A stretch of 64,000 nt of DNA from Acidobacteriota bacterium (GTDB taxonomy: Bacteria > Acidobacteriota > Blastocatellia > Pyrinomonadales > Pyrinomonadaceae). The notes under the pieces are model-generated. The model was not told the origin of the DNA. It saw only the letters and a program-made list of their open reading frames with translations, and made no database searches. Numbering within the stretch: the stretch's first letter is position 1; each line of letters opens with the position of its first letter. The DNA is taken from NCBI GenBank assembly GCA_032229975.1, contig JAVXVG010000017.1, positions 87,557-151,556 on the forward strand, written 5' to 3'. A program made the position numbers and the translations under genes. This document shows positions 1-64,000 of this stretch, piece by piece.

Positions 1-1
1 C

Positions 2-217
2 GCCGATCTCAGCGCGTTTCAGGCGGGAGGCAAGCATCACCTCACCGCAGCAAACCTGTCGGCAAACCCCGCCGCAGCGATCCCCAAAATCTGTGCGGCC
101 TACAACGTGGTGAAGCCCATCCTGCAACTCTTGTCGAACCTTCCGCTCATCCCCAAGAAGTGGAAAGACGCCATCAAGGCCTTCATGTCCGTGCTGGACA
201 TGCTCTGCGCCGGATAA
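2..217 (+). CDS. 3' end of an upstream gene (last 71 codons, product unknown)
   Basis: Frame is open from the window edge to TAA at 215-217 (...KKWKDAIKAFMSVLDMLCAG*). No start codon lies in the window. Confidence 0.4.
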   Translation, partial: ADLSAFQAGGKHHLTAANLSANPAAAIPKICAAYNVVKPILQLLSNLPLIPKKWKDAIKAFMSVLDMLCAG

Positions 218-465
218 CACACGGCGTAAGATCGTCTGACACGATCAGACTGGAACGCGGCTGATGCCGCTCACACTTTTAACTGCGTCAACACGACGAG
301 AGGTGTGAGCGGCATCGTCGTGTTCACTAATGGATCAAACTCAACTCGGCCACGCGATACTTTTTTTCAACATTGAATTGTCCCGTAGCGTTGAAGTCTT
401 CTTGCGCAGGGGCCGGTTGGTTCGAGCGTTAGGCAGTCGCGTGGAGTTATCGTAAGCTGCGAGGG

Positions 466-858
466 ATGAAGAGAATCAAGCTCGTCCTCAAATATATATT
501 CGCGTTGTTCTTCGTGGTGGGCGGCTTCAATCACTTCATCAATACCAATTTTTACTTGAAGATCATGCCGCCTTATCTACCTTCGCCTCTGCTGCTCGTT
601 TATCTAAGCGGTGTCATTGAAGTAGCGCTGGGCCTGTTGCTACTCATTCCGAAGTTTACGCGCGTGGCTGCTTGGGGGCTCATCGCGCTGCTGCTCGGAG
701 TCTTCCCCGCTAACATTCACATGGCGTTTCATCGAGAGCTTTATCCGGAGTACGGCAGCGCGGCTTTGTGGTTGAGGTTGCCGCTACAACTCGTGCTGAT
801 CGCGTGGGCCTACTGGTACACGTTGCCAAGCACTCGTATGACTTCGAGTACACGTTAG
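466..858 (+). CDS. DoxX-family small integral membrane protein
   Basis: 130 aa with four hydrophobic segments. The FFVVGGFNHF...IEVALGLLLLIP...FPANIHMA pattern is typical of DoxX-like proteins. Confidence 0.7.
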   Translation: MKRIKLVLKYIFALFFVVGGFNHFINTNFYLKIMPPYLPSPLLLVYLSGVIEVALGLLLLIPKFTRVAAWGLIALLLGVFPANIHMAFHRELYPEYGSAALWLRLPLQLVLIAWAYWYTLPSTRMTSSTR

Positions 859-904
859 CCGAAACCCAATAACGTTTCATCAAAATCATCGCGACAAAAT
901 GAAG

Positions 905-940
905 CGGGCGAGTCCTGTTGGAACTCGCCCGTTTCTTGTT
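905..940 (+). terminator. Rho-independent terminator after the DoxX gene
   Basis: Stem CGGGCGAGT/ACTCGCCCG (905-913 / 923-931) followed by TTTCTTGTT. Confidence 0.6.
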
Positions 941-968
941 GAGCAATGCTTTCGTTTAGAAGAGGTGA

Positions 969-1041
969 TGCCCCCGGCAGGACTTGAACCTGCGACCCCC
1001 TGCTTAGGAGGCAGGTGCTCTATCCACTGAGCTACGGGAGC
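969..1041 (-). tRNA. tRNA-Arg(CCT)
   Basis: Hand-folded cloverleaf on the minus strand: acceptor GCTCCCG/CGGGGGC, D-arm GCTCAGTGGATAGAGC, anticodon loop CTCCTAA, T-arm GCAGGTTCAAGTCCTGC. No CCA is encoded. Confidence 0.9.
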
Positions 1042-1087
1042 ACGCGAAGCGAAATTAACAGACGTGCCGCGCGGCAGTCCAGCTTTC

Positions 1088-1609
1088 TCACGATTGATAC
1101 TTGAGTAGCGCGCGCACGTCGTAGCCTTCGAGTCTTTTGCGTCCGGGCAAAAACTCTAACTCGATGACGAAGGCGAGACCGACCACCTCGCCGCCCAGAC
1201 TCTCGACGAGATCGACGACGGCCTTCGCCGTGCCGCCCGTCGCGAGTAGATCGTCTGCGATGAGGACGCGGTGGCCCTCGCCGACTGCGTCGCGGTGAAT
1301 CTCCAGAGTGTCTTGTCCATACTCCAACTCATAAGAGATCGAAGCACACTCGGCTGGCAGCTTCTTCGGCTTGCGCACGGGAACGAAGCCCGCGCTGAGA
1401 TGATAGGCAATCGCCGGCGCGAAGATGAAGCCGCGCGCCTCGATGCCGACGACCGTGTCGATCTTCTCGCCGCGAAACTCGTCGCAGAGCGCATCGACCG
1501 TGCGGCGCAAGCCTTCCGGGTGCTTCAAGAGCGTCGTGATGTCGTAGAAGTTGATGCCCGGCTTCGGAAAGTCCGGCACTTCGCGGATCAGTTTTTTGAG
1601 ATCGTCCAT
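1088..1609 (-). CDS. apt: adenine phosphoribosyltransferase
   Basis: 173 aa. [15 protein letters not shown] at the N-terminus and the PRPP-binding motif [14 protein letters not shown]. Confidence 0.95.
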
Positions 1610-1618
1610 GATAGGGAA

Positions 1619-1731
1619 CAGTCAGCACTCAGCAGTCAGTTTTTCTCGCAGGCCAACCTTCATCGTTACGTTCAGCAACTCATCTCACAGGCGGATCGGC
1701 TGAATGCTGAATGCTGACTGCTAAGTGCTGC
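1619..1731. repeat. Heptamer-periodic hairpin repeat, family A (GCTGAAT-type), copy 1
   Basis: Left arm CAGCACTCAGCAGTCAG (1623-1639) pairs with CTGACTGCTAAGTGCTG (1714-1730). The right arm is the tandem heptamers CTGAATG CTGAATG CTGACTG CTAAGTG. Confidence 0.7.
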
Positions 1732-1732
1732 T

Positions 1733-2008
1733 TCACCTTTCGATTCTGAATGAACTGTAAGAGCCTGTGGGATCGAGGCTGAGTTCTTCCACCTGCTCGA
1801 CGCGGCTGAACTGTGGCCCTGCGGCGAGATCGTGCTTGATGCCTTCGACGCCTTCGGGCGTCCCTTCGGCGAGAACTTCGACGCGACCGTCTTTGAGGTT
1901 TCGCACGTAGCCCGTGATCTGATGGCGCGCGGCGACGCGTTGCGCGAAGAAACGGTAGCCGACGCCCTGCACCTCCCCACTGACGAAAAACCTGCGCGCG
2001 ATCTTCAT
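1733..2008 (-). CDS. acyP: acylphosphatase
   Basis: 91 aa from MKIARRFFVSGEVQGVGYRFF. The V.G.VQGVGYR and GYVRN..DG.VE motifs are present. The ORF-track N-terminal extension is ignored. Confidence 0.85.
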   Translation of the reverse strand: MKIARRFFVSGEVQGVGYRFFAQRVAARHQITGYVRNLKDGRVEVLAEGTPEGVEGIKHDLAAGPQFSRVEQVEELSLDPTGSYSSFRIER

Positions 2009-2133
2009 CTCAACTGCAAGCCCCTCGCTCGCCAACACACACACACGCGAGACGCGCTATCCTAAAAGAACTACGCGCGCGAAAGCAACGACTGTCGCGC
2101 AGATCGATCTCCACGTCGCATCCTTTGACTCAC

Positions 2134-4905
2134 TCAACGCCGCTCCGTCAACTCTATGATCTTCACGTCGCCCGGCCCGACGCGCACCTTAACAATAGAT
2201 TGTGATCCTGTTCCAGCGACTTCGAGCGTCGCATCCGAAGTCCACTCACGTGCCTGCGCGATCCCCTTACCCATGAGCGCGAGCGTGACATCGGCCCACG
2301 CCGCGCGATCAACTTGCGCGAGCCCCTGCTGCGGCTTGAAGACGCCGCGATTGTTGATGAGCGTGACGACCCACCCGCGATCAGTCCGGTTGATGAGACG
2401 CTGTACGTCGCCGGAAACTTTGACGGGCACAACGTCCGCCGCGAGGTGCGCAAGCACATGCGCCGCCACGGGCGCGAGACGTTCATCCAAGCCGAGCAGA
2501 TCGGGCACGGCGCAGAAGATGATACGACCTCGACCGATCTTGTTCGACGTGACGAGCGCATCGCCCGCGCGCGTTCGCATCAACACCTCCGCCCCGCGTA
2601 GCTCTGTGCGCGCGTACTCGAAGACTCCGCCGCTCAAGTTCACGCCCGCGTCGTTCGGCATCAAGCACTCCGCGTCGTCGGCCTCCGCGCTCGTGCCTGT
2701 TACATGAACGCCGAGCAGCTCTTCGGGAAGGCCCTTCACCTGCGCCGCGTTCAAGACAAGCACGCCGCCCTTCGACACGTAGTCGCGCAACTGCGCGATC
2801 CACGCGGGCGACCACTCGATGCGCCCGCCGACAACCGCCGCGCGATAAGAGTTGACGATGTCGCGCCCTTCATCCGAAGCGACGAGCACGTCGAAGATGT
2901 CGCCGAACATTCCGTTGACGAACGATTGTCTATCGGCAGTCGCGGGCTCGCCCTCGGTCGCGGGCGCAGGATAGTAAGCTGCGCCGAGCAGTTCCCTCAG
3001 TGCGCGATCCTGTCGCTCCTGCGGGACGACGCCGTAAGACCACTGCGGATAGTCCGTCTGATCCCAACCGTGGGCCGGATCGAGCAGGAACGCGACGGGC
3101 GTGTAAGGCGTGCCGCGATCTTTATGGCCCTCCGCGAAGCGCACGAACTCGTCCGTGATGCGGCCCAAGGGGTTCAACTGGAACGGATGCTCGCCCGGCC
3201 CCGGCTTGAAGAACTGATCGAAGCCCTGTTCGAGATAGATCGCCGACGCGCCCGCCATGTAATAGAGATAATAACTTTTGCGATACCAAGAGAGCGAGGG
3301 CCCCATCGTCGCGCCGTAGCGCGTGTGATAGAAGCTCGCAGGGCCCGCGAAGTTCTGCTGGCGCGTGAAGCTGGTCGCCGTGTCGCCGAAGTTGGCGGCG
3401 TGATAGTAGAGAAACGTCGCGCCGTACTGCCGCGCCGCGCCGCGCTCGAAGGCGACGCGCATCCCGACGCTCGGCATCACGGCGGCGGTCTCCATGCCGA
3501 TCATCCGCGAGCCCCAACGCGCGAGCGAGTGTGCGAAGTAGGTGCTTGAAGTGGCCTGCGCCGCGATGAGCTTGTCCCACATTGGGCCCGTCTGCGTGTG
3601 AAACATCGCGCTCCATTTTTTATCGAGCGCGCCTGTGAAATATTTTCGATTAGCTTCGAGCAGATCGCGTCGCGGCGTGGTCGCCGTCAAGTTGAGCGCG
3701 GCGACCGCCTGCGGGTCCCACGCGTAGCCGACGTTCTCGCCCGATATCCAACCCAAGAATTGATCGCGAAAGTCGCTCGTCAACAACTTCCACGCAGCCT
3801 GACCATCAGCTTCCGAGAAAGACGCCGCGCCGTAGTTGATGTTGATGGCGAAGGGCGCGCGCGCGTCTCTCAGATAGCGCACGAAGGGGGCCCCCTCTTT
3901 CAAGAGCGCGGGTAGCTCGTTGATGTGCACGACGGGGACGATGAGCGGCGAAGAGAAGATCGGCACGTCCTTCGCGCCTTTGTAAGCCGCGACGTACTGT
4001 TCAGGCGTCTCCGCGTTGAAGGGATAGAGCGAACGCTCTGCCACAGGCTTATCGTAGCTCGGCCAGAACTCCTTCGAGATATTCCACGGCATCAGGAAGT
4101 CGCGACCGGCGACGAGTGGCCTTCGCCACGACTTCGGCACGACGCCCGTCGCATCAGAGCCGACGAGCGGCGAGAGTTGCGACGTGCTCGCCATCTGTTC
4201 GCGCAAGACGCGCATCGCGGCGAACTCAGGCTTCTGCCGGCCTGTGGGCTTGAACGCGAGATCGTTTGTGAGCAAGAAGCAATCGACGTGGCGTCGCGCT
4301 TCAGCCGCGCGCGCGATCTCGAATGAGACGACCGCGCGTCCCTTCTCCAGAGCGAAGGGAGGCGAGCTGTCCCACGCGAAAGCCCAGCCCCAGTACATCG
4401 TCGTCTCGTCGTGCGCGCCGATCACGTCTCGCTCGCCAAACGTCGTGCGATGCACGACGCGCCCGGATTGCGAGATGGCCGCGTCGAAGTATTCGCTCTT
4501 GCCCGCCCAGTCCGCATAGCGCACCCAGAGTCGATACTGGCCCGCGCGCGGCACTTGCAACTCCTGTGAGATCGTCGCGTGCGTCTCGTCCGCGCTCGCA
4601 GCAGCGGAGTTCCATTCGCTCTCGCCTCCCTGCGACCACTCGGCGGAGACGCCGGGGCCATTCATGCCCCAACCCGGAGCCTGTGCGCGCGGCGGATCGA
4701 TCCAAGAGGCGTTGATGATCGGATTATTAAGTTTGTCCGTCGAGAAGCCGCGCATGTTCTCGGCTTCGTACCAGAGATATTCGGGCGAGGCGGGGCGCGT
4801 CTGTGTCGTCGATTGCGGAGTCGGCGCGGATGGCCCGTGGTGGGCCGGCTGTGGTTGTTGCGCGAAGCAGTTGGTGAGAAGCAAGGCGGCGACGCAGAGT
4901 CGCAT
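2134..4905 (-). CDS. large secreted protein of unknown function (N-terminal carbohydrate-binding-like region, C-terminal GATase1/ThuA-like region)
   Basis: Start is placed at MRLCVAALLLTNCFAQQ (signal peptide). The ORF is long and uninterrupted. I recognise no catalytic motif. Confidence 0.65.
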   Translation of the reverse strand: MRLCVAALLLTNCFAQQPQPAHHGPSAPTPQSTTQTRPASPEYLWYEAENMRGFSTDKLNNPIINASWIDPPRAQAPGWGMNGPGVSAEWSQGGESEWNSAAASADETHATISQELQVPRAGQYRLWVRYADWAGKSEYFDAAISQSGRVVHRTTFGERDVIGAHDETTMYWGWAFAWDSSPPFALEKGRAVVSFEIARAAEARRHVDCFLLTNDLAFKPTGRQKPEFAAMRVLREQMASTSQLSPLVGSDATGVVPKSWRRPLVAGRDFLMPWNISKEFWPSYDKPVAERSLYPFNAETPEQYVAAYKGAKDVPIFSSPLIVPVVHINELPALLKEGAPFVRYLRDARAPFAININYGAASFSEADGQAAWKLLTSDFRDQFLGWISGENVGYAWDPQAVAALNLTATTPRRDLLEANRKYFTGALDKKWSAMFHTQTGPMWDKLIAAQATSSTYFAHSLARWGSRMIGMETAAVMPSVGMRVAFERGAARQYGATFLYYHAANFGDTATSFTRQQNFAGPASFYHTRYGATMGPSLSWYRKSYYLYYMAGASAIYLEQGFDQFFKPGPGEHPFQLNPLGRITDEFVRFAEGHKDRGTPYTPVAFLLDPAHGWDQTDYPQWSYGVVPQERQDRALRELLGAAYYPAPATEGEPATADRQSFVNGMFGDIFDVLVASDEGRDIVNSYRAAVVGGRIEWSPAWIAQLRDYVSKGGVLVLNAAQVKGLPEELLGVHVTGTSAEADDAECLMPNDAGVNLSGGVFEYARTELRGAEVLMRTRAGDALVTSNKIGRGRIIFCAVPDLLGLDERLAPVAAHVLAHLAADVVPVKVSGDVQRLINRTDRGWVVTLINNRGVFKPQQGLAQVDRAAWADVTLALMGKGIAQAREWTSDATLEVAGTGSQSIVKVRVGPGDVKIIELTERR

Positions 4906-5093
4906 CGCGTGGCGCGTGGCGCGAAACTGCGCCGAAGACACAACGGCGCGGCGTTCATGATCTCGTCTCACACAACGCCGCGCCTCGAAGCTCATCAGTA
5001 AAATCTTAATCAGTGTTCAAATCTACAACGCGAACGATCATGCGATGAACTCGCGCACGTTGTTCCTCACGCCTGCGCTTCCGCGCCACGACT

Positions 5094-5870
5094 TTAGCCG
5101 AGAGCGTCGAGACATTCGGCGAGCGTGCGCTGGCGACAGGTGTACATCGGCGTGTCGCGCAAAGTGAAGCTCGAAGCCTTCGTCTCGCGCAACTCCTGCA
5201 CGAGATCGAGGAAGTCCGCAGGGTATTCGGTCTCGAAGGCCACGACGAACTCTTGATCGTCGAGTCCGAAGGAGTAAGTCGTGTGGAGTTTGACGGACTG
5301 GTATTTCGAGCCGATGCGTATGTGCTCGTCCATCATTCCCTGCCGCTCCTCCGCCGAGAGCGCGTACCATTGCCGCGTCTTCACGAACGGATAGACGAAC
5401 AGATACTTCGACCGGCCCGGAACGATATGCAAGCGATCTTCGACGTGCTCCGGGTTGTCCTTGTCGATGTACATTGAACGCTTCGTCATCGAGAGGAACG
5501 ACTGCGTCACTTCGAGGTAGCGACCGAGCGTCGTGTGATTGAGCCGCGCGGTCATCTCCTGCACGGGATCGAGCGCGTAGCCGATGCGCCAGATCATGAA
5601 GTCTGCGTTCGAGCGCAGGCCCGTGATCGAGTAGGTGTTCAGCAGTAGATCGGTGCGGCAGGCTTCGTATGCTTCGACGAACTCGCGCTTGGCCGTCTCG
5701 CGTGTCTTGGCGTCGAGCAGTCGCCACTCCGGCCGCACCGTGTAGAAAGTGAAGCTGACGAACTGACGTGGCAGAGTCTGTCTCGGCGGCTCTTCGGCCA
5801 CTTGCGTGCCGCGCTCTGCGAGACGCAGCGAGCCGCGCGTGCTCGCGGGCTGAACGTTGTCCGTGCTCAT
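5094..5870 (-). CDS. chlorite dismutase-family haem protein (HemQ/ChdC-like coproheme decarboxylase)
   Basis: Blocks FVSFTFY...RPEW, YLFVYPFVKTRQWY, MDEHIRIG and FGLDDQEFVVAFE are typical of the Cld/HemQ family. Start is set at MSTDNVQ (5870). Confidence 0.8.
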   Translation of the reverse strand: MSTDNVQPASTRGSLRLAERGTQVAEEPPRQTLPRQFVSFTFYTVRPEWRLLDAKTRETAKREFVEAYEACRTDLLLNTYSITGLRSNADFMIWRIGYALDPVQEMTARLNHTTLGRYLEVTQSFLSMTKRSMYIDKDNPEHVEDRLHIVPGRSKYLFVYPFVKTRQWYALSAEERQGMMDEHIRIGSKYQSVKLHTTYSFGLDDQEFVVAFETEYPADFLDLVQELRETKASSFTLRDTPMYTCRQRTLAECLDALG

Positions 5871-6134
5871 AAAACCAGACCTTCCTTCCGGGGGACTTTT
5901 GGCGGGCGCGACGCGCTGCGCGCTTGGCGTGTCGTGGGCCCGTCGCGTGAGATAAAAACGGTGTGGCGCGGCGCGCGTGTATTGTGCTGCGCCGCGCGCG
6001 AGATTGCAAACCGCGACGGCGCAACTTTGCATGCAATGCGCGAACCTCGATACGCACTTCCGGCTCGCGCGCTGCGTGCGTTATACTCGCATCGATTTCA
6101 CGACAATCGAGAGTAGATTAACGGAGACCTTTCC

Positions 6135-6614
6135 ATGACGCGACTCAAGCTCGGCCTGATTGCACTCGCCTGTGCGCTCATAGCCTTCGCCTGCACGACG
6201 AACACGAACACCGGCACTGCGACGAACAGCACACATGCGTCGAACGCCAATACGACGACGAACGCCGCGCCCGCAAACGCCGCCGCCAACACGAACGCGC
6301 CCGCCACGAACGACGCGCTCGCCTCCGCACGCTCGACCTACAACAACGCCTGCGCCAAATGCCACAAGGAGACTGGCGAGGGCGGCGTCGCAGACATCGA
6401 CGGCGAGAAGCTGCGCGTGCCCGGCTTCAAAGGCGGCCACGCGCTCAAGCACTCGGACGCGGACTACGTCAAGAAGATCAACGAAGGCGGCGACGGGATG
6501 CCCAAGTTCAAGGGCCGACTCACGCCTGAACAGATCGACGGGCTCGTCCACTTCATCCGCACGGAGTTTCAGGCCGGCACAAACGCCGCAGGCACGACGA
6601 ACACGAACAAGTAA
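6135..6614 (+). CDS. class I c-type cytochrome, lipoprotein with an Asn/Thr-rich linker
   Basis: Lipobox-like signal LIAFAC, haem motif CAKCH, and a distal GGDGMPKF Met ligand region. Confidence 0.8.
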   Translation: MTRLKLGLIALACALIAFACTTNTNTGTATNSTHASNANTTTNAAPANAAANTNAPATNDALASARSTYNNACAKCHKETGEGGVADIDGEKLRVPGFKGGHALKHSDADYVKKINEGGDGMPKFKGRLTPEQIDGLVHFIRTEFQAGTNAAGTTNTNK

Positions 6615-6655
6615 GCACACGCCATGCCAATCGCTCCTGCAAGCGATTAGCTCGC

Positions 6656-6729
6656 GCACCCGTAGCTCAGTTGGATAGAGCATCTGACTTCGAATCAGAG
6701 GGCCGCAGGTTCGAGTCCTGCCGGGTGCA
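6656..6729 (+). tRNA. tRNA-Arg(TCG), canonical-looking
   Basis: Acceptor GCACCCG/CGGGTGC, D-arm GCTCAGTTGGATAGAGC, anticodon loop CTTCGAA, T-arm GCAGGTTCGAGTCCTGC. Confidence 0.9.
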
Positions 6730-6770
6730 TCACTTTCAAAGTTCCGCATACACGATCATTTAACAGAATC

Positions 6771-6814
6771 TAAAAGAGAAGCGGCGCGCGACTCGAACGG
6801 TTGCGCGCCGCTTC
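6771..6814 (-). terminator. Rho-independent terminator of the nuclease-helicase operon
   Basis: Stem GAAGCGGCGCGC/GCGCGCCGCTTC (6778-6789 / 6803-6814). On the minus strand it is followed by TCTTTTA. Confidence 0.6.
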
Positions 6815-6854
6815 CACATTACTTTTCCGGCGACTCTTCCATGCTCCTGCCGTG

Positions 6855-9800
6855 TCAGCAGGTCTCTTCCGCGAGCGAGCGCACGACGACTCGTTGACCA
6901 CCGATCTCGCCTTCCCACAAAACCGTCGCCGCGCATTCGTGCCTCAAATATTTCCAGAGCGCGCTGCGTTCGTACTCGTCGAGGTCTGCGGGGATGAGAT
7001 CGAAGACGGCGCGCGAGGCGACGACGACGAGCTTGCGTCGCGGTCGCGAGACGGCCACCGTCAAACGACGCGGCTCAAGCAAGAAACCGCTCTCGGCTTG
7101 CGCGAACTCTCGATCTGAGACCGTCGCGGAGACGATGATGAGATCGCGCTCGCCGCCTTGAAAACGCTCGACCGTGTCGATTGATTCGGCGAGTTCCGGC
7201 AGGCGCGTTTGCAGCAGAGACTTCTGCGCGCGGTGCGGCACAACGACGCCGATGCCGCGTCGCGCGTCGAGTCCGAGTTGATGTGTCGCGACGCGCGCGA
7301 TCTCTGTCACGAGTGTCGCCTCGTATTCGTTCGACTGCTGCGACCCCGACTCATCGTGCTCGACGACGACGAGGGCCTGTTCGGGCCTGAAGACCGCCGC
7401 GAGCCACCCCGTCAAACCTTCGGGCGCGTTGAGCCGCAGTCGATTCCCGGAGCGGAAGTTGACGCCGTCTTGCGCATAGACGTGGCGGCGCAGGAAGCCT
7501 GCGATCTCCGTGGGGATGCGAAAAGATTCGTCGAGCGCGTCGCTGCGAAAGCCCGTCTCGCGCAAGGTTTCGAAGATCGAGAGATGTGGGCGCGCGTGTT
7601 TCATGTCGCGCCGGCTCTCCTCGTCCCATGCGTGCGCGAGTATCGGCGGCATCTGTCGATGATCGCCGATGGCGACGAACTGGCCGTCGTCGCGCAAGAA
7701 CGCGGCGGCTGTCAGAGCCTCCGCGATGCCCATCTGCGAAGCTTCATCAACGACGACGAGATCGAAAAACTTCTCCGACCAATCGACCGCGCGACCGCGC
7801 GCCGCGCCCTGCTTGATCAACTTGTAGAGTCCACCCGGCGTGCCGCCGACGACGAGCAAAGGCTCTGAGAGCAGCGCGTCCCACTGCTCAGCCGCGCTCG
7901 ACTCCTCACCACCATCAGCGAATATTTTTTCCACGCCTTCGGTTGCCTGCTCTCCCGCATCCGCGCACACCTTCGCGATCTTCAAAGTCGCGAGCGGCGC
8001 GAGACGCGTGTCGATGTTTGCGCCGTCTTGCGTCGCAGCGTCTCGCAACTCACGCGCGCGGCGTGCGATGCTCGCGAGCGCGATCTGCGTGGCGGCGTGA
8101 GTCCTTGCGCAGACGGCGATGCGGAAAGGACGTGCGGGCGTTGCGAGTGCGAGGGCGCGCACGAGGGCCATGAAGCCGAGCGTGTGGCTCTTGCCCGTGC
8201 CGGGTGGCCCCTGTAGGACGAGGACGCGATCCGCGACCGCTTCGCCGATGACGCGGCGTTGCGCGTCTGTGAGTCCGCGTGGCTGTTGCGTGCGCGATGC
8301 AAGGTCGGCGATCTCTACAGCGTCGCGCAGGCGTCGCGGGCGGATCGGTCGCGGACGCTTCGCTTCTTTCGCGTCGCAGAGCCAGCGATAGAGATTGTTG
8401 GTCGCACTGTTGCGGCAGGCGTCGAGAAACTTGTCGGCGTTGAGATCGTCCGCCATCTCGTCAATAGTGAAGAACGCGCCCGACTCCGGCTTGTGCCGGA
8501 CGTGCGAGAAGCGGAAGTCAGAATTCTTGAACGTCATCGAGAGCAGGCGTAGAGAGAGACGGCCCGCGTCGAACTCTTCGACGATGCCAAGCCGACCGCG
8601 CAACAGTTTCCACGCAGGAAGCGCGCTACCACCTTCACCGGCCAGAGGATTGAGCACGACCCAGTCGCCCGCACGAAACTTCGCGACCGGAGCGTGTGCA
8701 TTCGCACTCATCTCATCGAAGATTTTGCTCGCCGAGTCTTCAGCGTCGTTCGTATTGTGCGCGTCACCAGCGTCGAACGTGAACGTTGCGCGCTCGCCTC
8801 CGGCTGACTTTTCGTAAGCGTCGCAGCGCAGGATGAGCGTGCGGCCCGTTTGCGCGCGCTGTTCGGGCGGGAGCGCGAGATGCAGGAGGAGTGTCTGCAC
8901 CTTCGCATGATGTTCGAGGTAGAGAAAATCTTCTAGCGCGCGACTTAAGGGAACGGACGCGGGATCGATCTCCGTCTCGTCGAGGCGCGAGAGCGTGAGC
9001 GGTCGTTTCTCGACGTGGCGATTCTTCTGCTTGAAACTCTCTTCAATGTGGCGCAGCGCACGGCAGCGCAGCAAGGCGAGCGCGCGCACGTCTTCCATCG
9101 TCACGCCGTTGAAGTTGCTCAGGTAGTTGCGCTCCTGCTCCGTCGGCTCGGCTTCTCCACCCAACCGGCCCCACGCGGCGTAGGCGTATTCGAGCGGAAT
9201 CTCCGTGCCGAAGCGCGCTGACGACTCGACGACGTGCGCGCCGCCTTCTTTGTCGGCGGGCGCAAAGAGTCCGGTCTGCGTGTCGCGCGCGAAGGAACGT
9301 GTGGCATCGAAGACGCGTGCGCGAAACTTCGCAGATGTGTCGTGCGCCGGGTCGTCCCAGCGAAAGCCAAGCTCGCGGGCCACCTCGTAGAGATTCTGGC
9401 AGACGTGCGCGAGGTTCATGCGCTCGCAGACTTCGTCGGCGAGGAAAGAGATCATCGACTGCGTGAGCGCAGGATGCGACGTGAGTAGATCGTAGAACGC
9501 AGGAAGCGCGCATAGCGTCTCGAAGTGGCGCGCGAGCGCGTCGAGCAGCGAGCGTTGACTGCGGCGGTCGAAGAGATAGATGTGAACGGGTGCTTCCCTT
9601 CCGTCAGCCGCGCGCGCGATCTGAGGCAGGAGGCGTGTGATCCATTCGATGAGCAGAGCGCGCTCCGCATCTGTGTCGGGCGGAGAGTCGGTCGATTCTA
9701 TAACTTCAGCCGAGCCGCAGGGGCCCGCGACGAGCGCGGACAGAAGATAGACGCGATCTTCGAGATGATCGCGCTGTGCGTCGATGAAGACTTTAACGAG

Positions 9801-10988
9801 GTTCGGGTAGGTCGCATCGTCGGGCAACGATCCCCACTCGGAGCCGTAGAGGAAGCGTCGCGCTTCGACCGACGTGTCGAAGCGGCGCAGCGCGGCGCGC
9901 GCACGCTGAACGAGCACGGGCAGTCGGCGCGCGAGCACGGGCCGCGCGCCGATCTTTTGCGCGTCCGTCTCACGACCGGGCGCGGTTGTTAAAGTGTGGC
10001 CGGAATAGTTCAACAGGCCCGCGAGTGAGCTGAGCGTCGCGAAGCCTTCGTCGAGGAGCGCGCTCTTTTCATTCGAGGTGAGGGTCGGGACGAGCGAGAG
10101 GTCTTCGCGCTCTGCGGCGCGGACGAAGCAGAGCGAGTTGTAGGGACAGCCGTCGCAATGCGAGCCGAGATGAAACGCAGCCGCGTCGGGCATCACACGT
10201 GCGGCGCGAGAAACGTCCGAGTCATTTGCCGAGACGAGCTGCGCGATCTCGTCGAGATAGAGTGAGAGATCGAACTTGACGAACTCGTCGGGCCCGATCC
10301 GATGCGCGCTCGCACGCGCACCGGGATCGGCTGCCGCGTCGCGCGCCTCCTGACCTTCAATCGACGCACGCCCTTCGCTAGTCTCTTGTTCAATGCGGGT
10401 CGTGTTCGTCTCTTCCGTCTCAGACTTTCGCGAGAGCACCGCGCCATCGATTGATGTCACGTTGAGGCCCGCTTGTCGAACGGCGTCGAGCAACAGACGC
10501 GCGTAGAAGGCCACTTGCAGGCGAAAGCCTACGGTCTCGCGGCGGCTCGCCTTGATATCGAGAACCGTGAGTGAGACATCATTGCCTTCGCGTTCGACTT
10601 GAATAAGATCGGCGTAGCCTTCACACGACCAGCCGCCGATCAAACCTTCGAGTCGTGGTTGATAGTAGAAGCTGCGCCCGTCCTGTTGTTCACCGAGCGC
10701 GACGATAAAGGCCGCAGCGGACGTGCCGCGCAGATCGCGCACGCGCTCACGCGCGCCGAGCGCATCGACGATCTCGCGCTCGAACGACTGGCCCGCGCCG
10801 GAGAGCAAAGGCGAGAGCGCATCGAAGGGGACACGGTAGCGCGCGGCGAGCGACTTCGCCTCTGACGGGAAGAGTACGAAACGCAGATATTGCTCGCAGC
10901 GATTGCGCTGCACGTACTGCGCGAGCCGTTGCGCGCTGAGCGTGCGCTCGGTCTTGAAGCTCTGCGCGGAATCGGAGGCGTGAGTCAT
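6855..10988 (-). CDS. fusion protein: Cas4/Dna2-like Fe-S PD-(D/E)XK nuclease, central RNase-H-like region and Upf1-like SF1B helicase
   Basis: 1377 aa. N-terminus: C31 plus C278-x2-C281-x5-C287, D127, D144-I-K146 and QVAFY. C-terminus: Walker A GPPGTGKSHT (about aa 927), VVVDEASQM, GDHRQMPP, FQGGERDLIIVS and RRLTVAVSRPR. Confidence 0.85.
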   Translation of the reverse strand: MTHASDSAQSFKTERTLSAQRLAQYVQRNRCEQYLRFVLFPSEAKSLAARYRVPFDALSPLLSGAGQSFEREIVDALGARERVRDLRGTSAAAFIVALGEQQDGRSFYYQPRLEGLIGGWSCEGYADLIQVEREGNDVSLTVLDIKASRRETVGFRLQVAFYARLLLDAVRQAGLNVTSIDGAVLSRKSETEETNTTRIEQETSEGRASIEGQEARDAAADPGARASAHRIGPDEFVKFDLSLYLDEIAQLVSANDSDVSRAARVMPDAAAFHLGSHCDGCPYNSLCFVRAAEREDLSLVPTLTSNEKSALLDEGFATLSSLAGLLNYSGHTLTTAPGRETDAQKIGARPVLARRLPVLVQRARAALRRFDTSVEARRFLYGSEWGSLPDDATYPNLVKVFIDAQRDHLEDRVYLLSALVAGPCGSAEVIESTDSPPDTDAERALLIEWITRLLPQIARAADGREAPVHIYLFDRRSQRSLLDALARHFETLCALPAFYDLLTSHPALTQSMISFLADEVCERMNLAHVCQNLYEVARELGFRWDDPAHDTSAKFRARVFDATRSFARDTQTGLFAPADKEGGAHVVESSARFGTEIPLEYAYAAWGRLGGEAEPTEQERNYLSNFNGVTMEDVRALALLRCRALRHIEESFKQKNRHVEKRPLTLSRLDETEIDPASVPLSRALEDFLYLEHHAKVQTLLLHLALPPEQRAQTGRTLILRCDAYEKSAGGERATFTFDAGDAHNTNDAEDSASKIFDEMSANAHAPVAKFRAGDWVVLNPLAGEGGSALPAWKLLRGRLGIVEEFDAGRLSLRLLSMTFKNSDFRFSHVRHKPESGAFFTIDEMADDLNADKFLDACRNSATNNLYRWLCDAKEAKRPRPIRPRRLRDAVEIADLASRTQQPRGLTDAQRRVIGEAVADRVLVLQGPPGTGKSHTLGFMALVRALALATPARPFRIAVCARTHAATQIALASIARRARELRDAATQDGANIDTRLAPLATLKIAKVCADAGEQATEGVEKIFADGGEESSAAEQWDALLSEPLLVVGGTPGGLYKLIKQGAARGRAVDWSEKFFDLVVVDEASQMGIAEALTAAAFLRDDGQFVAIGDHRQMPPILAHAWDEESRRDMKHARPHLSIFETLRETGFRSDALDESFRIPTEIAGFLRRHVYAQDGVNFRSGNRLRLNAPEGLTGWLAAVFRPEQALVVVEHDESGSQQSNEYEATLVTEIARVATHQLGLDARRGIGVVVPHRAQKSLLQTRLPELAESIDTVERFQGGERDLIIVSATVSDREFAQAESGFLLEPRRLTVAVSRPRRKLVVVASRAVFDLIPADLDEYERSALWKYLRHECAATVLWEGEIGGQRVVVRSLAEETC

Positions 10989-11082
10989 GCGAGGGAACGG
11001 AGCGGGTTGTGAAAGTCAGGATGAAATTTTGATTCGATTGATTGAAGCAAGTTGCTTGTCGAAGTCTGACGCGGACGCAACG

Positions 11083-11781
11083 TCAACTCTTCTTGGGCCG
11101 GACGACGGTGAGCGTCGCCTGCTCGCTCTGCTCGACGGCGGCGGCGACGAGCCGGCGCACGTCCGCGTCGGCACCCGATTTTTCGGCGAGAAGTTTTTCG
11201 AGACTATCTTTCACGGGCGTGAACTTCACGCTGCGCTCGAAGAGAGATGAGAACGTCTCTGCATCGAGCGCGTCGGCGAGCGCAGAGACTTTCGCCTCGT
11301 CGCATTTCCAGTTGGTTCGGTAACTACACTTGACCGCGCCGTCTTCACCGCGCAGCGTCACAGAGTTGGCTACGCGTTGACGGTAGAGCGCGGCGAGTTT
11401 CAAACGCTCTTTGATCTCATCCACACGTTCCTTGATGCGCTTCTCCTCTGCGTGGAGGCGCACGTACTCGGCGACGAGTCCTTCGACCTCCGCCTCTGCG
11501 GGCGCGTCTTCCGGCGCGACGCCTGCGGCTCGCACGTCGCAGCCCGCGCACATCTGTTGGCCTTCTCTCTCCACCGCCTCGTCTTGCGCGACGAGACCGC
11601 CGCACGCCGCGCACGCGACGTAAAAGTCATTAGCGCACGACGCGCATAGAGGCTCGCCGCGAAGGTTGACGACCGATGGCGCGGTCGCTTCGAGACACTC
11701 CGCGCAAACCGACGCGCCCGCGTGCGGCTCGCGTGCCTGCGCGCTTGAATCGTGTGCCTGACCCGGTTCGATGTTTTCCAA
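11083..11781 (-). CDS. zinc-ribbon / coiled-coil protein, first gene of the nuclease-helicase operon
   Basis: 232 aa with a TTG start preceded by GGAG. It has CxxC-type pairs (CAEC, CASC, CAAC, CAGC), then a charged helix EEKRIKERVDEIKERLK and an alpha/beta C-terminus. It ends 95 nt upstream of the helicase start on the same strand. Confidence 0.6.
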   Translation of the reverse strand: MENIEPGQAHDSSAQAREPHAGASVCAECLEATAPSVVNLRGEPLCASCANDFYVACAACGGLVAQDEAVEREGQQMCAGCDVRAAGVAPEDAPAEAEVEGLVAEYVRLHAEEKRIKERVDEIKERLKLAALYRQRVANSVTLRGEDGAVKCSYRTNWKCDEAKVSALADALDAETFSSLFERSVKFTPVKDSLEKLLAEKSGADADVRRLVAAAVEQSEQATLTVVRPKKS

Positions 11782-12068
11782 CGTGGCTACTCCTGCTCAG
11801 TGGCGCGGGCGGCGCGTGGCGGGTTGTTCATGACCGAGAGCCCTTCGATCAATTCTCTCGCTGAAGCGCGCCGGAGTTTCGCGAAGGCGCGAAGAATCTA
11901 GCAGAGGCGGCGCGGCGAAGTCGAGACGCGCATGATCAAATCGAGATAGGTGAAGGAGGCATCGCGTTGTGGCGCAAGTCTCGCCTGCGCGCGAAAGTTC
12001 TTTTGTCGTGGTGAGACAACTCGGCGACGAAGTTTGGTATCGAACTCGCGGTAGATGAAAGAAAGTGC

Positions 12069-12100
12069 TTGACACGACAAAGTGGTCTGCCGTATATATA
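12069..12100 (+). promoter_or_regulatory. sigma70-like promoter facing the ncRNA region and tRNA array
   Basis: TTGACA at 12069-12074, an 18-nt spacer, then TATATA at 12093-12098. Confidence 0.4.
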
Positions 12101-12104
12101 CGCA

Positions 12105-12484
12105 CCCGCGCGGAAGCTATTGGGCGCGCGCGAAAGATGAAACTACGATGTTGACGAACCAGACAAGACAGAGACGAACGCGCATCGGGGCCGGGACGGC
12201 TTCGATGTATTCGTGCATCTCGCCGGCCCGTGGTGGCGTCGTCGCCGCCGCGCGTGGCGCGATGTGTCTGAGTTCGTTACCTACCTATCAACTCGGTGGC
12301 GAATCCGGACACGATAGCGCGAAATCCATTAGGAATTTGCGTTTCGCGGATCAGGATAACCAGAGTTAGTCGTGGGAGAGCGGGTTCTCCCGCTCTCCAA
12401 TCCAAAAGCTAAAAGTTAGTCGGATTGATCGGAGCGGGAAAGCTTCTCTCGGATGCGAGAAGTGGCCCGCTCTTTTCTTTTGTT
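12105..12484 (+). ncRNA. candidate structured non-coding RNA, unit 1 (unknown class)
   Basis: Lies between the promoter above and a terminator (GAGCGGG 12432-12438 / CCCGCTC 12466-12472, then TTTTCTTT). Internal hairpins: GGGCCGG/CCGGCCC (12188-12194 / 12223-12229) and a 10-bp stem GGAGAGCGGG/CCCGCTCTCC (12375-12398). No credible ORF. Confidence 0.3.
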
Positions 12485-12509
12485 GTTTGACAACTGAATT
12501 TTTTGAATG

Positions 12510-12652
12510 GAAGAGAGCAGAGAGACTGCCTTCTGCGGGCGACGACGATCCTGCCGGACTCTGGCAAGCACGCGCGGACCAGCGTCGCCCTTAGGAGAAG
12601 TGTGCGCCGAAGTGTGTCTCCACGCGCGCTCTCTCGGCCCTCTTCTTTTTTT
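12510..12652 (+). ncRNA. candidate structured small RNA, unit 2 (unknown class)
   Basis: A long-range closing helix (12510-12524 with 12631-12645, 13 of 15 positions paired) is followed directly by T7. Nested helices: GGGCGAC/GTCGCCC (12537-12543 / 12584-12590) and GGAGA/TCTCC (12594-12598 / 12617-12621). Confidence 0.3.
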
Positions 12653-12667
12653 ATCATAGCAAATTTC

Positions 12668-12754
12668 GCAGACGTGGCTGAGCGGCAAAGGCGGCTGACT
12701 GTAAATCAGTTTGTCACTTAGGTGACTTCGGAGGTTCGAGTCCTCTCGTCTGCA
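12668..12754 (+). tRNA. tRNA-Tyr(GTA), class II
   Basis: Acceptor GCAGACG/CGTCTGC, anticodon loop CTGTAAA, long variable arm GTCAC-TTAG-GTGAC, T-arm GGAGGTTCGAGTCCTCT. Confidence 0.85.
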
Positions 12755-12877
12755 TCGAGACATTTGAGGGGCCTGATGTAACAGCAGCACATCGATCTCC
12801 AAGATCGTCGCTGAAGGGATCGAGCCTCGCGTGCTCCTATCGAATTTTATATCGACGCGTCGAAGCGTCGTTTGCGC

Positions 12878-12961
12878 GGAAGGTTCGGCACGTGGCAAGC
12901 CAAGCGGTCTTGAAAATCGTGAGAGGTAACGCTCTGGCGGGTTCGACTCCCGCACCTTCCT
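12878..12961 (+). tRNA. tRNA-Ser(TGA)-like, class II, divergent
   Basis: Acceptor GGAAGGT/ACCTTCC, 3-bp D-stem GGC/GCC, anticodon loop CTTGAAA on a weak stem with two G-U pairs, variable arm AGAG/CTCT, T-arm GCGGGTTCGACTCCCGC. The discriminator is T rather than G. Confidence 0.6.
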
Positions 12962-12965
12962 TATT

Positions 12966-13017
12966 CCGACTGCTGCGCTACTTCATCGTTCATCGTTCCG
13001 CCTTCATCGTTTCATTC
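12966..13017. repeat. Hairpin repeat family B (GATGAAC/GATGAAG-type), right half only
   Basis: CGACTGC...CTACTTCATCGTTCATCGTTCCGCCTTCATCGTTT matches the loop and right arm of the copies at 15871 and 17615. The left arm is absent, and the element abuts the 3' end of tRNA-Ser. Confidence 0.6.
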
Positions 13018-13092
13018 GAACCCGTAGCTCAGTGGATCAAGAGCGCGACTCTGCGAAGGTCGAGGTCGCAGGTTCGAGTCCTGCCGGGTTCA
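13018..13092 (+). tRNA. tRNA-Arg(GCG)
   Basis: Acceptor GAACCCG/CGGGTTC, D-arm GCTCAGTGGATCAAGAGC, anticodon loop CTGCGAA, T-arm GCAGGTTCGAGTCCTGC. Confidence 0.85.
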
Positions 13093-13099
13093 TCCGCAC

Positions 13100-13170
13100 G
13101 CCGACGTAGCCCAACGGTAGAGGGCCGCGCTGTGCACGCGGAAGCTGGGGGTTCGACTCCCTTTGATCCA
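13100..13170 (+). tRNA. tRNA-His(GTG)-like, probably a pseudo-tRNA
   Basis: The anticodon arm is perfect (CCGCG-CTGTGCA-CGCGG) and the T-arm is GGGGGTTCGACTCCCTT. The 5' GCCGACG has no complementary 3' strand (TGATCCA), and the D-stem/position-26 region is one nucleotide short. Confidence 0.4.
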
Positions 13171-13199
13171 TCTCGCTCACACGACATCAAACTTTTCTT

Positions 13200-13271
13200 G
13201 GAACGGTGGCTGAGAGGTCAGGCACTGGATTGTCGATCCAGACGATGCGAGTTCGAGCCTCGTCCGTTCCG
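13200..13271 (+). tRNA. tRNA-Asp(GTC) with a class-II-type D-arm
   Basis: Acceptor GGAACGG/CCGTTCC, discriminator G, D-arm GCTGAGAGGTCAGGC, anticodon loop TTGTCGA, 5-nt variable loop, T-arm GCGAGTTCGAGCCTCGT. Confidence 0.8.
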
Positions 13272-13281
13272 TCATGCACGC

Positions 13282-13355
13282 GCCTTCGTAGCTCAAACGC
13301 GCAGAGCGGCTGGCCCTTAACCAGTCAGGTCTGAGTTCAAATCTCAGCGAAGGCA
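13282..13355 (+). tRNA. tRNA-Lys(CTT), non-canonical (C33, no GG in the D-loop)
   Basis: Acceptor GCCTTCG/CGAAGGC, D-loop AAACGCGCA, anticodon arm GCTGG-CCCTTAA-CCAGT, T-arm CTGAGTTCAAATCTCAG. Confidence 0.75.
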
Positions 13356-13366
13356 TTTCCCGTTTC

Positions 13367-13440
13367 GACGGAGTGTAGCCTAGAGGCTTCGAGTCGCTTG
13401 ATCCGAGATCAAGACGGCGTGGATTCCTCTCGACTCCGAT
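13367..13440 (+). other. tRNA-sized structured spacer occupying a tRNA slot (not foldable as a canonical tRNA)
   Basis: Acceptor-like pairing CGGAGT/ACTCCG (13369-13374 / 13433-13438). TA at positions 8-9. Perfect palindrome CTTGATC-CGA-GATCAAG (13397-13413). No T-loop. Confidence 0.3.
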
Positions 13441-13452
13441 CACTTCACATTC

Positions 13453-13530
13453 GCATCGTTGGTCCAGCCCGGTTGAAGACGCGGCGTTGCCAGCGCCGAG
13501 ACCTGAGTTCGAATCTCAGACGATGCACCA
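13453..13530 (+). tRNA. tRNA-Gly(GCC) with a class-II-type D-arm and encoded CCA
   Basis: Acceptor GCATCGT/ACGATGC, D-region GTCCAGCCCGGTTGAAGAC, anticodon arm CGGCG-TTGCCAG-CGCCG, T-arm CTGAGTTCGAATCTCAG, then A-CCA (13527-13530). Confidence 0.8.
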
Positions 13531-13540
13531 ACACACACGC

Positions 13541-13616
13541 GGGCGGTTAGCTCAAAACTGGATAGAGCACCACGCTTCGAACGTGGACGTTGCGGGTTCG
13601 AGTCCTGCACCGCCCT
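13541..13616 (+). tRNA. tRNA-Arg(TCG), second divergent copy
   Basis: Acceptor GGGCGGT/ACCGCCC, D-arm GCTCAAAACTGGATAGAGC, anticodon arm CCACG-CTTCGAA-CGTGG, T-arm GCGGGTTCGAGTCCTGC. Confidence 0.85.
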
Positions 13617-13628
13617 CTCATTCTTCGC

Positions 13629-13703
13629 GCGACCGAAACTCAAACGGATACGAGTGCGAGTTTCCCAAACTCGATGCTGCGGGTTCGAGTCCCGCCGGTC
13701 GCT
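13629..13703 (+). tRNA. tRNA-Gly(CCC)
   Basis: Acceptor GCGACCG/CGGTCGC, discriminator T, anticodon arm CGAGT-TTCCCAA-ACTCG, T-arm GCGGGTTCGAGTCCCGC. Confidence 0.85.
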
Positions 13704-13715
13704 TCTCACCTTCAT

Positions 13716-13788
13716 GCACGCGTAGCCAAGCGGCGAAGGCGCAGGTCTGCAAAACCTGTCAACGTCGGTTCGAATCCGACCGCGTGCT
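13716..13788 (+). tRNA. tRNA-Cys(GCA)
   Basis: Acceptor GCACGCG/CGCGTGC, discriminator T, anticodon arm CAGGT-CTGCAAA-ACCTG, T-arm GTCGGTTCGAATCCGAC. Confidence 0.85.
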
Positions 13789-13944
13789 TCTTCGGCGACG
13801 AACGCGAAGATTCATTCTTCAACGTCGTCGCGCGTACAAGGCTTGCGAGCGGCGGCGCACCCCGCGTCGAGCCTCACCACCGCTCGCACTTCCCTTCTCA
13901 TTCAAGACGGAAGGCAACACTGACGAAAGGAGGTTTTACGAACC

Positions 13945-14514
13945 ATGTCGCTCAACGGTCGGGTTCTCTTGCTCAACCAAACTTACGAGCCGCTCGGCAC
14001 GGTCGGCGTGGCCCGCGCGATTGTAATGCTCTTCAAGAACACCGTCTCGGTCGAAGAGTGGGACGGCGACCGCGTCCTTCGCACGCCGCGCACAGAGTAT
14101 CCCGTGCCCTCTGTCATGCGCCGGCGCACCTACGTCAACGTGCGCCGACGCCGCGATGCGACGGGCTCGAAGCGCGTGAGAATTTACATACGCGACGGGT
14201 TTCGCTGCCAGTATTGCGGCGAGCGCAAGAACCCTGTGGAGCTAACGCTCGATCACATTCTCCCGCGCTCGCGCGGCGGCAACCATCAACCGATCAACGT
14301 CGTCACCGCGTGCGTCGCCTGCAACCAGCGCAAGGGCAATCGCACGCCCGGGGAGGCCCGTATGCCTCTGCTCACCACGCAGATGGCCCTGCACGCGCAG
14401 CTCGAACGCGTCGTGCTCTGCCACTACGCCGAGGCGCGGCCGGAGTGGAGAAAGTACATCTTCACTGAAGACGTGAACGACGATTCGCGTGCGAAGCGAT
14501 CACGGACGGCTTGA
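13945..14514 (+). CDS. HNH endonuclease (COG1403-type) embedded in the tRNA array
   Basis: 189 aa. Strong RBS AAAGGAGG 8 nt upstream. Motifs CQYCG...LTLDHILPRSRGGNH...VTACVACNQRKGNRTP (HNH with two CxxC pairs). Confidence 0.85.
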   Translation: MSLNGRVLLLNQTYEPLGTVGVARAIVMLFKNTVSVEEWDGDRVLRTPRTEYPVPSVMRRRTYVNVRRRRDATGSKRVRIYIRDGFRCQYCGERKNPVELTLDHILPRSRGGNHQPINVVTACVACNQRKGNRTPGEARMPLLTTQMALHAQLERVVLCHYAEARPEWRKYIFTEDVNDDSRAKRSRTA

Positions 14515-14544
14515 ATGAGGGCCGGCGGCCGTCGGCCCTCATTC
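14513..14544 (+). other. GC-rich stem-loop at the HNH stop codon (no U-tract)
   Basis: GAATGAGGGCCG / CGGCCCTCATTC, a 12-bp stem with an 8-nt loop. tRNA-Val follows 13 nt later. Confidence 0.45.
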
Positions 14545-14556
14545 ATCCCTCAAACC

Positions 14557-14629
14557 CGCCGGTTAACTCAACTGGAAGAGTGCCTGTCCTACAAACAGGA
14601 AGTTGAAGGTTCAAATCCTTCACCGGCGA
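14557..14629 (+). tRNA. tRNA-Val(TAC), C33 variant
   Basis: Acceptor CGCCGGT/ACCGGCG, D-arm ACTCAACTGGAAGAGT, anticodon arm CCTGT-CCTACAA-ACAGG, T-arm GAAGGTTCAAATCCTTC. Confidence 0.8.
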
Positions 14630-14640
14630 TCAACTTTATC

Positions 14641-14725
14641 GGGGCGCACGGCTCGTCGCGCGCAGAACGGCAGACTGCGCGTGATCGTGGAGCGAGAGAC
14701 TTGCTGGCGTTGGTCTCGCGCCCCG
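14641..14725 (+). ncRNA. tRNA-like structured element (acceptor-like stem, no T-loop or anticodon loop)
   Basis: 7-bp stem GGGGCGC/GCGCCCC (14641-14647 / 14718-14724). GCTC...GAGC helix encloses a 9-bp hairpin CGCGCGCAG-AACGGCAGA-CTGCGCGTG. The 3' hairpin GAGAC-(12 nt)-GTCTC abuts the acceptor strand. Confidence 0.35.
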
Positions 14726-14738
14726 ACCAAAGCTCTCG

Positions 14739-14812
14739 CGCGGAGTAGCTCAGTTAGGCAGAGCACACGTCTCATAAATGTGAGCGCGCGGGTTCGAGTC
14801 CCGCCTCCGCGA
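14739..14812 (+). tRNA. tRNA-Met(CAT), elongator type or possibly Ile2
   Basis: Acceptor CGCGGAG/CTCCGCG with 1-72 paired. The anticodon stem CACGT/ATGTG lacks the initiator GGG/CCC pairs. Loop CTCATAA, T-arm GCGGGTTCGAGTCCCGC. Confidence 0.85.
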
Positions 14813-14815
14813 TTC

Positions 14816-14890
14816 GGGTCGGTAGCTTAACTCGGCAAAAGCGACAGTCCTGCAAACTGTTAGATGTGAGTTCGAATCTCACCCGATCCA
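14816..14890 (+). tRNA. tRNA-Ala(TGC), C33 variant
   Basis: Acceptor GGGTCGG/CCGATCC contains the G3:U70 Ala identity pair. Anticodon arm ACAGT-CCTGCAA-ACTGT, T-arm GTGAGTTCGAATCTCAC. Confidence 0.85.
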
Positions 14891-14991
14891 TTACTCGTGC
14901 GAAAAATTATCGTGGACGCTACTTCGCGCGCCGCGCATTTGCTAACATCGCGCCAACGCTCTGCGATCATAAACGTGCGGACTTCAATGCG

Positions 14992-15882
14992 ATGGAGATC
15001 AAGATCAAAACGCCGCCCGACTTCAACTTCAAGCGCACCGCGCTCAGCCACGGCTGGAGCGATCTCGCGCCCTTCAAGCTCAACGACGAGTTCTCCATCC
15101 TCACGCGCATCGTCGATCTCGGCGCGAGGTCGAAGCCCATCGCCGTGAAGATCGCTGGCGCGAAACACGGCTTGCGTGTGAGCTTCGAGGGCGAGTTATC
15201 CGCGCAGTCGCTCGTTAAGCTCAAACGCGACGTGCGCCACATGATGCGACTCGACGACGGACTCGATCCCTTCTACGCCGCGCTCGCGCGTGAGCCCGCT
15301 TTCGCTTGGGTGGCCCGCGCGGGCGCGGGCCGTCTGCTGCGTGCGCCGACGGTCTTCGAGGACTTGGTCAAGTCTCTGGCGACGACGAACTGCTCTTGGT
15401 CGCTCACGAAGATCATGATCTCGCGTCTCGTCGAAAATCTCGGCCGCCCCGCGCGCGGCGGCGGCCACACGTTCCCCACGCCCGCCGCGATGGCCGAAGC
15501 TCCCGAAAAATTCTTTCGCGAAGAGATGCGCTCCGGCTACCGCGCGCCCTACTTCACAGAACTCGCCGAGCGCGTCGCCTCCGGCGAGATCGATGTAGAA
15601 AGCTGGCTCACATCAGAACTCTCGACAGATGAACTCAAGCGCGCGATGAAGCGCGTCAAGGGCATCGGCGACTATGCGGCTGAGAACTTGTTGAAGCTCG
15701 TCGGTCGCTACGACGTGCTGGCCCTCGACTCTTGGGTGCGCGCAACCTACGCGCGCATCCACAATAAGGGTCGCGCCGCCGCCGACAAAAAGATCGCACG
15801 CCACTACTCGCGCTTTCAAGAATGGCGCGGTCTCGCACTCTGGTGCGACATGACGAAGGACTGGATCGAAGATGAACGATGA
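14992..15882 (+). CDS. HhH-GPD superfamily DNA glycosylase (AlkA/Ogg-like)
   Basis: Start is reset to MEIKIKTPP because the ORF-track start overlaps tRNA-Ala. HhH-GPD region ...LKRAMKRVKGIGDYAAENLLKLVGRYDVLALDSW. Confidence 0.75.
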   Translation: MEIKIKTPPDFNFKRTALSHGWSDLAPFKLNDEFSILTRIVDLGARSKPIAVKIAGAKHGLRVSFEGELSAQSLVKLKRDVRHMMRLDDGLDPFYAALAREPAFAWVARAGAGRLLRAPTVFEDLVKSLATTNCSWSLTKIMISRLVENLGRPARGGGHTFPTPAAMAEAPEKFFREEMRSGYRAPYFTELAERVASGEIDVESWLTSELSTDELKRAMKRVKGIGDYAAENLLKLVGRYDVLALDSWVRATYARIHNKGRAAADKKIARHYSRFQEWRGLALWCDMTKDWIEDER

Positions 15883-15956
15883 AGTAGAAACGATGAACGA
15901 TGAAGTATGAACAGGCCGACTGCATCGTTCGTCGTTCATCGCTCAGACTTCATCAT
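15871..15956. repeat. Hairpin repeat family B, full copy between convergent genes
   Basis: GATGAACGATGAAGT occurs twice (15871-15885 and 15892-15906), followed by GGCCGACTGC and imperfect inverted copies ...CGTTCATCGCTCAGACTTCATCAT. It overlaps both flanking stop codons. Confidence 0.7.
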
Positions 15957-16604
15957 TTCCTGTCCTGTCGGGCAGAGATCAAGTAGGAAGCACTCGGCGC
16001 AGAGCGGCGTGCGGGCTTTGCAGACGGCGCGGCCGTGCGCGATGAGCAGATGTGAGAAGTCGATCCACTCCTTCTGCGGAATGAGTTCGCAGAGGTCTTG
16101 TTCGATCTTTTCCGGCTGTACTTCGGCGGTGAGTCCGAGTCGCTGCGAGAGGCGCGAGACGTGCGTATCAACGACGACGCCGGACGCGATGCAGTAAGCG
16201 TTGCCGAGCACGACGTTCGCCGTCTTGCGCGCCACGCCGGGCAGTTGCAACAACTCTTCCATCGTTTCGGGAACGCGCCCCTCGTGTCGCTCCAAGATCA
16301 TCTTGCACGCGCCCTGAATGGCCCTCGCCTTGTTGCGAAAAAAACCCGTCGAGCGTATGTCCTGCTCAAGCTCCTCTTGGGCCACCTTCAAGTAATCATC
16401 CGCACGACGATACTTGCGAAACAGATCGGCGGTAACGATGTTCACGCGCTCGTCCGTGCACTGCGCCGAGAGGATCGTGGCGACGAGAAGTTCGAGCGGG
16501 CTCGCATGATTCAGCGAACAGCGCGCGTCCGGGTAATTTTTTTTGAGGCGGCCCGTGATCTTACGCGCGCGTTTCCTCTCTTCGCTCAACTTCTCTCCAC
16601 TCAT
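15936..16604 (-). CDS. nth: endonuclease III
   Basis: 222 aa. LVATILSAQCTDERVN, the HhH motif and the C-terminal 4Fe-4S cluster C-x6-C-x2-C-x5-C (CKARTPLCAECFLLDLC). Confidence 0.95.
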   Translation of the reverse strand: MSGEKLSEERKRARKITGRLKKNYPDARCSLNHASPLELLVATILSAQCTDERVNIVTADLFRKYRRADDYLKVAQEELEQDIRSTGFFRNKARAIQGACKMILERHEGRVPETMEELLQLPGVARKTANVVLGNAYCIASGVVVDTHVSRLSQRLGLTAEVQPEKIEQDLCELIPQKEWIDFSHLLIAHGRAVCKARTPLCAECFLLDLCPTGQEMMKSER

Positions 16605-17536
16605 CGCAATTGCTTCCCTTCCTCTTCGTTCAACGCCACAGCGATCCGCGTCGCAACTCTCGCGTTCGATTCAAGCAGCGCGAGGTTCGCGCGCAGCGTC
16701 GCTCCGTCGCTGCGCTCGGCAATGCGCGTCAGAAGAAACGGCGTCAGCTCGCGCCCGACGATGCCCTGTCGCGCTGCCTCTTCTAACGCCTCGACGAGCG
16801 CGTCTTCGACGACGTGATGCGGCACTTGATCCTCTACGGGCACGGGCACGGTGATGAGCAGTGCGCCCATCATGCCCAACTCACGACGCGAGCGCGCAAG
16901 CGCACAAACTTCCGCAGGCGTGTCGCAGCGCGCATCAACGGGCAGCCCCGAAGTGCGCGTGTAGAAGGCCGGCATCTCGTCGCATTCGTAGCCGACGACC
17001 GTCACGCCATGCGTCTCCAGCCACTCGCGCGTCGCAGGAAGATCGAGGACGCTCTTCGCCCCTGAGCAGACGACTGCGGCGAGGCCCGTGCGCGCGAGTT
17101 CGGGCAGGTCTGCGGAAACGTCTGGCAGCGTGCCGCGATGAATGCCGCCGATGCCGCCCGTGGCGAAGACCGAAAGGCCCGCGCGCGCCGCGATGAATGT
17201 GGTTGACGCGACTGTCGTCGCGCCGTCCCACGCGCGCGCGAGGGCCACTGGTAGATCGCGCGTGCTCAGTTTGTGAATCGATTGAGCGTTGGCGACGTGT
17301 TCGAGTTGATCCGCGCTCAGGCCGACGCACAATTTGCCGCCGAGCACGGCTACAGTTGCGGGCGTCGCGCCTTCCTCGCGCACGATCTGTTCGAGTCGCC
17401 GCGCGGTCTCGATATTTTGTGGACGCGGCAGGCCGTGCGCGATGACAGTCGATTCGAGCGCGACGACCGCGCGTCGCTCATGCAGGGCCGCTTCAACTTC
17501 GGGGCTGAAGCTCAAGAGTTCGGGGTTAGACATCAA
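16601..17536 (-). CDS. psuG: pseudouridine-5'-phosphate glycosidase
   Basis: 311 aa. ALESTVIAHGLPRPQN...ATVAVLGGK..VGL and GGIGGIHRG motifs. The stop overlaps the nth start by 4 nt. Confidence 0.9.
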   Translation of the reverse strand: MMSNPELLSFSPEVEAALHERRAVVALESTVIAHGLPRPQNIETARRLEQIVREEGATPATVAVLGGKLCVGLSADQLEHVANAQSIHKLSTRDLPVALARAWDGATTVASTTFIAARAGLSVFATGGIGGIHRGTLPDVSADLPELARTGLAAVVCSGAKSVLDLPATREWLETHGVTVVGYECDEMPAFYTRTSGLPVDARCDTPAEVCALARSRRELGMMGALLITVPVPVEDQVPHHVVEDALVEALEEAARQGIVGRELTPFLLTRIAERSDGATLRANLALLESNARVATRIAVALNEEEGKQLR

Positions 17537-17614
17537 GCGGGATTCTAGCAGAATGGGATTAACGAGTGTTGCGCATGAGGCGGATAGGATTCACCACAGA
17601 GAGTTGAATTAGGG

Positions 17615-17692
17615 ACGATGAACGATGAAGTGAAGACGGACTGCTCTTACTTCATCGTTCATCGTTCAGACTTCATCGTTTGCTTCGCGTTC
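17615..17692. repeat. Hairpin repeat family B, full copy
   Basis: Perfect 17-bp inverted repeat ACGATGAACGATGAAGT (17615-17631) / ACTTCATCGTTCATCGT (17649-17665). The loop contains CGGACTGC and is followed by CAGACTTCATCGTTT. Confidence 0.8.
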
Positions 17693-17755
17693 TCTGCGTC
17701 TCTGCGGTGAATCTTGATCACGCTAACGCTCAAGTCGAAGTGAGCCTGCTCCCAC

Positions 17756-20700
17756 TCACTGATTACCGCCCGGCACAGTTGGCGGCTTAACGACGACAGC
17801 AGGAATGTCAGCGTCGCGCACGAGTTTATTGAACGCAGGCAGGTCGGTCTTCATCACCTGATCGAGCCTTTGCAGTTGCGCGTTGATCTTTCCCGTCAGG
17901 TCTTCATAGATCGAGTAAGACTGCTCCGTCGGCGCATCGTCGGAGCCGGCGACCGTGCCGCCGAGCGCGGCAAGTTTGTTGTTCAAGCGGATCGGGAAGT
18001 TGAGCGGGTCTTGACTGCTCTGATTCTTCGTCTGGTAAAGCTCCTCTTCAATCGCCGTCATCTTCGCGTTCAGGCCCTTCGCCGCGTCCACGATCTTCTG
18101 CGCTGAGGGCTGGCCCTGCACGCGCTTCTGCAAGTCTTCGAGTTGCGCGCGCACTTGACGAATCTGGATGATCGCTTTGTGCGTCTCTGAAACCTTGTCG
18201 CGAATCTTCAACAGCAGATCGAGTTGCTTGGCGAAGTCGGCTTGCGTCGTCGTCTCGCGCGGGTCTTTCTTCACCTCGAAGGTCTGCGTCTGCGTCTGGC
18301 CGTTGGCGGTGAGACGGACGGTGTAAGTTCCGGGGATGATGCGGGGACCCTGCGTGCCCGCCGCCCACATGATCAAGCCGGGGAACGTTGCGGCATCAGC
18401 GTAGTGCATATTCCAGATGAAGCGATTGAGGCCGGGCGCAGTCGTCACGCGCGGAGGGCCACCCCTGAACGCGAACTGTTCCGATTCTTCGCCCGAAGGC
18501 GCAGAGGGTTGTTCGGGCGGACGCTGCACCTGCGCCGCGCCGGGCGCGGGAGTGGGAGCAGGCTTCGGCGCGGCTGCCGTGTACTTCTGGATCGACTTGC
18601 CCGATGCGTCTAAGAACTCAAGCACGACATCCGTTGTCGGTCGCGACTTGAGATAGTAATAGACGACCGCGCCGTTCGGCGGGTTCGCTCCGATGGGCGC
18701 GCCCGCAGGGACGAAGCCGCCGCCGCCGTCCATGCGATACGTGTCTTTCGGTCTGAAGAGTTTCGCGTCGGGCAGATTCGTGAGCGTACCGCCCGCGTCC
18801 ATGATCTGTTGCAGCACCGGCAGGTCGTCGAGGATGTAGAAGGAGCGGCCCTGCGTCGCGGCGATCAACTCTTGCTCGCGTTTATGAATGACAAGATCGG
18901 TGATCGGCACAACGGGCAGATTCAACTGGAGCGATTGCCACGAGTCGCCGTCGTTGAAGGAGACGTACATGCCCGTCTCCGTGCCCGCGTACAAGAGTCC
19001 TTTCTTGTTCGGGTCTTCGCGCACGACGCGGGTGAATGCGCCGTCGGGGATGCCGTTCGTGATCTTCTTCCAGGACTTGCCGTAGTCGCTCGTCTTGTAG
19101 AGATAGGGCCGGTAGTCGTCGAACTTGTACATCGTCGCTGCGACGTAAGCCGTGCCCGCGTCAAACGAAGAGGCGTCAATCGAGTTGATCTGAATCCATT
19201 CCGGTATCCCCTTCGGCGTCACGTTCTCCCAACGTCCGCCACCGTCCTGCGTGACGTGAACTAGACCGTCGTCCGATCCGGCCCACATGACACCGGCCTT
19301 CACAGGCGATTCCATCAACGTGAAGATCGTGTCGTAATACTCGATGGTCGTGTTGTCTTTCGTGATGGGGCCACCCGAAGAGGCCTGCTTCGTCTTGTCG
19401 TTGCGCGTGAGGTCTGGGCTGATGACTTTCCAACTCTGCCCCTCATCCGTCGATTTGAAGACGACTTGCGCGCCCGCGTAGAGCGCGTTTGGATCGTGCG
19501 GCGACGTGATGATGGGGAAGTTCCATTGGAAGCGATATTTTTGCACGTCCGCGCCCGCGCCCATCGGATTGTCCGGGTAGGGCGACACTTCGCGCAGTTG
19601 CCCGTTGTGATGGTTGTAGCGCGTGATGAGCCCGCCGTAGCTGCCCGCATAAATGATGTCAGAGTCTTTCGGCGAAGGCTGTATCCAGCCGGACTCGCCG
19701 CCGCCCACGTCGTACCAGTCGCGTTCCGTGATGCCGAAGTCAGTTGTGCGCGAGGCGATCTTGACAGTCGAGTTGTCCTGCTGCGCGCCATAGACGTGAT
19801 AGGGAAAATCGTTATCGACAGCGACGCGATAGAATTGCGCGGTCGCTTGATCCTGATCCGTCCAAGTGCGACCGCCGTTGAAGGAGACGTTCGCGCCGCC
19901 GTCGTTCGATTCGATCATGCGCTGCGCATCATTCGATGCGATCCAGAGATCGTGATTGTCACCATGCGGCACGCCGATGCCGGTGAACGTGCGGCCGCCG
20001 TCGTTCGACTTGTAGAAGCCGGTGTTGAGAACATAGACCGTGTCGGCGTTCTGCGGATCGGCGTAGATGCGCGAGTAGTACCACGCGCGCTGTCGCAGGT
20101 TGCGCTGCTCGTTCGTCTTCTGCCACGTGCGCCCGCCGTTGTCAGAGCGAAACACTCCGCCGTCCTCGGCTTCGATGATGGCCCACACGCGATCAGGGTT
20201 CGCGGGCGAGACGGCGACGCCACTGATGCCCGTCGTGCCGCGCGGCAGACCAGCGTTGCGCGTTACTTCAGTCCAAGTGTCGCCGCCGTCGGTCGTCTTG
20301 AAAATTCCACTGCCGGGGCCACCCGACTCCAGAGTCCACGGCTTGCGATTCACTTCCCAGAACGAAGCGTAGAGCACGTTCGGGTTCGTCGCATCCATCG
20401 CGAGATCGCACGCGCCCGCGAGGTTGCTGCGGAAGAGAACTTTCTCCCAAGTCTTCCCGCCGTCCTTCGAGCGAAACACTCCGCGCTGTTCGTTCGGAGC
20501 CCAGACGTGGCCCTGCGCCGCGACGTAAACGAGATCGGGATTGCGCGGGTGAACTCTCACGCGCGAAATCTGTCGCGTGTCTTCGAGCCCCACCCTTTTC
20601 CAAGTGCGTCCCGCATCCATCGACTTGTAAACGCCGTCGCCGTGCGAGACGTTGCCGCGAATCGGCGACTCGCCCATGCCGACATAGACGACGTTCGGAT

Positions 20701-21049
20701 CGGAATCAGCGACTCCAATCGCGCCGACCGATCCAGTGTTGAAGAAGCCGTCGCTGACGGGCTCCCAGTTCACGCCGCCATCGGTCGTCTTCCACAAGCC
20801 GCCGCCGGTTGCGCCGAAGTAATAGACCATCGGCTGCGAAGGCACGCCCGCCACCGCCGTCACGCGACCGCCGCGCGAGGGCCCAATGTTGCGCCATTGA
20901 AGCAGGCGCAGAGGGCTTGCGTTGCGGCCCTCTGCTTGCGGCTGCGCGGGCGGCGCAACGTTGCGCGTCTGCGCGAAGGCCGGAAGATTGAATAGCAGAG
21001 AGACGACCAAGAAACAGAGAGGGATGAATCGACGACTCACTTTCAGCAT
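17756..21049 (-). CDS. secreted sortilin/VPS10-type BNR (Asp-box) repeat protein
   Basis: 1097 aa with a signal peptide. Many S-x-D-x-G-x-T-W boxes (TTDGGVNWE, SMDAGRTWK, SKDGGKTWE, TTDGGDTWT, SDNGGRTWQ, SNDGGRTF and others). Confidence 0.8.
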   Translation of the reverse strand: MLKVSRRFIPLCFLVVSLLFNLPAFAQTRNVAPPAQPQAEGRNASPLRLLQWRNIGPSRGGRVTAVAGVPSQPMVYYFGATGGGLWKTTDGGVNWEPVSDGFFNTGSVGAIGVADSDPNVVYVGMGESPIRGNVSHGDGVYKSMDAGRTWKRVGLEDTRQISRVRVHPRNPDLVYVAAQGHVWAPNEQRGVFRSKDGGKTWEKVLFRSNLAGACDLAMDATNPNVLYASFWEVNRKPWTLESGGPGSGIFKTTDGGDTWTEVTRNAGLPRGTTGISGVAVSPANPDRVWAIIEAEDGGVFRSDNGGRTWQKTNEQRNLRQRAWYYSRIYADPQNADTVYVLNTGFYKSNDGGRTFTGIGVPHGDNHDLWIASNDAQRMIESNDGGANVSFNGGRTWTDQDQATAQFYRVAVDNDFPYHVYGAQQDNSTVKIASRTTDFGITERDWYDVGGGESGWIQPSPKDSDIIYAGSYGGLITRYNHHNGQLREVSPYPDNPMGAGADVQKYRFQWNFPIITSPHDPNALYAGAQVVFKSTDEGQSWKVISPDLTRNDKTKQASSGGPITKDNTTIEYYDTIFTLMESPVKAGVMWAGSDDGLVHVTQDGGGRWENVTPKGIPEWIQINSIDASSFDAGTAYVAATMYKFDDYRPYLYKTSDYGKSWKKITNGIPDGAFTRVVREDPNKKGLLYAGTETGMYVSFNDGDSWQSLQLNLPVVPITDLVIHKREQELIAATQGRSFYILDDLPVLQQIMDAGGTLTNLPDAKLFRPKDTYRMDGGGGFVPAGAPIGANPPNGAVVYYYLKSRPTTDVVLEFLDASGKSIQKYTAAAPKPAPTPAPGAAQVQRPPEQPSAPSGEESEQFAFRGGPPRVTTAPGLNRFIWNMHYADAATFPGLIMWAAGTQGPRIIPGTYTVRLTANGQTQTQTFEVKKDPRETTTQADFAKQLDLLLKIRDKVSETHKAIIQIRQVRAQLEDLQKRVQGQPSAQKIVDAAKGLNAKMTAIEEELYQTKNQSSQDPLNFPIRLNNKLAALGGTVAGSDDAPTEQSYSIYEDLTGKINAQLQRLDQVMKTDLPAFNKLVRDADIPAVVVKPPTVPGGNQ

Positions 21050-21200
21050 TGCTTACGGCTCCTTCGAATTTCAAATTGACGTTTGATGCGGGACGCGAAA
21101 CTCGTTAACAACGATGTGCGTTCGTTCCTACGTTCGGCTGCGCCGCGAGTTTCAGGCGCTTGTCGAACCACTCAAGATGCAGGTTGCGTCTTATCGTTCG

Positions 21201-23276
21201 TTATCTCTTCAAGTGTCTGTCGAAAAAGTCCGCCGTGGCGTGATAAGCCTGAACCCAATGATCGTGGCGCAGGAAGTCGTGCACCTCGTCAGGAAAAATT
21301 AACTGCTCGAACTCGACGCCCTGATCGCGCAGACGGCGCACGAGCATGACCGTCTGACTGAAGGCGACGTTGCGATCATCATCGCCGTGGATCAAGAGCA
21401 CGGGCGACTTCCACTTATCGACCGACGCAATCGGCGAAGACTCGCGGGCCAGCCGCGTGCGTTCCGGCTGGTCAAGTGAAACACGCAGGCCCGCAACCGG
21501 GCTGCTCCAATCATGCACGCCATGAAAGTCAACGCCTGCGGCGAAGATGTCGGAGTTGCGCGCAAGTCCCAACGCCGTTAGGTAGCCGCCGTATGAGCCG
21601 CCCCACAGACCGATCCGTTTGTCGTCAACTTCCGCGCGCGAGCGCAGGTACTTCGCTCCCGCGACCACGTCCTGATACTCGCTCGCGCCACGCGCGCCCC
21701 TGCGCTGCGCCTCTCTGAAAGTGCGGCCATAGCCGATGCCGCTACGATAGTTGACCGACAAGACCTCGTAGCCACGGCTCGCGAGATACTGATTCATCGC
21801 GTAGGAGTTGTGATAGTAGTAGAGATAGTGGAAGCCGAGGAGCATCTGGCGAATGGGGCCCCCGTGCATGAAGACAAGCGCGGGAATTTTTCTCGCTACA
21901 TTTCGCGGCTTGAACAACTGGCCGTGAATCTCCAAACCATCCGTCGCTTTGAAGACGACTTGCTCAGGCACGACTAACTGCGCCGAAGGAAAATCTTTCG
22001 GCAGAGCTTGCGGCGCGAGTTGTCTCATGTTCGAGCCGTCAGCATTAGCGACGAAGGGTAGGAACGGATCGCGCGCGGTCGAATGGAAGAAGGCCATCTG
22101 CTTGCCGCCGTTCAACGCGACCGGATACATCTCTATGCCGTCGCCGCTCGTCAACTGTCGCACCTCGCCGCCCGACGCGGCGACGCTGAAGAGGTGGCGA
22201 CGATCAACGTCGCCTTTGTTCGACGAGAAGATGAGCGCGGATTTATCAGGCGTCGCGGTGACGTTCTCCACTTCGTAGTCGCCCGGCGTGAGCAGCATCG
22301 CATCACCGCCTGTCGAAGCAACCGAGTAGAGGTGTCGCCATCCGTCCTTCTCCGATGCGAAGATGATGCGTCCATTCGCCGCCCACTCGAGCGATTGGCC
22401 GCCGCCGGAGAACGACTCCATCCACGTCGGGCCTGACTTCCAAATCTCTCGGCCTTCGCCTGTCGCTGCATCGACGATCCAGATCGACCACGGCTGCACG
22501 CGCTCGTGATCCGCCGTCTGCGTATCCGAGACGTTATAGAGGCGTATGAAGGCGACGCGACGACCGTCGGGCGAGAAGTGCGGCGACACGTCGCGGTCGA
22601 TGCTCGGCTGGACGAGTCGAATGCGATTGGCGCGCGGATCGTAGAGCGAGATGAAAGCATGATCGCCGCGCGCGCTACTGAAGACGAGCGATGAGCCATC
22701 GGGCGACCACTCAGCATCGTTGACACCGCCGCGCATCTCGAAAAGTTTTCGCTCCTTGCCACCGGCCCTCGGCACGCTCCATAAATGATCTTCGCGACTG
22801 TAGATGACGGCATCGCCCGCGCGCGTGAAGAAGGGCGAGTTGCCTTCGCCCATGCGCGTGAGAGCGCCCGTGCGTGTGTCTGCGATCCAGACTTCTTGCT
22901 TCGCACCCGCCGGATCGCTCGTCGGGTTCGGCGCTTCGCCCGCTTGATTCTTCTCCTGCCCGCGCGTGTAAGCGATGAAGCGTCCATCTTCTGAGAAGAC
23001 GAGATCGGTGATCTCCTGCCCGTCATCGACGGCGTAGCGCGTCAGTTGATGGCCGCGCCAAGCGGGCCCGTCGGCGATCCAGACGTTGCGTCGGCCCTCT
23101 GCGTCGAAGACCCATGCAACGCGGTCGCCGCGCTTTGTGGCGACGGGCTCCGAAGGGAAAGGCGAACTCAACACCTGTTCGAGCGTGAACGATTGCGCGC
23201 GCGCTACGTTGATCGTTGCACAGAGACAGACGAGAGCGAGCAGCAACCGGCGCGCGAAGCGGCGGGAAGTTGACAT
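21201..23276 (-). CDS. S9-family serine peptidase (beta-propeller plus alpha/beta hydrolase)
   Basis: Start at MSTSRRFARRLLL with RBS GGAGGAG. Nucleophile motif GLWGGSYGGYL, and distal D and H in the GDDD...HDF region. Confidence 0.85.
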   Translation of the reverse strand: MSTSRRFARRLLLALVCLCATINVARAQSFTLEQVLSSPFPSEPVATKRGDRVAWVFDAEGRRNVWIADGPAWRGHQLTRYAVDDGQEITDLVFSEDGRFIAYTRGQEKNQAGEAPNPTSDPAGAKQEVWIADTRTGALTRMGEGNSPFFTRAGDAVIYSREDHLWSVPRAGGKERKLFEMRGGVNDAEWSPDGSSLVFSSARGDHAFISLYDPRANRIRLVQPSIDRDVSPHFSPDGRRVAFIRLYNVSDTQTADHERVQPWSIWIVDAATGEGREIWKSGPTWMESFSGGGQSLEWAANGRIIFASEKDGWRHLYSVASTGGDAMLLTPGDYEVENVTATPDKSALIFSSNKGDVDRRHLFSVAASGGEVRQLTSGDGIEMYPVALNGGKQMAFFHSTARDPFLPFVANADGSNMRQLAPQALPKDFPSAQLVVPEQVVFKATDGLEIHGQLFKPRNVARKIPALVFMHGGPIRQMLLGFHYLYYYHNSYAMNQYLASRGYEVLSVNYRSGIGYGRTFREAQRRGARGASEYQDVVAGAKYLRSRAEVDDKRIGLWGGSYGGYLTALGLARNSDIFAAGVDFHGVHDWSSPVAGLRVSLDQPERTRLARESSPIASVDKWKSPVLLIHGDDDRNVAFSQTVMLVRRLRDQGVEFEQLIFPDEVHDFLRHDHWVQAYHATADFFDRHLKR

Positions 23277-23452
23277 GAGTCTCCTCCGTTTAAATTGGAA
23301 GGCTGTGCCGGAACGAGAGCCAGATTTATAACCCAACGTGTGTCGCCAAGACTAGCAGAACTTTTCGCGACGCGCACGCATGATGCGCGCACAATCTTTA
23401 ACCTCGCGCTTCAACTGATACGCGACTCACGCGATGCGGAATTGAAATGCAA

Positions 23453-23484
23453 GAGGGGCGCGCCACGTGTGCGGCGCGCCCCTC
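23453..23484 (-). terminator. terminator hairpin downstream of the 1025-aa LTD protein gene
   Basis: 12-bp stem GAGGGGCGCGCC/GGCGCGCCCCTC. On the minus strand it is followed by TTGCATTT. Confidence 0.5.
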
Positions 23485-23584
23485 CCGTTTATCTCTTCAT
23501 GTGCGAGCTTGAGATTTCACAGTCTCGCACGTGAGCTAGTGATGTGATGTGCGGCGGGTGAATCATGAGCCCGCCGCGCTGGTT

Positions 23585-26500
23585 CTATGGCAGCGCCTCG
23601 ACGATGACGAAGAAGCGGAAGTTTCCTGCCCCCTGCACGCCGAGCAGGAAATTGAAACTCTTCGACGAGCCGGGCGCGAGCGGGGAGAGCAACGAGATTG
23701 TCCCCGCCGAGAGCGTCGAGTTGTAAGCGCCGCCGTTGGGTTGCGTTGGAGGCTCCTCAAGTGTCAACGCCTCGGCCGTCTTGGAGCTGCCGCCCGTGAT
23801 GCTGATGACGCTTGTCGTAGAAGTGCGCGCCCTCAGGTCTGCCGTGCCCGGAGAAGTAGTGGCTTGGGGGAACGTCGTGATGTCCACGATGCGAAAGCGC
23901 AGACGTGTTACCACCCCGCCCGTGTTGTTCGTGAACGTGCGACGAATGGTGAGCGTGCCGAAGGTCGAGTTGTTGAACGAATCGCCCGTGAAATCGCGCT
24001 CGCGGTTGGGTGGGCTGGCGCTAGAGAGGGCCGGGTCAAAGAGCGTTGACTTAATCGTCCCGCCACGATTCACCGGAGAGGTGCTGTTCTCAGGGCCCGG
24101 AGCGCCGAGGCGTTGCTGTCCGCCTGTGGGCGTGCCGTTGGTATCGACTAAGAGGAAGTCTGCTGCGTTGTTGTCCGTGTCCTTCGGCAAGCCCGTGATC
24201 GCCATGTCGCGATAGAGGCTGTGCTCGATTGCGGCTGAAGCGCCTCCGGCAAGCGGCGCGTAGCCCGCGCCCTCCCTGTAGAGCGTGTTGGTATCGGCAC
24301 TCGAGCCGACGGCGTCGATCCGGTTGACGAGTGTGAAGTTCGCGGCGGTCGCCGTGTTGAAGATGGCGATGCCGGAGTTGAACGGAATGTCGGTGGCGTA
24401 GGTGGCGTCGCCGGTGGCGTTGCCGTTGCCCGCAGGGTAGGCGGCTAAGGAGTAGCCAACCGAGTTGGTGCACAGGTAGTGCCCGCGCGCGGGGATAACC
24501 GTCCCCGTAGGAATCGTGCAGCGCAACGTCGGCACTCCGTCGTTTAGCGTGGTGTTCGAGGATGAAACCACTCCGTAACCCGCCGAGCCGTCGCCCGTCA
24601 AGACGGTGAAGGGCGAGGTCGAAGGATTATAGATTTCGATGAACTCATCGTTCGCGCCGTTCGGACCATGCAGCCGGAACTCGCTGATGTTGAGATCGCC
24701 CGCACCTGCGGGAACCGCGACCTTCGCCCACTGCGTGCCCCAACGACTGTCGTTCGAGCCCGTGCCGGGCGGGATGCGCGTACCCGCGAACTCCTGAATG
24801 GTCCACATGTCGCGGTCGTTGACCGGATCGACGTGCGTCGCGCTGTAGTCGCCCCAGCGATTGACCGTGCCGCTGAAGGTCTTCGAGTAGTAGTCCTCGC
24901 CCGCCTTGTAGATGAACGGGTCGCGCGTCGTGCCTGCGGCGTCGCCGTTGAGACGCACTGAGTAACCGGCGGAGGCAAACTGGTTCGAAGCGAACTGCGA
25001 GTAGCCGATCATCATGTCGTCGTTCTTGTTGACGGAGAGCGACGAGTAGGCGTAGAGCTTGCCGCCGTTAACGAGCGTCGCCGTCGGGTCTTGAATGCGC
25101 CCGCCATCAACGAAACTACCCGTCGTGTCAATCTTCGTCCACTGCACCGCGACGCGGGAGCCGGTGGTGATGGAGCCCCCCGCCGGAAAGATGACGGTCT
25201 GCGAGTACCAGATGTTGCCGTTGCGGAAGACGGGATTGCTGCGTACCTGCGAGTCGCCCGCGTCCATCCTCCTGATCGTTGCCGGGCAGGTGTGAGCCGC
25301 GGTCGGGAATCCCGCGATGCACTGCTGCGAGAGGGCTTCGGCTCCTGACTGCGTCCAGCCGCCGCCGGTGCGTGTCTTTACCGCTCCGATGGCGAGCACC
25401 GGGGCACTGGGCGTGCCCGTGATGGTGCCCAGATCGTAGGTCGCGCCACCGCTCGACAGGTGCTGCGGGAGGTAGAGCGTCGGCTCGTTGGCGTCGAAGG
25501 TCTTGGCGGGGTGCAGACAGAAACCGATGGCTGCGCCGGTAAAGAGCGTGGCCGTGGCGGTGCCGGCGCGCGACGCCGGGTAGTCGAGCACGAGCACCTT
25601 CCCCTCGACGAAGCTGCCGTTGCAGGTCGTCGCGCCGCTCGTGCCAGTGGCCTGAATCTGGAACATGTTCATCGAGACTGTGATCCAGTTCTTGTTGAAG
25701 CCGAGCATCGGGAAGTCAGCCCACTCGCCGCACGCATTTTGCCCCGCAGGCGGGGCTGCGGCGACGGCGCTGCCGACGGTGAAACGATAGACGTTATAAC
25801 TGCCCGACGGGTCGGAGGTCTGCGAGACGGCGATCTCGATGGAGGAGTTTGCCGTCTGCGGGTTCGAGTCCTCGGCGAGAATCCAACGGTTGTTGTACGG
25901 GTCGTAGGTGATGCGTGGATCGAAGAAGCCAGAGCCGCCCGACCCCGTCCAGAAAGTGTCGGACGAGACGGTCGTGAGCGGCGCGCCCGTGAGCTTGTCC
26001 TGAACGCGATAGTTGCTGTTTGTGTTGACGAAAACTTTGTCCAGACCGACCGCGCCTTGCGTGTCTGGCGGAATGTCGAACTCGGTCGAGCCGATCTTGG
26101 GGCCATCCTCCTGACCCAGATAGGTTGAAGATGGCGATGGCGAAGCCACCATCGGCTGGAGCACGGAATCAACCGGCGCGGCGGGCGGTGCGAACTCGCC
26201 CTGCGGCGTCTCAGGTTCCGCAACCGTTCCCGGCGCGGGCATCACTCTCAAGGTCTCCCCTTGAGCGGCTCTGCTGCCAACTTTGTTGCCCGCCTTTTTC
26301 TTGTCAGCCATCTTTGCCAACTGATCGAAATTGACGACGCTGACCGACACGGGCGACACGCGTGAGCCTTGAACGTCGCCGCGCGTCTGCATGGGCGCAG
26401 GCGTCTGCGCGGGCAGCGGAGCATACACACTACTCACGTTCTTCGCCCCATCGCGCTTCTGCTTTTGCGCCGCGACGGGCTGCACGCCCGACAGCAGTAG

Positions 26501-26662
26501 GCACTGCGCCAGCAGCGACAGGCAGAGCGCGACTCGCACGGATTTTCTTAACCTGCGATATGAGTCCGCGCGAAACGTTCTAACAAATTTTTTCAGGGAA
26601 TCCCTGCTTGATGTCGCCAACATATTGGTGGCATTGCAAAGGAGGAGGGTGCTTCTCTTCAT
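23585..26662 (-). CDS. large secreted protein with a C-terminal lamin-tail-domain (LTD) module
   Basis: 1025 aa with a signal/anchor region. LTD signature NISEFRLHGPNGANDEFIEIYN. The last 368 aa align with the C-terminus of the 1581-aa protein at 31484. Confidence 0.8.
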   Translation of the reverse strand: MKRSTLLLCNATNMLATSSRDSLKKFVRTFRADSYRRLRKSVRVALCLSLLAQCLLLSGVQPVAAQKQKRDGAKNVSSVYAPLPAQTPAPMQTRGDVQGSRVSPVSVSVVNFDQLAKMADKKKAGNKVGSRAAQGETLRVMPAPGTVAEPETPQGEFAPPAAPVDSVLQPMVASPSPSSTYLGQEDGPKIGSTEFDIPPDTQGAVGLDKVFVNTNSNYRVQDKLTGAPLTTVSSDTFWTGSGGSGFFDPRITYDPYNNRWILAEDSNPQTANSSIEIAVSQTSDPSGSYNVYRFTVGSAVAAAPPAGQNACGEWADFPMLGFNKNWITVSMNMFQIQATGTSGATTCNGSFVEGKVLVLDYPASRAGTATATLFTGAAIGFCLHPAKTFDANEPTLYLPQHLSSGGATYDLGTITGTPSAPVLAIGAVKTRTGGGWTQSGAEALSQQCIAGFPTAAHTCPATIRRMDAGDSQVRSNPVFRNGNIWYSQTVIFPAGGSITTGSRVAVQWTKIDTTGSFVDGGRIQDPTATLVNGGKLYAYSSLSVNKNDDMMIGYSQFASNQFASAGYSVRLNGDAAGTTRDPFIYKAGEDYYSKTFSGTVNRWGDYSATHVDPVNDRDMWTIQEFAGTRIPPGTGSNDSRWGTQWAKVAVPAGAGDLNISEFRLHGPNGANDEFIEIYNPSTSPFTVLTGDGSAGYGVVSSSNTTLNDGVPTLRCTIPTGTVIPARGHYLCTNSVGYSLAAYPAGNGNATGDATYATDIPFNSGIAIFNTATAANFTLVNRIDAVGSSADTNTLYREGAGYAPLAGGASAAIEHSLYRDMAITGLPKDTDNNAADFLLVDTNGTPTGGQQRLGAPGPENSTSPVNRGGTIKSTLFDPALSSASPPNRERDFTGDSFNNSTFGTLTIRRTFTNNTGGVVTRLRFRIVDITTFPQATTSPGTADLRARTSTTSVISITGGSSKTAEALTLEEPPTQPNGGAYNSTLSAGTISLLSPLAPGSSKSFNFLLGVQGAGNFRFFVIVEALP

Positions 26663-26943
26663 TTCTCTCTATATGCTCCGTTTGGGTCGCTCAAGGACGT
26701 TGGTTTGGTACAAAGCGTAACGTTATGCTCACGCAGCCGAAGATCGGCAGCTCGTCAGTTTGTACAGAATTAGCGAGGAGTGCTGATGCTCTCGTGCTCT
26801 ACACTGAAGTGTCTTGGAAGATTCGACGCGGAAACAGTCTCACGCTGCTTTGTGCTCTACATAAATTGCCGGTACTGGCAAAGGATGAACGCGGACGGTT
26901 CTGTGGAAACAGGCGAGCCTTCAAAAGTGGATTACGGATATGG

Positions 26944-26973
26944 ATAGTAGAACACCCATATCCTAAATGACAA
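26944..26973 (-). promoter_or_regulatory. candidate promoter for the 1025-aa LTD protein gene (leader of about 280 nt)
   Basis: On the minus strand: TTGTCA (26968-26973), an 18-nt spacer, then TACTAT (26944-26949). It lies in a lower-GC intergenic region. Confidence 0.3.
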
Positions 26974-27063
26974 GTGAACTCCCTACTTGGATCAAAACTC
27001 TTTCGAGGGGGATGTCAATCGAACACTCTGCCTCGCTGACGATCCATAAGCGATGCAGAGACT

Positions 27064-27885
27064 TCATCCCTTGCGGCGTGCAGAAGGGTGCTCCGAGATC
27101 GCCTGTCCCTTCGTGCACCTTCCGGTTTCAAGATTTACCGCGCCGATGTAGATAGGCTCATCGTCGCCCTCGTCTCCCTCATTCTCTACTGCATCCATCC
27201 GCGACTGTCCGGGCGGGCCCCCGGAACGACTCTTCTTAGCTCGCTCTCTGCGCTCTCGCTCCGCACGCTCCGCCCATTCTTTGCGTCGCAGCTTTGGCAT
27301 CGAGGTAGCAATGAAGACCAGCGCCGTCTGCCCGTCTGCGCCGTCTGCCTGCAACACGACCGCCCCGTTCGCGTATGCGCCGATGCACGATCTCATGATC
27401 CGCTTGGCTCGCCACTTCGAGATGACATGGAGTACATCATGCGCCGAGTGCAGCGTCGCGCGCGCCGAGTGCGTATCGACGCGGCCTCCTTTCTCATCGG
27501 TATAGAAGCCGAGCGAGTCGATGACGACCGCGCTGTACTCTCCGATGGAGAAATGCCAGAGTATGCGCCGGTCGTTTGCGGAGTTGACGACGTGGCTGAG
27601 CCTGAAGTGTGCGTCGAAGTATGACTCGGAAAAACCCGCCGCGATGATCGCCGCGCGCGAACCTTGCGCCATCCTCGATTCTTCGTCGGTGAGTTTCATA
27701 TTGATGGGCGCGCTCACAGCTTCTTGCGCCAGCCCCTTCGCAGGCTTTGCCCCGGACTCGCGCCGGCGCGAAGTCTGCCGAACCTGTGCGCGCGCAAGCG
27801 TAAGATAGCCGGACGCGGCGAAGGCGAGAACAACGATGACGACAAGAGAAAGCGAAACGAAGACTGAATATATTTTTTTGTCCAT
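27064..27885 (-). CDS. membrane-anchored hypothetical protein
   Basis: 273 aa with an N-terminal TM helix (VFVSLSLVVIVVLAFAASGYL) and a charged C-terminal tail. I recognise no family. Confidence 0.55.
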   Translation of the reverse strand: MDKKIYSVFVSLSLVVIVVLAFAASGYLTLARAQVRQTSRRRESGAKPAKGLAQEAVSAPINMKLTDEESRMAQGSRAAIIAAGFSESYFDAHFRLSHVVNSANDRRILWHFSIGEYSAVVIDSLGFYTDEKGGRVDTHSARATLHSAHDVLHVISKWRAKRIMRSCIGAYANGAVVLQADGADGQTALVFIATSMPKLRRKEWAERAERERRERAKKSRSGGPPGQSRMDAVENEGDEGDDEPIYIGAVNLETGRCTKGQAISEHPSARRKG

Positions 27886-28043
27886 GTGACAAAGGAAACG
27901 CTTGATAGGCGGCGCGCTGCGGAGAAGATAACCCTTAGAGCCGCGCGCTTAACATTTGAGAGCACGATGATAGACTTCTCAGTCGTAGAATTTTTTACCG
28001 GCGCGCGCCCGTGGATGCGGACGCATTCTAACAGTCGCAAATC

Positions 28044-29465
28044 GTGAGCACCAACACGCACGCAGACGCGTCTGCAAAGACGCATAGACTCGCACGTCGC
28101 CTCGGACTCTTCGATGTGACGATGCTTGTGATGGGCGGCATCGTCGGCGCGGGAATTTTCATGAACCCGCACGTTGTGGCCGAGAGCGTCCGCACGCCCG
28201 CGCTGATGCTCGCGGCGTGGACACTCGGAGGCGCGGTCGCACTTGCGGGCGCGCTCGTCTATGCGGAACTCGCGTCGCGTCTGCCCGAAGTCGGCGGGCA
28301 GTATGCTTATCTTCGCGAAGCCTTCCATCCGTCGGTCGCGTTTCTTTATGGATGGGTGCTCTTGCTCGTCGTGCAGACGGGCGGCATGGCGGCGGTGGCC
28401 GTCACCTTCGCCAGCTACTTTCTCGAACTGACGCATGCGCCTTTGAGCGACTGGATGATCGCCTCGCTCGCGCTTGCGCTCCTCACCATCGTCAACTGTC
28501 TCGGCGTGCGCGCGGGCGGAAGCCTTCAGAGCGTGCTCATGGTTTTGAAGATCGCGGCCATCATCGCGCTCGTCGTCTGCGGTCTCATCTTCACAGGTGC
28601 GCGCGGCGCGACTCTCACGCCCGTGCTCGACCGGCCCGTCTCGCTCGATCTGTTAACTGCCTTCGGCGCGGCGCTCACGCCCGTGATGTTCGCCTACGGC
28701 GGCTGGCAAACTTCCGGCTTCGTCGCCGGAGAGATGCGCAATCCGCGACGCGATCTGACGCGCGGCCTTATCTTCGGCGTTGTCGGCGTCGTCTTGCTCT
28801 ACCTTGCAGTGAGCTTCATCTGCGTCGCCGCACTCGGCGCGCAAGGACTCGCTCAGACGGCGACGCCCGCCACCGCCGTCATGCGTCTCGCGCTCGGCGA
28901 GAGGGGGGCGAAACTGATCGCCGCAGGGATCGCGATCTCAACGCTCGGCTTCCTCAGTCAAGGAATGCTCACCGCGCCGCGCGTCTATTTTGCGATGGCT
29001 GACGATGGACTCTTTTTCCAAGCCGTGGCGCGCGTGAGCAGACGCACGCGCGTGCCCGTGGTCGCGATTGCGCTGCAAGGCATCTTCGCGATCTTGATCG
29101 CCTTGTCGAAGAGCTATGGTCAGATTCTGAACTACGTCGTATCGGTCGATTTCATCTTCTTCGGTCTGACGGGCCTCGCGCTCTTCCGTATGCGTCGTCG
29201 TCAAACATCTGAAAGCAGATCAACGCTTGAAAGAAGCGCGGGCGCGGAGCAAGATGCGCAGGGCATGGGCGCTACACGTGACGCTTCACGCTTTCGCGTG
29301 CCGGGCCACCCGTTGACGACCGTGCTCTTCGTCGCCGCGTGTTGGATCGTTGTCGCGGCGACGATCTACAAGAGCTTCGCCGACAGCATCGTCGGTCTGC
29401 TCATTCTCGCGGCGGGGCTGCCCGCATATATTTTCTGGTCGCGACAAAGGAGAAAACTTTTATGA
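28044..29465 (+). CDS. APC-superfamily amino-acid permease
   Basis: 473 aa, about 12 TM segments, GTG start. N-terminal GLFDVTMLVMGGIVGAGIF motif. Confidence 0.85.
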   Translation: MSTNTHADASAKTHRLARRLGLFDVTMLVMGGIVGAGIFMNPHVVAESVRTPALMLAAWTLGGAVALAGALVYAELASRLPEVGGQYAYLREAFHPSVAFLYGWVLLLVVQTGGMAAVAVTFASYFLELTHAPLSDWMIASLALALLTIVNCLGVRAGGSLQSVLMVLKIAAIIALVVCGLIFTGARGATLTPVLDRPVSLDLLTAFGAALTPVMFAYGGWQTSGFVAGEMRNPRRDLTRGLIFGVVGVVLLYLAVSFICVAALGAQGLAQTATPATAVMRLALGERGAKLIAAGIAISTLGFLSQGMLTAPRVYFAMADDGLFFQAVARVSRRTRVPVVAIALQGIFAILIALSKSYGQILNYVVSVDFIFFGLTGLALFRMRRRQTSESRSTLERSAGAEQDAQGMGATRDASRFRVPGHPLTTVLFVAACWIVVAATIYKSFADSIVGLLILAAGLPAYIFWSRQRRKLL

Positions 29466-30568
29466 GTGCGACGCAAGAAGGCCAACAACGCGTCGAAGGA
29501 TCGGCTTACATCCATTGGGCGAAGACCGCGCAGTCGGCGGTGCGCTTCAATCTGGCTAATAGCGGGATGCGTCACTACAAGCTCGCGGACTTGCCAGTCC
29601 AACTCTCCGATCTAGAGCTATCGGGCCCGAGCTTCTACGGCTACGCGCCTTTGCAAGAGGCCCTCGCGCGCAAGTGTGAGACGACGCCCGACTGCGTCGT
29701 CGCCGCAAACGGCACTTCGATGGCGAACCACTTGGCGATGGCTGCGCTCATCAATCCCGGCGACGAAGTCTTGATCGAGCAGCCCGCATACGAGCCCTTG
29801 CTCGCTGTCGCGAACTATCTCGGCGCGCGCGTGCGTCGCTTCGCGCGACCATCGGAAAAACAGTTTCGACTTGACGCGGCGGAGGTCGAGCGCGCGATCA
29901 CTCCGCAGACGCGACTCGTCGTCGTCACGAATCTGCACAACCCTTCAAATGCGCTCGCCGACAACGACACCTTGCGAGAGATCGGCGACGTGGCGCGAAG
30001 GGCCGGTGCGCGCGTGCTCGTCGATGAAGTCTATTTGGATTCAGCGTTCGACGCCGCGCCGCACACGTCGTTTCGTTTGGGCCAGCAGTTCGTCGTCACG
30101 AGTAGTTTGACGAAAGCCTATGGCTTGAGCGGCCTGCGCTGCGGCTGGATTCTCGCCGAGCCCGCGCTGGCGCAAAAGATGTGGCGACTCAGCGACATCT
30201 TCGGCGTGCTGCAACCGCATCCGTCGGAACTACTCTCCGTCGTCGCGCTCGAACATCTTGACGAGATCGCGGAGTCTTCACGTGCGTTGCTCGCAATGAA
30301 TCGCACGCTCTTCAATCAATTCCTCGCCTCGCGCGAAGACCTCGAAGCGTTGCCTTCCATGCACGGCACTGTCTCTTTCCCGCGCCTGCTCACAAGCGAT
30401 CCTGAAACTCTCTGCGCGCTGCTTGCGGAGAAGTACGAGACCTCGCTCGTGCCCGGCTCGTGCTTTGAGGAGCCGCGACACTTCCGCATCGGACTGGCCC
30501 TCGAACCCGACATCTTCCGCGAAGGTCTCTCGCGCCTCGGCTCTGCGCTCGACGAGTTGAAGCGGTGA
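29462..30568 (+). CDS. class I/II PLP-dependent aminotransferase
   Basis: The start ATG overlaps the permease stop (ATGA). ...VVTNLHNPSN...VDEVY...SLTKAYGLSGLRCGW contains the PLP lysine context. Confidence 0.8.
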   Translation: MSATQEGQQRVEGSAYIHWAKTAQSAVRFNLANSGMRHYKLADLPVQLSDLELSGPSFYGYAPLQEALARKCETTPDCVVAANGTSMANHLAMAALINPGDEVLIEQPAYEPLLAVANYLGARVRRFARPSEKQFRLDAAEVERAITPQTRLVVVTNLHNPSNALADNDTLREIGDVARRAGARVLVDEVYLDSAFDAAPHTSFRLGQQFVVTSSLTKAYGLSGLRCGWILAEPALAQKMWRLSDIFGVLQPHPSELLSVVALEHLDEIAESSRALLAMNRTLFNQFLASREDLEALPSMHGTVSFPRLLTSDPETLCALLAEKYETSLVPGSCFEEPRHFRIGLALEPDIFREGLSRLGSALDELKR

Positions 30569-30643
30569 TGAACAAGTTGAAAGGGTAAAGAGTTTGATTC
30601 GTGCGACAGCGACTCGTGGGCCACAACGCGGCTATGCGGCGCG

Positions 30644-30970
30644 CTACATCGGTGGAGGTGTGGGCGTCGGCTTCGCAGCGCCCTCCGGCGGTTGCAAGAT
30701 CGGATCATAGCGGCGGTGCACGCGCGGCTTCGTAGTGCTCGTCGCCGCGTTCGTGTTGACGTTCTCGTCCACGCGTGGCACGGCTTCGGTTGAAGCGCGT
30801 TTCCGGCGTGCCACTCTTCTCGCGCGGCGGCGGGTGTGCCTTCTGCCATGATGTGAGGACTGCGCGTCCGTCGCGGCTCGATTGACGGGCCTGACTCGCT
30901 CCGAGCCAGAGATCAAGAATCCGTCGCTCGGCAAACACAGCAACGAAAGCAGCACAATCTGTCGAAGCAT
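30644..30970 (-). CDS. small basic secreted hypothetical protein
   Basis: 108 aa. Strong RBS AGGAGG 8 nt upstream of the ATG, a hydrophobic N-terminus and an Arg-rich core. Confidence 0.5.
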   Translation of the reverse strand: MLRQIVLLSLLCLPSDGFLISGSERVRPVNRAATDAQSSHHGRRHTRRRARRVARRKRASTEAVPRVDENVNTNAATSTTKPRVHRRYDPILQPPEGAAKPTPTPPPM

Positions 30971-31081
30971 ATCCTTCCCTCCTGAAATAACTCTACCAAT
31001 GCGCGCGGCGAAACTCGACGATACTTCGAGACGCTTAAAGTGGCATTGAACCTGATCGCCAACGCCGACGGCTTGCTCGCC

Positions 31082-31110
31082 TTGACATTCAATCGCACTC
31101 GCCTTTTAAT
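31082..31110 (+). promoter_or_regulatory. candidate promoter for the 1581-aa protein gene (leader of about 370 nt)
   Basis: TTGACA (31082-31087), a 17-nt spacer, then TTTAAT (31105-31110). Confidence 0.35.
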
Positions 31111-31483
31111 AGCACGCGCTGTTGCGATTGTCGCCGCCGGGCGAGTTCATTGTACGCTTCTCTCCAAAGTCCTTCCTGTAATCTAAGATTACTTCACAAG
31201 ATTCGGAATGTCGGGTCGATTATACGTTCTCTGATAGTAGCCGAAGCTACCGCGCCACACTAGCACCTGCGCTTGAACATCGCCGGATTGATCACGGTCG
31301 CGAATAAACAGCGCGATTTACCTATCGCAACGTCTCTGCTCTTTCGCTCTAACTTTGGCAGCCAAAATTTCCCTTCGACTTTCCACGCACGACTCAGTCG
31401 CCGCGCGTCTGCACGGCACGGGCAGGCCCTCGCGTCTCTGCCGTGTCGTCCGCTCATCACGTGTCCCCAAGGAGAATTAACCG

Positions 31484-34400
31484 ATGTTACGCAATAAACG
31501 CTTCCCCTCGTTCGTTCTCGCCGCCGCTCTCGCACTGAGTCTGACTATTCTGACTCTCGCGCGCTGGCAGCACGAGCGTTCCGCGCAAGCGACGGTCGCA
31601 CAGACCGCCGCGCAGTCCTCCTCCTCGCAACTTCGCCTTGCAGCCGCGCAGTCGGCCCCCCGCGTCGTTGCAGCTACGACAACAACAGTAGCCACAGATG
31701 GCGCGCAGGCAGACAAACACGCCGCAACGCACACATCAACGGCGCGCGCATCCGTCGCCCGCGCCGAGCACACAGCAGTCCGTCAGGACGGCGATAAGGC
31801 TGAAGAGGCGTCCGAACTCGCGCGCGAGGAGCGTCGCGAAGGTGAAGACAATGACGAGCAGCCGATCATGGTCAACCGCAACGGTAGGCAGTTGCAGGTC
31901 AATGCGGATCACGATCTCTTGAGGTTCGATCAGCCCGGCGAAGCCATGAGCGACTACGTGAAGAAGCGTCTGCCGACGGGCGCAACGGAGCTGCCCGTCG
32001 ATCGATACTTCGACGCGCTGGAGAAGGTGAAGCAGATGAAGCAGTACTCGACTGCTTCGCAGCGACTCGCGCCCTCCGAGGCGGAACTTGCCGCCGCCGC
32101 GTCGAAGAATAGAACCGACGACGTTAAACCAGAGATGGCCGGTGGCAACGCCGCAGGCGTGCTCGGCACGTGGACGAACCTCGGGCCCGGCAACGTCGGC
32201 GGGCGCACGCGCTCGCTCGTCATCGACCCGACGGACGCGAACATCATGTACGCGGGCGCAGTTGACGGCGGCATCTGGAAGACGACGAACGGCGGCACAT
32301 CTTGGTCGCCGCTCGATGACTTTCTGCCGAACATCGCCGTCACCACGATGGTGATGGACCCGTCCAATCACAACACGATCTACGCCGGTACGGGCGAAGG
32401 TTATTTCAACTCCGATGCCGTTCGCGGCGCGGGCATCTTCCGCACGACCGACGCGGGCGCACACTGGACGCGCCTGCCCTCGACCAACAACTCGAACTTC
32501 TTCTTCGTGCAGAAGGTGGCCGTCAGTCCGACCAACGGCCAGCACCTCTACGCGGCGACGCAGACAGGCGTGCAGCGAAGCCTCAACGGTGGCGCGTCGT
32601 GGACGCAGGTGCTCGCCTCCAACGCTGCCAACGGCGCGAACGGCGCGATGGACTTAGCGATGCGCACCGATCAGGCGACCGACTACATCTTCGCGACGGT
32701 CGGCACTTTCGCGCAGTCGCACATCTGGCGCAACACGGACGCGGGCGGTTCCGGCACGTGGACGGACGTTTACACGGAAGCGACCATGGAGCGCACGTCG
32801 CTCGCCATCGCGCCGTCGAACCAGAGCGTCATCTACGCGATGGCTGCCAGTACGACCGGCACGCTGGTCAACGGGCGCAACTATCAGGACGGACTGCTGG
32901 CCGTCTTCCGCTCGACCTCAAACGGCGACGCCGGCACATGGACGACGCAGGTGCGCAATAACAGTGCCAACAAGCAGGACACACTGCTGCTCTCAAACCC
33001 GGTCAACGGCGTGCTGACAGAGTGCGGCTTCGGCACGAGTCAGATGATCAATCAGGGCTGGTATCACAACCAGCTTGCCGTCGATCCGACCGACTCGAAC
33101 AAGGTCTGGGCTGCGGGCACGGACGTGTGGCGCTCCGACAACGGCGGCACGAACTGGGGCGTCGCCTCTTACTGGTGGTTCCAGGGCAACGGCACGCCGC
33201 CCGCCAACGGCGATCCGCAGCTCGTCCACGCAGACAATCACATCATCGTCTTCGCGCCCGGCTACAACGGCACGACCAACCAGAAGATGCTCGTCGGCGA
33301 CGACGGTGGCATCTACAAGACTGACAACGCACACGACGGCAACGTCGGCTACGCCACCGGCACGACGCCCTCAGGTGGCACAGTGACATCCACCAGTCCC
33401 ATCTGCGCCAACAATCCCGACCCCGTCACGGGCTACACTTTCCCGAACCCCGTCATCTGGGGCCCGCTCAACAACAATTATCAAGTGTCGCAGTTCAATC
33501 AGGGACTGCCCTATCCCGACGGCGCGTCCTACTTCGGCGGCACACAGGACAACGGCACGAATCGCGGCACGGACGCGGGTGGCCCTAACGGCTGGTCGCG
33601 CATCCTCGGCGGCGACGGCGGCTACGTTGGCGTCAACCCGACGAACACGCAAATTCTCTACGCGGAGAACACAGGCTTATCCTTCAAGCGGTCTAACGAC
33701 GGCGGCGGCAGTTTCGTCGCCAAGACTTCCGGCATCTCCGGCGACGTGTTCCCCTTCTACACTTTCTTCAGGATGGACCCGTCTGTGCCGACACGCCTCT
33801 GGCTCGGCGGTCGCTTCATGTGGCGCACCGACAACAACGGTGACACGTGGGTGAGGACGAGCAACGCGCAGCAGACCGGCGGCTCGATCACCGCGATGGC
33901 TATTGCGCCGACGAACTCGGATGCCGTTATCGACGGCGCGGCATCCGGCCAGCTCCGCCGCACGACGACGGGCACGACCCTCACCTCGACGAGCGTCTTG
34001 AATACGGTGTGGCTGCAATCCTTCACGCCGCGCGGCAACGGCAACGGCACGATCTCGTGGCTCGAATACGATCCGCAGAGCGCGTCGAACGTCTGGTGCA
34101 CCATCTCGAACTTCAACGGCGTGGCTAACGCCAACGGCACGAGCGCGGGCCATGTCTTCAAGAGCGCGGATGGCGGCGGGACGTGGACACTGGCAGACGG
34201 CACGCAGACAGCCAGCAACCCGAACGCGATCCCGGACATCCCGACGCACAGCGTCACGGTTGATCCGACGAACTCGCAACGCATCTACGTCGGCACAGAC
34301 CTCGGCGTCTTCGTCACGCTCGACGGCGGCGCAAACTGGTACAAGGAAGTCACCGGATTCTCCAACGTGCAGACGCAGTCGCTCTCGACGCTCACCAACG

Positions 34401-36229
34401 GCGGCGTCACAAGCCTCTACGCCTTCACCTACGGACGCGGCGCGTACAAGGTCGCGATCTCGAAGTCGTGCTCGACGGTTGCGCCGAACACGACGCAGAA
34501 CTTCCCCGCCGAGGGCGGCACGGGCACGCTCACTGTGACGAGCACCTGCGACTGGACGGCAACTAATGACAGCGGCTTCATCGCCGTCAACAGCGCGCCG
34601 ACCGGCACGGGCAACGGCTCGGTCACTTACACGGTGGCCCCGAATGCCAGCGCCGCATCACGCTCCGGCACGATTGTCGTCGCGGGTACGGTCGTCAACA
34701 TCACGCAAGATTCCGCATCTGCGAACAGCATCGTTGGTCAGATCACGAACGGCGCATCCAACGCGGGAGTCAACGGCGCGACCGTCACGCTCTCCGGTGC
34801 GTCGAACGCGGTGACGACAACCAATGCGGCTGGCGGCTACTCGTTCACGGGTCTCACGCCCGGCGCGGGTTACACCGTCACGGCTTCGGGTAATGGCCTG
34901 ACCTACACGCCCGCGAGCAAATCGGTCGCGAGCCTCTCCGGTATCGCCGTCGAGAACTTCGTCGGCGCGAGCGGCGCGGTCTCCGTCCCTATGCCGCAAG
35001 GCTCGCTCGTCATCTCGGAGTTCAGACTGCGGGGGCCCTCAGGCGCGAACGACGAGTTCGTTGAAATCTTCAACTTCGCCGGCTCGGCTGTGACCGTTGC
35101 GACTACCGACAACTCGCTCGGCTGGGCTGTCGCCGCGTCAGACGGCGCGCCGCGCTTCATCATCCCGAAGGGCCTGACGATTCCCGCGCGCGGCCACTTC
35201 CTCGCCGCCAACAACGGCGCGAGCGGCTACTCGCTCTCGAACTACGGAGGCACGGGAGCAGCCGCGCCCGACATCACCTACAACATGGACATCCCCGACG
35301 ATTCAGGGCTGACACTCTATTCAACTTCCGACCCAACCAACTTCACCGAAGCCTACCGGCTCGACTCGGTCGGCTTCGCCGGTGACGCCAGCGTGGCGGC
35401 GCGCGAGGGCGTCGGTCTCGCACCGCTCGGCGCGGCGACGCCCCCGGAGTACTCCTACGTCCGCAGGCTCAATAACGGCTCCCCGCGCGACACGAGCGAC
35501 AATACGCAGGACTTCGTGCTCGTCTCGACAACGGGCGGCGTGATCAACGGCGTGCAGTCGCAACTCGGTGGCCCCGGGCCGGAAAACCTCGCGAGCGTCG
35601 TCCAGCGCAACGCCACCATCAAGGCGTCATACGTTGATGCGGCTTGCGGGGCATCAAACGATCCGTCGACCGCCTGCGCGCGCGTCCGCGTGTTCACGCC
35701 CGACTCCACCGAGCCGAGCAACAGCACGGCCGGTACGCTCAAGATCAGGCGACGATTCACCAACAACACGGGCGGCACTGTCTCGCGACTGCGCTTCCGC
35801 ATCGTGGACATCACGACGCTCAATAGCCCCGGCTACTCCGCCGGTGGAGGACAAGCCGACCTGCGCGTGCTCTCTTCCGCAGGCGGCACGGTGACGAACA
35901 CGCTCACTCTGCCCGTGACGTTGACAGGCACAACGCGCGAGTCGCCGCCGGCATACACCCTCGGCGGCGGGCTGAACACGAGCCTCTCGGTGGCCCTCGG
36001 CGGTGGCCTCTCGCCCGGCAACTCCATCGATATCGAGTTCAACCTCGGCGTCATGCAGCCCGGGTCGTTCCGCTTCTTCATCAACATCGAGTCTGACACG
36101 TCGAACCCTGCCGCGCCCGTCAACACGCTGTCGAAAAGCAACAACGCGACGATCAACGCGTCGGCCATCCCTACGGTGACAGTGCTGCCGATCAATAAGT
36201 CAGCCGCACCCCACCCGAAGAAGCAGTAA
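31484..36229 (+). CDS. giant secreted multidomain protein: BNR/sortilin repeats, Ig/BACON-like domain, CarboxypepD_reg-like domain and a C-terminal LTD module
   Basis: 1581 aa, RBS AAGGAGA. Asp-boxes include TTNGGTSWS, TTDAGAHWT, SLNGGASWT, SDNGGTNWG and SADGGGTWT. LTD signature VISEFRLRGPSGANDEFVEIFN. Confidence 0.85.
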   Translation: MLRNKRFPSFVLAAALALSLTILTLARWQHERSAQATVAQTAAQSSSSQLRLAAAQSAPRVVAATTTTVATDGAQADKHAATHTSTARASVARAEHTAVRQDGDKAEEASELAREERREGEDNDEQPIMVNRNGRQLQVNADHDLLRFDQPGEAMSDYVKKRLPTGATELPVDRYFDALEKVKQMKQYSTASQRLAPSEAELAAAASKNRTDDVKPEMAGGNAAGVLGTWTNLGPGNVGGRTRSLVIDPTDANIMYAGAVDGGIWKTTNGGTSWSPLDDFLPNIAVTTMVMDPSNHNTIYAGTGEGYFNSDAVRGAGIFRTTDAGAHWTRLPSTNNSNFFFVQKVAVSPTNGQHLYAATQTGVQRSLNGGASWTQVLASNAANGANGAMDLAMRTDQATDYIFATVGTFAQSHIWRNTDAGGSGTWTDVYTEATMERTSLAIAPSNQSVIYAMAASTTGTLVNGRNYQDGLLAVFRSTSNGDAGTWTTQVRNNSANKQDTLLLSNPVNGVLTECGFGTSQMINQGWYHNQLAVDPTDSNKVWAAGTDVWRSDNGGTNWGVASYWWFQGNGTPPANGDPQLVHADNHIIVFAPGYNGTTNQKMLVGDDGGIYKTDNAHDGNVGYATGTTPSGGTVTSTSPICANNPDPVTGYTFPNPVIWGPLNNNYQVSQFNQGLPYPDGASYFGGTQDNGTNRGTDAGGPNGWSRILGGDGGYVGVNPTNTQILYAENTGLSFKRSNDGGGSFVAKTSGISGDVFPFYTFFRMDPSVPTRLWLGGRFMWRTDNNGDTWVRTSNAQQTGGSITAMAIAPTNSDAVIDGAASGQLRRTTTGTTLTSTSVLNTVWLQSFTPRGNGNGTISWLEYDPQSASNVWCTISNFNGVANANGTSAGHVFKSADGGGTWTLADGTQTASNPNAIPDIPTHSVTVDPTNSQRIYVGTDLGVFVTLDGGANWYKEVTGFSNVQTQSLSTLTNGGVTSLYAFTYGRGAYKVAISKSCSTVAPNTTQNFPAEGGTGTLTVTSTCDWTATNDSGFIAVNSAPTGTGNGSVTYTVAPNASAASRSGTIVVAGTVVNITQDSASANSIVGQITNGASNAGVNGATVTLSGASNAVTTTNAAGGYSFTGLTPGAGYTVTASGNGLTYTPASKSVASLSGIAVENFVGASGAVSVPMPQGSLVISEFRLRGPSGANDEFVEIFNFAGSAVTVATTDNSLGWAVAASDGAPRFIIPKGLTIPARGHFLAANNGASGYSLSNYGGTGAAAPDITYNMDIPDDSGLTLYSTSDPTNFTEAYRLDSVGFAGDASVAAREGVGLAPLGAATPPEYSYVRRLNNGSPRDTSDNTQDFVLVSTTGGVINGVQSQLGGPGPENLASVVQRNATIKASYVDAACGASNDPSTACARVRVFTPDSTEPSNSTAGTLKIRRRFTNNTGGTVSRLRFRIVDITTLNSPGYSAGGGQADLRVLSSAGGTVTNTLTLPVTLTGTTRESPPAYTLGGGLNTSLSVALGGGLSPGNSIDIEFNLGVMQPGSFRFFINIESDTSNPAAPVNTLSKSNNATINASAIPTVTVLPINKSAAPHPKKQ

Positions 36230-36270
36230 ACGCTTTCAGCCGCGAGGCTGAGAGGGCCGACTAAACTGAA

Positions 36271-36306
36271 GCGGCGGATCGGTTATAATCCGATCCGCCG
36301 CTTTTT
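36271..36306 (+). terminator. Rho-independent terminator
   Basis: Stem GCGGCGGATCGG/CCGATCCGCCGC followed by TTTTTCAT. Confidence 0.75.
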
Positions 36307-36343
36307 CATCTTCTCCGCGCAGAGACGAACGCGACAGACAGAC

Positions 36344-37036
36344 ATGAATTTCATGGCCGCAACGAATCGCCAACGCCTCGCGGCAGTCCTACTGCTCTGC
36401 CTTGCTCATCCGCTCCTCGCCCGTCAGGATCAGCCGCCGCGCGAGGAGGGCCAGTTTCGCCAGCCGGAACTCGTCGAGTTGACGAAGCTCGACAAGACGA
36501 TCAAGCTCGACATACGTTATGCGACCGCGAACAACTTCCTCGGTCGTCCCGTCTATATTTCAAAGCGCGCCTTCCTGCAAGAGCCTGCGGCGCGCTCGCT
36601 CGCACGCGCCAGTAAAAAATTGCGCGCCGCAGGCTACGGGCTCGTCGTCTTCGACGGCTATCGACCGTGGTCTGTGACGAAGATTTTCTGGGATGCGACG
36701 CCCGCCGATAAAAAAGAGTTCGTCGCCGATCCGGCCAAGGGCTCGCGCCACAATCGCGGCTGCGCCGTCGATCTCTCGCTCTACGATCTCAAGACCGGCC
36801 AGCAGGTGGAGATGACGGGCAGCTACGATGAGATGAGCGAACGTTCGCACGTCGATTACAAGGGCGGCACTGCGGAGCAGCGTCGTCTGCGCGATCTGCT
36901 GCGACGCGAGATGGAGTCCGAAGGCTTTCAGGTTTACGCGCCGGAGTGGTGGCACTTCGACTACAAAGATTGGAAGCAGTATCCGATCTTAGACGTGTGC
37001 GAAATTCACGGCGCGGTGTTGTGCAGACGAAGGTAA
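36344..37036 (+). CDS. D-alanyl-D-alanine dipeptidase (VanX/DdpX, peptidase M15D)
   Basis: IKLDIRYATANNF, FDGYRPW, SRHNRGCAVDL and EWWHF motifs, with a signal peptide. Confidence 0.85.
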   Translation: MNFMAATNRQRLAAVLLLCLAHPLLARQDQPPREEGQFRQPELVELTKLDKTIKLDIRYATANNFLGRPVYISKRAFLQEPAARSLARASKKLRAAGYGLVVFDGYRPWSVTKIFWDATPADKKEFVADPAKGSRHNRGCAVDLSLYDLKTGQQVEMTGSYDEMSERSHVDYKGGTAEQRRLRDLLRREMESEGFQVYAPEWWHFDYKDWKQYPILDVCEIHGAVLCRRR

Positions 37037-37073
37037 GCGCACACTTGATGAAGGCAGGCGCAACGTCGATGCT

Positions 37074-38252
37074 TCAATGCTGCGGCGCGAGCGGTATCTC
37101 GACGGCAAACGTGCCGCGTCGCGCATCATCGCCCGGCTCTGAGAAGCGCAGGTCGAAGAGTTGCGCGCGAGGGATCAACGTGGGAGACGCAACGGAGTTT
37201 TTTGTCGTCGCATCGTTGCGTAAATCGACGATACGCGCGAGTGGGAAGCGCGCGAAGTCGAGGAAGATGCGTGCGCGTTCATCTTCGCGCGCGAGTTGTT
37301 CGATCCTCTGCGCATCTGCGCCTTGTAGTTTCTCAAACCTCTTCAGGCCCATCGCCGCTTGCGTCGCATGATCAACAAGGCGTGCATCACCCGTCAGGCT
37401 CAACTGTAAAACGTAGTCGGCCCGATCCGTCTCACCGACGACGCGCCAGCGCGCGGGGTTGGCGAGCGAAGGCATGACCACAACTCGTCGAGTTGTCTCG
37501 TTGTTGCGCGCGGCGAGATCGGACGTGATCGCCTGTGCATCTCTGAGAGCGAGCGAGTGTGCGATAGCAAGCATGCACCAGTAAGCGGGCACGAAGGCGA
37601 GCGCAAGCGCGGGGACGAGCCTGCCGAAGCGCGCGGCGAATCTCAGGCGATGCGCGACGAAGAAGAAAATAGTTCCTGCAAGCCAGAGTGCGCGCGCGGG
37701 CGTCGGCACATCGGCACGAACAAAGACGATGACGAAGGTGAGAATGAGCGCGAGGGCCGACCATAGTACGTTGCGCCAGCGTGTCGTCGCCGTTGCGAGA
37801 AACGCCGCGCCGCCGACGACGAGCCACAGCCACGGATCGACGATGAAGGCGAGATCGCCGTAGTACCACTTCCCGCTCCACGGCAAAAACGGGCGCACGC
37901 CGTAGTTGTTCGTCCAGTCGAGTATAGGATGTGTTGCGCTCGCGACGAGCGAAGCGAGCATGAGCCCGCGCAGGCGTATGCGCGGTTGCGTGTTGCGCCA
38001 GCGCGCGATCAACTTTTCGGCCGTATAGAAGACGAGCGGGATGATGACGGCGAGCGCGACGACGCCGACGATTGAATGCGTGATGCCGCGATGATTTTCG
38101 AGATAGAACCAGCGGCCCTTGATGGTGGCGAGAATATCCGCGTCCGGTGCGTTCGCCGCAATGATACAAACAGTCGTCGCATATGGCGACGCGCGCTCCG
38201 GCCCCGCCTTAGCCACGACGAGCCCGACGAGCGTGTGCGCCAGATTATCCAT
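37074..38252 (-). CDS. membrane-bound metal-dependent hydrolase (YdjM/DUF457 family) with a C-terminal extension
   Basis: MDNLAHTLVGLVV...NAPDADIL...HRGITHS N-terminal signature and multiple TM helices. Confidence 0.65.
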   Translation of the reverse strand: MDNLAHTLVGLVVAKAGPERASPYATTVCIIAANAPDADILATIKGRWFYLENHRGITHSIVGVVALAVIIPLVFYTAEKLIARWRNTQPRIRLRGLMLASLVASATHPILDWTNNYGVRPFLPWSGKWYYGDLAFIVDPWLWLVVGGAAFLATATTRWRNVLWSALALILTFVIVFVRADVPTPARALWLAGTIFFFVAHRLRFAARFGRLVPALALAFVPAYWCMLAIAHSLALRDAQAITSDLAARNNETTRRVVVMPSLANPARWRVVGETDRADYVLQLSLTGDARLVDHATQAAMGLKRFEKLQGADAQRIEQLAREDERARIFLDFARFPLARIVDLRNDATTKNSVASPTLIPRAQLFDLRFSEPGDDARRGTFAVEIPLAPQH

Positions 38253-38261
38253 GAAGGAATA

Positions 38262-38313
38262 GATCAGAGGCTAGAGGTTAGACAAATCAGCTCTTCACTG
38301 ATCTCTAACCTCT
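38262..38313. repeat. Heptamer-periodic hairpin repeat, family C (AGAGGTT-type), copy 1
   Basis: GATCAGAGGCTAGAGGTTAGA ... GATCTCTAACCTCTG. Confidence 0.65.
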
Positions 38314-38317
38314 GCTT

Positions 38318-39142
38318 TTACGATGCAAGGTCTCTGGGCGGTTCGGGCGGGAGTTTGGAGTGTCGATCCGGATCGAGTTGTTGGAGTTTCGTATCGGCTT
38401 CGCGCGCGGCTGACGATGACGGGATGGGCTTGCCGTCTTTGCCCTTCGCCTCGCGCGCGGCTTTAACGATCTGGAAGAGAATGTCCGCCGCCTCGTTCTT
38501 CTTGCCCTGCTTCTCAAGAACGCTAGCCAGTCGGAAGTTGGCGGTGTCAACCGGAATGACGACGTTGTCGTGCGCGGAGGCGAGGTCTTTGTAGAGCGCG
38601 GCTGCCGCGTCGTACTGGCCGTCGTTCTCCTCAGCCTGTGCGAGCGCGAACTTGGCCCACGCGGAGACTTCACGATCACTGTTCTTCGCGAGCGCATCGA
38701 GTTCGCTCAGGCCCTTCGGACGATCAACCGCGAGCAGGTTCGCGGCTTTGAAATAGTTCGCCTGCGAACGATAAGGATCGCCGTACTTGTCCGCGACCTT
38801 CTGAAACTCATCTGCCGCGCGTTGCGCACGCTCTCGCTCGGACGAGAAGGTTTGCGCGCCGGGCTTCGTCGGCGAGTCCGGCGACTGCGCGCCTGCGACG
38901 GGTGAATCGGCGATCTCGATAGCGCGTGCGAGGGCCTGCCGCGCTTCGTTCGCTTTGCTCTCGCGCCAACTCATGAACGCATAGACGAGCACGGCGGCGA
39001 GAATGAGCCCGCCGAGACCGTAGAGGATGGCCTTGCCGCGTCCTTCGAGCCGGTCGCCGAGTTGTTCAAACAAGCCGAGGGTCTTCTCGCGCAAGGGATC
39101 GCGCCTGACTTCGCGCGCGTGTTTTTTGCCGTGTCGTGCCAC
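38318..39142 (-). CDS. membrane-anchored TPR-like protein (YfgM-like)
   Basis: 274 aa. Basic N-terminus, one TM helix (ILYGLGGLILAAVLVYAFM), then helical repeats. Confidence 0.6.
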   Translation of the reverse strand: MARHGKKHAREVRRDPLREKTLGLFEQLGDRLEGRGKAILYGLGGLILAAVLVYAFMSWRESKANEARQALARAIEIADSPVAGAQSPDSPTKPGAQTFSSERERAQRAADEFQKVADKYGDPYRSQANYFKAANLLAVDRPKGLSELDALAKNSDREVSAWAKFALAQAEENDGQYDAAAALYKDLASAHDNVVIPVDTANFRLASVLEKQGKKNEAADILFQIVKAAREAKGKDGKPIPSSSAAREADTKLQQLDPDRHSKLPPEPPRDLAS

Positions 39143-39515
39143 CTTATTTTCTCTCGCAACATCGCACAGGTGTGCGCGTTCTATTTATGTGATGTGATCC
39201 CAAGCGGGTCACTCTAACGACCGCCGAGAGGCATTGTCAAGCAAACGTGCAGATCGTGAGATGCAGGCGTGAGTCGGTCGAAAAGATAGCGATTGATCGT
39301 TTACCAATCGAGTGTTAGCCTCGCGCCGAAAGCGAATCGCAAGCTAACGTGATCGTTCGCGGGTCTGGAAAAAACTTTATGGAACAGTCGGCGCGGGCGC
39401 GGTGTCTAAGTTGTCGTCTCTACGAAGAGCGACGCGCGCGTGCGTTGTCGCCGAGAGCCGCCGGAGGACGTTCGTGAGCTTCGGGGAACCAATCGCCTTG
39501 CGGGCGGATGTGGAG

Positions 39516-40136
39516 ATGGAGGCCGCCGCCGCGTCGCCGCGCGAGGGCGCGAGGGCCTCTGCCGAGACACAGTTCCTTGAACTCTTGCGAGCGGGCGATG
39601 CGGCCACCTTCAATCGCTTCGTCGAAGATCGCACGGCGGGCGTTTACGCGCTGCTCTATCGGCTGACGGAAGACGCGGAAGAGGCGCGCGATCTAACGCA
39701 GGAGACTTTCCTGCAAGCCTTTCGCTCCATCGCGCATTTTCGCGGCGACGCAGACCTGCGCACGTGGCTCTATCGCATCGCCGTCAATCAGGCGCGCAAC
39801 CGTTGGCGTTGGTGGCGACGAAGAAGACGCGGCTCGACCGTCTCGCTCGACGAACCCGCCGCGCGCGACTCGGAACAGACGCTCGCCGCGCGATTGAGAG
39901 ACGACGCTGCGCGCGACCCCGAACGCGAGACACTCGCGCACGAACGCGAAGGATTGATCGTCGCCGCGCTTGCCACGCTGGCGCGGCCCTATCGCGAGGC
40001 AGTCGTGCTCAGAGACATCGAGGGCCTGAGCTATGAAGAAGTCGCGGCGGCTCTTGAGATCAGCATCGGCACTGTCAAGTCCAGACTCTCGCGCGGACGC
40101 ACGGAGCTGCGGCGCAGGCTCGAAGGGATTATTTGA
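39516..40136 (+). CDS. ECF-type RNA polymerase sigma-70 factor
   Basis: Region 2 is RLTEDAEEARDLTQETFLQAF...WLYRIAVN. Region 4 is LSYEEVAAALEISIGTVKSRLSRGR. The start is uncertain (ATG at 39516 chosen; the ORF is open from 39402). Confidence 0.8.
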   Translation: MEAAAASPREGARASAETQFLELLRAGDAATFNRFVEDRTAGVYALLYRLTEDAEEARDLTQETFLQAFRSIAHFRGDADLRTWLYRIAVNQARNRWRWWRRRRRGSTVSLDEPAARDSEQTLAARLRDDAARDPERETLAHEREGLIVAALATLARPYREAVVLRDIEGLSYEEVAAALEISIGTVKSRLSRGRTELRRRLEGII

Positions 40137-40143
40137 TGAAGCA

Positions 40144-40255
40144 ATCAGCACTCAGCCGCCGACGATTAGCTAAACCGGTTGACGCCGATCTAACGAGTTG
40201 AAGATCGAAAGGGAGTTTCGATTCTGCTGAATGCTGTGTGCTGAATGCTACTTGC
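40144..40255. repeat. Hairpin repeat family A, copy 2
   Basis: ATCAGCACTCAGC ... CTGCTGAATGCTGTGTGCTGAATGCT. Confidence 0.6.
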
Positions 40256-40520
40256 TCTTTGATAGCGGATGGTTGACCGGCCCCGGCTTGAACCGAACAA
40301 CCCTGAAAGTGCCAGTGGGTCGGGTGGGACGGCGCGCATGTCGTCGCATCAATGTGTGGATCGAACAGAGAGTCTCGACGCGGTTTTGAAAACGAGCCAG
40401 CAACACTTGTTTTTATTCGCCGCTCGCGATCCGGTTCGATCAACATCATCGTCGCTAGCGTGCGCGCACGCCTCTCCGAGGGACGGGGCAGCCGGGGCCG
40501 ATCAGCCATCCGCTAGAAAG

Positions 40521-40582
40521 CAGAGGCTAGAGGTTAGAGGTCAGTCGAATTGTTTTCACTAACCTCTGATCTCTAACCTCTG
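40521..40582. repeat. Hairpin repeat family C, copy 2
   Basis: CAGAGGCTAGAGGTTAGAGGTCAGT ... ACTAACCTCTGATCTCTAACCTCTG. Confidence 0.7.
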
Positions 40583-40595
40583 AACTTATGAAATT

Positions 40596-41318
40596 ATGAA
40601 TTGCGAGGAGACACAGAAAAGTTTTACGCCGTATCTCGACGACGCGCTCGTCGCGGAGGCGTGCGAGTCTGTGGAGTCGCATCTTGAGTCGTGCCCCTTC
40701 TGCCGGCAACGACTCGCGGAGATGCGCGCCATGTTGCGCGGGCTGGCGAACCTGAGTCGCCCCGCCGCGCCCGCCGATCTCGCGCTTGCGATCACGGATG
40801 CAATTTTGATCGAGCGCGCTGCGCGTGTGCAGCAGCCGTGGATTCCCGTATGGCTAAGGGCCCTTCGCTGGATCGAGCCGCGCGTGATGCCATACACGGT
40901 CGGCGCGCTCACTTCGACGCTGCTCTTCTTCATGCTCATCAACGCGCTGCGTCCGCATATGCGCCTGCTGCACGATCTGGCCCTGGCGGTGCGCGAAGAG
41001 CCTGCGGCGAGCGCCGTGCCCGCGCCTTACAGCAGCGAGTCGCCGAGTCTGAACCCTTCGGGCGATCTGCTGCGCGTGATGACCGACTCGTCGCGCGGCG
41101 ATGATGACATCACGATCATCGCGAACGTCTTCAGCAACGGCAGCGCGTCGCTCGAAGAGGTGATGCAATCGCCGCGCGACCACCACACGCTCGCGCGGAT
41201 CGAAGATGCGCTGCGCCGCACGCCCGCCTTCGTCCCCGCCTCGCTCGACCGCCGCCCGCAAACGATGCGCGTCGTCCTCTCGCTCTCGAAGGTCAACGTG
41301 AGCGAGCACAGCTATTGA
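40596..41318 (+). CDS. anti-sigma factor (zf-HC2 type), single-pass membrane protein
   Basis: N-terminal C-x23-H-x3-C-x2-C motif (NCEETQ...HLESCPFC) and a TM helix (TVGALTSTLLFFMLINAL). Confidence 0.75.
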   Translation: MNCEETQKSFTPYLDDALVAEACESVESHLESCPFCRQRLAEMRAMLRGLANLSRPAAPADLALAITDAILIERAARVQQPWIPVWLRALRWIEPRVMPYTVGALTSTLLFFMLINALRPHMRLLHDLALAVREEPAASAVPAPYSSESPSLNPSGDLLRVMTDSSRGDDDITIIANVFSNGSASLEEVMQSPRDHHTLARIEDALRRTPAFVPASLDRRPQTMRVVLSLSKVNVSEHSY

Positions 41319-41409
41319 AAGAGACACGCGAGCCGCACGATAACTGACGCGTGCGATGACTGACGCGCATGACGACTGAACTGCGCTCACGCGTCGCTCT
41401 GATTCGGAA

Positions 41410-41682
41410 ATGAGCGACAAACAGAGAAGGCATTTCGAGCGTCTAACGAGAGTTGAGAGCTACGGCGAGGCTCACGCTGCGGATTTTCCTGAAACGAGCA
41501 AGGGCGGACAGGCTCTCGCGCGTCTCAGAGAGTTGATCGCGCACGACACTCTGCGCGCGACGACACAGCGCGCGCGGCAGCAGGCGACGGGCAGCCGCTC
41601 CGACGGGCGCAAAGACCTGCGCGCACAACTCGTCGCCATCGCCAAAACAGCCGAGACCATCGGACTCGACCACCGGAAGTGA
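41410..41682 (+). CDS. hypothetical protein (first half of a split or coupled pair)
   Basis: 90-aa ORF. Its stop TGA overlaps the GTG of the next ORF (GTGA). Confidence 0.4.
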   Translation: MSDKQRRHFERLTRVESYGEAHAADFPETSKGGQALARLRELIAHDTLRATTQRARQQATGSRSDGRKDLRAQLVAIAKTAETIGLDHRK

Positions 41683-41861
41683 AAGACGCATTCGCGCGAC
41701 CGCGCACGAATGTCAACGACCAGACGTTGCTGAGCATCGCGCGCAGTTTCGCGGCAGATGCTGCCCCGTTCAGTGCGCGCTTCATCGAGTATGACTTGCC
41801 CGCGAACTTCCTCACGCGGCTCAGTGCCAGCATTGAGAATTTCCAGCAAGCCTATCGCTAA
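41679..41861 (+). CDS. hypothetical protein (second half of a split or coupled pair)
   Basis: 60-aa ORF starting at GTG inside the upstream stop codon. It ends at the strong terminator. Confidence 0.35.
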   Translation: MKDAFARPRTNVNDQTLLSIARSFAADAAPFSARFIEYDLPANFLTRLSASIENFQQAYR

Positions 41862-41908
41862 AAAAAAGAGGCTCAGACTTTTTCGTCACGAAAAAGTCTG
41901 AGCCTCTC
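41860..41908 (-). terminator. Rho-independent terminator (bidirectional hairpin; the U-tract is on the minus strand)
   Basis: Stem of about 19 bp, AGAGGCTCAGACTTTTTCG/CGAAAAAGTCTGAGCCTCT, with A8 on its plus-strand 5' side. It lies between convergent genes. Confidence 0.85.
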
Positions 41909-41941
41909 TCCTTAATAAGCCTTCGGGCTCAAACCTTGTTC

Positions 41942-44020
41942 TCAATGCCCTGTCAGTTCATCCGCGAGCTTTCCCGCGTCGTACATCTTTCTCAACGCCT
42001 CGATGATCGCAGCCGAGTGGACGGCGACGGCGCGCGAGCCTTCGGCGTCGTCAACGTACCAGTAGCGATTGGGCAGCTTCTGAATGTTGCTGTCGAAATT
42101 CAAGCCTACGATCTCCGCGTCGCGGTTGATGACGGGGCTGCCGGAATTGCCGCCGATGGTGTCTGCGGTATAGACGAAGTTGAACGGCGTCGAGAGATCG
42201 ATCTTCTGCTTCCCTTCCTTCCAACGTTCGGGCAGGTTGAAGGGCGGCCGCTCGTCGAAGCCGCGCGCGCGTTCATAGAGACCGTAGAAGGTCGTCTTGT
42301 AAGGCACGAGCGTCGTGTCTTCTTCATAGCCGACGACGCGCCCGTAAGAGATGCGCGGCGTAAACGTCGCATCCGGGTAAACCGACTTTCCATAGACGGC
42401 GAAGCGCGCCTCTGCGATCCTCTGGCCCGCGCTCGCCTCGACGCTCAAGATGTGCTGCTCGTTCCACGCGCGCAACTCTCGATAGATCGGCTCGACGCGA
42501 CGCGCCAGCGCGACCAGAGGATCATTAGATTTCGCGATTGCGTCCGTCCCGCCTTCGATCAAAGATTTACGAAACGCAACGTCCGAGAGCTTCGTGCCCA
42601 TGACTACTCTGTGGGCCACCTCTGATGGCGTCCCACCTTCGAGCGCGGCACGGACGAACGGATCATTTGCGCCCAGAGTCTTCTGCGCCTCTTCAAACCA
42701 CGCGGCGAGGATCGCCTCTTCCATCTCCGTGTAGATAGGCGCGGGTGAGAGCAGCGTCAGCTTCAAAGATTCGAGACGGCTCTCGCGAAACTCGTCCAAG
42801 CGTTGACCGTTCGGCTTCGCCGTCTCCGCAGCATAGCGCACGAGCTGCGACGCAATCGTGCCGAGTCGCGAAGGCGTGAGCACAGTGAACGCGATGCGCT
42901 TCGACATCGCAGGCAGATCACGATAAGCCGCCGCGATCTCGTCCCAAGCAGGCGCGTACTTTTGTCGCAGCTCCGGTCGTCGCGCGATCTCCGCGAGCAA
43001 CTGTCGCTCATCATCCTCTTTGCGCGCGAACATTCGCGCGTTATTCAGGCCCTCCTCCTGCCCCGTGAGCCGCTTGATGGAATTTTCCAGCCCGCGTCGC
43101 GACGTTTGCGCACGACGCGCTTGCTCCTCGCTCTGCTTCGCGTAACGCGCGAGCGCATCGCGTCTGGAAGTCCAGACCTGCATCTGCAACGGATTTCCTA
43201 CGTCGCGCTGATATTTCAACTGTGCGACGGTCAACATACGGTTTGTCGATCCGGGATTCCCCGGCGCGAGGACGAACTCGCCGTCAACAGGGCCAGACTT
43301 CGACCACTTGAAATAATGCTCGGTGTGGATCGGCTTGTCGTTCTCGTAAACACGGAAGAAAGCGAAGTCGAGGTTGTAGCGCGGGTAAGTGAAGTTGTCA
43401 TAGTCGCCGCCAAAGAAAGCGATCTGCTCTTCGGGGGCCATCACGAGGCGTATGTCAGTATATTTTTTGTAGCGATAGAGCCAATACTCGCCGCCGCTAT
43501 AGAGTGTGACGACATCGCTGCGCAAGCCCGTCTTCTCGTTCGACTCGCGCTCGATTGCCGCCGCCTCGCTCTTGCGCTGCTCGTTCGCCTGCGCGTCGGT
43601 CGAACCCATCTTGATCGCAGACTGCACGCGCCGCGTCACATCCTCGTAAGAGACGAGCACGTTGATCTCTAGGTCTGGACACTTCAACTCTTCCGTCTGC
43701 GTGCGCGCGTAGAACCCCTGCTTCGTGTAGTCGTGCTCCTTCGTCGAGACTTTCGAGAGCTGGCCCGAAGCGACGTGCTGGTTCGTCATCAACAGTCCAT
43801 CGGGCGAGACGAACGAGCCGGACCCGCCGTCATTCAGACGCACCGACGCGAGCCGCACGTGTTCGAGCCACGCCACCGTCGGCTCGAAGTTGTAACGCTC
43901 CCTCCACTCTTTGAGCGGCGGGTTGTCAAACGTCCACATCCCTTCGTCGGCACGCGCGCAAGGCACGACTTGAAGAAGGAAGACGAGCGCGAGCAGGCAG
44001 CAGGTGATCTTTCTCATCAT
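41942..44020 (-). CDS. S46-family dipeptidyl-peptidase (DPP7/DPP11-like)
   Basis: 692 aa with a signal peptide, then ADEGMW. Catalytic serine context [21 protein letters not shown]. Confidence 0.85.
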
Positions 44021-44022
44021 CT

Positions 44023-44265
44023 CTAGCTCCGCTTGGAAGAACGTTGTTGAGGGGACTGCTTTTTTGAGACCTTCATTAGTAAACGCAGCGCCTCGTTAAC
44101 CGACTCATCGTCAGGGAACACCTTCGCGACTTCCGGCGCGAGCAGCACAAGGTTCGTGCCCTCGCGATACCGGCGCAGGTGCTTGCCACGGACGCCGCCT
44201 TTCAGAATCGACGAGTCGTATTCAGGTCGGAGATCAGCGTTGAGCGCATCAGATTTCTTCTTCAT
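44023..44265 (-). CDS. brnA: BrnA-like antitoxin
   Basis: 80 aa, immediately downstream of BrnT and overlapping it by 17 nt. LRPEYD...KG.VRGK pattern. Confidence 0.6.
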
Positions 44266-44524
44266 ACAGTTTTCTCTCGCCGCGCGTAGTCTCCCGCGCG
44301 CTGATTATCCGGGTCGTATCGCCACGATCAGAGTGGGCAACAATAAGCAACGTACCCTGCCCGGAAACGCCAATCGTGATGAAGCGTTGTTCTTCAAGCG
44401 AATGATCCGGATCATCGAAGGTACGTGCTAGCGGATCGCCGAAGATGGTTGCCGCTTCCTTGAAAGAAATGCGATGCTCCTTCAAGTTTCTGGCAGCTTT
44501 CTTCGCGTCCCAATCAAAATCCAT
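44249..44524 (-). CDS. brnT: BrnT-family toxin (DUF497)
   Basis: 91 aa. FDWDAKKAARNLKEHRISFKEAATIFGDP...RFITIG...[16 protein letters not shown]. Confidence 0.75.
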   Translation of the reverse strand: MDFDWDAKKAARNLKEHRISFKEAATIFGDPLARTFDDPDHSLEEQRFITIGVSGQGTLLIVAHSDRGDTTRIISARETTRGERKLYEEEI

Positions 44525-44560
44525 TGATAGATTATAGCCTTGACAGGTACACGATCATAA

Positions 44561-45160
44561 TCATTCGGCTAAACGCTCCTCGGCTGCATCATCAGCCTGA
44601 AAGCGATTCTGAAAATCCTTCGAGCTGCGACGCAGCGCAACCCAGTCGTCGAACATTTCGGGCGTCTGCAACCAGACGGTGAACCACTGCGCGATCTCTT
44701 CCTTCTCGGCGCGCTTGCGCTCCGCGACAGACTTGTTCGCCGCGATCATCTGCGCGCGCTGCTTGCCTCTGAGGGCCGTCTCGCGCACGCGCCGCAATCC
44801 TTCTCCATCTTTCTTGCGCGCGAGTTGCTTGCGTAAATTTTCCAGACGCCGGATCGAATTCGCCGCCTGATCGAAGTCCGAGAAGCGCAGCACATTTCGC
44901 AGCATCGGCTCGTATGGATCGACCGTGCGCCAGCGCGCGTCCGCCTCCAACACTTCGGCGTGGCGCAGCTCCGCGCCCTCGTCTGCGAGCAGTCGCGCGA
45001 TTGCGGCGGGACTCTCAATCGCGCCGCCGTCGAATCGCTCGCGCACCGCCGACATGATCTCTTCCAACTCGCGCGCGCCTACGGTCTCGCAGTCGAGGTG
45101 CTCCCACACTTCGATCATCAACTCGCGCTTCGTGCGCGCCTTCCACGCTCGTCTTGCCAT
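44561..45160 (-). CDS. hypothetical charged helical protein
   Basis: 199 aa from MARRAWKART. I recognise no family. It is divergent from recQ. Confidence 0.5.
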   Translation of the reverse strand: MARRAWKARTKRELMIEVWEHLDCETVGARELEEIMSAVRERFDGGAIESPAAIARLLADEGAELRHAEVLEADARWRTVDPYEPMLRNVLRFSDFDQAANSIRRLENLRKQLARKKDGEGLRRVRETALRGKQRAQMIAANKSVAERKRAEKEEIAQWFTVWLQTPEMFDDWVALRRSSKDFQNRFQADDAAEERLAE

Positions 45161-45316
45161 CGCGCCATCGAGGTTACGACGCGGCGCGCGGGGCGGCAAG
45201 TCCGCGCAACCGCGCGTCGCATGAGTAAGAAACAAACACCTCCGGCGTGTGACACGCAGGGCACTCGCAAGTTAAAATTCACTATCTTCGGCAAGCGTCT
45301 CGAAGGCTCACTACCA

Positions 45317-48013
45317 ATGGCGAACATGGAAGCCGCACTCGCCGCGCTGCGCGAGCACTTCGGCTTCGACGAGTTCCGCGCGGGCCAGCGCGAGGTCGTC
45401 GAAGCCGTCCTCGACGGGCACGACACGGTCGTCGTCATGCCGACAGGCGGCGGCAAATCTCTCTGTTATCAACTGCCCGCGCTGATGAAAGACGGCGCGG
45501 CCCTCGTCGTCTCTCCGCTCATCGCGTTGATGAAAGATCAGGTTGACGCGCTACAGGCGCGCGGGCTTGCGGCCACCTTCGTCAACAGCTCCATCGACTT
45601 CGAGGAACAGAAGTCGCGCATTGCGCGCGTGCGTCGCGGAGAGTTCAAACTGATCTACGTCGCGCCCGAACGATTCCGAAGCCTTCACTTCGTCGAGGCT
45701 TTGCAGAGCGCGAACATCTCGCTCTTCGCCGTCGATGAGGCGCATTGCGTTTCGACTTGGGGGCACGACTTCCGGCCCGACTTCCTGCGTCTGAAAGATG
45801 CGATCAAAGAGATCGGGCGACCGCAGGTCATCGCGCTCACCGCGACCGCCACGCCTTACGTGCGCGCAGACATCATCGAGCAACTCGAACTCCAAAGCCC
45901 GCGTGCCTTCGTCTCCGGCTTCGACCGGCCCAACCTCGCTATCCACGTCGTCCACACGCAGAACGAGCGCGAGAAGATCGCGCGCATACGCGCACTCGCC
46001 GCCTCGCCCGGCGGCTCAGGGATCATCTATTCATCGACGCGCAAGTCCGTCGAGCAGGTCGCGCGCCGCTTGCAGGATGCTGGCTTGAGCGTCGTCGCCT
46101 ATCACGCGGGGATGGAGGACTCTGAGCGCGTGCGCGCGCAGGACGAGTTCATGTCAGGCGCGCGACAGATGATCGTCGCGACGAACGCCTTCGGCATGGG
46201 CATCGATAAGCCGGATATACGTTTCGTCGTCCACTATCATCTACCCGGATCGATTGAAGCCTACTATCAAGAGATCGGTCGCGCGGGTCGCGACGGCCAG
46301 CCCGCAACCTGTGCCCTGCTCTTCAACTACGCGGACAAGCGCACGCAGGATTACTTCATCGAAGGCTCTTATCCGCCGCCCGAAGTGATCGCGAAAGTTT
46401 ATGAAGCATTGGTCGGCACGAATCAAAAACGCATCGAGCTATCGACGCGCGAGATCGCCACGCGGGCCGGACTGCGCAACGAGATGGCTGTGCAGTCCGC
46501 GCTCATCATCCTTGAGAAGGCCGGTCACATCGAGCGCGGCGCGGGCAGCGAGAATCGCGCCGCGCTCCGCCTGCTCATGCCCGCGCCTCTCGCGCGCGAA
46601 GCAGTCAGTTCACGTCGCAGCGCGCGCGACAAGCAGGTGCTCTTCGCGCTCCTCAGTGGTCACGATCTCAACCAGCGCATCGACGCAGAGATCAACGTCG
46701 CGGAGTTTGCCGCGTCAATCGAACTCGATCTCACTTCTGCTCGCCGCTCGCTCTCGTCGCTCGCAGAGTCGGGCGTCGTGTCTTATCAGCCCGCGCGTCG
46801 CACGCGCGGCGTTCAACTGCTAGACGAGCGGCCCGCGCAGCGACTCAACGTGCGCCCGCACGAACTCGCGCGACGCGCCGCGCTCGAACAGCGCAAGCTG
46901 CGCGAGATGATCGCTTTCTGCTACACAGACGGCTGCTACCGCGCCTTCATCCTCGACTACTTCGGCGATCACACTCACGCCGCGACTTGCGGCAAGTGCG
47001 GCAACTGTCACGGCGACTCGAACGCACCGCGAGATAAACAATCGGCGCGTGCCATTCCGCTCGATGATCCCAATCGCGTTGATCGATTTGTACGTGAACA
47101 GACGCCTGTAGGTCGTGATCTAGACTACGAGTTAGACGAGCAGTCGCGTCACGCGCGCGCTTATCGCAACGCAGAAGCCGCAGCCTCCTTGTCGCTTTCG
47201 CCGGAAGAGGAAGTCGCCGCCGCGTTCTCGTCGCGTTCCGCGCGCAACGACGTTTCCGTCACGGAGGCGCGCGAGTTGAACGAAGAGGAGCGACTGTGCG
47301 TGCGCAAGATTCTCGCGTGCGCGGCGCGCATGGAGGGCCGCTTTGGCAAGGGCATCCTCGCCGCGACACTTCGCGGCTCGCGCTCCGCGAAGATCACGCA
47401 GACGGGCCTCGACCGCCTCACGACCTACGGCATCCTCGCCGACATGACGCAGGACGAGATCATGCTCTACATCGATGCGCTCGTCTCTGCGGGAGCATTG
47501 CACGTTACGGGCAGCGCATACCCCATGGTGCAAGCGACCACCCTCGGCAACGACGTGATGCGCGAACGCACAGACATTAAGCTCGCGCTCCCGACGCATG
47601 CGCCGAATGCGACCGCACGAGTCGCATCTTCGCCTGCGTCGTACTCTTCAAGTTCGCGCTCGACTTCCGCAGCGCACGCGCCGCGCGTCAGCACGGTCGA
47701 GGAGACTTACGCCTTCTACAACTCCGGCATGACCATCGAAGAGATCGGCGAGCAGCGCGGGCTTGCCGTGATGACGGTCGAGAAGCATCTCGCCGAGTGC
47801 ATCGCATGCGGGCGGCCCTTCGATCTCTCGCGTCACGTTTCGGAAGCGGATCGCGCGCTTATCCTGCGCGCTGCCGAGCAATTCGGCGCAGAGAGACTTA
47901 AGCCCCTGCGCGATGCGCTCCCGCGCCACGTCACCTATCGCATGATCCGCTTCGTCGTCGCCGACTTGCAGCGCGCCGCACAAGATGAGAATTTCATTAA
48001 CAAGGAAGCATGA
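45317..48013 (+). CDS. recQ: ATP-dependent DNA helicase RecQ (long form with a C-terminal HTH-like extension)
   Basis: Start at MANMEAALAALREHFGFDEFRAGQ. Motifs MPTGGGKSLCYQLPA and FAVDEAHCVSTWGHDFRPDF. Zn-binding cysteines at ...CGKCGNC. Confidence 0.9.
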   Translation: MANMEAALAALREHFGFDEFRAGQREVVEAVLDGHDTVVVMPTGGGKSLCYQLPALMKDGAALVVSPLIALMKDQVDALQARGLAATFVNSSIDFEEQKSRIARVRRGEFKLIYVAPERFRSLHFVEALQSANISLFAVDEAHCVSTWGHDFRPDFLRLKDAIKEIGRPQVIALTATATPYVRADIIEQLELQSPRAFVSGFDRPNLAIHVVHTQNEREKIARIRALAASPGGSGIIYSSTRKSVEQVARRLQDAGLSVVAYHAGMEDSERVRAQDEFMSGARQMIVATNAFGMGIDKPDIRFVVHYHLPGSIEAYYQEIGRAGRDGQPATCALLFNYADKRTQDYFIEGSYPPPEVIAKVYEALVGTNQKRIELSTREIATRAGLRNEMAVQSALIILEKAGHIERGAGSENRAALRLLMPAPLAREAVSSRRSARDKQVLFALLSGHDLNQRIDAEINVAEFAASIELDLTSARRSLSSLAESGVVSYQPARRTRGVQLLDERPAQRLNVRPHELARRAALEQRKLREMIAFCYTDGCYRAFILDYFGDHTHAATCGKCGNCHGDSNAPRDKQSARAIPLDDPNRVDRFVREQTPVGRDLDYELDEQSRHARAYRNAEAAASLSLSPEEEVAAAFSSRSARNDVSVTEARELNEEERLCVRKILACAARMEGRFGKGILAATLRGSRSAKITQTGLDRLTTYGILADMTQDEIMLYIDALVSAGALHVTGSAYPMVQATTLGNDVMRERTDIKLALPTHAPNATARVASSPASYSSSSRSTSAAHAPRVSTVEETYAFYNSGMTIEEIGEQRGLAVMTVEKHLAECIACGRPFDLSRHVSEADRALILRAAEQFGAERLKPLRDALPRHVTYRMIRFVVADLQRAAQDENFINKEA

Positions 48014-48032
48014 AAGAAAAGACGAACCAATA

Positions 48033-48251
48033 ATGCCCAGACCAAATTTCCACGCACAGCCGACGCAGCCCGAACAACAGCCGGAGCTGCCGCCGACCAC
48101 GCCGCACGATCCGGTCGCGCCTGATCCAACGCAGCCGGAGCCTCTGCCTCTGCCGCCCGATTCGCCCACGCCGCGCTCGCCAATTACAGAGCCCGATCCG
48201 GTTCAGCCTGTCGGCGATCCCATTCCGCAAGAGTCGCCGCGCCTTCTCTGA
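48033..48251 (+). CDS. small proline-rich hypothetical protein
   Basis: 72 aa, very rich in Pro, Glu and Thr. Its stop overlaps the next start (TGATG), which suggests coupling. No clear SD. Confidence 0.4.
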   Translation: MPRPNFHAQPTQPEQQPELPPTTPHDPVAPDPTQPEPLPLPPDSPTPRSPITEPDPVQPVGDPIPQESPRLL

Positions 48252-49318
48252 TGCAAGCAGCATCAATCGATCTGAAAGAGATCGCGCGTGTGCTTCGAGA
48301 GAAGCCGTTTCGCTCGCACGCGCTCTTTCGCGGCGGGCACGCGCAGACGCTTGCCGGTTACGCCCACGCGCGGCGGGACATCTTGCGCGAGTCGCGACGC
48401 GATGAGCCGCGTCTGTTCGATGTCGAGCCGGAAGTGCGCGTGATGGCCCGCTGTCGCTGGCAGTCGAATCGTCGCCAGTCGCCGACGCTTGTGCTCGTGC
48501 ATGGCTTGGAGGGATCGAGTGAGTCGCGCTACCTGCTCGGCACGGCGGACAAGGCTTATCGCGCGGGCTTCAACACGTTGCGCACGAACATACGCAGTTG
48601 CGGCGAGACACAGCATCTCACACCCACTCTCTATCACAGTGGGTTGACCGGAGACCTGCGCGCGATACTCAAAGAACTAACGACGCGAGATCATCTCAAA
48701 GAGATTTATCTCGTCGGCTTCTCGCTCGGCGGCAACCAGTGTCTCAAGCTCGCGGGCGAGTTGGGCGCGGACGCTCCGCCGGAGTTGCGAGGCGTCTCAG
48801 CCGTCTCGCCGTCGCTCGATCTCGCTGCGTGTGCTGCGGCCATCGAGCGGCGCGAAAACTATCTCTACAACCTGCGCTTCGTCGTCGCGCTCAAGCGGCG
48901 CATGAGGCGCGCGGCGAAACTCTATCCCGAACGCTACGACACGAATGCGCTCAGACAAGTTCGCACCCTACGCGACTTCGACACGCACTACACCGCGCCG
49001 CACGGGGGCTTTCGCGACGCAGATGATTACTACGCGCGCTCCTCCGCTTTGCAATTCGTCGAGCGCATCAGAGTGCCGACGCTCGTCATACACGCGCAGG
49101 ACGATCCGTTCGTCCCCTACGAATCGTTTCGTCATCCATCGCTGCAAACGAATCCTTGCGTCGTGCTGCTCGCGCCTGAGCGCGGCGGGCACGTCGGCTT
49201 CGTCGCGGGCGCGGGGCGTGGCGGTGAAGATCGATTCTGGGCTGAGAACCGCGTCGTCGATTTCTGCCGCATGCTGCACGAGCGCGAGGCGACGAGGGAG
49301 CGTTCGACAAGATCGTAG
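48251..49318 (+). CDS. alpha/beta-fold hydrolase (YheT-like)
   Basis: LVLVHGLEGSSES and the nucleophile elbow VGFSLGGN. Confidence 0.8.
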   Translation: MQAASIDLKEIARVLREKPFRSHALFRGGHAQTLAGYAHARRDILRESRRDEPRLFDVEPEVRVMARCRWQSNRRQSPTLVLVHGLEGSSESRYLLGTADKAYRAGFNTLRTNIRSCGETQHLTPTLYHSGLTGDLRAILKELTTRDHLKEIYLVGFSLGGNQCLKLAGELGADAPPELRGVSAVSPSLDLAACAAAIERRENYLYNLRFVVALKRRMRRAAKLYPERYDTNALRQVRTLRDFDTHYTAPHGGFRDADDYYARSSALQFVERIRVPTLVIHAQDDPFVPYESFRHPSLQTNPCVVLLAPERGGHVGFVAGAGRGGEDRFWAENRVVDFCRMLHEREATRERSTRS

Positions 49319-49462
49319 GGGCAGGGCTTACTCATCCACGGTCGCAAAGGTGGTTTACGTTGACGCGCCGTGCGTGTCTCGTAATAATCAGTGGAGAGTT
49401 AAAGTCGAACAACGAAGGAGAGTATGAGAGCGTGAGCCGTTAATGGTTCGCGCATGTGATCG

Positions 49463-50806
49463 ATGATCGTTGCGTTGAAAATTTTGGCGGTCTTCCTGCT
49501 CGTGCTGCTGAACGGGTTTTTCGTCGCCTCGGAGTTCTCGATGGTCGGCGTGCGCCGCATGAAGATCGCGACGCTTGCAGAGGCGGGCGACCGTGGCGCG
49601 CGTCGCGTGCTCGCGCTCAAGGACAACCTCGGCTCCTACATCTCCGCTACGCAGCTTGGCATCACGCTCGCCTCGCTCGGACTTGGCTGGCTCGGCGAGC
49701 CGACCGTCGCACACATCCTCGAATCGCCGCTCGCCGCCGTGCCCGAATGGTGGCGACACGCCATCGCCTTCGTCCTCGGCTTCACGATCATCACGGCATT
49801 CCACATCGTCTTCGGTGAGCAAGTCCCAAAGATGCTCGGCATCGAACGCACGGAGCGCGTCGTGATCTTCACGTCGCTGCCGATGCAGGTCTTCTCGAAA
49901 GTCTTTCGCATCCCCATACGCCTGCTCAACTGGGCCGGTACGCGCGTCATACGACTCTTCGGGATGCACTCGACCGCACAGCACGCCTCGACCTACACGG
50001 AGGACGAGATCAGGCAGCTCGTCGATCTCTCGCACCAGAGCGGGCACATAGAGGCCGATGAGAAACAGCTCATCAACCGCGTCTTCGATTTCGCCGAAGC
50101 CGAGGTGCGCGAGGCGATGGTTCCGCGCACGGCCGTCTCCGCGCTGCCCGCAACGGCCACGCTCGAAGAGGTGGAGCGTGCCTTCTGCGAGCAGGGCTAC
50201 TCGCGCCTGCCGGTCTATCGCGAGCGTCTTGACGACGTGGTGGGCGTGCTATTCATGAAAGACATCATGCCGTGCCTGCGCACGCGCGCGCCCGAACCAT
50301 TCGACATGGAGCGCATACTTCACGCGCCGCTCTTCGTGCCCGCCGCCGCGCGTCTCGGCTCTGTGCTCGCGCAGATGCAGCAGGCGCGCACGCACATCGC
50401 TTTCGTCGTCGATGAGCACGGCGGCATCGAGGGCATCGTCACGCTGGAAGATTTACTGGAAGAGATCGTCGGCGAGATCAACGACGAGTATGACGAGGAG
50501 GCCCGCGCGCAGATCGCCGAACAGCCCGACGGCACGTATCTCTTAGACGGGATGCTTGCCGTGCGCGATGTCAATCGACGCTTCATGCTGAAACTGCCGG
50601 AGGACGCGGGCTACACCACGCTCGCAGGCTTTGTGCTCGCGTGCGCGGGCCGCCTCATGAAGCCCGGCGAGACGGTCGAGCACGAGGGCGCGACCTTCGC
50701 CGTCGAACGCGTCGAGCGACATCGCATCCGCCGCTTGCGCTACACGCCTGCCCCTCCCGATGACGCAGATGAGAGCGACGCGGAGATGAACGTCGCCGCC
50801 GATTAG
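49463..50806 (+). CDS. CNNM/hemolysin-family membrane protein (DUF21, CBS pair, CorC_HlyC)
   Basis: 447 aa. N-terminal LNGFFVASEFS, a central CBS pair and a C-terminal CorC-type domain. Confidence 0.85.
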   Translation: MIVALKILAVFLLVLLNGFFVASEFSMVGVRRMKIATLAEAGDRGARRVLALKDNLGSYISATQLGITLASLGLGWLGEPTVAHILESPLAAVPEWWRHAIAFVLGFTIITAFHIVFGEQVPKMLGIERTERVVIFTSLPMQVFSKVFRIPIRLLNWAGTRVIRLFGMHSTAQHASTYTEDEIRQLVDLSHQSGHIEADEKQLINRVFDFAEAEVREAMVPRTAVSALPATATLEEVERAFCEQGYSRLPVYRERLDDVVGVLFMKDIMPCLRTRAPEPFDMERILHAPLFVPAAARLGSVLAQMQQARTHIAFVVDEHGGIEGIVTLEDLLEEIVGEINDEYDEEARAQIAEQPDGTYLLDGMLAVRDVNRRFMLKLPEDAGYTTLAGFVLACAGRLMKPGETVEHEGATFAVERVERHRIRRLRYTPAPPDDADESDAEMNVAAD

Positions 50807-50838
50807 CACGCAAGCCGAAGACTCCCGAAGAACCTTCG

Positions 50839-52155
50839 ATGAAACTCTCGCGCCGAACAGTCGTCTTCGCGCTCTTGCTCGCCTGCGCGTTCCTCTTCCG
50901 CCTCTGGTTCGGCACGTGCTCCGACTTCTGGACGGACGACGAAAGCCAAGTCTATCTCATCGGCCTCAAGTTCTACGCGACGCACGCGTATCCTTACTTC
51001 GGGCCCGACGTGACGCCGGCCATCCAGATACCCGGCGCGCTGCAAGGACTCGTCGTCGGTCTCCCCTTCTTCGTTTATCCTTCGCCCGAAGCTCCCTACG
51101 TTCTCTTAAATCTGCTCTCGTTCGCGAGTCTCTCTTTGCTCGCGTGGTACTTCGCGCGCAGGCTTCCCGACATCCCGAAGTGGATCATCTGGGCTTGGCT
51201 TTTGACCGCACCGTGGACGCTCAACTTCTCGACACACGTCGATAATCCGTCTTACATCTTGACGGGCGCGTGCCTCTTTTTCGTCGGCTGGCTTGAGACT
51301 TGCCCGCACACGCGACGCAAACTCGTCGGCGCGCGACTCGCGAACTTCATGCAGGGCTTCGGCCTTTTCTGGGTGATGCAGTTCCACCTCTCGTGGGTCG
51401 TGCTGGCGATCTTCTCGCTCTGGTCTGCCTATTTTCAATTTCGCGAGCAGGGTTGGCGGGCCGCTCGCTCGCTCATGTGGTTCGCGTGCGGCGCGGCTTT
51501 GCCCGGCGCGCTACTCATTCCCACTTTTCTCAAATTCGGCTTCGCGGGTGGGGCGGGCGATACGCCTGCGGTCGTCGTCTTCAACGTCGATAATCTGAAG
51601 CGACTCTTAAATCCGGTCGAGGGGATACTCGGAAGATTCCTCTCCTTCGCGAGCTACGAGCTGCCGCGCTTCATCGGTGGCAACACCGCCAAGCGGCTCT
51701 CTTTCGTGCGCGAACATTTGTGGCTTGCGCCCTTCGTCGCATTCCTCACCGTCGTCGGACTCGCTCAGCCCGCGCTGCTCATCGTCCTCTGGTTCAAGAA
51801 GTCGCATCCACAGCGCGACTGGCGCGCGATCAAACTGCTCACGCTCGCTACGCTCGCGCTGATCTACATACTCTTCCTCTTCACCTTCCGCCGGCCCGAC
51901 TCGCACACCTACTACGTGACGTTCCCGCTCGTCATGCTCTACAGCCTTTATTGTTGGTCGCCGTATCTCCAACGACGCGGCTGGCAAATCTTCGCCGCCA
52001 TCTTTTTGGCTTGCGGCATCATCTTTCAAATGGGGTTCGCGCTGCACAAGCGCGCGCACGACTCGATGTACACGAATCGGGCCCTCGTGCAACGGGCCAT
52101 CGACGAGCGCGACTATCACATCTTGGGCGAACGACGCGAGGGCTCGCGCTACTGA
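50839..52155 (+). CDS. polytopic integral membrane protein (possible glycosyltransferase-like)
   Basis: 438 aa with 10 or more hydrophobic segments. The family is not recognised. Confidence 0.6.
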   Translation: MKLSRRTVVFALLLACAFLFRLWFGTCSDFWTDDESQVYLIGLKFYATHAYPYFGPDVTPAIQIPGALQGLVVGLPFFVYPSPEAPYVLLNLLSFASLSLLAWYFARRLPDIPKWIIWAWLLTAPWTLNFSTHVDNPSYILTGACLFFVGWLETCPHTRRKLVGARLANFMQGFGLFWVMQFHLSWVVLAIFSLWSAYFQFREQGWRAARSLMWFACGAALPGALLIPTFLKFGFAGGAGDTPAVVVFNVDNLKRLLNPVEGILGRFLSFASYELPRFIGGNTAKRLSFVREHLWLAPFVAFLTVVGLAQPALLIVLWFKKSHPQRDWRAIKLLTLATLALIYILFLFTFRRPDSHTYYVTFPLVMLYSLYCWSPYLQRRGWQIFAAIFLACGIIFQMGFALHKRAHDSMYTNRALVQRAIDERDYHILGERREGSRY

Positions 52156-52179
52156 GCCGACGGCCACTACAATGCTTTT

Positions 52180-53070
52180 TTACTTCTTCTCTTTTTCGAT
52201 TCGCTTGAGCAGTCGAGTCGCGTGGTTGCGTGCGATGAGCGGGAGGCGTTCGTCCGTCGAGAGGTCTGACAGAAGCGGAGCGACGCGGGAGTTGTCGGAG
52301 AGATCATCGCGGTCGAGGAGGATTTCAAGTCGCTTGAGGATGCGGACGGTCTCCGATGGTTGATACTGCCGTGCGATCTCCATGTCGAAGACGAAGAGCT
52401 GCTGATCGGTGAGTCGTTGATATTCACGTTTGAGCGCGGCCACCTGATCGTTGTTCGTCCAGTCGAACTGTGCCGTGCGCTCGCGCGTGCCCTGCTTCAT
52501 CGTCAAACGAATGACGCCGAGGTTGGCGAAGTGCTTGTCCGATTGATAGCTCTCCTGTGAGTCTAAAAACTTCAGGGCCTCCCACGCCGAGACGATGCGC
52601 GCGAAGGCGGAGGGCGAGATTTCCAACGGCTCTGTAAAGGGCTGCTCTTCGTTCTTGCGCTCGAAGGTGAGTGTGCCGCGCCCCGCCGCGTCGTGCTCGA
52701 TGTGCACGTGCCGCACGTCGAAATCGGGCTGCGTGAACTCGTAGAAGTAGCGCGGCCCGTTCACGTTCTTCGCAGCGTCCGCGTTCTTCTTCGCCGATAC
52801 GCTCGTATCGACGGCGACGGACGATTGCGACGCTGTTACATCTGCTGCACGCGCGTTCTTCTTCGCGGGGGCCGGCTCGTTCGTCGTCGTGTTAGCAACA
52901 GGCGAGGTTGTGGCCGTCGGCGTAGTTGTCGCAGTCGTCGGAGATTGTGTGGTGGTGTGCTTGCGCGTCGCTGTGGTCGCTCGCTTTTTTTGCGCCGAAG
53001 TAGGAATCGCCGCGCCCAGTGAGAGCGCGGCGATCAACGTCGAGTTGATGAAGATTTTTTTCCCGCTCAT
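52180..53070 (-). CDS. secreted hypothetical protein with a Thr-rich linker
   Basis: 296 aa, signal peptide, then low-complexity TTATRKHTTTQSPTTATTTPTATT. Its start overlaps the smc stop by 4 nt. Confidence 0.6.
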   Translation of the reverse strand: MSGKKIFINSTLIAALSLGAAIPTSAQKKRATTATRKHTTTQSPTTATTTPTATTSPVANTTTNEPAPAKKNARAADVTASQSSVAVDTSVSAKKNADAAKNVNGPRYFYEFTQPDFDVRHVHIEHDAAGRGTLTFERKNEEQPFTEPLEISPSAFARIVSAWEALKFLDSQESYQSDKHFANLGVIRLTMKQGTRERTAQFDWTNNDQVAALKREYQRLTDQQLFVFDMEIARQYQPSETVRILKRLEILLDRDDLSDNSRVAPLLSDLSTDERLPLIARNHATRLLKRIEKEKK

Positions 53071-56000
53071 TCAAACCTGACCGAGACGAGTTTGGAGACG
53101 CCCACTTCCTGCATCGTCACGCCGTAGAGCGCGCGGGCCACTTCCATCGTGCGCTTGTTGTGTGTGATAACGAGGAACTGCGTCTCCGTTGCCATCTCGA
53201 CGATCTTCGCCTTGAAGCGACCGATGTTCGCTTCATCCAAAGGCGCGTCAACTTCATCAAGCAGACAGAACGGCGACGGATGGTAGCGGAAGATCGCAAG
53301 GACGAGCGCGAGCGCGGCCATCGCTTTCTCGCCGCCGGACAAGAGCAGCACGCTCTGCAAACGCTTGCCCGGCGGCTGCGCGATCAGATCGATGCCCGAC
53401 TCTAAAACGTCGTCGTCGTCGATCATGCTCATCTCGCCGCGACCGCCGCCGAACAGTTCGACGAAGAGTTGACCGAAGTTGCGATTGATCTCCTCGAAGG
53501 CATGGCGGAAGCGTTCGCGCGAACGTTTCTTGATCTCGCGCAGGGCCTCTTCGGTCGAGAAGATTCCGTCCTCGATGTCCTTGCGCTGCGTCGTCAAAAA
53601 GATTAGACGCTCCTCCGATTCGCCCAACTCTTCGAGGGCCATCAGATTCACCGCGCCAAAACTTTCGAGCCGCGCGCGCATCTCTTCGACGCGCGCGCGG
53701 CCCGCTTCCAGATCAAACTCCGCGTCGGGCTCGTAAGCCGCGACGATCTCTTCGAGCGTCTGCGACAACTCGGCGACGCACGACTCGCGCAAGTAGTTTA
53801 AATGAGCAGATGCCTCCGCACGATTGATCTCAAGTTGCGCGCGGGCCTCTCTCGCCTCTGCCGCGCGATGGTTCAACCCGCTCAACTCTTCCGCCAACTC
53901 GTCGGCGCGCGCACGCGCCGCCGCGAGTCGCCCGGTCGCGCTCTCGACCTCGGCTTCAAATTCCGCGGCCTCGCCCTCAACCGTGCCCGCGCTCTCCTCC
54001 ATCTCGCCAAGCGCGCGCCGCAAACCTTCGAGCCGCGTGAGCATCTCCTCGATCTCGGCGGCGTGACGTTCGAGCCTCGCTTCCAAGTCGATTGACTCGG
54101 CTTCGATGCGACGCAGCTCCGCCGCCGTCGCACGTCGCCGCTCGGCCGCCGCCGCCGCCGCCGCGCGCTGGCCCCCCAGACGCTCGCTCTCGACCTCCGA
54201 CCTTCGACGCGCATCCACGAGAACTTCCGCAGCCGCCGCAACGGCCTGCGTCGCCGCGAGTCGCGACGACTCGGCGGCTTCGAGTTCAGCAAGCTGGCGC
54301 GTGCGTCGCTCTTCAACCTCGCGTCGCTCGTCGGCGAGCCGCGCCGCATCTTCGGCAACGACGCGGATGTGTCGCGCCGCGCGATCAACTTCCTGCGAGA
54401 GCTGGCCCGCATTCGACTCGCGCGCCACTTGCTCGCGCTCCTCGCGACCGATCTGCTCGTTCAAGAGCAGCAACACTTCTTCTAGTTCGACGAGTTGCGC
54501 GCGCGCCGCGCTCACTGAATCCTCAGCCGAGACAACGTCGCCCGCGAGTTCGGCAGCGCGCGTCTCAAGCTCGCGCATCTCGCGCTTGAAGGCGAGCAAG
54601 CCCGTCGCCTCATCAACCTGCACTGCGCCAACCGCGCCGACGAGTTGGCCCCCCGACACCCACTCGCCGTCAACCGTCACGTAGAGTTCGCCTGTTTCGT
54701 AAGAACCAGCAGTCGCCTCTTCCAGATTCGTGACGATGCGCGCGCTCATCTCGCGCCGCAGCGTGCGCTGCAAAACGGTCGCAAGTTGCGACGGCACGCC
54801 GAGCACGTCCGCGAGTCGCACGTCGCGCGCGGAGAGATCATCGACGGTGACGCGCGCGTAGAGGCCCTGCGCGCTTTCATCATCAGCCGCGCCGTGCAGT
54901 CCGGCGACGAGGAACGTGGCGCGGCCCGCGCCCGACGAGGCGAGCCATGCGGCGGCGCGCGCGGCGTCGTCCGGCGTCGGCACGATGATGGTCTGCAAGT
55001 AACTCCCGAAGATACTTTCGACGGCCCGCTCCCACTGCGGCTCGACGCGCAATAGATCGGCGAGCGTGCCGACCGTGTGGAAGTCTTTCGACGGATCACG
55101 CTCCGCCTCGTCCAACAACTCGGCGGAGAAGATGCGCTGCACGGCTTGTGAATAGAGGGCCCGCTTCTCGTCGAGTTCCGAAAGCGTTTCGAGCCGGTTG
55201 CGCACGCGGGCCGCCTCTTCGCGCATACGCGCGTATTCGGCGAGCGTGGTTGAGACGAGGGCCCGCGCGGCGTTGACGCCCGCAGTAGCGGCCTCACGCT
55301 CGATGAGAAGTGTTTCGAGACGCGCGCGCGCGATAGCGATCTCGTTTTGCAGCGCAGAGGCTTTCGCCTCGAACTCCGCGTGCGCGGCGTTGGCGCGCTC
55401 GCCTTCGCGCGCCAAGCCTTCGGCTTGCGCGGCGAGACGTTCCAGAGTTGCTTCGAGCTGACGCCCGATCTCGCCCAGACGTTCGGAGACGGCCGTGTGC
55501 GTCAACAGTTCCGCGCGTGCCGATTCGATCTCCGCTTCAGCCGCGACGACTTCATTCAGCAGTCGCGCGTAGTCGCCTTCGGCAGAGCGCAAAGCCTCTG
55601 TGCTCCGCTCGCTCTCGTCGCGCAGTTGAGCCTCGCCCGCGCGCAAAGCCTCGCCCTCGGCATGGACTGAGGCTAACCGTTCATGCAGCGACTCAACTTG
55701 CGTTTCGATATCCGCGACTCGTTGTTCGAGCGATGAGGCCTGCTCTTCGCGGTAGGCCCGCTCGCGCTCGCGCCGGTCGCGTCGAAGAGCCGCGTCGGCG
55801 ACCGATGCGCGGGCCGTCGCCAATTCTTCCTCGCGCTCGCGCGCGATTGATGTAGCGTTGCGCGTCTCCTCTTCACGCGTGCCGAGTTGTTCGGCGAGCG
55901 TGCGCTCTTCCTGCGCGGCTGTGTCGAGTTGCTCGCGCAAGGTTTCGAGCGAGAGCGTGAGCGAGCGTTCGTCCGCCGCATAGACGCGACGCAGCAACTC

Positions 56001-57071
56001 GCGCAACTCTTCGCGCAGTGCGCTGTAGCGACGCGCCTTCGCGGCTTGGCGACGCAGGCTGTTCACCTGACGGTCGATCTCGGAGACGATATCGGAGACG
56101 CGGCGCAGATTCAGTCGCGCGCCTTCGAGTCGCGCTTCCGCCGCGCGCTGGCGGACGCGAAACTTCGTGATGCCTGCGGCCTCCTCGATCAGCGTGCGCC
56201 GATCCATCGGCTTGGCTGAGAGTATCTGACCGATCCGGCCCTGCTCGATGATCGCGTAGTGCGCGCCGGAGAGGCCCGTGCCGGAGAAGAGGTCTTGAAT
56301 GTCGCGCAGGCGACACTGCCGACCGTTCAAAAGATATTCGCTCTCGCCGTCGCGATAGAGCCGGCGCGCGACGGTGACTGTCTCGCCGGGCGCGAAGCCG
56401 AGCGCGAGTCGGCGCGGACGCCAATGACGTTTGGCATTGTGACGCGCCTTCGCCGTCTGCTCTTCGGCTTGCGTGGCCTGCGCGGGGATGAGATCGGTGG
56501 AGACTGAGAAGGCGGCTGTCTGAGACGACGCTGAGATGGATGCGTCGGCGTTGACATCATCAGTGTGCGTCAACGCGTCGTTCGTCGCCGTGTCAATAAT
56601 CGTCGCATCATTCGTCGTCGCAGATTCGAGAGTCGGCGCGTTGTCGTTGTCGTTCTGGGTCGCAACGTTTGCGCTTGTCGCGTCGGTCGCTGCCGTGCCG
56701 AGGACTTCTGGCGCGAGTCGTTCTTCGATCACGCCTTCGTGTTCGTCGATCTCTTCGAGGGTCGAATCGATGTCGTCGATGTCGGGCTCTTCTTCGGTCG
56801 TCTCGTCGCGCACCAAATGAAGGACGACCTCGGCCATGCCGCTTGGCGCGCGGTTGCGCGAGCCCTGAAAGATCACGTCCTTCATCTCTGCGCCGCGCAA
56901 CTGCCTCGCGCGCTGCTCGCCAAGCACCCACGAGATGGCGTCCGAGACGTTTGACTTGCCGCAGCCGTTCGGCCCGACGATGGCCGTGATGCCTTCGCCC
57001 GTGAAGACCAGCTCCGTGTAGTCTGCGAACGACTTGAAGCCCGTGATTTCTAGTTTCTGAAGTTTGAACAT
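53067..57071 (-). CDS. smc: chromosome segregation protein SMC
   Basis: Start at MFKLQKLEITGFKSFAD. Walker A GPNGCGKSN, long coiled coils, signature LSGGEKA and Walker B LLDEVDAPLD. Confidence 0.95.
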   Translation of the reverse strand: MFKLQKLEITGFKSFADYTELVFTGEGITAIVGPNGCGKSNVSDAISWVLGEQRARQLRGAEMKDVIFQGSRNRAPSGMAEVVLHLVRDETTEEEPDIDDIDSTLEEIDEHEGVIEERLAPEVLGTAATDATSANVATQNDNDNAPTLESATTNDATIIDTATNDALTHTDDVNADASISASSQTAAFSVSTDLIPAQATQAEEQTAKARHNAKRHWRPRRLALGFAPGETVTVARRLYRDGESEYLLNGRQCRLRDIQDLFSGTGLSGAHYAIIEQGRIGQILSAKPMDRRTLIEEAAGITKFRVRQRAAEARLEGARLNLRRVSDIVSEIDRQVNSLRRQAAKARRYSALREELRELLRRVYAADERSLTLSLETLREQLDTAAQEERTLAEQLGTREEETRNATSIAREREEELATARASVADAALRRDRRERERAYREEQASSLEQRVADIETQVESLHERLASVHAEGEALRAGEAQLRDESERSTEALRSAEGDYARLLNEVVAAEAEIESARAELLTHTAVSERLGEIGRQLEATLERLAAQAEGLAREGERANAAHAEFEAKASALQNEIAIARARLETLLIEREAATAGVNAARALVSTTLAEYARMREEAARVRNRLETLSELDEKRALYSQAVQRIFSAELLDEAERDPSKDFHTVGTLADLLRVEPQWERAVESIFGSYLQTIIVPTPDDAARAAAWLASSGAGRATFLVAGLHGAADDESAQGLYARVTVDDLSARDVRLADVLGVPSQLATVLQRTLRREMSARIVTNLEEATAGSYETGELYVTVDGEWVSGGQLVGAVGAVQVDEATGLLAFKREMRELETRAAELAGDVVSAEDSVSAARAQLVELEEVLLLLNEQIGREEREQVARESNAGQLSQEVDRAARHIRVVAEDAARLADERREVEERRTRQLAELEAAESSRLAATQAVAAAAEVLVDARRRSEVESERLGGQRAAAAAAAERRRATAAELRRIEAESIDLEARLERHAAEIEEMLTRLEGLRRALGEMEESAGTVEGEAAEFEAEVESATGRLAAARARADELAEELSGLNHRAAEAREARAQLEINRAEASAHLNYLRESCVAELSQTLEEIVAAYEPDAEFDLEAGRARVEEMRARLESFGAVNLMALEELGESEERLIFLTTQRKDIEDGIFSTEEALREIKKRSRERFRHAFEEINRNFGQLFVELFGGGRGEMSMIDDDDVLESGIDLIAQPPGKRLQSVLLLSGGEKAMAALALVLAIFRYHPSPFCLLDEVDAPLDEANIGRFKAKIVEMATETQFLVITHNKRTMEVARALYGVTMQEVGVSKLVSVRFE

Positions 57072-57264
57072 TCGGTGCGACTTTCGTTGGAATCGGCGTC
57101 TCGTCTCGTCCGGTTGCTCCGCTATAAAGCACAGCCGATAGAGCGCGGCGTGGGAGAGCACACTATATGTTGGTGAGCCGCCGATGTCAACAAAAGCATC
57201 AGGCGGCGCGGTTTTACTGTCTGGGGATGGGAGAGTTAGCCCGGCGGCTTGCGCCGCGCGCACG

Positions 57265-59235
57265 TTAAGGCGTGACCAGATCGCGACGCCCGAAGAGGGC
57301 CAGATCGACGCCGGGCCGCAACTGATACGTGCCGCCGACGCGCACGTAGCGATTGCCTAAAAGCGATTCGACCTGTGGCACTTGAGAAGTCTTGACGAGG
57401 ATAACGGCGTCGCTTGTCTCAACGACGTGGCCCGTATAGCCGATGCGCTTGTAGTCGCGTATGTACCACGGGAGGGGCCAGTATTCCTGATTCTCGACGG
57501 CGACGTTGATCCCTGCGTCGTACTTGTTTGGCGTGCGCGCCGTGATCTCTTCCATGCGCGCGATCAAGTCGTGGAACTCGCGCCGTGTGTGTGCATAGAC
57601 GTAAGGATATTTGTCGTCGTCGTAATGGACGAAGTTGAGTTGGTAGGATTGATAGGCTGCGATAAGTAGGCACGCGCCGACGAGCACGAGCGAGATGACG
57701 CGCCAGCTTTGCGCGCGCGCGCGATAGAGTTTATCGATGGCGTAGCCGCCCGTGATGGCGAGAGGCAGTAGCCAACTGAGCGCGAGCCACGGCGTCTTGT
57801 ACTCGATGATCGAGTAGGCGGCGAAGAGCCCGAAGCCCCAGAGCGCGGCGAAGAGTGGAAAGCGTCGGCGCGTCTTCCACGCGGCGAGCAGCGCGCCGAG
57901 CGCGGCGAGCAGCACGAGCGGCCCTTCCTCGCCGAAACGATATTCGCCCGCGTAGTTGCCGAAGACGAGCCACTCGAAGAACTTGTAGAACGGATAGCCG
58001 TGGAAACCGCTCTCGCCCGTCTTGCGCCAGATCATCAACGCCTCGACCGCGTCTTTCACGCCCTTCGGGTTCGTGAAGAACGAGGAGTAGTAGATCGTGT
58101 TGATGAAGAGAAAGACACTGAGCGCAGCGATGAGCAGATAGATGATGTGCGTCCAACCGCCGAAGGTCTCGATGAGTCGAAGGGGCGCAAACGAACTCGC
58201 GGTCTGCGTTGCGCGTTTGTCTTTACCCTTCTTCCTCTTCGGCTCGGGCTGTCGGGCCCACTTCGTCCGCGCGACGATTCTTACCCACAACTCCGACATC
58301 CCCCACGCGATCAGCAGCACGCCCGCAGAGATGAACGCCGTCTCCTTCGTCGCGAACATCAGCGCGGCGGATGCGGAAGCGAGCACGAGATAGAACGAGC
58401 GCGCGCCGTCGAAGCGCAACAGCAAAAGTGAGAGTGCGACGAGGCACGCGAGGATGAGCACGAGTAGTGCGACGGTCGTCGTGCGCGTGAGCGTCGCGTA
58501 GTGATAGACCGTCTCCAGCGTCAAGACGACGAGCGCGATTGAAGAGGCGGCAACGCCTAATCCGAGCGTGCCCGATCCTTTAGTCGCTTCGTTATCCCTT
58601 CTCACGCCTTCGCCCTCGTAGAAGCGGAGCGCGCCGACGACGATGCCGAGCGTGAAGAAGACGAAGAGCATCTCGTGTATGTAGTAGCGCGAGAAGAAGA
58701 CCATGCCGGGCGAGACCGCGATGAGCGCGGCACACGCGAGCGCGCCGATTGCGCCGATGTAGCGACGCAACGAGAGCGAGAGCCACACGGTCGCCAAGCC
58801 GAAAGCAGCCGTGACGGAGCGCAGAGCCCAAGTGCCGAGCGCGTGGCGCGACTCCGCGAGGTAAGCGATGGGCAGCGTGAAGTAGTAGAGAGTGGGCCCG
58901 TGGTAGTTGCCCGGATTGTATTGATAGCTGCCCTGTCGCAAGAGGCCCAACAGGAAGAAGCCGTTGACGCCCTCGTCGTGATGGAGCGGCTTGAGTTCGA
59001 GATAGAGCACGCGGAAGAGCGCGGCAACGAAAAGCACGACCGCGCAGCCGATCCACCACGCGCGATCCGATACTTGCGTGCCCGCGTCCGGCGGCGGCCC
59101 ATTGGAGCGCGCACCCGCAGACTGCGGCGGCGCGGCGTCCAACGTCTGCACTGCGGCTTCGTTTGCGTCGAGCACGGCGGCGCGTCGTTTACGGGCTTGT
59201 GATTTTGTAGAGCCGGTAGGCACCTGTCTCTCCAA
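57265..59235 (-). CDS. GT39/ArnT-PMT-like polytopic membrane glycosyltransferase family protein
   Basis: 656 aa. HHDEG motif in the first loop (LKPLHHDEGVNGF) and many TM segments. Confidence 0.65.
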   Translation of the reverse strand: MERQVPTGSTKSQARKRRAAVLDANEAAVQTLDAAPPQSAGARSNGPPPDAGTQVSDRAWWIGCAVVLFVAALFRVLYLELKPLHHDEGVNGFFLLGLLRQGSYQYNPGNYHGPTLYYFTLPIAYLAESRHALGTWALRSVTAAFGLATVWLSLSLRRYIGAIGALACAALIAVSPGMVFFSRYYIHEMLFVFFTLGIVVGALRFYEGEGVRRDNEATKGSGTLGLGVAASSIALVVLTLETVYHYATLTRTTTVALLVLILACLVALSLLLLRFDGARSFYLVLASASAALMFATKETAFISAGVLLIAWGMSELWVRIVARTKWARQPEPKRKKGKDKRATQTASSFAPLRLIETFGGWTHIIYLLIAALSVFLFINTIYYSSFFTNPKGVKDAVEALMIWRKTGESGFHGYPFYKFFEWLVFGNYAGEYRFGEEGPLVLLAALGALLAAWKTRRRFPLFAALWGFGLFAAYSIIEYKTPWLALSWLLPLAITGGYAIDKLYRARAQSWRVISLVLVGACLLIAAYQSYQLNFVHYDDDKYPYVYAHTRREFHDLIARMEEITARTPNKYDAGINVAVENQEYWPLPWYIRDYKRIGYTGHVVETSDAVILVKTSQVPQVESLLGNRYVRVGGTYQLRPGVDLALFGRRDLVTP

Positions 59236-61324
59236 CCTTCTTGTAGCGTGTGAAGAACTGTTCGTTGACTGTCAAACTCGTGCGTTCAAGCGGACTGATG
59301 ACGACGTACTCGACATGTTCGCGCGCGAGCAAACTCTCCGCGTCGGGTGCGCCCGCATAGATGCGTCTGATCTCTGCGTCGCGCGCGGCGTAGTCGATCC
59401 CTTGCGACCAGAGATGGCCCGCGTAGCCCATGAGCGATTGCCGGCCCGACAGATAGACCGGGTGATTATAAGTCGGCGCGTGAAGGATGAGCGAGCGCGG
59501 CGCGGTCTCGCGCTCGACTGTGGATGCGAACGCCACGCCGTCGCGGTCGAACTCTCTCTGCTCCGATGCCTCTGAGACGACGCGCCACACGTCGAGCGCG
59601 CCCGCAAGTGTGAGCACGCAGATGAGCGCGACCGAAGCGATGCGCGTCGCCAGATTCATGCGCCACAGACGCGCGAGCAGGAGCGCGACGAGCGGCGCGG
59701 AGGCGACGAACCAGTAGAACAGAACCTTGATGTTGTCCCACACCCACGGCGAAATCTTCCCCGCGTTGCAGACAAGGAAGAGCAGCGTGAAGGGTAGATA
59801 GAAGATTAGAGCACGCTTCGATACTAATGGATCGCGTCCGCGCCAAGCGAGCGCGGCGACGAGTAGCGGGATGAAGAGTCCCATGTTTTTGAACCAGAAC
59901 CACACGGGATTCTGCGTCCCGCGATCCCATCCCAACTGCCACGCGAAGAAGCTCGACGCGCGTGCCGCCGTCCCGCGAGTGGCCCACCACATCGCGGGCG
60001 CGGCGACGATGAACGCCGCCGCGAAGAAGATGATCCACGCGCGCCAGCGCGGAAACAGCAGCGCAAGACAACCGCCCACAAGCATCAGAGAGACGAACGT
60101 GTGCGCGTGTACGAGCGGAAGCATGCCAGCGACAAGACCTGCGCCGAGCATTCGCAATTCGACCCCGTCAAGTTTCGAGACGAACGGTAGAGACTTGAAC
60201 GGTGCGAGCGTCGGCGGCGCAACTGACTCGCGTGCACCTCCCTTCGCGCGCGCATTCGCGCGACTCCCCTTCTTACTTTTCTTGCTCTTCCGTCCCTTAA
60301 TCTCTGCGTCCGCGCGTCCTCGGGCCTGCGCGTCGAAGCGCGCACGCGTTCCTACGTCGAACTCTCCAACTGCTCCCTTGTCCGTCTCGTCACTGCGGAT
60401 CGCGAGCCACCACTGCGTCATCACGACGAGCGCGATGGGGAGGCCCATCAACAAGCCGCGTTGCGGGACGAAGAGCGTCGTGACGGCGTTGCCCCAGCGA
60501 AACGAGCCGTCGAAAGTGATCGTGTAATCGTGCGGCAGGCGCGCGAGAAAATCCGTGAAGCCGAGTTTGCTCGCGGAGGCTTCGAGGTAGAGTCGCACGA
60601 AGCCGAGCCCGCCGCTAAAGATGATGAGCAAGGGCGCAAGCAGCGCGGCGAGTCGGTCGCGCGTCCATTCAAGCGCGAAGCGATAGAGCAGACCGACGAG
60701 CGAGAGGGCCAGCAACACGTTCTCAAAGAAGAGTGCGCTCTCGACGCCCGCGCCCGCGCGCGTGAACATCGCTGCGACGAAGTCCACGACGAACGGGTAG
60801 GTGAGTCGCGCGCCCGCGTACTCAGGATGCGTGGGCGGGAAGTTTCCACCACGCACGAAGCTCTCGATGATGCTCAAGTGAAACGGCAGATCGCCGAGGT
60901 TGTTATCGACGCCCGTGTAAATCTCGCCCGCGCGCTCGAACATGGCCCGACCGAAGACGATCCAGAAGAGCACGAGAGAGAGAGACGTGAGCAAGAGCGG
61001 AGCGGTCGTGCGCAAAGTTGGTCGCGTAACGCCATCGCGCAAGTCGCGCGCAAGACGGCCTGCATCGAAGCGCAAGCGTGCACGCAAGTCTCTGCGCGCG
61101 AGCAGCGCGAGTGGTAGAGCGACGATCAGGCCGGAGAGCGCGAGCGACGCCGCGCCAAAGCCGATGAGCGATGCGAAGATGAAGCCGGAGAGACCGAGCG
61201 CGGCGAGGCCGGTCGCGAGTCCGGCGGCGAGTCGCGCTGCCGGGTGCGCGCCTTCGTCGTAGAGATAGGTCGCGAGCGTTCCGCCGCAGACGGCCACGCA
61301 GGCGAGCAAGGTGGCGAAGATCAT
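59189..61324 (-). CDS. polytopic membrane protein, glycosyltransferase-like, with a Lys/Arg-rich internal loop
   Basis: Start is reset to MIFATLLACV (61324). 711 aa. The 3' end overlaps the downstream gene's ORF-track start by 47 nt. Confidence 0.6.
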   Translation of the reverse strand: MIFATLLACVAVCGGTLATYLYDEGAHPAARLAAGLATGLAALGLSGFIFASLIGFGAASLALSGLIVALPLALLARRDLRARLRFDAGRLARDLRDGVTRPTLRTTAPLLLTSLSLVLFWIVFGRAMFERAGEIYTGVDNNLGDLPFHLSIIESFVRGGNFPPTHPEYAGARLTYPFVVDFVAAMFTRAGAGVESALFFENVLLALSLVGLLYRFALEWTRDRLAALLAPLLIIFSGGLGFVRLYLEASASKLGFTDFLARLPHDYTITFDGSFRWGNAVTTLFVPQRGLLMGLPIALVVMTQWWLAIRSDETDKGAVGEFDVGTRARFDAQARGRADAEIKGRKSKKSKKGSRANARAKGGARESVAPPTLAPFKSLPFVSKLDGVELRMLGAGLVAGMLPLVHAHTFVSLMLVGGCLALLFPRWRAWIIFFAAAFIVAAPAMWWATRGTAARASSFFAWQLGWDRGTQNPVWFWFKNMGLFIPLLVAALAWRGRDPLVSKRALIFYLPFTLLFLVCNAGKISPWVWDNIKVLFYWFVASAPLVALLLARLWRMNLATRIASVALICVLTLAGALDVWRVVSEASEQREFDRDGVAFASTVERETAPRSLILHAPTYNHPVYLSGRQSLMGYAGHLWSQGIDYAARDAEIRRIYAGAPDAESLLAREHVEYVVISPLERTSLTVNEQFFTRYKKVGETGAYRLYKITSP

Positions 61325-61518
61325 TTGTAACTCAACAAGGATGTGCAGTCGATCTGTCTTTCCGAGCGCAGGATTATACGCGAAGTCCGCCCGTCGCGCG
61401 CGCGAAGTCGCGAGCAGCGCGGACTTGAATTTGACTTCGTGCCCTGTTTGACGTACAAGCGTGCGCAAGTCCCTGCCTCGCTTGCTCGGAAAAAAACTTT
61501 CGGAGGTGTCCCCTTATC

Positions 61519-62100
61519 ATGAAGAGAATTTTCCGCATCGCCGCGCTCGCACTGCTCGCGTCGCTTCCGGCCTTCGCCGCCACTACGCCCGCGCCGCAAT
61601 CTACACCCGCACCGCAGCTTACTCTGGCGCAGCAAGCGTCGCGCGACGCGACGCGCGAGAAGCTGCGCAAGCTGCTCGAAGCGGCCGGCGCGCGCAAAGA
61701 TGTCAACATCACGTTTCGCCAGAGCGACAAGCAGCCTTACAACTTCCTCGGCGCAATGAGTGCCGGGCTGACGAACGCCGACAACCTTGAGATCGTCATC
61801 GGCGTGACGACGAACGAGACCATCGGCTTCCGCGTCTATCCGCACTACAAGGGCGAATACATCAACGTCGATAAGGTGAAGAACGGCGCGGGGCTGATGC
61901 GCAAACTGCTCTTCCTGAGCGACCGCAACTTTCTCTACTGGGGCATCGACGCATCGGGCGACGTGTTCTCCGGCTACACCGTCACGCTCGAATCCGGCTT
62001 CCCGGATGAAGCCATGACCACCGTGATTCGCAGCATCCGCAACACCGACGGGTTCGTCGGCGAGATGCGTCCATTCATCGACGGCACATCCGCGCCGTAG
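61519..62100 (+). CDS. secreted hypothetical protein (possibly a YbjN-like fold)
   Basis: 193 aa with signal peptide MKRIFRIAALALLASLPAFA. The family assignment is tentative. Confidence 0.6.
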   Translation: MKRIFRIAALALLASLPAFAATTPAPQSTPAPQLTLAQQASRDATREKLRKLLEAAGARKDVNITFRQSDKQPYNFLGAMSAGLTNADNLEIVIGVTTNETIGFRVYPHYKGEYINVDKVKNGAGLMRKLLFLSDRNFLYWGIDASGDVFSGYTVTLESGFPDEAMTTVIRSIRNTDGFVGEMRPFIDGTSAP

Positions 62101-62124
62101 GACGCGAAGGGCCGGTTGCAAAAC

Positions 62125-62157
62125 TGTAGGGGCAGGGCTTGTGCTCTGGCCCCTACA
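62125..62157 (+). repeat. Palindromic element TGTAGGGGC...GCCCCTACA (terminator-like; family D)
   Basis: 9-bp stem with a 15-nt loop. Its first 15 nt, GTAGGGGCAGGGCTT, recur at 49315-49329. Confidence 0.55.
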
Positions 62158-62301
62158 AACCTCACGCACCAACAACTGCAATCTTCAACTTCCCGATCTG
62201 GCCCCTGCCGCCTCTTCCGTCCGCCTTTGACACTTCGACTCCCGTCTTCTTAAAGTCTTCTTTTCATCCGCACGCGAAACAATCGGCCGAAGAGGTGTCA
62301 T

Positions 62302-63402
62302 ATGCTGCGCGCAGGGATCGTCGGGCTGCCCAACGTCGGCAAGTCCACATTATTTAACGCGCTCACAGCGCAATCGTCCGCGCTCGCGGCGAACTATCCG
62401 TTCGCCACCATCGAGCCAAACATCGGAGTGGTCGCCGTGCCGGATGCGCGTCTTGAGCCGCTCGCTAAACTAGTCAAGACGACGACGATTATTCCGGCGA
62501 CGGTCGAGTTCGTTGACATCGCGGGGCTCGTGCGCGGCGCGTCGAAGGGTGAAGGCTTGGGCAATCAGTTTCTCGCCAACATACGCGAGACCGATGCGGT
62601 CGTGCACGTCGTTCGCTGCTTCGAGGACGAGCAGGTGATCCACGTCGAAGGCTCGGTCGATCCGCGTCGCGACGCGGAGACGATCCAGATCGAGCTTGCG
62701 CTCGCAGACCTCGCGACCGTCGAGCGACGAAGAGATCGCGCGCAGAAGGGCGCGAAGGGCGGCGATAAACAGGCGCGCGCGGAGATCGAAGTGATCGACA
62801 AGCTGCTGCCCGCACTCTCCGAAGGCCAGCCCGCGCGCAGTGTCAATCTAACGGACGAGGAGCGGGCCGTCGCGCGCACGCTCTTTTTGCTGACGACGAA
62901 GCCGACGATCTATGCGGCGAACGTTGACGAGGCGACGCTCGCGCACGCAGATGAGAACGCGCACGTGCGCGCGGTGCAGGAGCTTGCGGAGGAAGAGGCG
63001 GCGGAGTGCGTCGTCATCTCGGCGCAGATCGAGTCGGAGCTGGTTGAGTTGACGCCCGAAGATCGTCGAGAGTATTTGCAGGGGCACGGCGTCGAGTCTT
63101 CGGGCGTTGATCGCATGATCAGGAGCGCGTACCGTCTGCTCGGCTTGATGTCTTTTTTGACGGCTGGCGAGAAGGAGGTGCGCGCGTGGACGATTCCGCA
63201 GGGCACGCGCGCGCCGCAAGCCGCAGGCACGATCCACACAGACATCGAACGCGGCTTCATCCGCGCTGAAATTGTCTCTTACGACGATCTCACACGCGCG
63301 GGCTCTTACGCCGCCGCGCGTGAGCAGGGCTTGCTACGCCTCGAAGGCAAAGACTACATCATGCAGGAAGGCGACGTGGTGCATTTCCGCTTCAACGTCT
63401 GA
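62302..63402 (+). CDS. ychF: ribosome-binding ATPase YchF
   Basis: 366 aa. [18 protein letters not shown], and a C-terminal TGS-like domain ending [17 protein letters not shown]. Confidence 0.95.
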
Positions 63403-63509
63403 GAACTCGCACGGAGGGTGTAAGCGAAAGGGGCCGGTTGAGCATCGCTTGCTCAACCGGCCCTTTCGCGTGTGTGAAGTGTCCGTCGTCGCTCACGGAT
63501 CGAAGGCGG

Positions 63510-64000
63510 CTATGGCTTGCCGAAGCGCAGGCGATACTCCTGCGAGTTGACGAAGCCAGAGACCATCGAGCGTATGTCGGCGGGGTTGGCATTGATCGTG
63601 CGCAGCCAGTCGGCGTAGCCCTGCGCTTCCGGATCGCGCCTGAGATAGCCGAAGTATTGCATCGCGACGAACGCCGGATTGAACTCCTTCGCACTGACCT
63701 CGCTGCTCTCGACGATAGAGCGCAGCACGTCGGCGCGTGTGATCTTGCCGGCATTGAGATCGCTCTTGAGCTGCTGAGCGTTCGAGACCTGCACACCGAC
63801 GTTCGCCTGTAGAGCATCGACATACTGATCGTTGGTCATCGAGTCGTAGCGCGCCTTGAAGTCGGCGCGGTTGCGATAGTCTTCCGTGAAGGCCGCCTTG
63901 CCTACGTTGACCTCGGCAGTCGTCGTGCCCGTCACGCTGCGCTGATCACGCATGAACTCCTCGTAGCCCGGCAGTCGCGAGAAGCCAACCTGATAGAAGC
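63510..64000 (-). CDS. DUF4214-domain protein, C-terminal part (continues past the window edge)
   Basis: The C-terminal ...YFGYLRRDPEAQGYADWLRTIN...MVSGFVNSQEYRLRFG pattern is typical of DUF4214. The frame stays open upstream of the listed Met. Confidence 0.6.
   Translation of the reverse strand, partial: FYQVGFSRLPGYEEFMRDQRSVTGTTTAEVNVGKAAFTEDYRNRADFKARYDSMTNDQYVDALQANVGVQVSNAQQLKSDLNAGKITRADVLRSIVESSEVSAKEFNPAFVAMQYFGYLRRDPEAQGYADWLRTINANPADIRSMVSGFVNSQEYRLRFGKP

Follow-up and report, generated by a model that had tools for sequence, protein, structure and literature searches.

The Bad protein of Geobacillus stearothermophilus (WP_053413574) was characterised by experiment as a 5'-3' motor and single-stranded DNA endonuclease with about 3 Fe per protein; it was suspected of belonging to a restriction-like system, and its central region was described as completely unknown (PMC7430649). 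In eukaryotic Dna2 (PDB 5EAX, 5EAN) a barrel and a stalk lie between an Fe-S-stapled PD-(D/E)XK nuclease at the N-terminal side and the Upf1-like SF1B motor that follows it. The same nuclease motifs and cysteine pattern (one N-terminal Cys plus C-x2-C-x5-C) are found in AddB, Cas4 and Exo5, which stand alone or have as partner a helicase domain that is inactive or of SF1A type. In the TM0106 proteins (TIGR03491; about 460 aa, without a helicase) and in YprB-type proteins (e.g. CroV E3T4R0) a Cas4-like Fe-S nuclease, an HhH-like region and a YprB-type RNase H fold follow one another. The concept of a nuclease joined to an SF1 helicase is also met in Nhi, Hhe and Hna and among the Dpd, Mokosh, ProA and PLuB helicases.

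The DNA analysed here (the window) is a stretch of 64,000 nucleotides from a Pyrinomonadaceae-like acidobacterium. It contains an ORF with an ATG start and 1377 codons (Table 1) which, judged from its sequence, is a genuine gene and no chance ORF. Full-length homologues of the protein numbered 271 (54-84% identity), and aa 1-880, taken without the helicase core, matched 551 cluster representatives. The original prediction was of an Fe-S nuclease fused to an Upf1/Dna2-like helicase, with an RNase H-like segment between them, lying between tRNA genes and co-oriented with a zinc-ribbon gene. The residues and motifs that it named were all located where expected, and the flanking tRNA genes and the co-oriented upstream gene were likewise confirmed. 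Structures were predicted with AF2, including a model of aa 1-880; the pLDDT of the models was 84 and 87. From the N- to the C-terminus, a Cas4/AddB-type PD-(D/E)XK nuclease is followed by an HhH-like linker and a YprB-type RNase H fold, then by a conserved extension; a stalk with a beta-barrel precedes the Upf1/Dna2-like SF1B helicase at the end. Residues of the nuclease, the cysteine pattern, the RNase H site and the helicase were conserved across 69 relatives, at identities down to 27%.

Table 1. Features of the nuclease-helicase gene, its predicted domains and its flanks (coordinates in the window).
Feature	Residues (aa)	Coordinates	Strand	Basis or remark
Nuclease-helicase gene	1-1377	6855..10988	-	Single polypeptide: Fe-S nuclease, RNase H-like domain, SF1B helicase
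Cas4/AddB-type PD-(D/E)XK nuclease	1-295	10104..10988	-	Pfam PDDEXK_1, conservation, fold matches
Helical, helix-hairpin-helix-like linker (LSLVPTLTSNEKSALLDEGFATLSSLAGL)	296-375	9864..10103	-	TIGR03491 partial match, AF2 helices
YprB-type RNase H-fold domain	398-545	9354..9797	-	AF2 topology, Foldseek, residue conservation
Conserved alpha/beta extension, motif RFGTEIPLEYAYAAWG (591-607)	546-680	8949..9353	-	Residue conservation
Stalk helices and beta-barrel ahead of motor (Upf1/Sen1 1B-like)	681-880	8349..8948	-	AF2 secondary structure
SF1B (Upf1/Dna2-like) helicase core	900-1377	6858..8291	-	Pfam AAA_11 and AAA_12, PDB matches
Partner gene, two predicted Cys4 zinc sites	232 aa	11083..11781	-	Upstream, 94 bp from nuclease-helicase start
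tRNA-Arg(TCG)		6656-6729		Flank of nuclease-helicase gene
tRNA array		12668-14890		Other flank, beyond partner gene

The N-terminal domain was matched by Pfam PDDEXK_1 (aa 89-287, E 9e-6) and has all of the RecB-family nuclease motifs (acidic motifs I-III with D/E-x-K, and QxxxY), with D127, D144-I-K146 and Q158...Y162 in place. E70, D127, D/E144, K146, Q158 and Y162 were near-invariant among the 69 relatives, and by these residues the nuclease is predicted to be catalytically intact. The iron-staple pattern (C31 and C278-x2-C281-x5-C287) was kept in 64-66 of the 69; with the Pfam match and the conserved motifs it upholds the reading as an Fe-S-type nuclease, the cluster itself being predicted. 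Outside a disordered insertion at aa 191-229 the AF2 pLDDT of the domain exceeded 85, and weak fold matches were to AddB, Cas4 SSO0001 and Exo5.

The TIGR03491 model (TM0106 RecB-like nuclease) matched aa 240-338, over the cysteine cluster and the HhH region, below its cut-off, and this sub-threshold match recurred in 7/7 family members tested. Membership of the TM0106 family was rejected, since the score was 33.8 bits (15-35 bits in the other six) against a curated cut-off of 97.45 bits; the module order of the N-terminal 700 aa or so and the fold are related. An assignment as CRISPR-associated Cas4 was also rejected (PADLOC Cas4 only at E 0.006, no cas genes among the neighbours). Gene content gave no CRISPR array, the 12 kb on either side consisting of tRNA and housekeeping genes, and neither CRISPR nor AddA is associated with the nuclease-helicase gene here.

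The segment VHIYLFDRRSQ (aa 468-478), which had been read as RNase H-like, lies within a domain for which AF2 predicted a beta-beta-beta-alpha-beta-alpha-beta topology at pLDDT 90-98, and structure prediction thus supports that reading. Its best PDB fold matches (Foldseek) were RNase HI, DnaQ and Argonaute PIWI, which were weak (E 5e-3 to 5e-2; TM 0.3-0.48 per target). When the aa 1-880 model was compared with BFVD, giant-virus proteins annotated 'YprB ribonuclease H-like domain' were matched over about 690-880 columns (E 1e-9 to 6e-5); PF13482 was not matched in the 1377-aa protein. D407, E442, H469 and E519 were near-invariant in the 69 relatives, at or near catalytic positions. The DxE of DEDD exonucleases is replaced by D403-A-Q405, E405 being found in only 8 of the 69, and because the ExoI-like motif is DxQ in most members the domain may not be a nuclease. 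In the extension that follows, R592, P598, L599, W606 and R641 were invariant in a 58-sequence alignment (A3), and R592 and Y601 were near-invariant also in the wider set of 69; aa 546-680 gave no Pfam match even at E 1 and no attributable match in the PDB fold search.

For the aa 1-880 model, Sen1, SETX and Upf1 were the top PDB fold matches (about 190-200 columns, probability 0.99-1.0). The search output gives no query ranges, and we infer that these matches belong to aa 681-880, the modelled stalk and barrel, in which aa 740-766 form a disordered insertion. The motor was matched by AAA_11 and AAA_12 (E 4e-23), and motifs I, Ia, II, III, V and VI were all located, so that the SF1B set is full: GPPGTGKS (927-934, Walker A K933), DEASQ (1081-1085), GDHRQMPP (1108-1115), FQGGERD (1276-1282) and RRLTVAVSR (1307-1315). 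PDB sequence matches were confined to the helicase parts of Dna2 (best, E 7e-13), IGHMBP2 and Upf1, and together these results sustain the Upf1/Dna2-like SF1B assignment. The core scored 50 bits against Dna2 and 44-48 bits against IGHMBP2, ZNFX1 and Upf1. The latter three are mostly RNA or RNA/DNA helicases.

On the best reading the protein is a member of the DNA2-like helicase-nuclease kind, with Geobacillus Bad as its closest characterised example. Compared by published description, both are single polypeptides of similar size (1245 aa for Bad, 1377 aa here) that begin with a RecB-family nuclease bearing the four-cysteine pattern and end with an SF1B helicase; several hundred conserved residues without a Pfam match lie between the two. 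Nuclease motif III and Walker A are similarly spaced, at D150 and K815 in Bad and at D144 and K933 here, where about 65 of the intervening residues belong to disordered insertions. Each family occurs sporadically among bacteria and has relatives in archaea. Unlike the Geobacillus genes, which adjoin a Type III-like methyltransferase, the present gene has no such neighbour but a lineage-specific zinc-finger partner, and the central region of its product can be divided into the HhH-like linker, the RNase H fold of YprB type and the extension. Dna2 shares the overall plan but lacks the RNase H-fold domain, the HhH-like linker and the zinc-finger partner, and its sequence match is limited to the helicase core.

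The partner protein contains two predicted zinc sites (C26/29/46/49 and C57/60/78/81) whose eight cysteines are invariant. It had no Pfam domain and weak LIM/GATA-like matches only, and ends in a C-terminal domain with no assigned fold. The family comprises 119 proteins, all from Blastocatellia, and the gene lies directly upstream of the nuclease-helicase gene in 17/17 related loci with upstream DNA, as well as in L029-L031.

In related Pyrinomonadaceae the pair lies in a collinear block (BNR, IndA, EndoIII, HhH-GPD, a tRNA array with HNH, the zinc-finger gene, the nuclease-helicase, tRNA-Arg, cytochrome c and, further on, a phosphoribosyltransferase); across 19 related genomes the gene was single-copy where detected and lay amid housekeeping genes in an unchanged order. 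At one related locus (L003) its identity was 65%, against 59-83% for the neighbours. Other Blastocatellia have the same pair among housekeeping genes too, but at another locus, which lacks tRNA genes; throughout the class the two genes are inherited together. The GC content of the gene and its flanks is unremarkable within the window, the rest of which is ordinary chromosome (SMC, RecQ, peptidases), and PADLOC gave no hits on the neighbouring housekeeping genes. These observations do not support the accessory-island position that had been proposed: the nuclease-helicase is inherited stably on the chromosome of its soil-bacterial lineage and forms no part of a mobile defence island. A universal, single-copy, syntenic core locus, which the original prediction took as the finding that would speak against it, is largely what is seen within class Blastocatellia, because the locus is collinear, diverges like its neighbours, has ordinary GC and housekeeping surroundings and has an array-free second site; it is not seen in the phylum as a whole, given the patchy occurrence of the family among phyla. 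Full-length relatives at a greater distance come from Chloroflexota, where most stand by themselves amid metabolic genes, and from megaplasmids of haloarchaea. Patchy spread of this sort is typical of accessory or defence genes.

The main reading, with a probability of roughly 0.55, is of a DNA2-like helicase-nuclease that acts for the chromosome of its own cell; its role is likely in repair or recombination rather than immunity, with DNA ends, flaps or stalled-fork intermediates as the structures processed. It draws on the motifs, the conservation of residues, confident models and the fold matches (AddB/Cas4/Exo5, RNase H/DnaQ, Sen1/Upf1, YprB-type), on the three-part layout shared with Bad, on the single-copy collinear locus, its neighbour-like divergence, the second housekeeping site and the ordinary composition and contents of the window, and on the lack of phage homologues among the matches. 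Of the earlier alternative, defence or repair, chromosomal DNA processing of the repair type is the better supported, by the stability of the locus and by defence matches limited to the helicase core. These were to the DpdJ (profile positions 45-484 of 2112), MkoA, ProA, Hhe (20 bits) and PLuB profiles, and the NCBIfam defence models scored 33-106 bits against cut-offs of 999-2000; PADLOC and NCBIfam gave no full-length match to a known anti-phage protein with its partner genes (Nhi/Hhe, Hna, Dpd, Mokosh, ProA, PLuB). The proposed likeness to Nhi and Hna stands for architecture and goes no further. The protein has no DUF4011, Vsr or PLD-type nuclease, and the lineage shows no defence-type neighbourhood.

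A stand-alone anti-phage or anti-plasmid enzyme, Nhi-like in concept or restriction-like as its authors suspected for Bad, is possible but rather unlikely; fixed in the Blastocatellia chromosome, it would sense replication or recombination intermediates of invading DNA, unwind and degrade them. The patchiness of the family, its presence on the megaplasmids and on a Chlorohelix plasmid, and the matches of the core to defence helicases are in its favour, as are a Wadjet system beside the Oscillochloris (Chloroflexota) homologue, a gene annotated 'restriction endonuclease' after that of Haladaptatus, and a small variable spot just downstream in Pyrinomonadaceae and other Blastocatellia, which in the latter includes TIR-like and Roc/COR genes. 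Another haloarchaeal homologue lies among integrase and ParA genes; such neighbours of single homologues, the spread across phyla and the suspicion about Bad weigh against the chromosomal reading. They are opposed by a collinear locus that diverges like its housekeeping neighbours, by metabolic contexts for 5/6 Chloroflexota homologues, by the lack of phage-borne homologues among the matches, by scores far under the family cut-offs on a shared SF1B core, and by the lack of an adjoining methyltransferase, toxin or other defence gene in the window or the related loci examined. That the pair is cargo of a mobile element carrying the tRNA array and HNH endonuclease, integrated by the tRNA-Arg gene that the block adjoins, is close to refuted: horizontal spread has been reported for long tRNA arrays that contain a homing endonuclease (PMC8421152), but neither an integrase nor repeats nor any further mobility genes were seen, the block has the same flanking genes in all related genomes, GC is unremarkable, and other Blastocatellia have the pair without the array.

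The near-equal scores of the helicase core, which is no nearer to Dna2 than to IGHMBP2, ZNFX1 or Upf1, count against the chromosomal DNA reading and for an enzyme of RNA or RNA-DNA hybrids, in which the Upf1-like motor and RNase H fold would clear R-loops or process transcripts, possibly in connection with the tRNA array. The resemblance to Upf1, IGHMBP2, Sen1 and SETX, the conserved acidic residues and histidine of the RNase H-fold domain, and the 28-32-gene array beside the pair in Pyrinomonadaceae fit such an enzyme, yet it is improbable: tRNA adjacency is restricted to one sub-lineage and absent in other Blastocatellia and from the Chloroflexota homologues, and the domain is nearer to the YprB/DnaQ exonuclease branch than to RNase HI. 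The Fe-S 'staple' RecB-type nucleases characterised so far (AddB, Dna2, Cas4, Exo5, Bad) all have, to our knowledge, a DNA substrate, which also counts against it.

For the preferred helicase-nuclease of the chromosome a mechanism may be outlined by analogy with Dna2 and Bad, from which polarity, Fe-S cluster and substrate are all transferred, a point against it. The four cysteines would hold a 4Fe-4S cluster, and the enzyme would load onto a free 5' single-stranded end or flap, with the strand passing the nuclease en route to the motor. The motor would run 5' to 3' on ATP while the nuclease cut the tracked strand endonucleolytically. More speculatively, the RNase H-fold domain could be a second nuclease, for which the DxQ of most members is unfavourable, or could bind the opposite (3') strand or RNA-DNA hybrids, and the zinc-finger protein could be a DNA-binding or regulatory subunit. 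A bolder and rather doubtful extension is that enzyme and partner would suffice on their own to resect double-strand breaks, with a single SF1B motor serving two unlike nucleases. The Fe-S PD-(D/E)XK nuclease would cut the 5' strand and the RNase H fold, with its unusual D-E-H-E site, the 3' strand or RNA-DNA hybrids, and the enzyme would stand in for RecBCD/AddAB-type enzymes in Blastocatellia and many Chloroflexota. If so, the central domain of Bad-type proteins would be given both a structure and a role.

The nuclease-helicase gene of the window, as read from the ORF list and its translation, encodes 1377 aa from an ATG start on the minus strand and is a real gene. Full-length homologues numbered 271 (54-84% identity). 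With residues 1-880 alone as the query, 551 cluster representatives were matched (131 with E 1e-30 or better), and full-length representatives were mostly 1240-1550 aa long, with the Pfam layout of the window protein (PDDEXK_1 at aa 89-287 plus the Upf1-type halves AAA_11 and AAA_12). Most homologues with less than about 75% identity are shorter (about 1320-1340 aa) than the window protein, whose closest relatives equal or exceed it in length (1377-1410 aa). A promoter and terminator scan of positions 6500-12700 gave a site count not above that of shuffled sequence.

The residues and motifs named in the original prediction were all located in the translation, each where the prediction had placed it: C31, D127, D144-x-K146, Q158...Y162 and C278-x2-C281-x5-C287 in the nuclease domain, and GPPGTGKS (927-934, with K933 as the Walker A lysine), DEASQ (1081-1085), GDHRQMPP (1108-1115), FQGGERD (1276-1282) and RRLTVAVSR (1307-1315) in the helicase. 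The nearest solved structures by sequence were the helicase parts of Dna2 (7e-13), IGHMBP2, ZNFX1 and Upf1, the PDB match being confined to the helicase part of the protein. Residues 297-880 were scanned against Pfam at E up to 1 and gave no match.

The domain layout (see the table) was drawn from predicted models and residue conservation combined. The AlphaFold2 model of aa 1-880 had a mean pLDDT of 84 and a pTM of 0.80, and that of aa 380-716 a pLDDT of 87 and a pTM of 0.84. The segment VHIYLFDRRSQ (468-478), earlier described as RNase-H-like, falls inside the predicted RNase H fold. Searched against PDB folds, the larger model matched Sen1/SETX/Upf1, AddB/Cas4/Exo5 and NurA/RNase HI/Argonaute with weak but mutually consistent scores, and the central model matched RNase HI, DnaQ and PIWI, also weakly; we attribute the Sen1/SETX/Upf1 matches to the predicted stalk and barrel. 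The clearest fold result came from a viral structure library, in which giant-virus proteins, one of them named 'YprB ribonuclease H-like domain-containing protein', aligned over 690-880 columns (E 1e-9 to 6e-5). The N-terminal ~700 residues are therefore a module of a Cas4-like nuclease and a YprB-type RNase H fold.

Features of the window and of related loci
Feature	Location	Strand	Remark
tRNA-Arg(TCG), stand-alone	window 6656-6729
Spacer	window 6730-6854		125 bp
Nuclease-helicase gene	window 6855-10988	-
Nuclease	aa 1-295		disordered insertion at 191-229
Predicted disordered insertion in nuclease	window 10302-10418		acidic, low-complexity
Helical HhH-like linker	aa 296-375
RNase H fold	aa 398-545
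Conserved extension	aa 546-680		motif RFGTEIPLEYAYAAWG; no recognisable relatives
Stalk helices and beta-barrel	aa 681-880		disordered insertion at 740-766
Second predicted disordered insertion, in beta-barrel	window 8691-8771
SF1B core	aa 900-1377
Zinc-finger partner gene	window 11083-11781	-	232 aa
tRNA array	window 12668-14890	+	interrupted by HNH gene
HNH endonuclease gene	window 13945-14514	+	Pfam HNH_5, 9e-17
HhH-GPD base-excision glycosylase-type gene	window 14866-15882	+	back to back with next
HhH-GPD base-excision glycosylase-type gene	window 15936-16604	-	back to back with previous
Large ORF	window 23585-26662	-	1025 aa
SMC gene	window 53067-57263	-
Large ORF	window 57265-59235	-	656 aa
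Large ORF	window 59189-61468	-	759 aa
tRNA array of a relative	L003 4722-8365
Spacers of relatives	L003 13976-15614; L005 7189-12948; L015 13970-19675; L016 13719-18570; L018 13988-19583
Oscillochloris locus	L020 14275-23212
Anaerolineae locus	L021 7694-14332
Haloarchaeal megaplasmid locus	L028 4855-13545

Conservation was scored in 69 relatives with identity down to 27%. Residues E70, D127, D/E144, K146, Q158 and Y162 of the nuclease were near-invariant and its four cysteines were kept in 64-66 of the 69. Given this conservation of catalytic residues, the PD-(D/E)XK nuclease and the helicase motor are very probably active. Near-invariant residues of the RNase H-fold domain were D407, E442, H469 and E519, and on the predicted model the central region can be read as an RNase H fold of the YprB type that carries a conserved set of D-E-H-E residues. 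D403-x-Q405 stands at the DxE position of DEDD exonucleases, with E at 405 in only 8/69.

To our knowledge Bad, a DNA2-like helicase-nuclease of Geobacillus stearothermophilus, is the only characterised bacterial enzyme with the layout nuclease-central domain-SF1B helicase, and the single biochemical study of it is the source of what is known about bacterial DNA2-like helicase-nucleases. The window protein has this layout in common with Bad as described. Bad is monomeric and contains about 3 Fe per protein molecule; it is an ssDNA-dependent ATPase that translocates and unwinds 5'-3' and cuts ssDNA endonucleolytically with a preference for 5' overhangs; its central domain is conserved and of unknown fold (PMC7430649). 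The window protein has all testable features that define the DNA2-like helicase-nucleases; it is best filed with them, as an expected enzyme type and not a surprise. Its N-terminal ~700 residues have the same module order as the TM0106 family of RecB-like nucleases, and a sub-threshold match to the TM0106-family profile TIGR03491, located at the cysteine cluster and the HhH region, was found in 7/7 family members tested. The protein scored below the curated cut-offs for TM0106, for Cas4 and for all the defence models. A search of the TM0106/COG2251 literature found nothing, and a Cas4 phylogenomics paper treats UvrD-Cas4 and COG1205 links but not the present architecture.

The names of the homologues place the window in Pyrinomonadaceae (Blastocatellia, Acidobacteriota). 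A one-genome-per-species scan, reaching close relatives only, yielded 19 loci from 19 assemblies, with one locus per assembly (19/19). Gene order was constant in the related loci with enough DNA: genes for a BNR protein, IndA, endonuclease III and an HhH-GPD protein, ~11 tRNA genes, an HNH endonuclease gene and ~19 tRNA genes; next come the zinc-finger gene (232 aa) and the nuclease-helicase, then a short variable stretch, tRNA-Arg(TCG) and the genes for cytochrome c, two unknown proteins and a phosphoribosyltransferase, with tRNA-Arg(CCT) last. Between locus L003 and the window the nuclease-helicase was 65% identical and the flanking genes 59-83%. The GC content of the gene was unremarkable, and the remainder of the window contains genes for SMC, RecQ and peptidases. 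In more distant Blastocatellia (57-58% identity) the gene pair was again adjacent, at a different but also conserved housekeeping locus that lacks the tRNA array (flanked by pterin dehydratase and, at the opposite end, by isocitrate dehydrogenase and PurE/PurK). The accessory island proposed originally is thus not supported, given collinear gene order, housekeeping flanks, divergence at about the neighbours' level and this second housekeeping locus. Nor did the proposed check for a defence context give support: PADLOC matched none of the neighbours, and the matches of the protein in PADLOC, NCBIfam and PHROGs were limited to the generic helicase core or were weak ones to Cas4/TM0106.

The partner family comprised 119 members, all from Blastocatellia and none with a Pfam domain; eight invariant cysteines form two Cys4 sites. 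Sequence and profile searches of the partner against the PDB gave zinc-finger-type matches only, the C-terminal domain matching nothing. A gene upstream of the Oscillochloris homologue was considered as a relative of the partner and rejected as unrelated.

The window array holds only 12 tRNA genes, as if ~18 had been lost; arrays of relatives (L003, L009, L015) hold 28-32 and cover almost all amino acids. The stand-alone tRNA-Arg(TCG) is duplicated within the array, whose members scored 54-68 bits; the two stand-alone tRNAs scored 72-75 bits. The HNH endonuclease was 75-81% identical across relatives, above the conservation of the nuclease-helicase. The array looks like the 'long array' with a homing endonuclease of PMC8421152, in which Acidobacteria are listed with the phyla that have accretion-type arrays only. 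The spacer that separates the 3' end of the nuclease-helicase from tRNA-Arg(TCG) measures 1.6-5.7 kb in relatives and contains differing genes, such as one for a 1118-aa lamin-tail-domain protein and one for a PPC/TIG protein; it forms a small variable region next to a tRNA gene. Defence genes were considered for this DNA, but none was seen; its products are secreted proteins of the LTD and PPC/TIG type. Of the HhH-GPD-type genes adjoining the array, both kept in related genomes, one is clearly an endonuclease III, with an Fe-S loop, and the other encodes a 338-aa protein whose HhH-GPD match is weak (25.2 bits, slightly short of the cut-off).

The next clade (27-45% identity) was Chloroflexota (Anaerolineae, Thermomicrobiales, Ktedonobacterales, Roseiflexaceae, Oscillochloris). 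In six Chloroflexota contexts the homologue stood alone in mostly metabolic surroundings, with neither zinc-finger partner nor tRNA array. In Oscillochloris sp. ZM17-4 a DUF5107 gene overlaps the homologue's stop codon and is followed by a complete Wadjet system (JetABCD), encoded on the opposite strand; about 9 kb upstream there is a phage-type integrase. In an Anaerolineae genome a Ski2/DSHCT helicase is directly upstream. Plasmid records placed a homologue on a Chlorohelix plasmid and, on seven megaplasmids of haloarchaea, distant full-length homologues with 23-25% identity (24% across the entire length, E 1e-91). On one of these megaplasmids, genes for an RNase H-like protein, a DEAD/DEAH helicase and the homologue run, in that order, in one direction among integrase and ParA genes; another haloarchaeal homologue precedes a gene annotated 'restriction endonuclease'. 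Two haloarchaeal homologues carry the RefSeq name 'bifunctional RecB family nuclease/DEAD/DEAH box helicase', and the UniRef name of P0360 (Oscillochloris) begins 'bifunctional RecB family nuclease/DEAD/D'. A tblastn search of a phage collection gave no match. A second helicase was repeatedly joined to distant family members, and in P0323 (2628 aa) the whole architecture is fused to SNF2/RapA-type helicase domains.

Repair-type processing of chromosomal DNA is our preferred role in Blastocatellia (probability about 0.55). The fixed, collinear housekeeping position throughout the class, divergence about equal to that of the neighbours and the absence of partner methyltransferases, toxins and mobility genes argue for it. 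A defence role is the less probable reading, although the distribution across phyla is patchy, the archaeal relatives are plasmid-borne, one homologue neighbours Wadjet and the authors of the Bad study hypothesised a restriction function (PMC7430649). A functional link between enzyme and tRNA array was rejected, since elsewhere in Blastocatellia the pair is found with no array and the Chloroflexota homologues are array-free; that the gene is cargo of a tRNA-array element seems very improbable.

The domain set, the intact catalytic residues and the stable gene pair are observed; the mechanism proposed around them is inferred in every step. By analogy with Bad, the enzyme would load at a single-stranded 5' end or 5' flap, its SF1B core would translocate 5' to 3' and the Fe-S-stapled nuclease would cleave the strand being tracked. 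The RNase H-fold domain may act on or hold the other strand or a hybrid. For the enzyme as a whole, a role directed at RNA or hybrids is improbable, though less so than the cargo reading. The zinc-finger protein may serve as a DNA-binding or regulatory subunit.

With a fixed housekeeping locus in one Acidobacteriota class and a dedicated partner, the family is easy to follow; its conserved residues and partner protein offer concrete mutants and a partner for tests, and it bears on the question of repair versus immunity for DNA2-like helicase-nucleases. The YprB-type reading of the central region, the D-E-H-E set and the dedicated partner are the three useful points, none of which should much surprise a specialist. 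Elsewhere in the window, the three large ORFs had no Pfam match at E 1e-5; those of 656 and 759 aa share the strand of the SMC gene and are located directly upstream of it.

Follow-up and report, generated by a model that had tools for sequence, protein, structure and literature searches.

A probable reduced copy of a chromosomally inherited tRNA array with an embedded HNH nuclease gene in Pyrinomonadaceae

In the 64-kb stretch of acidobacterial DNA analysed here (the window), a dense cluster of tRNA genes interrupted by an HNH nuclease gene is most likely the reduced form of a vertically transmitted chromosomal L-array operon, which is widespread in Pyrinomonadaceae, a family of soil Acidobacteria, and probably carries a supernumerary set of tRNAs. 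Homology, conserved gene order, synteny, erosion and the redundancy of Arg-TCG can be regarded as established by comparison of the sequences. What remains in the window copy is a structured RNA (R1), nine tRNA genes upstream of the HNH gene, the HNH gene itself, a tRNA-like RNA (R2) and three downstream tRNA genes. In the interval 12668-14890 ARAGORN called 12 tRNA genes, all on the + strand, with anticodons identical to those of the original prediction (at least 12 tRNAs on one strand in 2.2 kb), and only two in the remaining 61.8 kb. Eleven of the 12 scored 54-68 bits with the Rfam tRNA model (cut-off 29 bits), while Ser-TGA fell below this threshold, its sole match being to tRNA-Sec at 36.9 bits, under the cut-off of 47 bits for that model. 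The HNH coding sequence predicted inside the array was confirmed by Pfam (HNH_5, 9e-17, at 13945-14514). Since an independent Logan assembly (L001) holds the same HNH gene and the same seven flanking tRNAs, the array is not an assembly artefact. The features of the window copy are as follows:

12432..12486, +, GC-rich hairpin GAGCGGG...CCCGCTC with T-run, 5′ edge of module (alignment, repeat scan)
12487..12492, +, TTGACA/TTGATA box, candidate -35 element (conserved in alignment)
12509..12652, +, R1 structured RNA (covariance model, 101.6 bits)
12668..12754, +, tRNA-Tyr-GTA, long variable arm, A73 (ARAGORN; Rfam 55.8 bits)
12767..12838, +, decayed tRNA-Trp-CCA pseudogene (local alignment to Trp-CCA of locus L010; no call by ARAGORN or Rfam)
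12878..12961, +, tRNA-Ser-TGA, marginal, with U73 and weak variable arm (ARAGORN)
13018..13092, +, tRNA-Arg-GCG (ARAGORN; Rfam 67.7 bits)
13100..13170, +, chimeric pseudogene, Leu-TAG 5′ part joined to His-GTG body (alignment)
13199..13273, +, tRNA-Asp-GTC (ARAGORN; Rfam 55.7 bits)
13282..13355, +, tRNA-Lys-CTT, C33 replacing U33 (ARAGORN, Rfam)
13369..13439, +, tRNA-Pro-TGG pseudogene, anticodon loop mutated, 5-nt deletion in T arm
13453..13530, +, tRNA-Gly-GCC with encoded CCA (ARAGORN, Rfam)
13541..13617, +, tRNA-Arg-TCG, array copy, duplicate of 6656-6729 (ARAGORN, Rfam)
13629..13703, +, tRNA-Gly-CCC (ARAGORN, Rfam)
13716..13788, +, tRNA-Cys-GCA, U73, last tRNA gene ahead of HNH (ARAGORN, Rfam)
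13945..14514, +, HNH nuclease gene, 189 aa, All8564 type (Pfam)
14513..14544, +, perfect 12-bp hairpin across HNH stop codon, without T-run (read from sequence)
14557..14629, +, tRNA-Val-TAC, C33 (ARAGORN, Rfam)
14640..14729, +, R2, conserved tRNA-like RNA (alignment, fold)
14739..14812, +, tRNA-Met-CAT, C1-G72, no initiator features (ARAGORN, Rfam)
14816..14890, +, tRNA-Ala-TGC, G3:U70, A73, C33, last gene (ARAGORN, Rfam)

Spacers of about 3-40 nt, as originally described, do not hold as a uniform rule, since five measure 56-123 nt; the "gaps" of the array contain three tRNA pseudogenes (Trp, the Leu/His chimera and Pro) and R2. Within the array, CCA is indeed encoded by Gly-GCC only, but the two non-array tRNAs of the window likewise lack it, so that a missing CCA is the norm of this genome and not a peculiarity of the array.

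At least 544 homologous stretches were found in genome contigs, and the best 80 of these, all from Pyrinomonadaceae, Blastocatellia or Acidobacteriota MAGs, were examined. At least 25 tRNA genes were present in 27 of the 80 loci, 10-24 in 29, 1-9 in 14 and none in 10, and in 70 the HNH gene lies within tRNA arrays of conserved gene order with up to 36 tRNAs. The nuclease gene occupies a fixed slot (Cys|HNH|Phe): its nearest preceding gene is Cys-GCA in 56 of 73 loci, and Phe-GAA is the next gene to follow in 54 of 74. The fuller module runs from R1 through about 20 tRNA genes (rtcB among them in one clade), the HNH gene and about 13 tRNA genes with R2 to Ro60 (Rsr) and YrlA-like Y RNAs, and full versions of the array cover all 20 amino acids. 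RtcB (9.9e-122) is encoded within the array in about 39 loci, and Ro60 is found in 28 loci with YrlA-like RNAs (44-67 bits) just downstream; the window copy has no RtcB, Ro60 or Y RNA. Its array is colinear with those of loci L006-L011 at 70-88% DNA identity.

The HNH ORF is preceded by a Shine-Dalgarno sequence (AAAGGAGG, 13926-13933), and its catalytic DH...N...N residues and two CxxC pairs, invariant in the alignment, are intact. The protein is 38% identical to Anabaena All8564 (E 2e-27) in an alignment of 146 aa that takes in the N-terminal domain, and 70-90% identical to its homologues in related loci, with dN/dS values of 0.09-0.28 that indicate purifying selection. In the 10 loci without tRNAs the HNH gene was kept, and this retention after loss of all tRNAs speaks against selfish homing and in favour of a function for the host or the module.

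R1 and R2 are two undescribed structured RNAs of the module. R1 (~150 nt) consists of a long closing helix followed by a terminator-like U-run, and has a tandem repeat GAAGTGTG-N4-GAAGTGTG in its core. It has no Rfam match; a covariance model found it in 55 of 60 loci having enough upstream DNA, base pairing holds in 93.4% of alignment cells, and compensatory change was seen for 21 of 30 pairs. Of 112 metagenome contigs with R1, 106 have array tRNAs or RtcB after it. R1 is a candidate leader or attenuator of the operon, and it could instead be a separate small RNA. The hairpin at 12432..12486, conserved also where loci have different flanking genes, is probably an insulating terminator. No -10 element matching the TTGACA/TTGATA box was seen, and a promoter scan of the region gave no full sigma-70 site. 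R2 stands where 14640-14729 had been taken for a spacer, a view that was rejected: it has an acceptor-like helix of 7 bp (CGGGGCG/CGCCCCG) that does not vary among 43 of 43 loci, a discriminator and a CCA end in the encoded sequence, lacks a cloverleaf, and shows covariation in its inner arms. It occurs once per locus, mostly following Val-TAC, folds at -52.7 kcal/mol (z -3.2), and is 85% identical to that of L006 as against 46-69% for short spacers; neither ARAGORN nor Rfam gave a call.

The window copy shows decay. The gene originally described as His-GTG-like was not upheld: at 13100-13170, 24 of 24 nt equal the 5′ end of Leu-TAG, the body aligns with His of L006, and Rfam scores 26.7 bits (below 29) over model positions 6-65 only, leaving the acceptor stem unmatched. 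This chimera is best read as a deletion scar, Leu-GAG/TAA/CAA and Glu-TTC of fuller arrays having been lost between Leu-TAG and His. Gln, next to Arg-GCG in fuller arrays, is also absent, and beyond Ala-TGC the window copy lacks the distal tRNAs that relatives have, together with their Ro60 and Y RNA. Part or all of this copy may be functionally dead. It is conceivable, if rather unlikely, that an ancestrally functional module is here a relic in which the remaining tRNA genes are drifting while HNH, perhaps with R1 and R2, still matters. Consistent with this, two thirds of the tRNAs are lost in addition to Ro60 and Y RNA, three pseudogenes are present and Ser-TGA is sub-threshold with U73 as discriminator (G in 31 of 41 orthologues). 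In Gly-CCC, 12 conserved positions of the slot consensus are changed, U8 among them (the slot has anticodon TCC in most relatives), C33 of Lys-CTT is private to this genome (1 of 53 orthologues), and other lineages have lost their tRNAs completely. However, at an HNH dS of 0.55 the window tRNA genes are 92% identical to those of L006 (intact ones 88-100%), whereas short spacers reach 46-69%. No conserved position is altered in Arg-GCG, Gly-GCC, Cys and Val, and Arg-TCG and Ala deviate by 1-2 additional D-loop bases only. Compensatory changes occur in 10 of 20 stem pairs of Val and 17 of 20 of Lys with almost no broken pairs, discriminator bases agree with bacterial identity rules, and R1 still scores 101.6 bits. 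These comparisons indicate that the surviving array genes remain under constraint and, as judged from substitution patterns, that purifying selection acts on HNH, tRNA folds and R1.

The original prediction considered such arrays to be horizontally mobile. A recent acquisition of a tRNA island on a phage, plasmid or ICE, with the HNH protein acting as a homing endonuclease to mobilise it, is improbable at this locus, even though the genomic context of the module differs between clades, the Anabaena HNH homologue is plasmid-borne, HGT-driven spread is reported for L-arrays (PMC8421152), and 12 IMG/VR viral contigs carry HNH relatives (30-49% identity) in or beside same-strand arrays of 9-30 tRNA genes, three of them also with an RtcB-like gene. 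Recent mobility is not supported in view of a sub-clade of about 17 loci with the same insertion site and flanks (a helicase-nuclease and a 232-aa ORF upstream; HhH-GPD, endonuclease III, PsuG and a sortilin-like gene downstream), in which flank and HNH divergence are parallel and the trees of HNH/array and flanks are congruent so far. Moreover, no integrase or phage genes were found near the array, phage and plasmid DNA similarity of the region does not go beyond single tRNAs, GC is only mildly below that of the flanks, and the HNH gene is under purifying selection and kept where every tRNA is lost.

The accessory status claimed for the array was supported. As predicted, Arg-TCG is duplicated in very different copies (59.5 bits in the array and 75.4 bits at 6656-6729; 65% identity), the only duplicated isoacceptor seen within the window, and array tRNAs score lower than the two non-array tRNAs. 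The array covers 11 amino acids, so that tRNAs for the nine without an array gene must be encoded elsewhere; non-array Lys-CTT, Ser-TGA and Gly-CCC are present in relatives. Together with the pseudogenes and the loss in relatives, this indicates that the array is accessory. That it is a housekeeping operon giving the cell its normal tRNA supply is very hard to credit, despite synteny (within the sub-clade and not across the whole family), conserved folds and identity elements and the 20 amino acids of full versions, since its members are not all sole genomic copies (Arg-TCG is duplicated) and their scores are not normal, a canonical Arg-TCG with a higher score is located 6 kb from the array, nine amino acids are missing, 10 of the best 80 loci have HNH without tRNAs and 14 have fewer than 10 tRNAs, array copies have diverged more rapidly than the canonical one in the same genomes (80-82% as against 88-93% identity), and pseudogenes and unusual features occur (C33, Arg-GCG, class-I Leu in relatives).

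The window array belongs with the cyanobacterial "L-arrays"; the survey of these scored Acidobacteria as lacking them (PMC8421152). Like the L-array of Anabaena PCC 7120 (plasmid delta, all8564), the acidobacterial arrays are dense, same-strand and non-periodic, cover all amino acids in full form, are supernumerary to dispersed tRNA genes, are linked to an HNH gene of one family, associate with rtcB, have frequent insertions and deletions, and include class-I-sized tRNA-Leu genes. In contrast to PCC 7120, where HNH is upstream, their HNH slot is internal and their gene order unrelated; what is conserved upstream is R1 instead of direct repeats in the promoter; Ro60, Y RNA and R2 are added, and C33 is found in 12.8% of array tRNAs versus 0 of 24 in Anabaena. 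They are also chromosomal, syntenic and apparently vertical across many species, whereas L-arrays are patchy, and this long vertical retention in Pyrinomonadaceae differs from the HGT-driven picture. Phage tRNA clusters are likewise interrupted by nuclease genes (homing endonucleases of T4 segB and the T5 tRNA region), and mycobacteriophages of cluster C1, which have some 33 tRNAs plus Ro60/Y RNA, resemble the fuller module, tRNA arrays, Ro60 and YrlA-like RNAs being joined in mycobacteriophages (PMC4201824; PMC10264068). Viral contigs have HNH relatives inside arrays, some with RtcB-like genes, and C33 is likewise seen in viral Val and Glu tRNAs. The window differs in its stable chromosomal site without phage genes; the viral HNH proteins are distant, gene order is not in common, and a search of the viral contigs gave no match to R1 or R2. 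The Salmonella rsr-yrlBA-rtcBA RNA repair operon and related Ro60/Y RNA loci (Chen et al., 2014, PMC4201824) resemble the modules of the relatives, in which Ro60, YrlA-like Y RNAs and RtcB share a strand. There, however, about 30 tRNA genes and the HNH gene are interspersed with them, and neither RtcA nor RtcR was seen; the window copy contains no RtcB, Ro60 or Y RNA.

Translational stress in Anabaena induces the L-array together with all8564 and rtcB, and charging was shown for 23 of the 26 tRNAs of that array (Santamaria-Gomez et al., 2021, PMC8421152). We infer a role as stress-induced spare tRNAs for the acidobacterial array. The supernumerary tRNAs would be off by default, with terminator-like R1 ahead of the first gene, and damage to translation or the tRNA pool would lead to transcription of the whole operon as a single unit, excision by RNase P and RNase Z and CCA addition, the processed tRNAs serving as a replacement supply. 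In relatives, RtcB and Ro60/Y RNA would repair or clear damaged RNA. In the window, deletions between adjacent tRNA genes and point decay have removed the rest of the module and left three pseudogenes. Of the earlier proposal that such arrays replace tRNAs cleaved by anticodon nucleases, replacement or repair of damaged tRNAs fits RtcB and Ro60/Y RNA in relatives, and escape through altered anticodon loops is not supported by the four array tRNAs that have a non-array comparator, whose loops are identical to those of the comparators. The RNA-repair genes and the two structured RNAs in fuller copies suggest that the module serves as an inbuilt means of rescuing tRNA pools after damage.

ARAGORN predicted 14 tRNA genes in the 64-kb window, 12 of them on the + strand within 12668-14890, and the ORF at 13945-14514 among them encodes an HNH nuclease (Pfam HNH_5, 9e-17). 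A separate Logan assembly carries the same HNH together with seven flanking tRNAs. The dense array with its listed anticodons and embedded HNH gene, as described in the original prediction, is thus real: the 12 ARAGORN genes, the Rfam passes, the HNH_5 match and the second assembly place it far beyond chance. With the Rfam tRNA model, 11 of the 12 array genes passed at 54-68 bits, i.e., lower than the two non-array tRNAs of the window (71.8 and 75.4 bits). Ser-TGA (12878-12961) fell below the tRNA threshold, and its sole match was to tRNA-Sec, under the cut-off of that model. Comparison with orthologous arrays showed that the long spacers are occupied and not empty; the 2.2 kb hold 12 tRNA genes, three pseudogenes and one tRNA-like RNA (R2), the last within the 109-nt interval between Val and Met. 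The anticodons follow one another without a repeating unit and the array is therefore non-periodic, as L-arrays are. The pseudogenes are as follows.

Pseudogenes of the window array
12767-12838: decayed Trp-CCA, recognized by alignment to orthologous arrays
13100-13170: chimera of Leu-TAG and His-GTG; the first 24 nt are a Leu-TAG 5′ end and the remainder aligns to His-GTG
13369-13439: Pro-TGG pseudogene, mutated in the anticodon loop and lacking 5 nt of the T arm

The chimeric make-up of 13100-13170 explains why its Rfam match is restricted to model positions 6-65 (26.7 bits). A 3′ CCA is encoded in the window by Gly-GCC and R2 only, and both non-array tRNAs (6656-6729 and 967-1042) are without it; in several slots of the L028-L085 arrays, compared with the clade of the window, most orthologous tRNAs encode the CCA. 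For Val-TAC and Lys-CTT, the two slots listed completely, the CCA-encoding loci belong mainly to the RtcB-containing clade. The usual bacterial arginine tRNA of its kind is Arg-ACG, not Arg-GCG; Arg-GCG (window 13018-13092) is present in 46 loci of the array family, and viral arrays have it too.

A strong Shine-Dalgarno sequence precedes the HNH gene, its catalytic and zinc-binding residues are intact, and an Acidobacteriota MAG encodes an identical protein. Homologs at 70-90% identity number in the hundreds, most of them labeled Pyrinomonadaceae, and against 20 relatives dN/dS was 0.09-0.28 at dS 0.44-2.7. BLASTP aligned the protein with All8564, the HNH protein linked to the L-array of Anabaena PCC 7120, at 38% identity over 146 residues (E 2e-27), an alignment that spans both the N-terminal domain and the HNH core, and the two have invariant residues in common in the alignment of HNH proteins (A7), so that the array carries an All8564-type HNH. 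Searches of PDB, NCBIfam and PADLOC gave matches at the level of the HNH domain only (Cas9, IscB, PtuB), and the AlphaFold model, including the N-terminal domain, was poor (pLDDT 59.7). By distribution and selection the gene does not look like a selfish homing endonuclease; it keeps a fixed slot in nearly all loci and is retained after total loss of the tRNAs.

A scan of species-representative genomes returned at least 544 homologous stretches, and the best 80 of these all come from Pyrinomonadaceae, Blastocatellia or Acidobacteriota MAGs, two complete chromosomes included. The conserved order runs Tyr, Trp, Ser, Ser, Arg-GCG, Gln, Arg, four Leu, Glu, His, Glu, Asp, Lys-CTT, Pro, Gly-GCC, Arg-TCG, Gly-TCC, (Thr) and Cys up to the HNH gene, and continues 3′ of it with Phe, Val-TAC, Thr-CGT, Arg-TCT, Met, Ala, Thr, Met, Asn, Lys-TTT, Ile, Val-GAC, ‘Ile-TAT’ and Gln. 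The last tRNA gene before HNH is Cys-GCA in 56/73 loci and the first one after it is Phe-GAA in 54/74. Array size ranges from full to empty.

tRNA genes around the HNH gene in the best 80 of the at least 544 loci
At least 25 (maximum 36): 27 loci
10-24: 29 loci
1-9: 14 loci
None: 10 loci

The window array is a shorter version of those of its closest relatives, with which it shares gene order and 70-88% DNA identity. Its neighbors are ordinary chromosomal genes, with a PD-(D/E)XK-SF1 helicase upstream and HhH-GPD, endonuclease III, pseudouridine glycosidase and BNR/sortilin proteins downstream. The upstream gene (6855-10988, - strand) encodes a 1377-aa PD-(D/E)XK nuclease plus SF1 helicase that is conserved beside the array in the syntenic clade; it gave domain-level PADLOC matches to DpdJ and MkoA and weak NCBIfam matches to anti-phage helicases, all far under the family cut-offs. 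Further details were seen in single relatives: a HicA/HicB toxin-antitoxin pair some 2 kb 3′ of Ro60 in one context of the module (L003 15667-16078), runs of short TTAGC/GCTGTTAGC-type repeats beside R2 (L010 4212-4330, L011 10793-10915, L007 10925-11010), and long near-perfect palindromic hairpins in spacers of L073 (10908-11007, 5938-6004, 14578-14681), which microRNA models match on both strands. The array tRNA-Leu genes with anticodons TAG, CAA and TAA are class-I sized (73-80 nt) and without a long variable arm, which among the array Leu tRNAs is retained by Leu-GAG only. A tRNA with anticodon TAT, 92-96 nt long and with an extra hairpin in the variable region, lies near the 3′ end of the arrays and shortly precedes Ro60 where Ro60 is present.

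Unusual tRNAs of related arrays
L002 8660-9011; L055; L073; L112 4326-4862: class-I Leu tRNAs
L002 12002-12096; L055 11978-12070; L073 12554-12649: long tRNAs with anticodon TAT

Selection on the tRNA genes is visible among the orthologs. Compensatory changes were found at 10 of 20 stem pairs in Val-TAC and at 17 of 20 in Lys-CTT, with almost no broken pairs, and the discriminator bases agree with bacterial identity rules (Cys U73 65/65, Val A73 51/51, Lys A73 52/53, Asp G73 52/55). Between the window and its closest relative, L006, the tRNA genes are 92% identical and the short spacers 46-69%. On this evidence the array is not junk. Relaxed constraint in this particular genome is suggested by its three pseudogenes, its weak Ser gene, a private U33C change in Lys-CTT, and Gly-CCC, which at 12 conserved positions deviates from the consensus of its slot. 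The Met-CAT gene was considered as an anticodon-switched Thr-CGT and this was rejected, as its ortholog in locus L010 is the first Met-CAT there. As far as sequence comparison can tell, the window copy is an eroded L-array.

Conservation extends over about 250 nt 5′ of the first tRNA, also where the flanks differ from locus to locus. This region comprises a terminator-like hairpin, a TTGACA/TTGATA box and an RNA of ~150 nt, here R1 (12509-12652 in the window), in which a closing helix of 12-15 bp is followed by a U-run. A covariance model of R1 found one copy per locus, on the strand of the module, in 55/60 loci with enough upstream sequence, including loci without any tRNAs; it found none in the viral contigs or in Anabaena, and R1 had no match in Rfam. 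Over 59 distinct sequences 93.4% of the cells pair and 21/30 pairs show compensatory change; 0/500 shuffles reached the value and slid controls paired at 37-65%. The core carries a tandem repeat, GAAGTGTG-N4-GAAGTGTG. In a metagenome scan the core was found on 120 contigs, and in the 112 with at least 250 nt downstream it was followed by array tRNAs in 100 and by orf122/RtcB in 6. We interpret R1 as an operon leader and probable attenuator; in structure, U-run and position it resembles attenuator or riboswitch-like leaders, with an alternative fold noted by eye only. R1 may instead be an independent small RNA. A scan of the array for sigma-70 promoters and terminators gave nothing above background. 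A dispersed regulon element was rejected because the metagenome core matches lie almost only at the head of the module, and a Y RNA of Ro60 was rejected because YrlA-like RNAs occur downstream of Ro60, R1 is present in many loci without Ro60, and its GNCGAAG-like string lacks conservation. At window 27604-27623 (+) the core repeat GAAGTGTGCGCCGAAGTGTG is nearly reproduced (18/20 bases including the spacer); this stretch belongs to the coding region of the ORF 27064-27885 (-) and encodes SYFDAHFR, so the likeness is probably a coincidence.

The second RNA, R2, directly follows Val-TAC. Its helix CGGGGCG/CGCCCCG is invariant and is followed by one base and CCA (43/43 aligned loci). Inside the helix are two hairpins, one long and bulged and the other short, with covariation. 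For the window copy (14640-14729) the folding energy is -52.7 kcal/mol (z -3.2). R2 thus has tRNA-like ends without a cloverleaf, and neither ARAGORN nor Rfam called it.

Fuller copies of the module include RNA-repair partners. In 28 loci the array is followed by Ro60 (TROVE plus vWA; NCBIfam Rsr), and directly downstream of Ro60 are YrlA-like Y RNAs (66.6, 65.7 and 44.2 bits; lowest E 4e-13); these scores, and that of a further candidate at 36.1 bits, are below the Rfam gathering score of 69. RtcB (Pfam 9.9e-122) is located inside the array between Lys-CTT and Pro-TGG in ~39 loci, and in tRNA-less loci that still have R1 it occupies the interval between R1 and HNH. Searches of the window for Ro60, RtcB and Y RNA gave no match, so an Rsr/Y RNA/RtcB repair operon is a feature of the relatives and not of the window. 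Two further ORFs of the module, one of 263 aa between Cys-GCA and HNH (11-12 loci including L006, absent from the window) and one of 122-138 aa directly upstream of RtcB in relatives, had no match in Pfam, NCBIfam or PADLOC. Viral contigs carry HNH genes 30-49% identical to that of the window, in or beside tRNA arrays, three of them with an RtcB-like gene.

Y RNA candidates and ORFs in related loci
L073 14934-15061; L010 7667-7808 and 7295-7393; L002 14291-14423: YrlA-like RNAs
L084 8853-9644; L006 ~1355-2150: 263-aa ORF
L068 8176-8544: 122-138-aa ORF

The original prediction regarded the array as accessory and horizontally mobile, and these two claims fared differently. Recent mobility was not upheld. 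Both flanks of the window recur around the array in ~17 loci, and flank and HNH protein identity fall together (88/88% in L006; 73-77/74-79% in L013-L027). Similarity to phage or plasmid DNA was confined to matches of 70-86% to single tRNAs, and an origin from either was rejected on this ground. Shared flanks, parallel divergence, the lack of a phage or plasmid DNA match and the HNH dN/dS together indicate long vertical inheritance in the sub-clade. In other clades the module is placed between other genes. These different contexts, together with the viral relatives, suggest that it was relocated or transferred between clades at an earlier time. The distribution is not the patchy one of an HGT-spread element, as the array is widespread in the sampled Pyrinomonadaceae and syntenic in the sub-clade.

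Accessory status, on the other hand, was supported. A canonical Arg-TCG lies 6 kb upstream and is 65% identical to the array copy, and within the same genomes the canonical gene is conserved at 88-93% and the array copy at 80-82%. Supernumerary isodecoders were thus seen: the window has one for Arg-TCG, and relatives have them for Arg-TCG as well as Lys-CTT, Ser-TGA and Gly-CCC, the last three as non-array genes in genomes whose arrays have the same anticodons. Nine amino acids have no tRNA in the window array and entire lineages have lost all array tRNAs, which implies that the array adds to a dispersed tRNA set. The Arg-TCG duplicate, the non-array copies, the uncovered amino acids and the tRNA-less lineages make the array dispensable, and a housekeeping tRNA operon is contradicted by the better-scoring second Arg-TCG, the loss of the array in relatives and the pseudogenes. 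The suggestion that it provides spare or replacement tRNAs is plausible. The sequence comparisons establish homology, erosion and selection; inducible expression and the roles of R1 and of the HNH protein are inferences.

U33 is a near-universal tRNA base, and three window tRNAs have C33 in its place: Lys-CTT (13282-13355), Val-TAC (14557-14629) and Ala-TGC (14816-14890). Across the arrays (L002-L085) C33 recurs in Val-TAC (33/51), Ala-TGC (25/49), Pro-TGG (29/52), Ile-GAT (29/40), Ser-CGA (12/19) and Val-GAC (7/7). It is found in 12.8% of array tRNAs versus 5.2% in viral arrays and 0/24 in Anabaena. The idea that extra tRNAs escape anticodon cleavage through an altered loop found no support where it was testable, since the anticodon loops were identical in all four array tRNAs with a non-array comparator.

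L-arrays are known from a few phyla and are regarded as cryptic, horizontally spreading cargo; to our knowledge only one, that of Anabaena, has been studied functionally. The Pyrinomonadaceae module has class-I-sized tRNA-Leu genes in common with it and differs in its internal HNH and unrelated gene order, its chromosomal location and vertical retention, and its Ro60 with Y RNA, R1 and R2. The 12-nt period of the Anabaena promoter repeats (TGTWNWWNWNN(N)WGTANYNWA) is similar to that of the R1 tandem GAAGTGTG, a likeness of layout only. In the work that defined L-arrays, the Anabaena array was silent, was induced by ribosome-targeting antibiotics together with the co-regulated neighboring HNH gene all8564 and rtcB, and had 23/26 tRNAs charged, and Acidobacteria were apparently without L-arrays in the survey (Santamaria-Gomez et al., PMC8421152). 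Extra tRNAs of phages can counter tRNA-targeting defenses (PMC10264068, PMC11555353). A speculative proposal, which taken as a whole we consider improbable, is that the module is a self-contained ‘tRNA pool rescue’ operon with a new riboregulator. R1 would sense translational or tRNA damage and release transcription of the spare tRNAs, RtcB, Ro60 and Y RNA; R2 could be a tRNA-like decoy or sensor that is processed as a tRNA; the HNH protein might work within the RNA-damage response, possibly on RNA, and not as a homing endonuclease; and the recurrent C33 loops might protect some spare tRNAs from anticodon-loop nucleases. Under such a proposal, the window would hold a minimal surviving version with R1, tRNAs, HNH and R2.

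The interest lies mainly in the wider family, in which RNA-repair partners and two undescribed RNAs accompany the array. It shows that an L-array can be inherited vertically and retained in many species of Acidobacteria that are abundant in soil, and it joins tRNAs, an All8564-type HNH, RtcB, and Ro60 with Y RNAs in one physical module that has its own conserved RNAs, the terminator-like leader R1 and the CCA-ending tRNA-like R2. The tRNAs are its dispensable part; R1 and HNH outlast them, and RtcB or Ro60 is kept in many of the same loci. The decay from 36 tRNAs to none provides a natural series for the study of array maintenance, and the module offers a handle on how bacteria regulate and use spare tRNAs in translational stress or under tRNA-targeting attack.

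Follow-up and report, generated by a model that had tools for sequence, protein, structure and literature searches.

Why three tRNA genes of one cluster carry C at position 33 is the question raised by this locus, since U33 is regarded as near-invariant in elongators, where the U-turn of the anticodon loop is built on it. The window analysed here, a 64,000-nt stretch of contig JAVXVG010000017.1 from a Pyrinomonadaceae bacterium (Acidobacteriota), contains the following tRNA array, its parts and a dispersed comparator gene.

12668-14890, + strand: reduced long tRNA array with 12 intact tRNA genes, 2 tRNA remnants and an embedded HNH gene
12668-12754, + strand: tRNA-Tyr(GUA), U33; ARAGORN and covariance model
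12878-12961, + strand: tRNA-Ser(UGA), U33; ARAGORN
13018-13092, + strand: tRNA-Arg(GCG), U33; ARAGORN and covariance model
13105-13174, + strand: tRNA-His(GUG) remnant; partial match of 26.7 bits, below the gathering score; 79.7% identity to His-GTG of related locus L001
13199-13273, + strand: tRNA-Asp(GUC), U33; ARAGORN and covariance model
13282-13355, + strand: tRNA-Lys(CUU), loop CCCUUAA, C33 at 13315; 59.1 bits; substitution private to this genome
13369-13439, + strand: tRNA-Pro(UGG) pseudogene; T-loop deletion and mutated anticodon loop; collinear with Pro-TGG of related loci L001 and L002
13453-13530, + strand: tRNA-Gly(GCC), U33; sole array gene of the window with an encoded CCA
13541-13617, + strand: tRNA-Arg(UCG), array copy, U33; 59.5 bits; duplicates the dispersed Arg-UCG
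13629-13703, + strand: tRNA-Gly(CCC), U33; ARAGORN and covariance model
13716-13788, + strand: tRNA-Cys(GCA), U33; ARAGORN and covariance model
13945-14514, + strand: HNH endonuclease gene, 189 aa, between Cys-GCA and Val-TAC; Pfam HNH_5, 9e-17
14557-14629, + strand: tRNA-Val(UAC), loop CCUACAA, C33 at 14589; 64.6 bits; inherited allele
14630-14738, + strand: Val-Met spacer, conserved and structured, with an acceptor-like stem and an ACCA tail
14739-14812, + strand: tRNA-Met(CAU), U33; ARAGORN and covariance model
14816-14890, + strand: tRNA-Ala(UGC), loop CCUGCAA, C33 at 14850, G3:U70; 62.8 bits; inherited, polymorphic
6656-6729, + strand: tRNA-Arg(UCG), dispersed, housekeeping-type comparator, U33; 75.4 bits

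Both ARAGORN and the Rfam tRNA covariance model place C33 in Lys-CUU, Val-UAC and Ala-UGC, in agreement with the loops and positions given by an earlier sequence-only reading of this DNA. The folds it had proposed are borne out by covariance-model scores of 59-65 bits (gathering score 29), with the top posterior probability at every anticodon-loop position in all three genes. The unconstrained minimum-energy fold is the cloverleaf for Val and Ala, and Lys keeps the same anticodon hairpin. Another loop register with U at position 33 was excluded for all three genes by the covariance-model alignment and these unconstrained folds. The perfect 5-bp anticodon stems claimed earlier are present in Val (CCUGU/ACAGG) and Ala (ACAGU/ACUGU), each with five Watson-Crick pairs, and were slightly overstated for Lys (GCUGG/CCAGU), which has four Watson-Crick pairs and one G27-U43 wobble. 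None of the three genes has a stem mismatch and their T-loops are canonical. As for identity elements, A73 is present in Val and Lys, and A73 together with G3:U70 in Ala; the G3:U70 pair, cited earlier as independent support for the Ala register, was found and is invariant in 41/41 distinct homologous Ala-UGC genes of three sequence types. Compared with a canonical elongator, all three genes show the cloverleaf, the elbow contacts and the identity elements, and lack U33. Broken stems, lost invariant bases and a sub-threshold score, as expected for tRNA pseudogenes, are absent from the three genes and characterize the Pro and His remnants (13369-13439 and 13105-13174). The C33 genes retain all other hallmarks of a working tRNA.

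To place these genes in context, 80 homologous array loci from Pyrinomonadaceae MAGs, with most sequences being MAG-derived, were used as comparison set. These arrays hold 20-36 or more tRNAs in a conserved gene order with the HNH gene at a fixed place, the HNH homologues at this position having 70-88% identity in 80 loci (80 or more species). Among the 1388 tRNAs of these arrays, the counts of which are not phylogenetically independent, position 33 is T in 1207, C in 178 (12.8%), G in 2 and A in 1, purines thus occurring in 3/1388 only. C33 reaches 14.3% in other metagenomic arrays and was found in 1/42 non-array tRNAs. In the same 1388 array tRNAs, G53, T54, A58 and C61 are each more than 99.5% conserved. 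Summed parsimony changes, as counted on a neighbour-joining tree of one 189-aa protein, amount to 53 at position 33, to 0-6 at positions 53, 54, 58 and 61 and to ~100 at variable-loop sites. Across isoacceptors, at least 17 tight clusters of sequences are truly polymorphic at position 33 as well. In the array family this position is in effect a pyrimidine site, filled by C in ~13% of the genes. No earlier report of this C33 pattern in array tRNAs was found in the literature searched.

In the window, U33 is present in the remaining 9 array tRNAs and in both tRNAs outside the array. The C33 background in elongator tRNAs is taken as 1% or less, at which three or more C33 genes among 12 would be expected with a probability of ~2e-4. 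At the array family's own frequency of 12.8%, 3/12 is ordinary (P ~0.19), and therefore the anomaly proper is the array family as a whole rather than this single window. GC mutation pressure was rejected as the main cause of the U-to-C change: the C33 fraction is not related to locus GC (Spearman 0.03), C33 is present in arrays with a GC of 0.37-0.46, and other invariant U and A positions show no drift to C or G. The replacement of U33 by C with purines nearly absent might also be explained by post-transcriptional editing of C33 to U or pseudouridine, leaving canonical mature tRNAs. In other systems, C is known to be edited to U or to pseudouridine in the loops or the core of tRNAs. However, no array-linked deaminase gene was found, and neither the dependence on base 36 described below nor the strict U33 of many isoacceptors of the same arrays is predicted by editing, which we regard as hardly credible here.

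By comparison with its relatives, the window array is an eroding, shrunken derivative of longer arrays. Most array genes were lost from this copy, with the deletions being mapped against L001-L003, and the His remnant originates from the deletion of a Gln-to-Glu block. The Pro(UGG) pseudogene (13369-13439) received no call by either ARAGORN or the covariance model. Only 10 amino acids are covered by the window array, and therefore the remaining ones must be encoded elsewhere in the genome. Redundancy is seen for Arg-UCG within the window, the array copy having 66% identity to the dispersed one (59.5 versus 75.4 bits), and for Ser-UGA and Lys-CUU, of which divergent dispersed copies occur in related loci. 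The dispersed Arg-UCG has a syntenic copy upstream of the array in L006, L009, L012, L021 and L022. The flanking genes of the window are common to 12-14/80 homologous loci only, and in ~11 loci the HNH gene is kept while the array is vestigial or absent. A phage or plasmid origin of the window was ruled out by its chromosome-typical genes (SMC, RecQ, peptidase, transporter). When GenBank phages were searched with the array by blastn, the matches were confined to single tRNAs and no related element emerged. The surroundings of the window array showed no mobility genes, a defence-gene scan of its neighbours returned generic helicase and HNH similarities only, and a scan of the array for consensus promoters and terminators gave nothing beyond shuffled expectation. 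The Val-Met spacer (14630-14738) has 86-88% identity in L001-L004 and a fold energy of -52.7 kcal/mol (z -3.16), and gave no match to the tRNA covariance model.

This erosion raises the possibility that the array is dispensable and its C33 genes are pseudogenes, decaying or silent, with C33 as mere damage. The gene losses in the window, the Pro and His remnants inside the array and the vestigial arrays elsewhere are consistent with this, as are the properties of Lys, which carries a private C33 in a class otherwise never C33 and has a D-loop without GG. However, the scores, intact stems and canonical T-loops of the three genes argue against it, and so do the exclusion of purines at position 33 and the conservation of the other invariant positions. 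Furthermore, the C33 alleles of Val and Ala are common to several species and occur in genes with compensatory and tertiary covariation. C33 and U33 genes have equally intact stems (1.07 and 1.08 stem defects per gene, respectively). In the Val-UAC alignment, 99% of the cells are paired, compensatory changes occur in 10/21 pairs and the covariation score is matched by 0/500 shuffles. Tertiary contacts covary as well: C56 is accompanied by a D-loop GG in 1222/1311 genes and U56 by GA in 71/81 (19:56), and the Tyr genes with G55 have an A18-type D-loop in 27/27 cases (18:55). A general loss of constraint was ruled out by the equal stem integrity of C33 and U33 genes and this tertiary covariation. 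Because the fold is kept by compensatory stem changes and tertiary covariation, the Val and Ala C33 genes are not pseudogenes, and decay as an account of all three genes is quite improbable. Applied to Lys alone, the same account has a real, though less than even, chance.

The three genes indeed have separate histories, contrary to the earlier view of the three cases as one phenomenon: C33 was inherited in Val and Ala and is private to this genome in Lys. For Val-UAC, C33 is present in 33/50 homologous arrays, including that of the near relative L004. In one Val clade it is found in 28/28 species; identity in this clade is 94% for the tRNA and only 57% for the 4-fold sites of the neighbouring HNH gene. 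A neutral pyrimidine site would be C in 28/28 species with a probability of ~3e-6. This clade keeps C33 although neutral sites are near saturation, which would imply active retention in one lineage. Of the homologous arrays, 24/48 have C33 in Ala-UGC; L002, L003, L006 and L019, with Ala-UGC of the same sequence type, are among them. The apparently frequent switching between U and C in Ala is partly an artefact, as Ala-UGC comes in three paralogous sequence types that substitute for each other from array to array. In contrast, C33 occurs in Lys-CUU in 0/52-53 related and 0/26 other arrays (~78 in total), and a metagenome search with the Lys anticodon arm as bait gave no matches, and therefore no C33 Lys was located anywhere else. 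The window Lys-CUU equals the ancestral sequence save for U33C and G57A, its D-loop has no GG dinucleotide, and it belongs to the anticodon class in which C33 is most strongly avoided. Since C33 is private, its class avoids C33 and the array is mostly lost, relaxed constraint is a live explanation for Lys. The earlier statement that C33 is not random decay consequently stands for Val and Ala, both in conservation and in fold covariation, and not for Lys. Neither of the outcomes named at the time as speaking against it, a better fold with U33 or an unconserved C33 in unexpressed genes, was found for Val and Ala.

The frequency of C33 depends on the base at position 36. In the Pyrinomonadaceae arrays, C33 is present in 25.2% of the genes with C36, 11.7% with G36, 10.6% with U36 and 4.2% with A36; in independently retrieved metagenomic arrays, the respective values are 28.1%, 13.5%, 6.3% and 4.3%. 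This gradient persists on unique sequences (p 7e-16 and 2e-10). An exception is Ile-GAU (U36), which has C33 in 32/42 genes, contrary to the rule; these genes are structurally poor. The base-36 dependence points to a decoding-related constraint, i.e. to C33 tRNAs being used in translation, and therefore argues against a purely non-translational role, which the earlier reading had suggested beside altered decoding and resistance to an anticodon-loop nuclease or modification enzyme. As toxin-RNase decoys or amino-acid donors for cell-wall, lipid or peptide synthesis, array tRNAs might benefit from a weakened U-turn through less ribosomal competition with ordinary tRNAs, and a function as sponges or another non-canonical role was considered possible in the L-array study (PMC8421152). 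However, the strict conservation of anticodons and identity elements, like the base-36 dependence, fits selection on decoding, the array family together covers all 20 amino acids, and no tRNA-dependent transferase gene was found in the array, making such a role very improbable.

On balance, it seems somewhat more probable than not that the array encodes auxiliary tRNAs which tolerate C33 when the first codon pair is a strong one, and have it fixed in one Val lineage. According to this explanation, the chromosomal long tRNA array would supply extra, divergent copies of tRNAs also encoded elsewhere in the cell, and the C33 tRNAs would be transcribed, charged and used as auxiliary decoders. Their anticodon loop would be without the U-turn hydrogen bond from U33 N3-H to phosphate-36. 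Such a weaker U-turn may be affordable with a strong G:C36 first-base pair, as for Val (GUN) and Ala (GCN), and would be selected against with A36 or U36, where decoding presumably relies on i6A37 or t6A37 and a pre-ordered loop. The C33 of Val-UAC and Ala-UGC would then be an old tolerated allele, probably under active retention in one Val lineage, and that of Lys-CUU a recent private substitution in an eroding array, most likely giving a weaker tRNA that escapes t6A37 modification. As shown for E. coli TsaBCDE, t6A37 formation is blocked by C33 (PMC8887486), and U33C in an essential yeast tRNA is viable with a phenotype (PMC3664417).

Natural tRNAs departing from U33 have been described before. 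The eukaryotic cytoplasmic initiator tRNA-Met is a functional C33 tRNA, the C33 of which interacts with the t6A37 machinery (PMC5041475, PMC8887486); it binds the P site directly, whereas the C33 genes of the array are bacterial elongators (Val, Ala, Lys). Candida tRNA-Ser(CAG) with G33, as cited in PMC5041475, is an elongator that departs from U33 and is still in use. Its position 33 is occupied by a purine and the tRNA is associated with codon reassignment, whereas purines are excluded in the arrays and the anticodons are standard.

Regarding known array systems, an array unit requires at least 20 tRNA genes and at least 2 per kb (Tran et al. 2016, PMC4758250). With 12 intact tRNAs in 2.2 kb, the window array reaches this density and falls short of the number. 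Its layout is that of an array unit, with all genes on the + strand, spacers mostly below 150 nt and a non-repeating order, and a homing-type endonuclease gene (Pfam HNH_5) is linked. The Pyrinomonadaceae arrays resemble the L-arrays (2021, PMC8421152) and array units (Tran et al. 2016, PMC4758250; Morgado & Vicente 2018, PMC5966550; Yano et al. 2026, PMC12803027) in having dozens of same-strand, closely spaced, non-periodic tRNA genes. They share with L-arrays the coverage of nearly all amino acids, the probable redundancy with dispersed genes, the embedded HNH gene, the linked rtcB, Ile-UAU and the frequent gene loss or pseudogenization. HNH homologues of 30-43% identity are located in or beside tRNA arrays of cyanobacterial (Nostoc) and mycobacterial plasmids and of tRNA-rich phages, for which arrays were published (PMC8421152, PMC12803027, PMC6582537). 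Unlike L-arrays, the Pyrinomonadaceae array is chromosomal and widespread across one family, and the copy in the window has 12 genes only. The 2021 survey (PMC8421152) placed Acidobacteria among the array-lacking groups, which the Pyrinomonadaceae arrays contradict. Another difference is C33 itself, with ~13% compared to 0/24 in the Anabaena array and 0/20 in the Nostoc plasmid array. The Anabaena trn operon, the sole experimentally studied L-array, was not retained as functional support, since all of its 24 tRNAs have U33 and it is uninformative on C33.

Another possibility might be that C33 is adaptive: an enzyme recognizing U33 or the U-turn, either a modification enzyme or an anticodon-loop nuclease (toxin, colicin, contact-dependent inhibition toxin or defence effector), would act poorly on the array tRNAs, so that translation is kept going when the ordinary tRNAs are under attack. 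Translational stress induces long arrays, of which some tRNAs undergo cleavage (PMC8421152), evasion of anticodon nucleases via loop changes was proposed for phage and array tRNAs (PMC10264068, PMC12803027), and some nucleases cleave at positions 32/33 (PMC11724271). The gene for the tRNA-repair ligase RtcB is found inside at least 25 related arrays, and C33 is somewhat more frequent in rtcB-carrying arrays than in those without (15.8% vs 11.0%, p 0.02, phylogeny not corrected for). Unrelated viral arrays likewise have C33 in their tRNAs for Val, Glu and Ala, and its fixation in one Val lineage goes beyond neutral expectation. The retention in 28/28 species of that clade likewise exceeds what mere tolerance predicts and counts against the auxiliary-decoder explanation. 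On the other hand, U33C is not known to abolish cleavage by any published nuclease, with yeast gamma-toxin being unaffected (PMC2275089), and a candidate nuclease was not identified within the window. The C fractions at position 33 for Pro, Ala, Ile and Ser-CGA (0.50-0.76) are near the neutral pyrimidine equilibrium (0.64-0.70), as in drift, and the base-36 gradient matches decoding energetics and not any known toxin specificity. Phage tRNAs (van den Berg et al. 2023, PMC10264068) are similar in being supernumerary, in differing from host copies in the anticodon loop and in having an RNA-repair gene nearby; that study concerns known VapC, PrrC and colicin sites and is silent on position 33, whereas the array pattern follows base 36. 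Taken together, an adaptive C33 is unlikely, though by no means negligible. A similarly low but appreciable probability is given to its more specific form, in which array, RtcB and HNH would together form a module for tolerating damage to tRNAs, with C33 as a selected part of it. The C36 decoders (Val foremost, besides Ala, Glu, Gly and Asp) would then be refractory to an enzyme in need of U33 or a canonical U-turn, and would still decode through compensation by the strong G:C36 pair.

The arrays compared here provide ~360 natural elongator tRNA genes with C33 that are under selection for the tRNA fold. With C33 being common with C36 and rare with A36 or U36, they represent a natural experiment on the dispensability of the U-turn hydrogen bond and are direct candidates for kinetic, structural and t6A/i6A modification studies. 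Long tRNA arrays with HNH and RtcB partners are now extended to Acidobacteria, an abundant soil phylum, where C33 is a concrete trait bearing on the purpose of such arrays, i.e. whether they may provide a reserve of tRNAs during stress by toxins or phages or are tolerated baggage.

In the window, ARAGORN predicted 14 tRNA genes, 12 of them on the plus strand between 12668 and 14890, and the same genes were called with the Rfam tRNA covariance model (gathering score 29 bits). The sequence-only reading had reported C33 in place of the near-invariant U33 in three of the array genes, which both tools bear out, as the covariance model aligns their seven-base anticodon loops as follows, with top posterior probability at all loop positions.

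13315, plus strand: C33 of tRNA-Lys(CUU), loop CCCUUAA, 59.1 bits
14589, plus strand: C33 of tRNA-Val(UAC), loop CCUACAA, 64.6 bits
14850, plus strand: C33 of tRNA-Ala(UGC), loop CCUGCAA, 62.8 bits

The other nine array tRNAs and both non-array tRNAs of the window carry U33. The anticodon stems had been described as perfect, which is correct for Val and Ala with five Watson-Crick pairs each, but not for Lys, where one pair is G-U. All three genes have zero stem mismatches and canonical T-loops; the unconstrained minimum-energy fold is a cloverleaf for Val and Ala, and that of Lys retains the same anticodon hairpin. The Lys-CUU D-loop (13295-13303) reads AAACGCGCA, without the usual G18G19, as in the homologous loci L001 and L003; L005, L006 and L009 have GG. 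A 3' CCA is encoded in one of the 12 array genes of the window (Gly-GCC), versus 63-71% of the related array tRNAs (L001-L080).

The window is bacterial chromosome of about 62% GC, encoding SMC, RecQ, S9 and S46 peptidases, BNR/sortilin-type proteins and transporters. Within the tRNA cluster lies an HNH endonuclease gene (13945-14514, 189 aa, Pfam HNH_5), with homologues at 70-88% identity in at least 80 species-level genomes, almost all labelled Pyrinomonadaceae, Blastocatellia or Acidobacteriota. In the homologous loci, its position is fixed within a far longer array, with 20-36 tRNA genes per contig in the order Tyr Trp Ser Ser Arg Gln Arg Leu x4 Glu His Glu Asp Lys Pro Gly Arg Gly (Thr) Cys on the 5' side and Phe (Asn) Val Thr Arg Met Ala Thr Met Asn Lys Ile (Val) (Ile) Gln on the 3' side. 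Ile-UAU genes, uncommon in bacteria, are also present in the arrays. Many related arrays contain an RtcB RNA ligase gene (392 aa, Pfam E 5e-121), absent from the window.

L040, 7977-9155: rtcB inside the array, between Lys-CUU and Pro-UGG
L058, 2782-3960: rtcB inside the array, between Lys-CUU and Pro-UGG
At least 25 further related loci: rtcB inside the array, between Lys-CUU and Pro-UGG

Overall, RtcB matches occur in 39 loci, about 12 more than those with rtcB inside the array. With an embedded HNH gene, rtcB linked in related loci and at least one redundant tRNA, the array resembles the published L-arrays or tRNA array units, in which redundant tRNAs are accompanied by linked rtcB and by an HNH gene inside the array or next to it (PMC8421152, PMC5966550, PMC6582537, PMC12803027). 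Redundancy is directly shown for Arg-UCG, since a dispersed copy (6656-6729) and an array copy are both in the window (66% identity; 75.4 vs 59.5 bits); dispersed Ser-UGA and Lys-CUU genes adjoin related arrays. The tRNA arrays of Nostoc and Mycobacterium plasmids and of tRNA-rich phages, among them an acidobacterial jumbo phage, have HNH homologues at 30-43% identity within or next to them. In about 11 HNH loci the array is wholly or almost wholly lost; the HNH gene is kept (70-76% identity) with the array gone or cut to one or two tRNAs in L037, L038, L057, L060, L063, L066, L070, L071, L075, L076 and L079. As the gene is kept in loci without an array, the HNH protein may serve some function besides array homing.

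Position 33 was T in 1207, C in 178 (12.8%), G in 2 and A in 1 of the 1388 array tRNAs of the 80 loci, counts that are non-independent since they come from related genomes, mostly MAGs or metagenome contigs. In the same arrays, conservation exceeds 99.5% at each of G53, T54, A58 and C61, and the 18 non-array tRNAs of these loci all carry U33.

C33 in the array family (genes with C33/genes)
Val-UAC: 33/50
Val-GAC: 7/7
Ala-UGC: 24/48
Ile-GAU: 32/42
Pro-UGG: 29/52
Ser-CGA: 12/19
Glu-UUC: 10/45
Met: 0/77
Cys: 0/64
Phe: 0/58
Lys-CUU: 0/53 (array genes alone 0/52)
Gln-UUG: 0/48
Leu-UAG: 0/47

Parsimony, summed over 31 isoacceptor families on the HNH protein tree, gives 53 changes at position 33, similar to positions 37, 38 and 60, about half the rate of variable-loop sites and at least ten times that of positions 53, 54, 58 and 61. 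At least 17 clusters of near-identical tRNAs (at least 93% identity) are polymorphic at this position. Because of this intermediate rate and these clusters, position 33 of the array family appears to be a moderately constrained pyrimidine site and not an invariant U.

Metagenomes were searched with the 18-nt Val-UAC anticodon arm as bait, accepting either pyrimidine at position 33, and most matches were tRNA arrays with many differing gene orders. This single bait retrieved dozens of arrays (L113-L192) with GC contents from 0.37 to 0.69. That one 18-nt bait brought in arrays so different in order and GC suggests that related array tRNAs form a pool that is very widespread in soil metagenomes. 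With the bait gene left out and well-formed anticodon stems required, C33 was found in 93/650 array tRNAs (14.3%) versus 1/42 non-array tRNAs, in a set that represents the extended array family and not all arrays, having been drawn via one Val anticodon arm. C33 showed no dependence on GC content. On viral contigs with distant HNH homologues, 12 of 233 tRNAs have C33, concentrated in Val-GAC, Val-UAC, Glu and Ala, with sequences not close to the acidobacterial ones. Compared with the 12.8% of the acidobacterial family, C33 is lacking from the Anabaena and Nostoc arrays and rare in two others.

C33 in other arrays
Nostoc plasmid array: 0/20
Anabaena trn operon: 0/24
Mycobacterium plasmid array: Tyr only
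Cyanophage S-CBWM1 array: Ile-GAU only

In both datasets, the frequency of C33 depends on anticodon base 36.

C33 by base 36 (Pyrinomonadaceae arrays; metagenomic arrays)
C36: 25.2%; 28.1%
G36: 11.7%; 13.5%
U36: 10.6%; 6.3%
A36: 4.2%; 4.3%

The gradient is significant on unique sequences (p 7e-16 and 2e-10, respectively) and is also seen when inferred events per class are counted in place of genes. Of the three window genes, Val-UAC and Ala-UGC belong to the permissive class and Lys-CUU to a restrictive one; the exception to the rule is Ile-GAU, whose genes in the arrays are of poor structure, with about 3 defects each. tRNAs with C36 read G-starting codons, with a strong first pair, and those with A36 or U36 read U- or A-starting codons. 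According to Grosjean and Westhof, U- and A-starting codons need extra tRNA stabilisation through i6A37 or t6A37 and a U33-based loop architecture (PMC5041475). For E. coli TsaBCDE, C33 is an anti-determinant for t6A37 synthesis (PMC8887486). A change from U33 to C would lose the N3-H to phosphate-36 hydrogen bond and keep a pyrimidine of the same shape. With G:C36 anchoring the codon-anticodon helix the change would cost little, but it would be costly for an A-U first pair, which relies on modification of position 37.

The C33 genes are maintained as tRNAs, as indicated by equal stem defects, stem and elbow covariation, the invariant G3:U70 of Ala and the retention of C33 in Val. Stem defects amount to 1.07 per C33 gene vs 1.08 per U33 gene. 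In the Val-UAC alignment (46 distinct genes), 99% of cells are paired in the cloverleaf, compensatory double changes occur at 10 of 21 pairs, and the covariation score was reached by 0/500 shuffles. Ala-UGC comprises three sequence types differing in acceptor, anticodon and T stems, each fully paired; the G3:U70 pair noted earlier in the window gene is present and unchanged in 41/41 distinct homologous genes. At the elbow (array tRNAs, L001-L080), C56 goes with a D-loop GG (1222/1311) and U56 with GA, not GG (71/81), which indicates that A19:U56 has replaced G19:C56; in Tyr-GUA genes, G55 (T-loop UGCGAGU) is accompanied by the A18-type D-loop GAGCAGCAAA in 27/27 cases. One Val-UAC clade has C33 in 28/28 species, with tRNAs 94% identical and 4-fold degenerate sites of the adjacent HNH gene only 57% identical. 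At its neutral C/(C+T) ratio of 0.64, this has P ~3e-6, approximate as the species are not fully independent, so C33 itself is retained in this lineage. The C fraction lies near the neutral pyrimidine ratio in Pro, Ala, Ile-GAU and Ser-CGA (0.50-0.76), where U and C look near-interchangeable. A non-translational role of the C33 tRNAs and editing of C33 after transcription both find little support.

The Val allele of the window belongs to a mixed-state clade, sharing C33 and the D-loop with its near relative L004; L001-L003 have U. The Ala allele is type A, with C33 also in L002, L003, L006 and L019 and U33 in L001 and L004. L005, L006 and L009 preserve the ancestral Lys sequence, from which the window gene differs by U33C and a permitted G57A. 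Since C33 occurs in no other Lys-CUU gene (0/52-53 in related arrays, 0/26 in other arrays) and a metagenome search with the window Lys anticodon arm as bait gave zero matches, Lys C33 is recent and private to this genome. The earlier view that C33 is unlikely to reflect random decay is upheld for Val and Ala, where pseudogene decay is excluded, but not for Lys, where decay is plausible.

The array copy of the window itself is eroded. Compared with L001-L003, to which its flanks are still collinear, it has lost the Gln-to-Glu block and the Thr-Asn-Lys-Ile-Gln block 3' of Ala, and two damaged genes mark recent erosion.

13105-13174: partial His-GUG remnant, left by loss of the Gln-to-Glu block
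13369-13439: Pro-UGG pseudogene with a T-loop deletion, loop now UCCGAGA

The 109-nt Val-Met spacer (14630-14738) is 86-88% conserved in L001-L004 and folds at -52.7 kcal/mol (z -3.16) with a long closing stem and ACCA at its 3' end. It is unrecognised by the tRNA model and may be a tRNA-like element or an old remnant. Between Ser-UGA and Arg-GCG, a short pyrimidine-rich repeat with tcatcgt units (12980-13018) matches several sites on both strands of L002. A gene 1.7 kb upstream of the array (6855-10988, minus strand), common to only 12/80 loci, encodes a 1377-aa protein with PD-(D/E)XK nuclease and SF1 helicase domains, matching the DpdJ and MkoA helicase profiles of defence systems.

An adaptive alternative is that C33 shields array tRNAs from a putative U33-reading enzyme. 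Fixation of C33 in one Val lineage would fit it, as would the rtcB linkage of related arrays and the stress and anti-defence ideas already in print (translational stress induces the long tRNA array of Anabaena; PMC8421152). Shielding is nonetheless rather unlikely, as no U33-reading enzyme was identified and yeast gamma-toxin cuts C33 substrates normally (PMC2275089).

This array type is already known. The only non-U33 cases given in reviews are eukaryotic initiators and Candida tRNA-Ser (PMC5041475). No account of C33 in array or phage tRNAs came up in full-text literature searches, and a 2021 survey placed Acidobacteria among the phyla without long tRNA arrays (PMC8421152). What appears to be new is that C33 occurs systematically and depends on base 36, and that such arrays are present throughout an acidobacterial family. 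The array is an auxiliary tRNA set, whose genes are clearly selected for tRNA function, and per-gene selection would be weaker than on dispersed genes. The most likely account is that C33 is tolerated in this auxiliary set.
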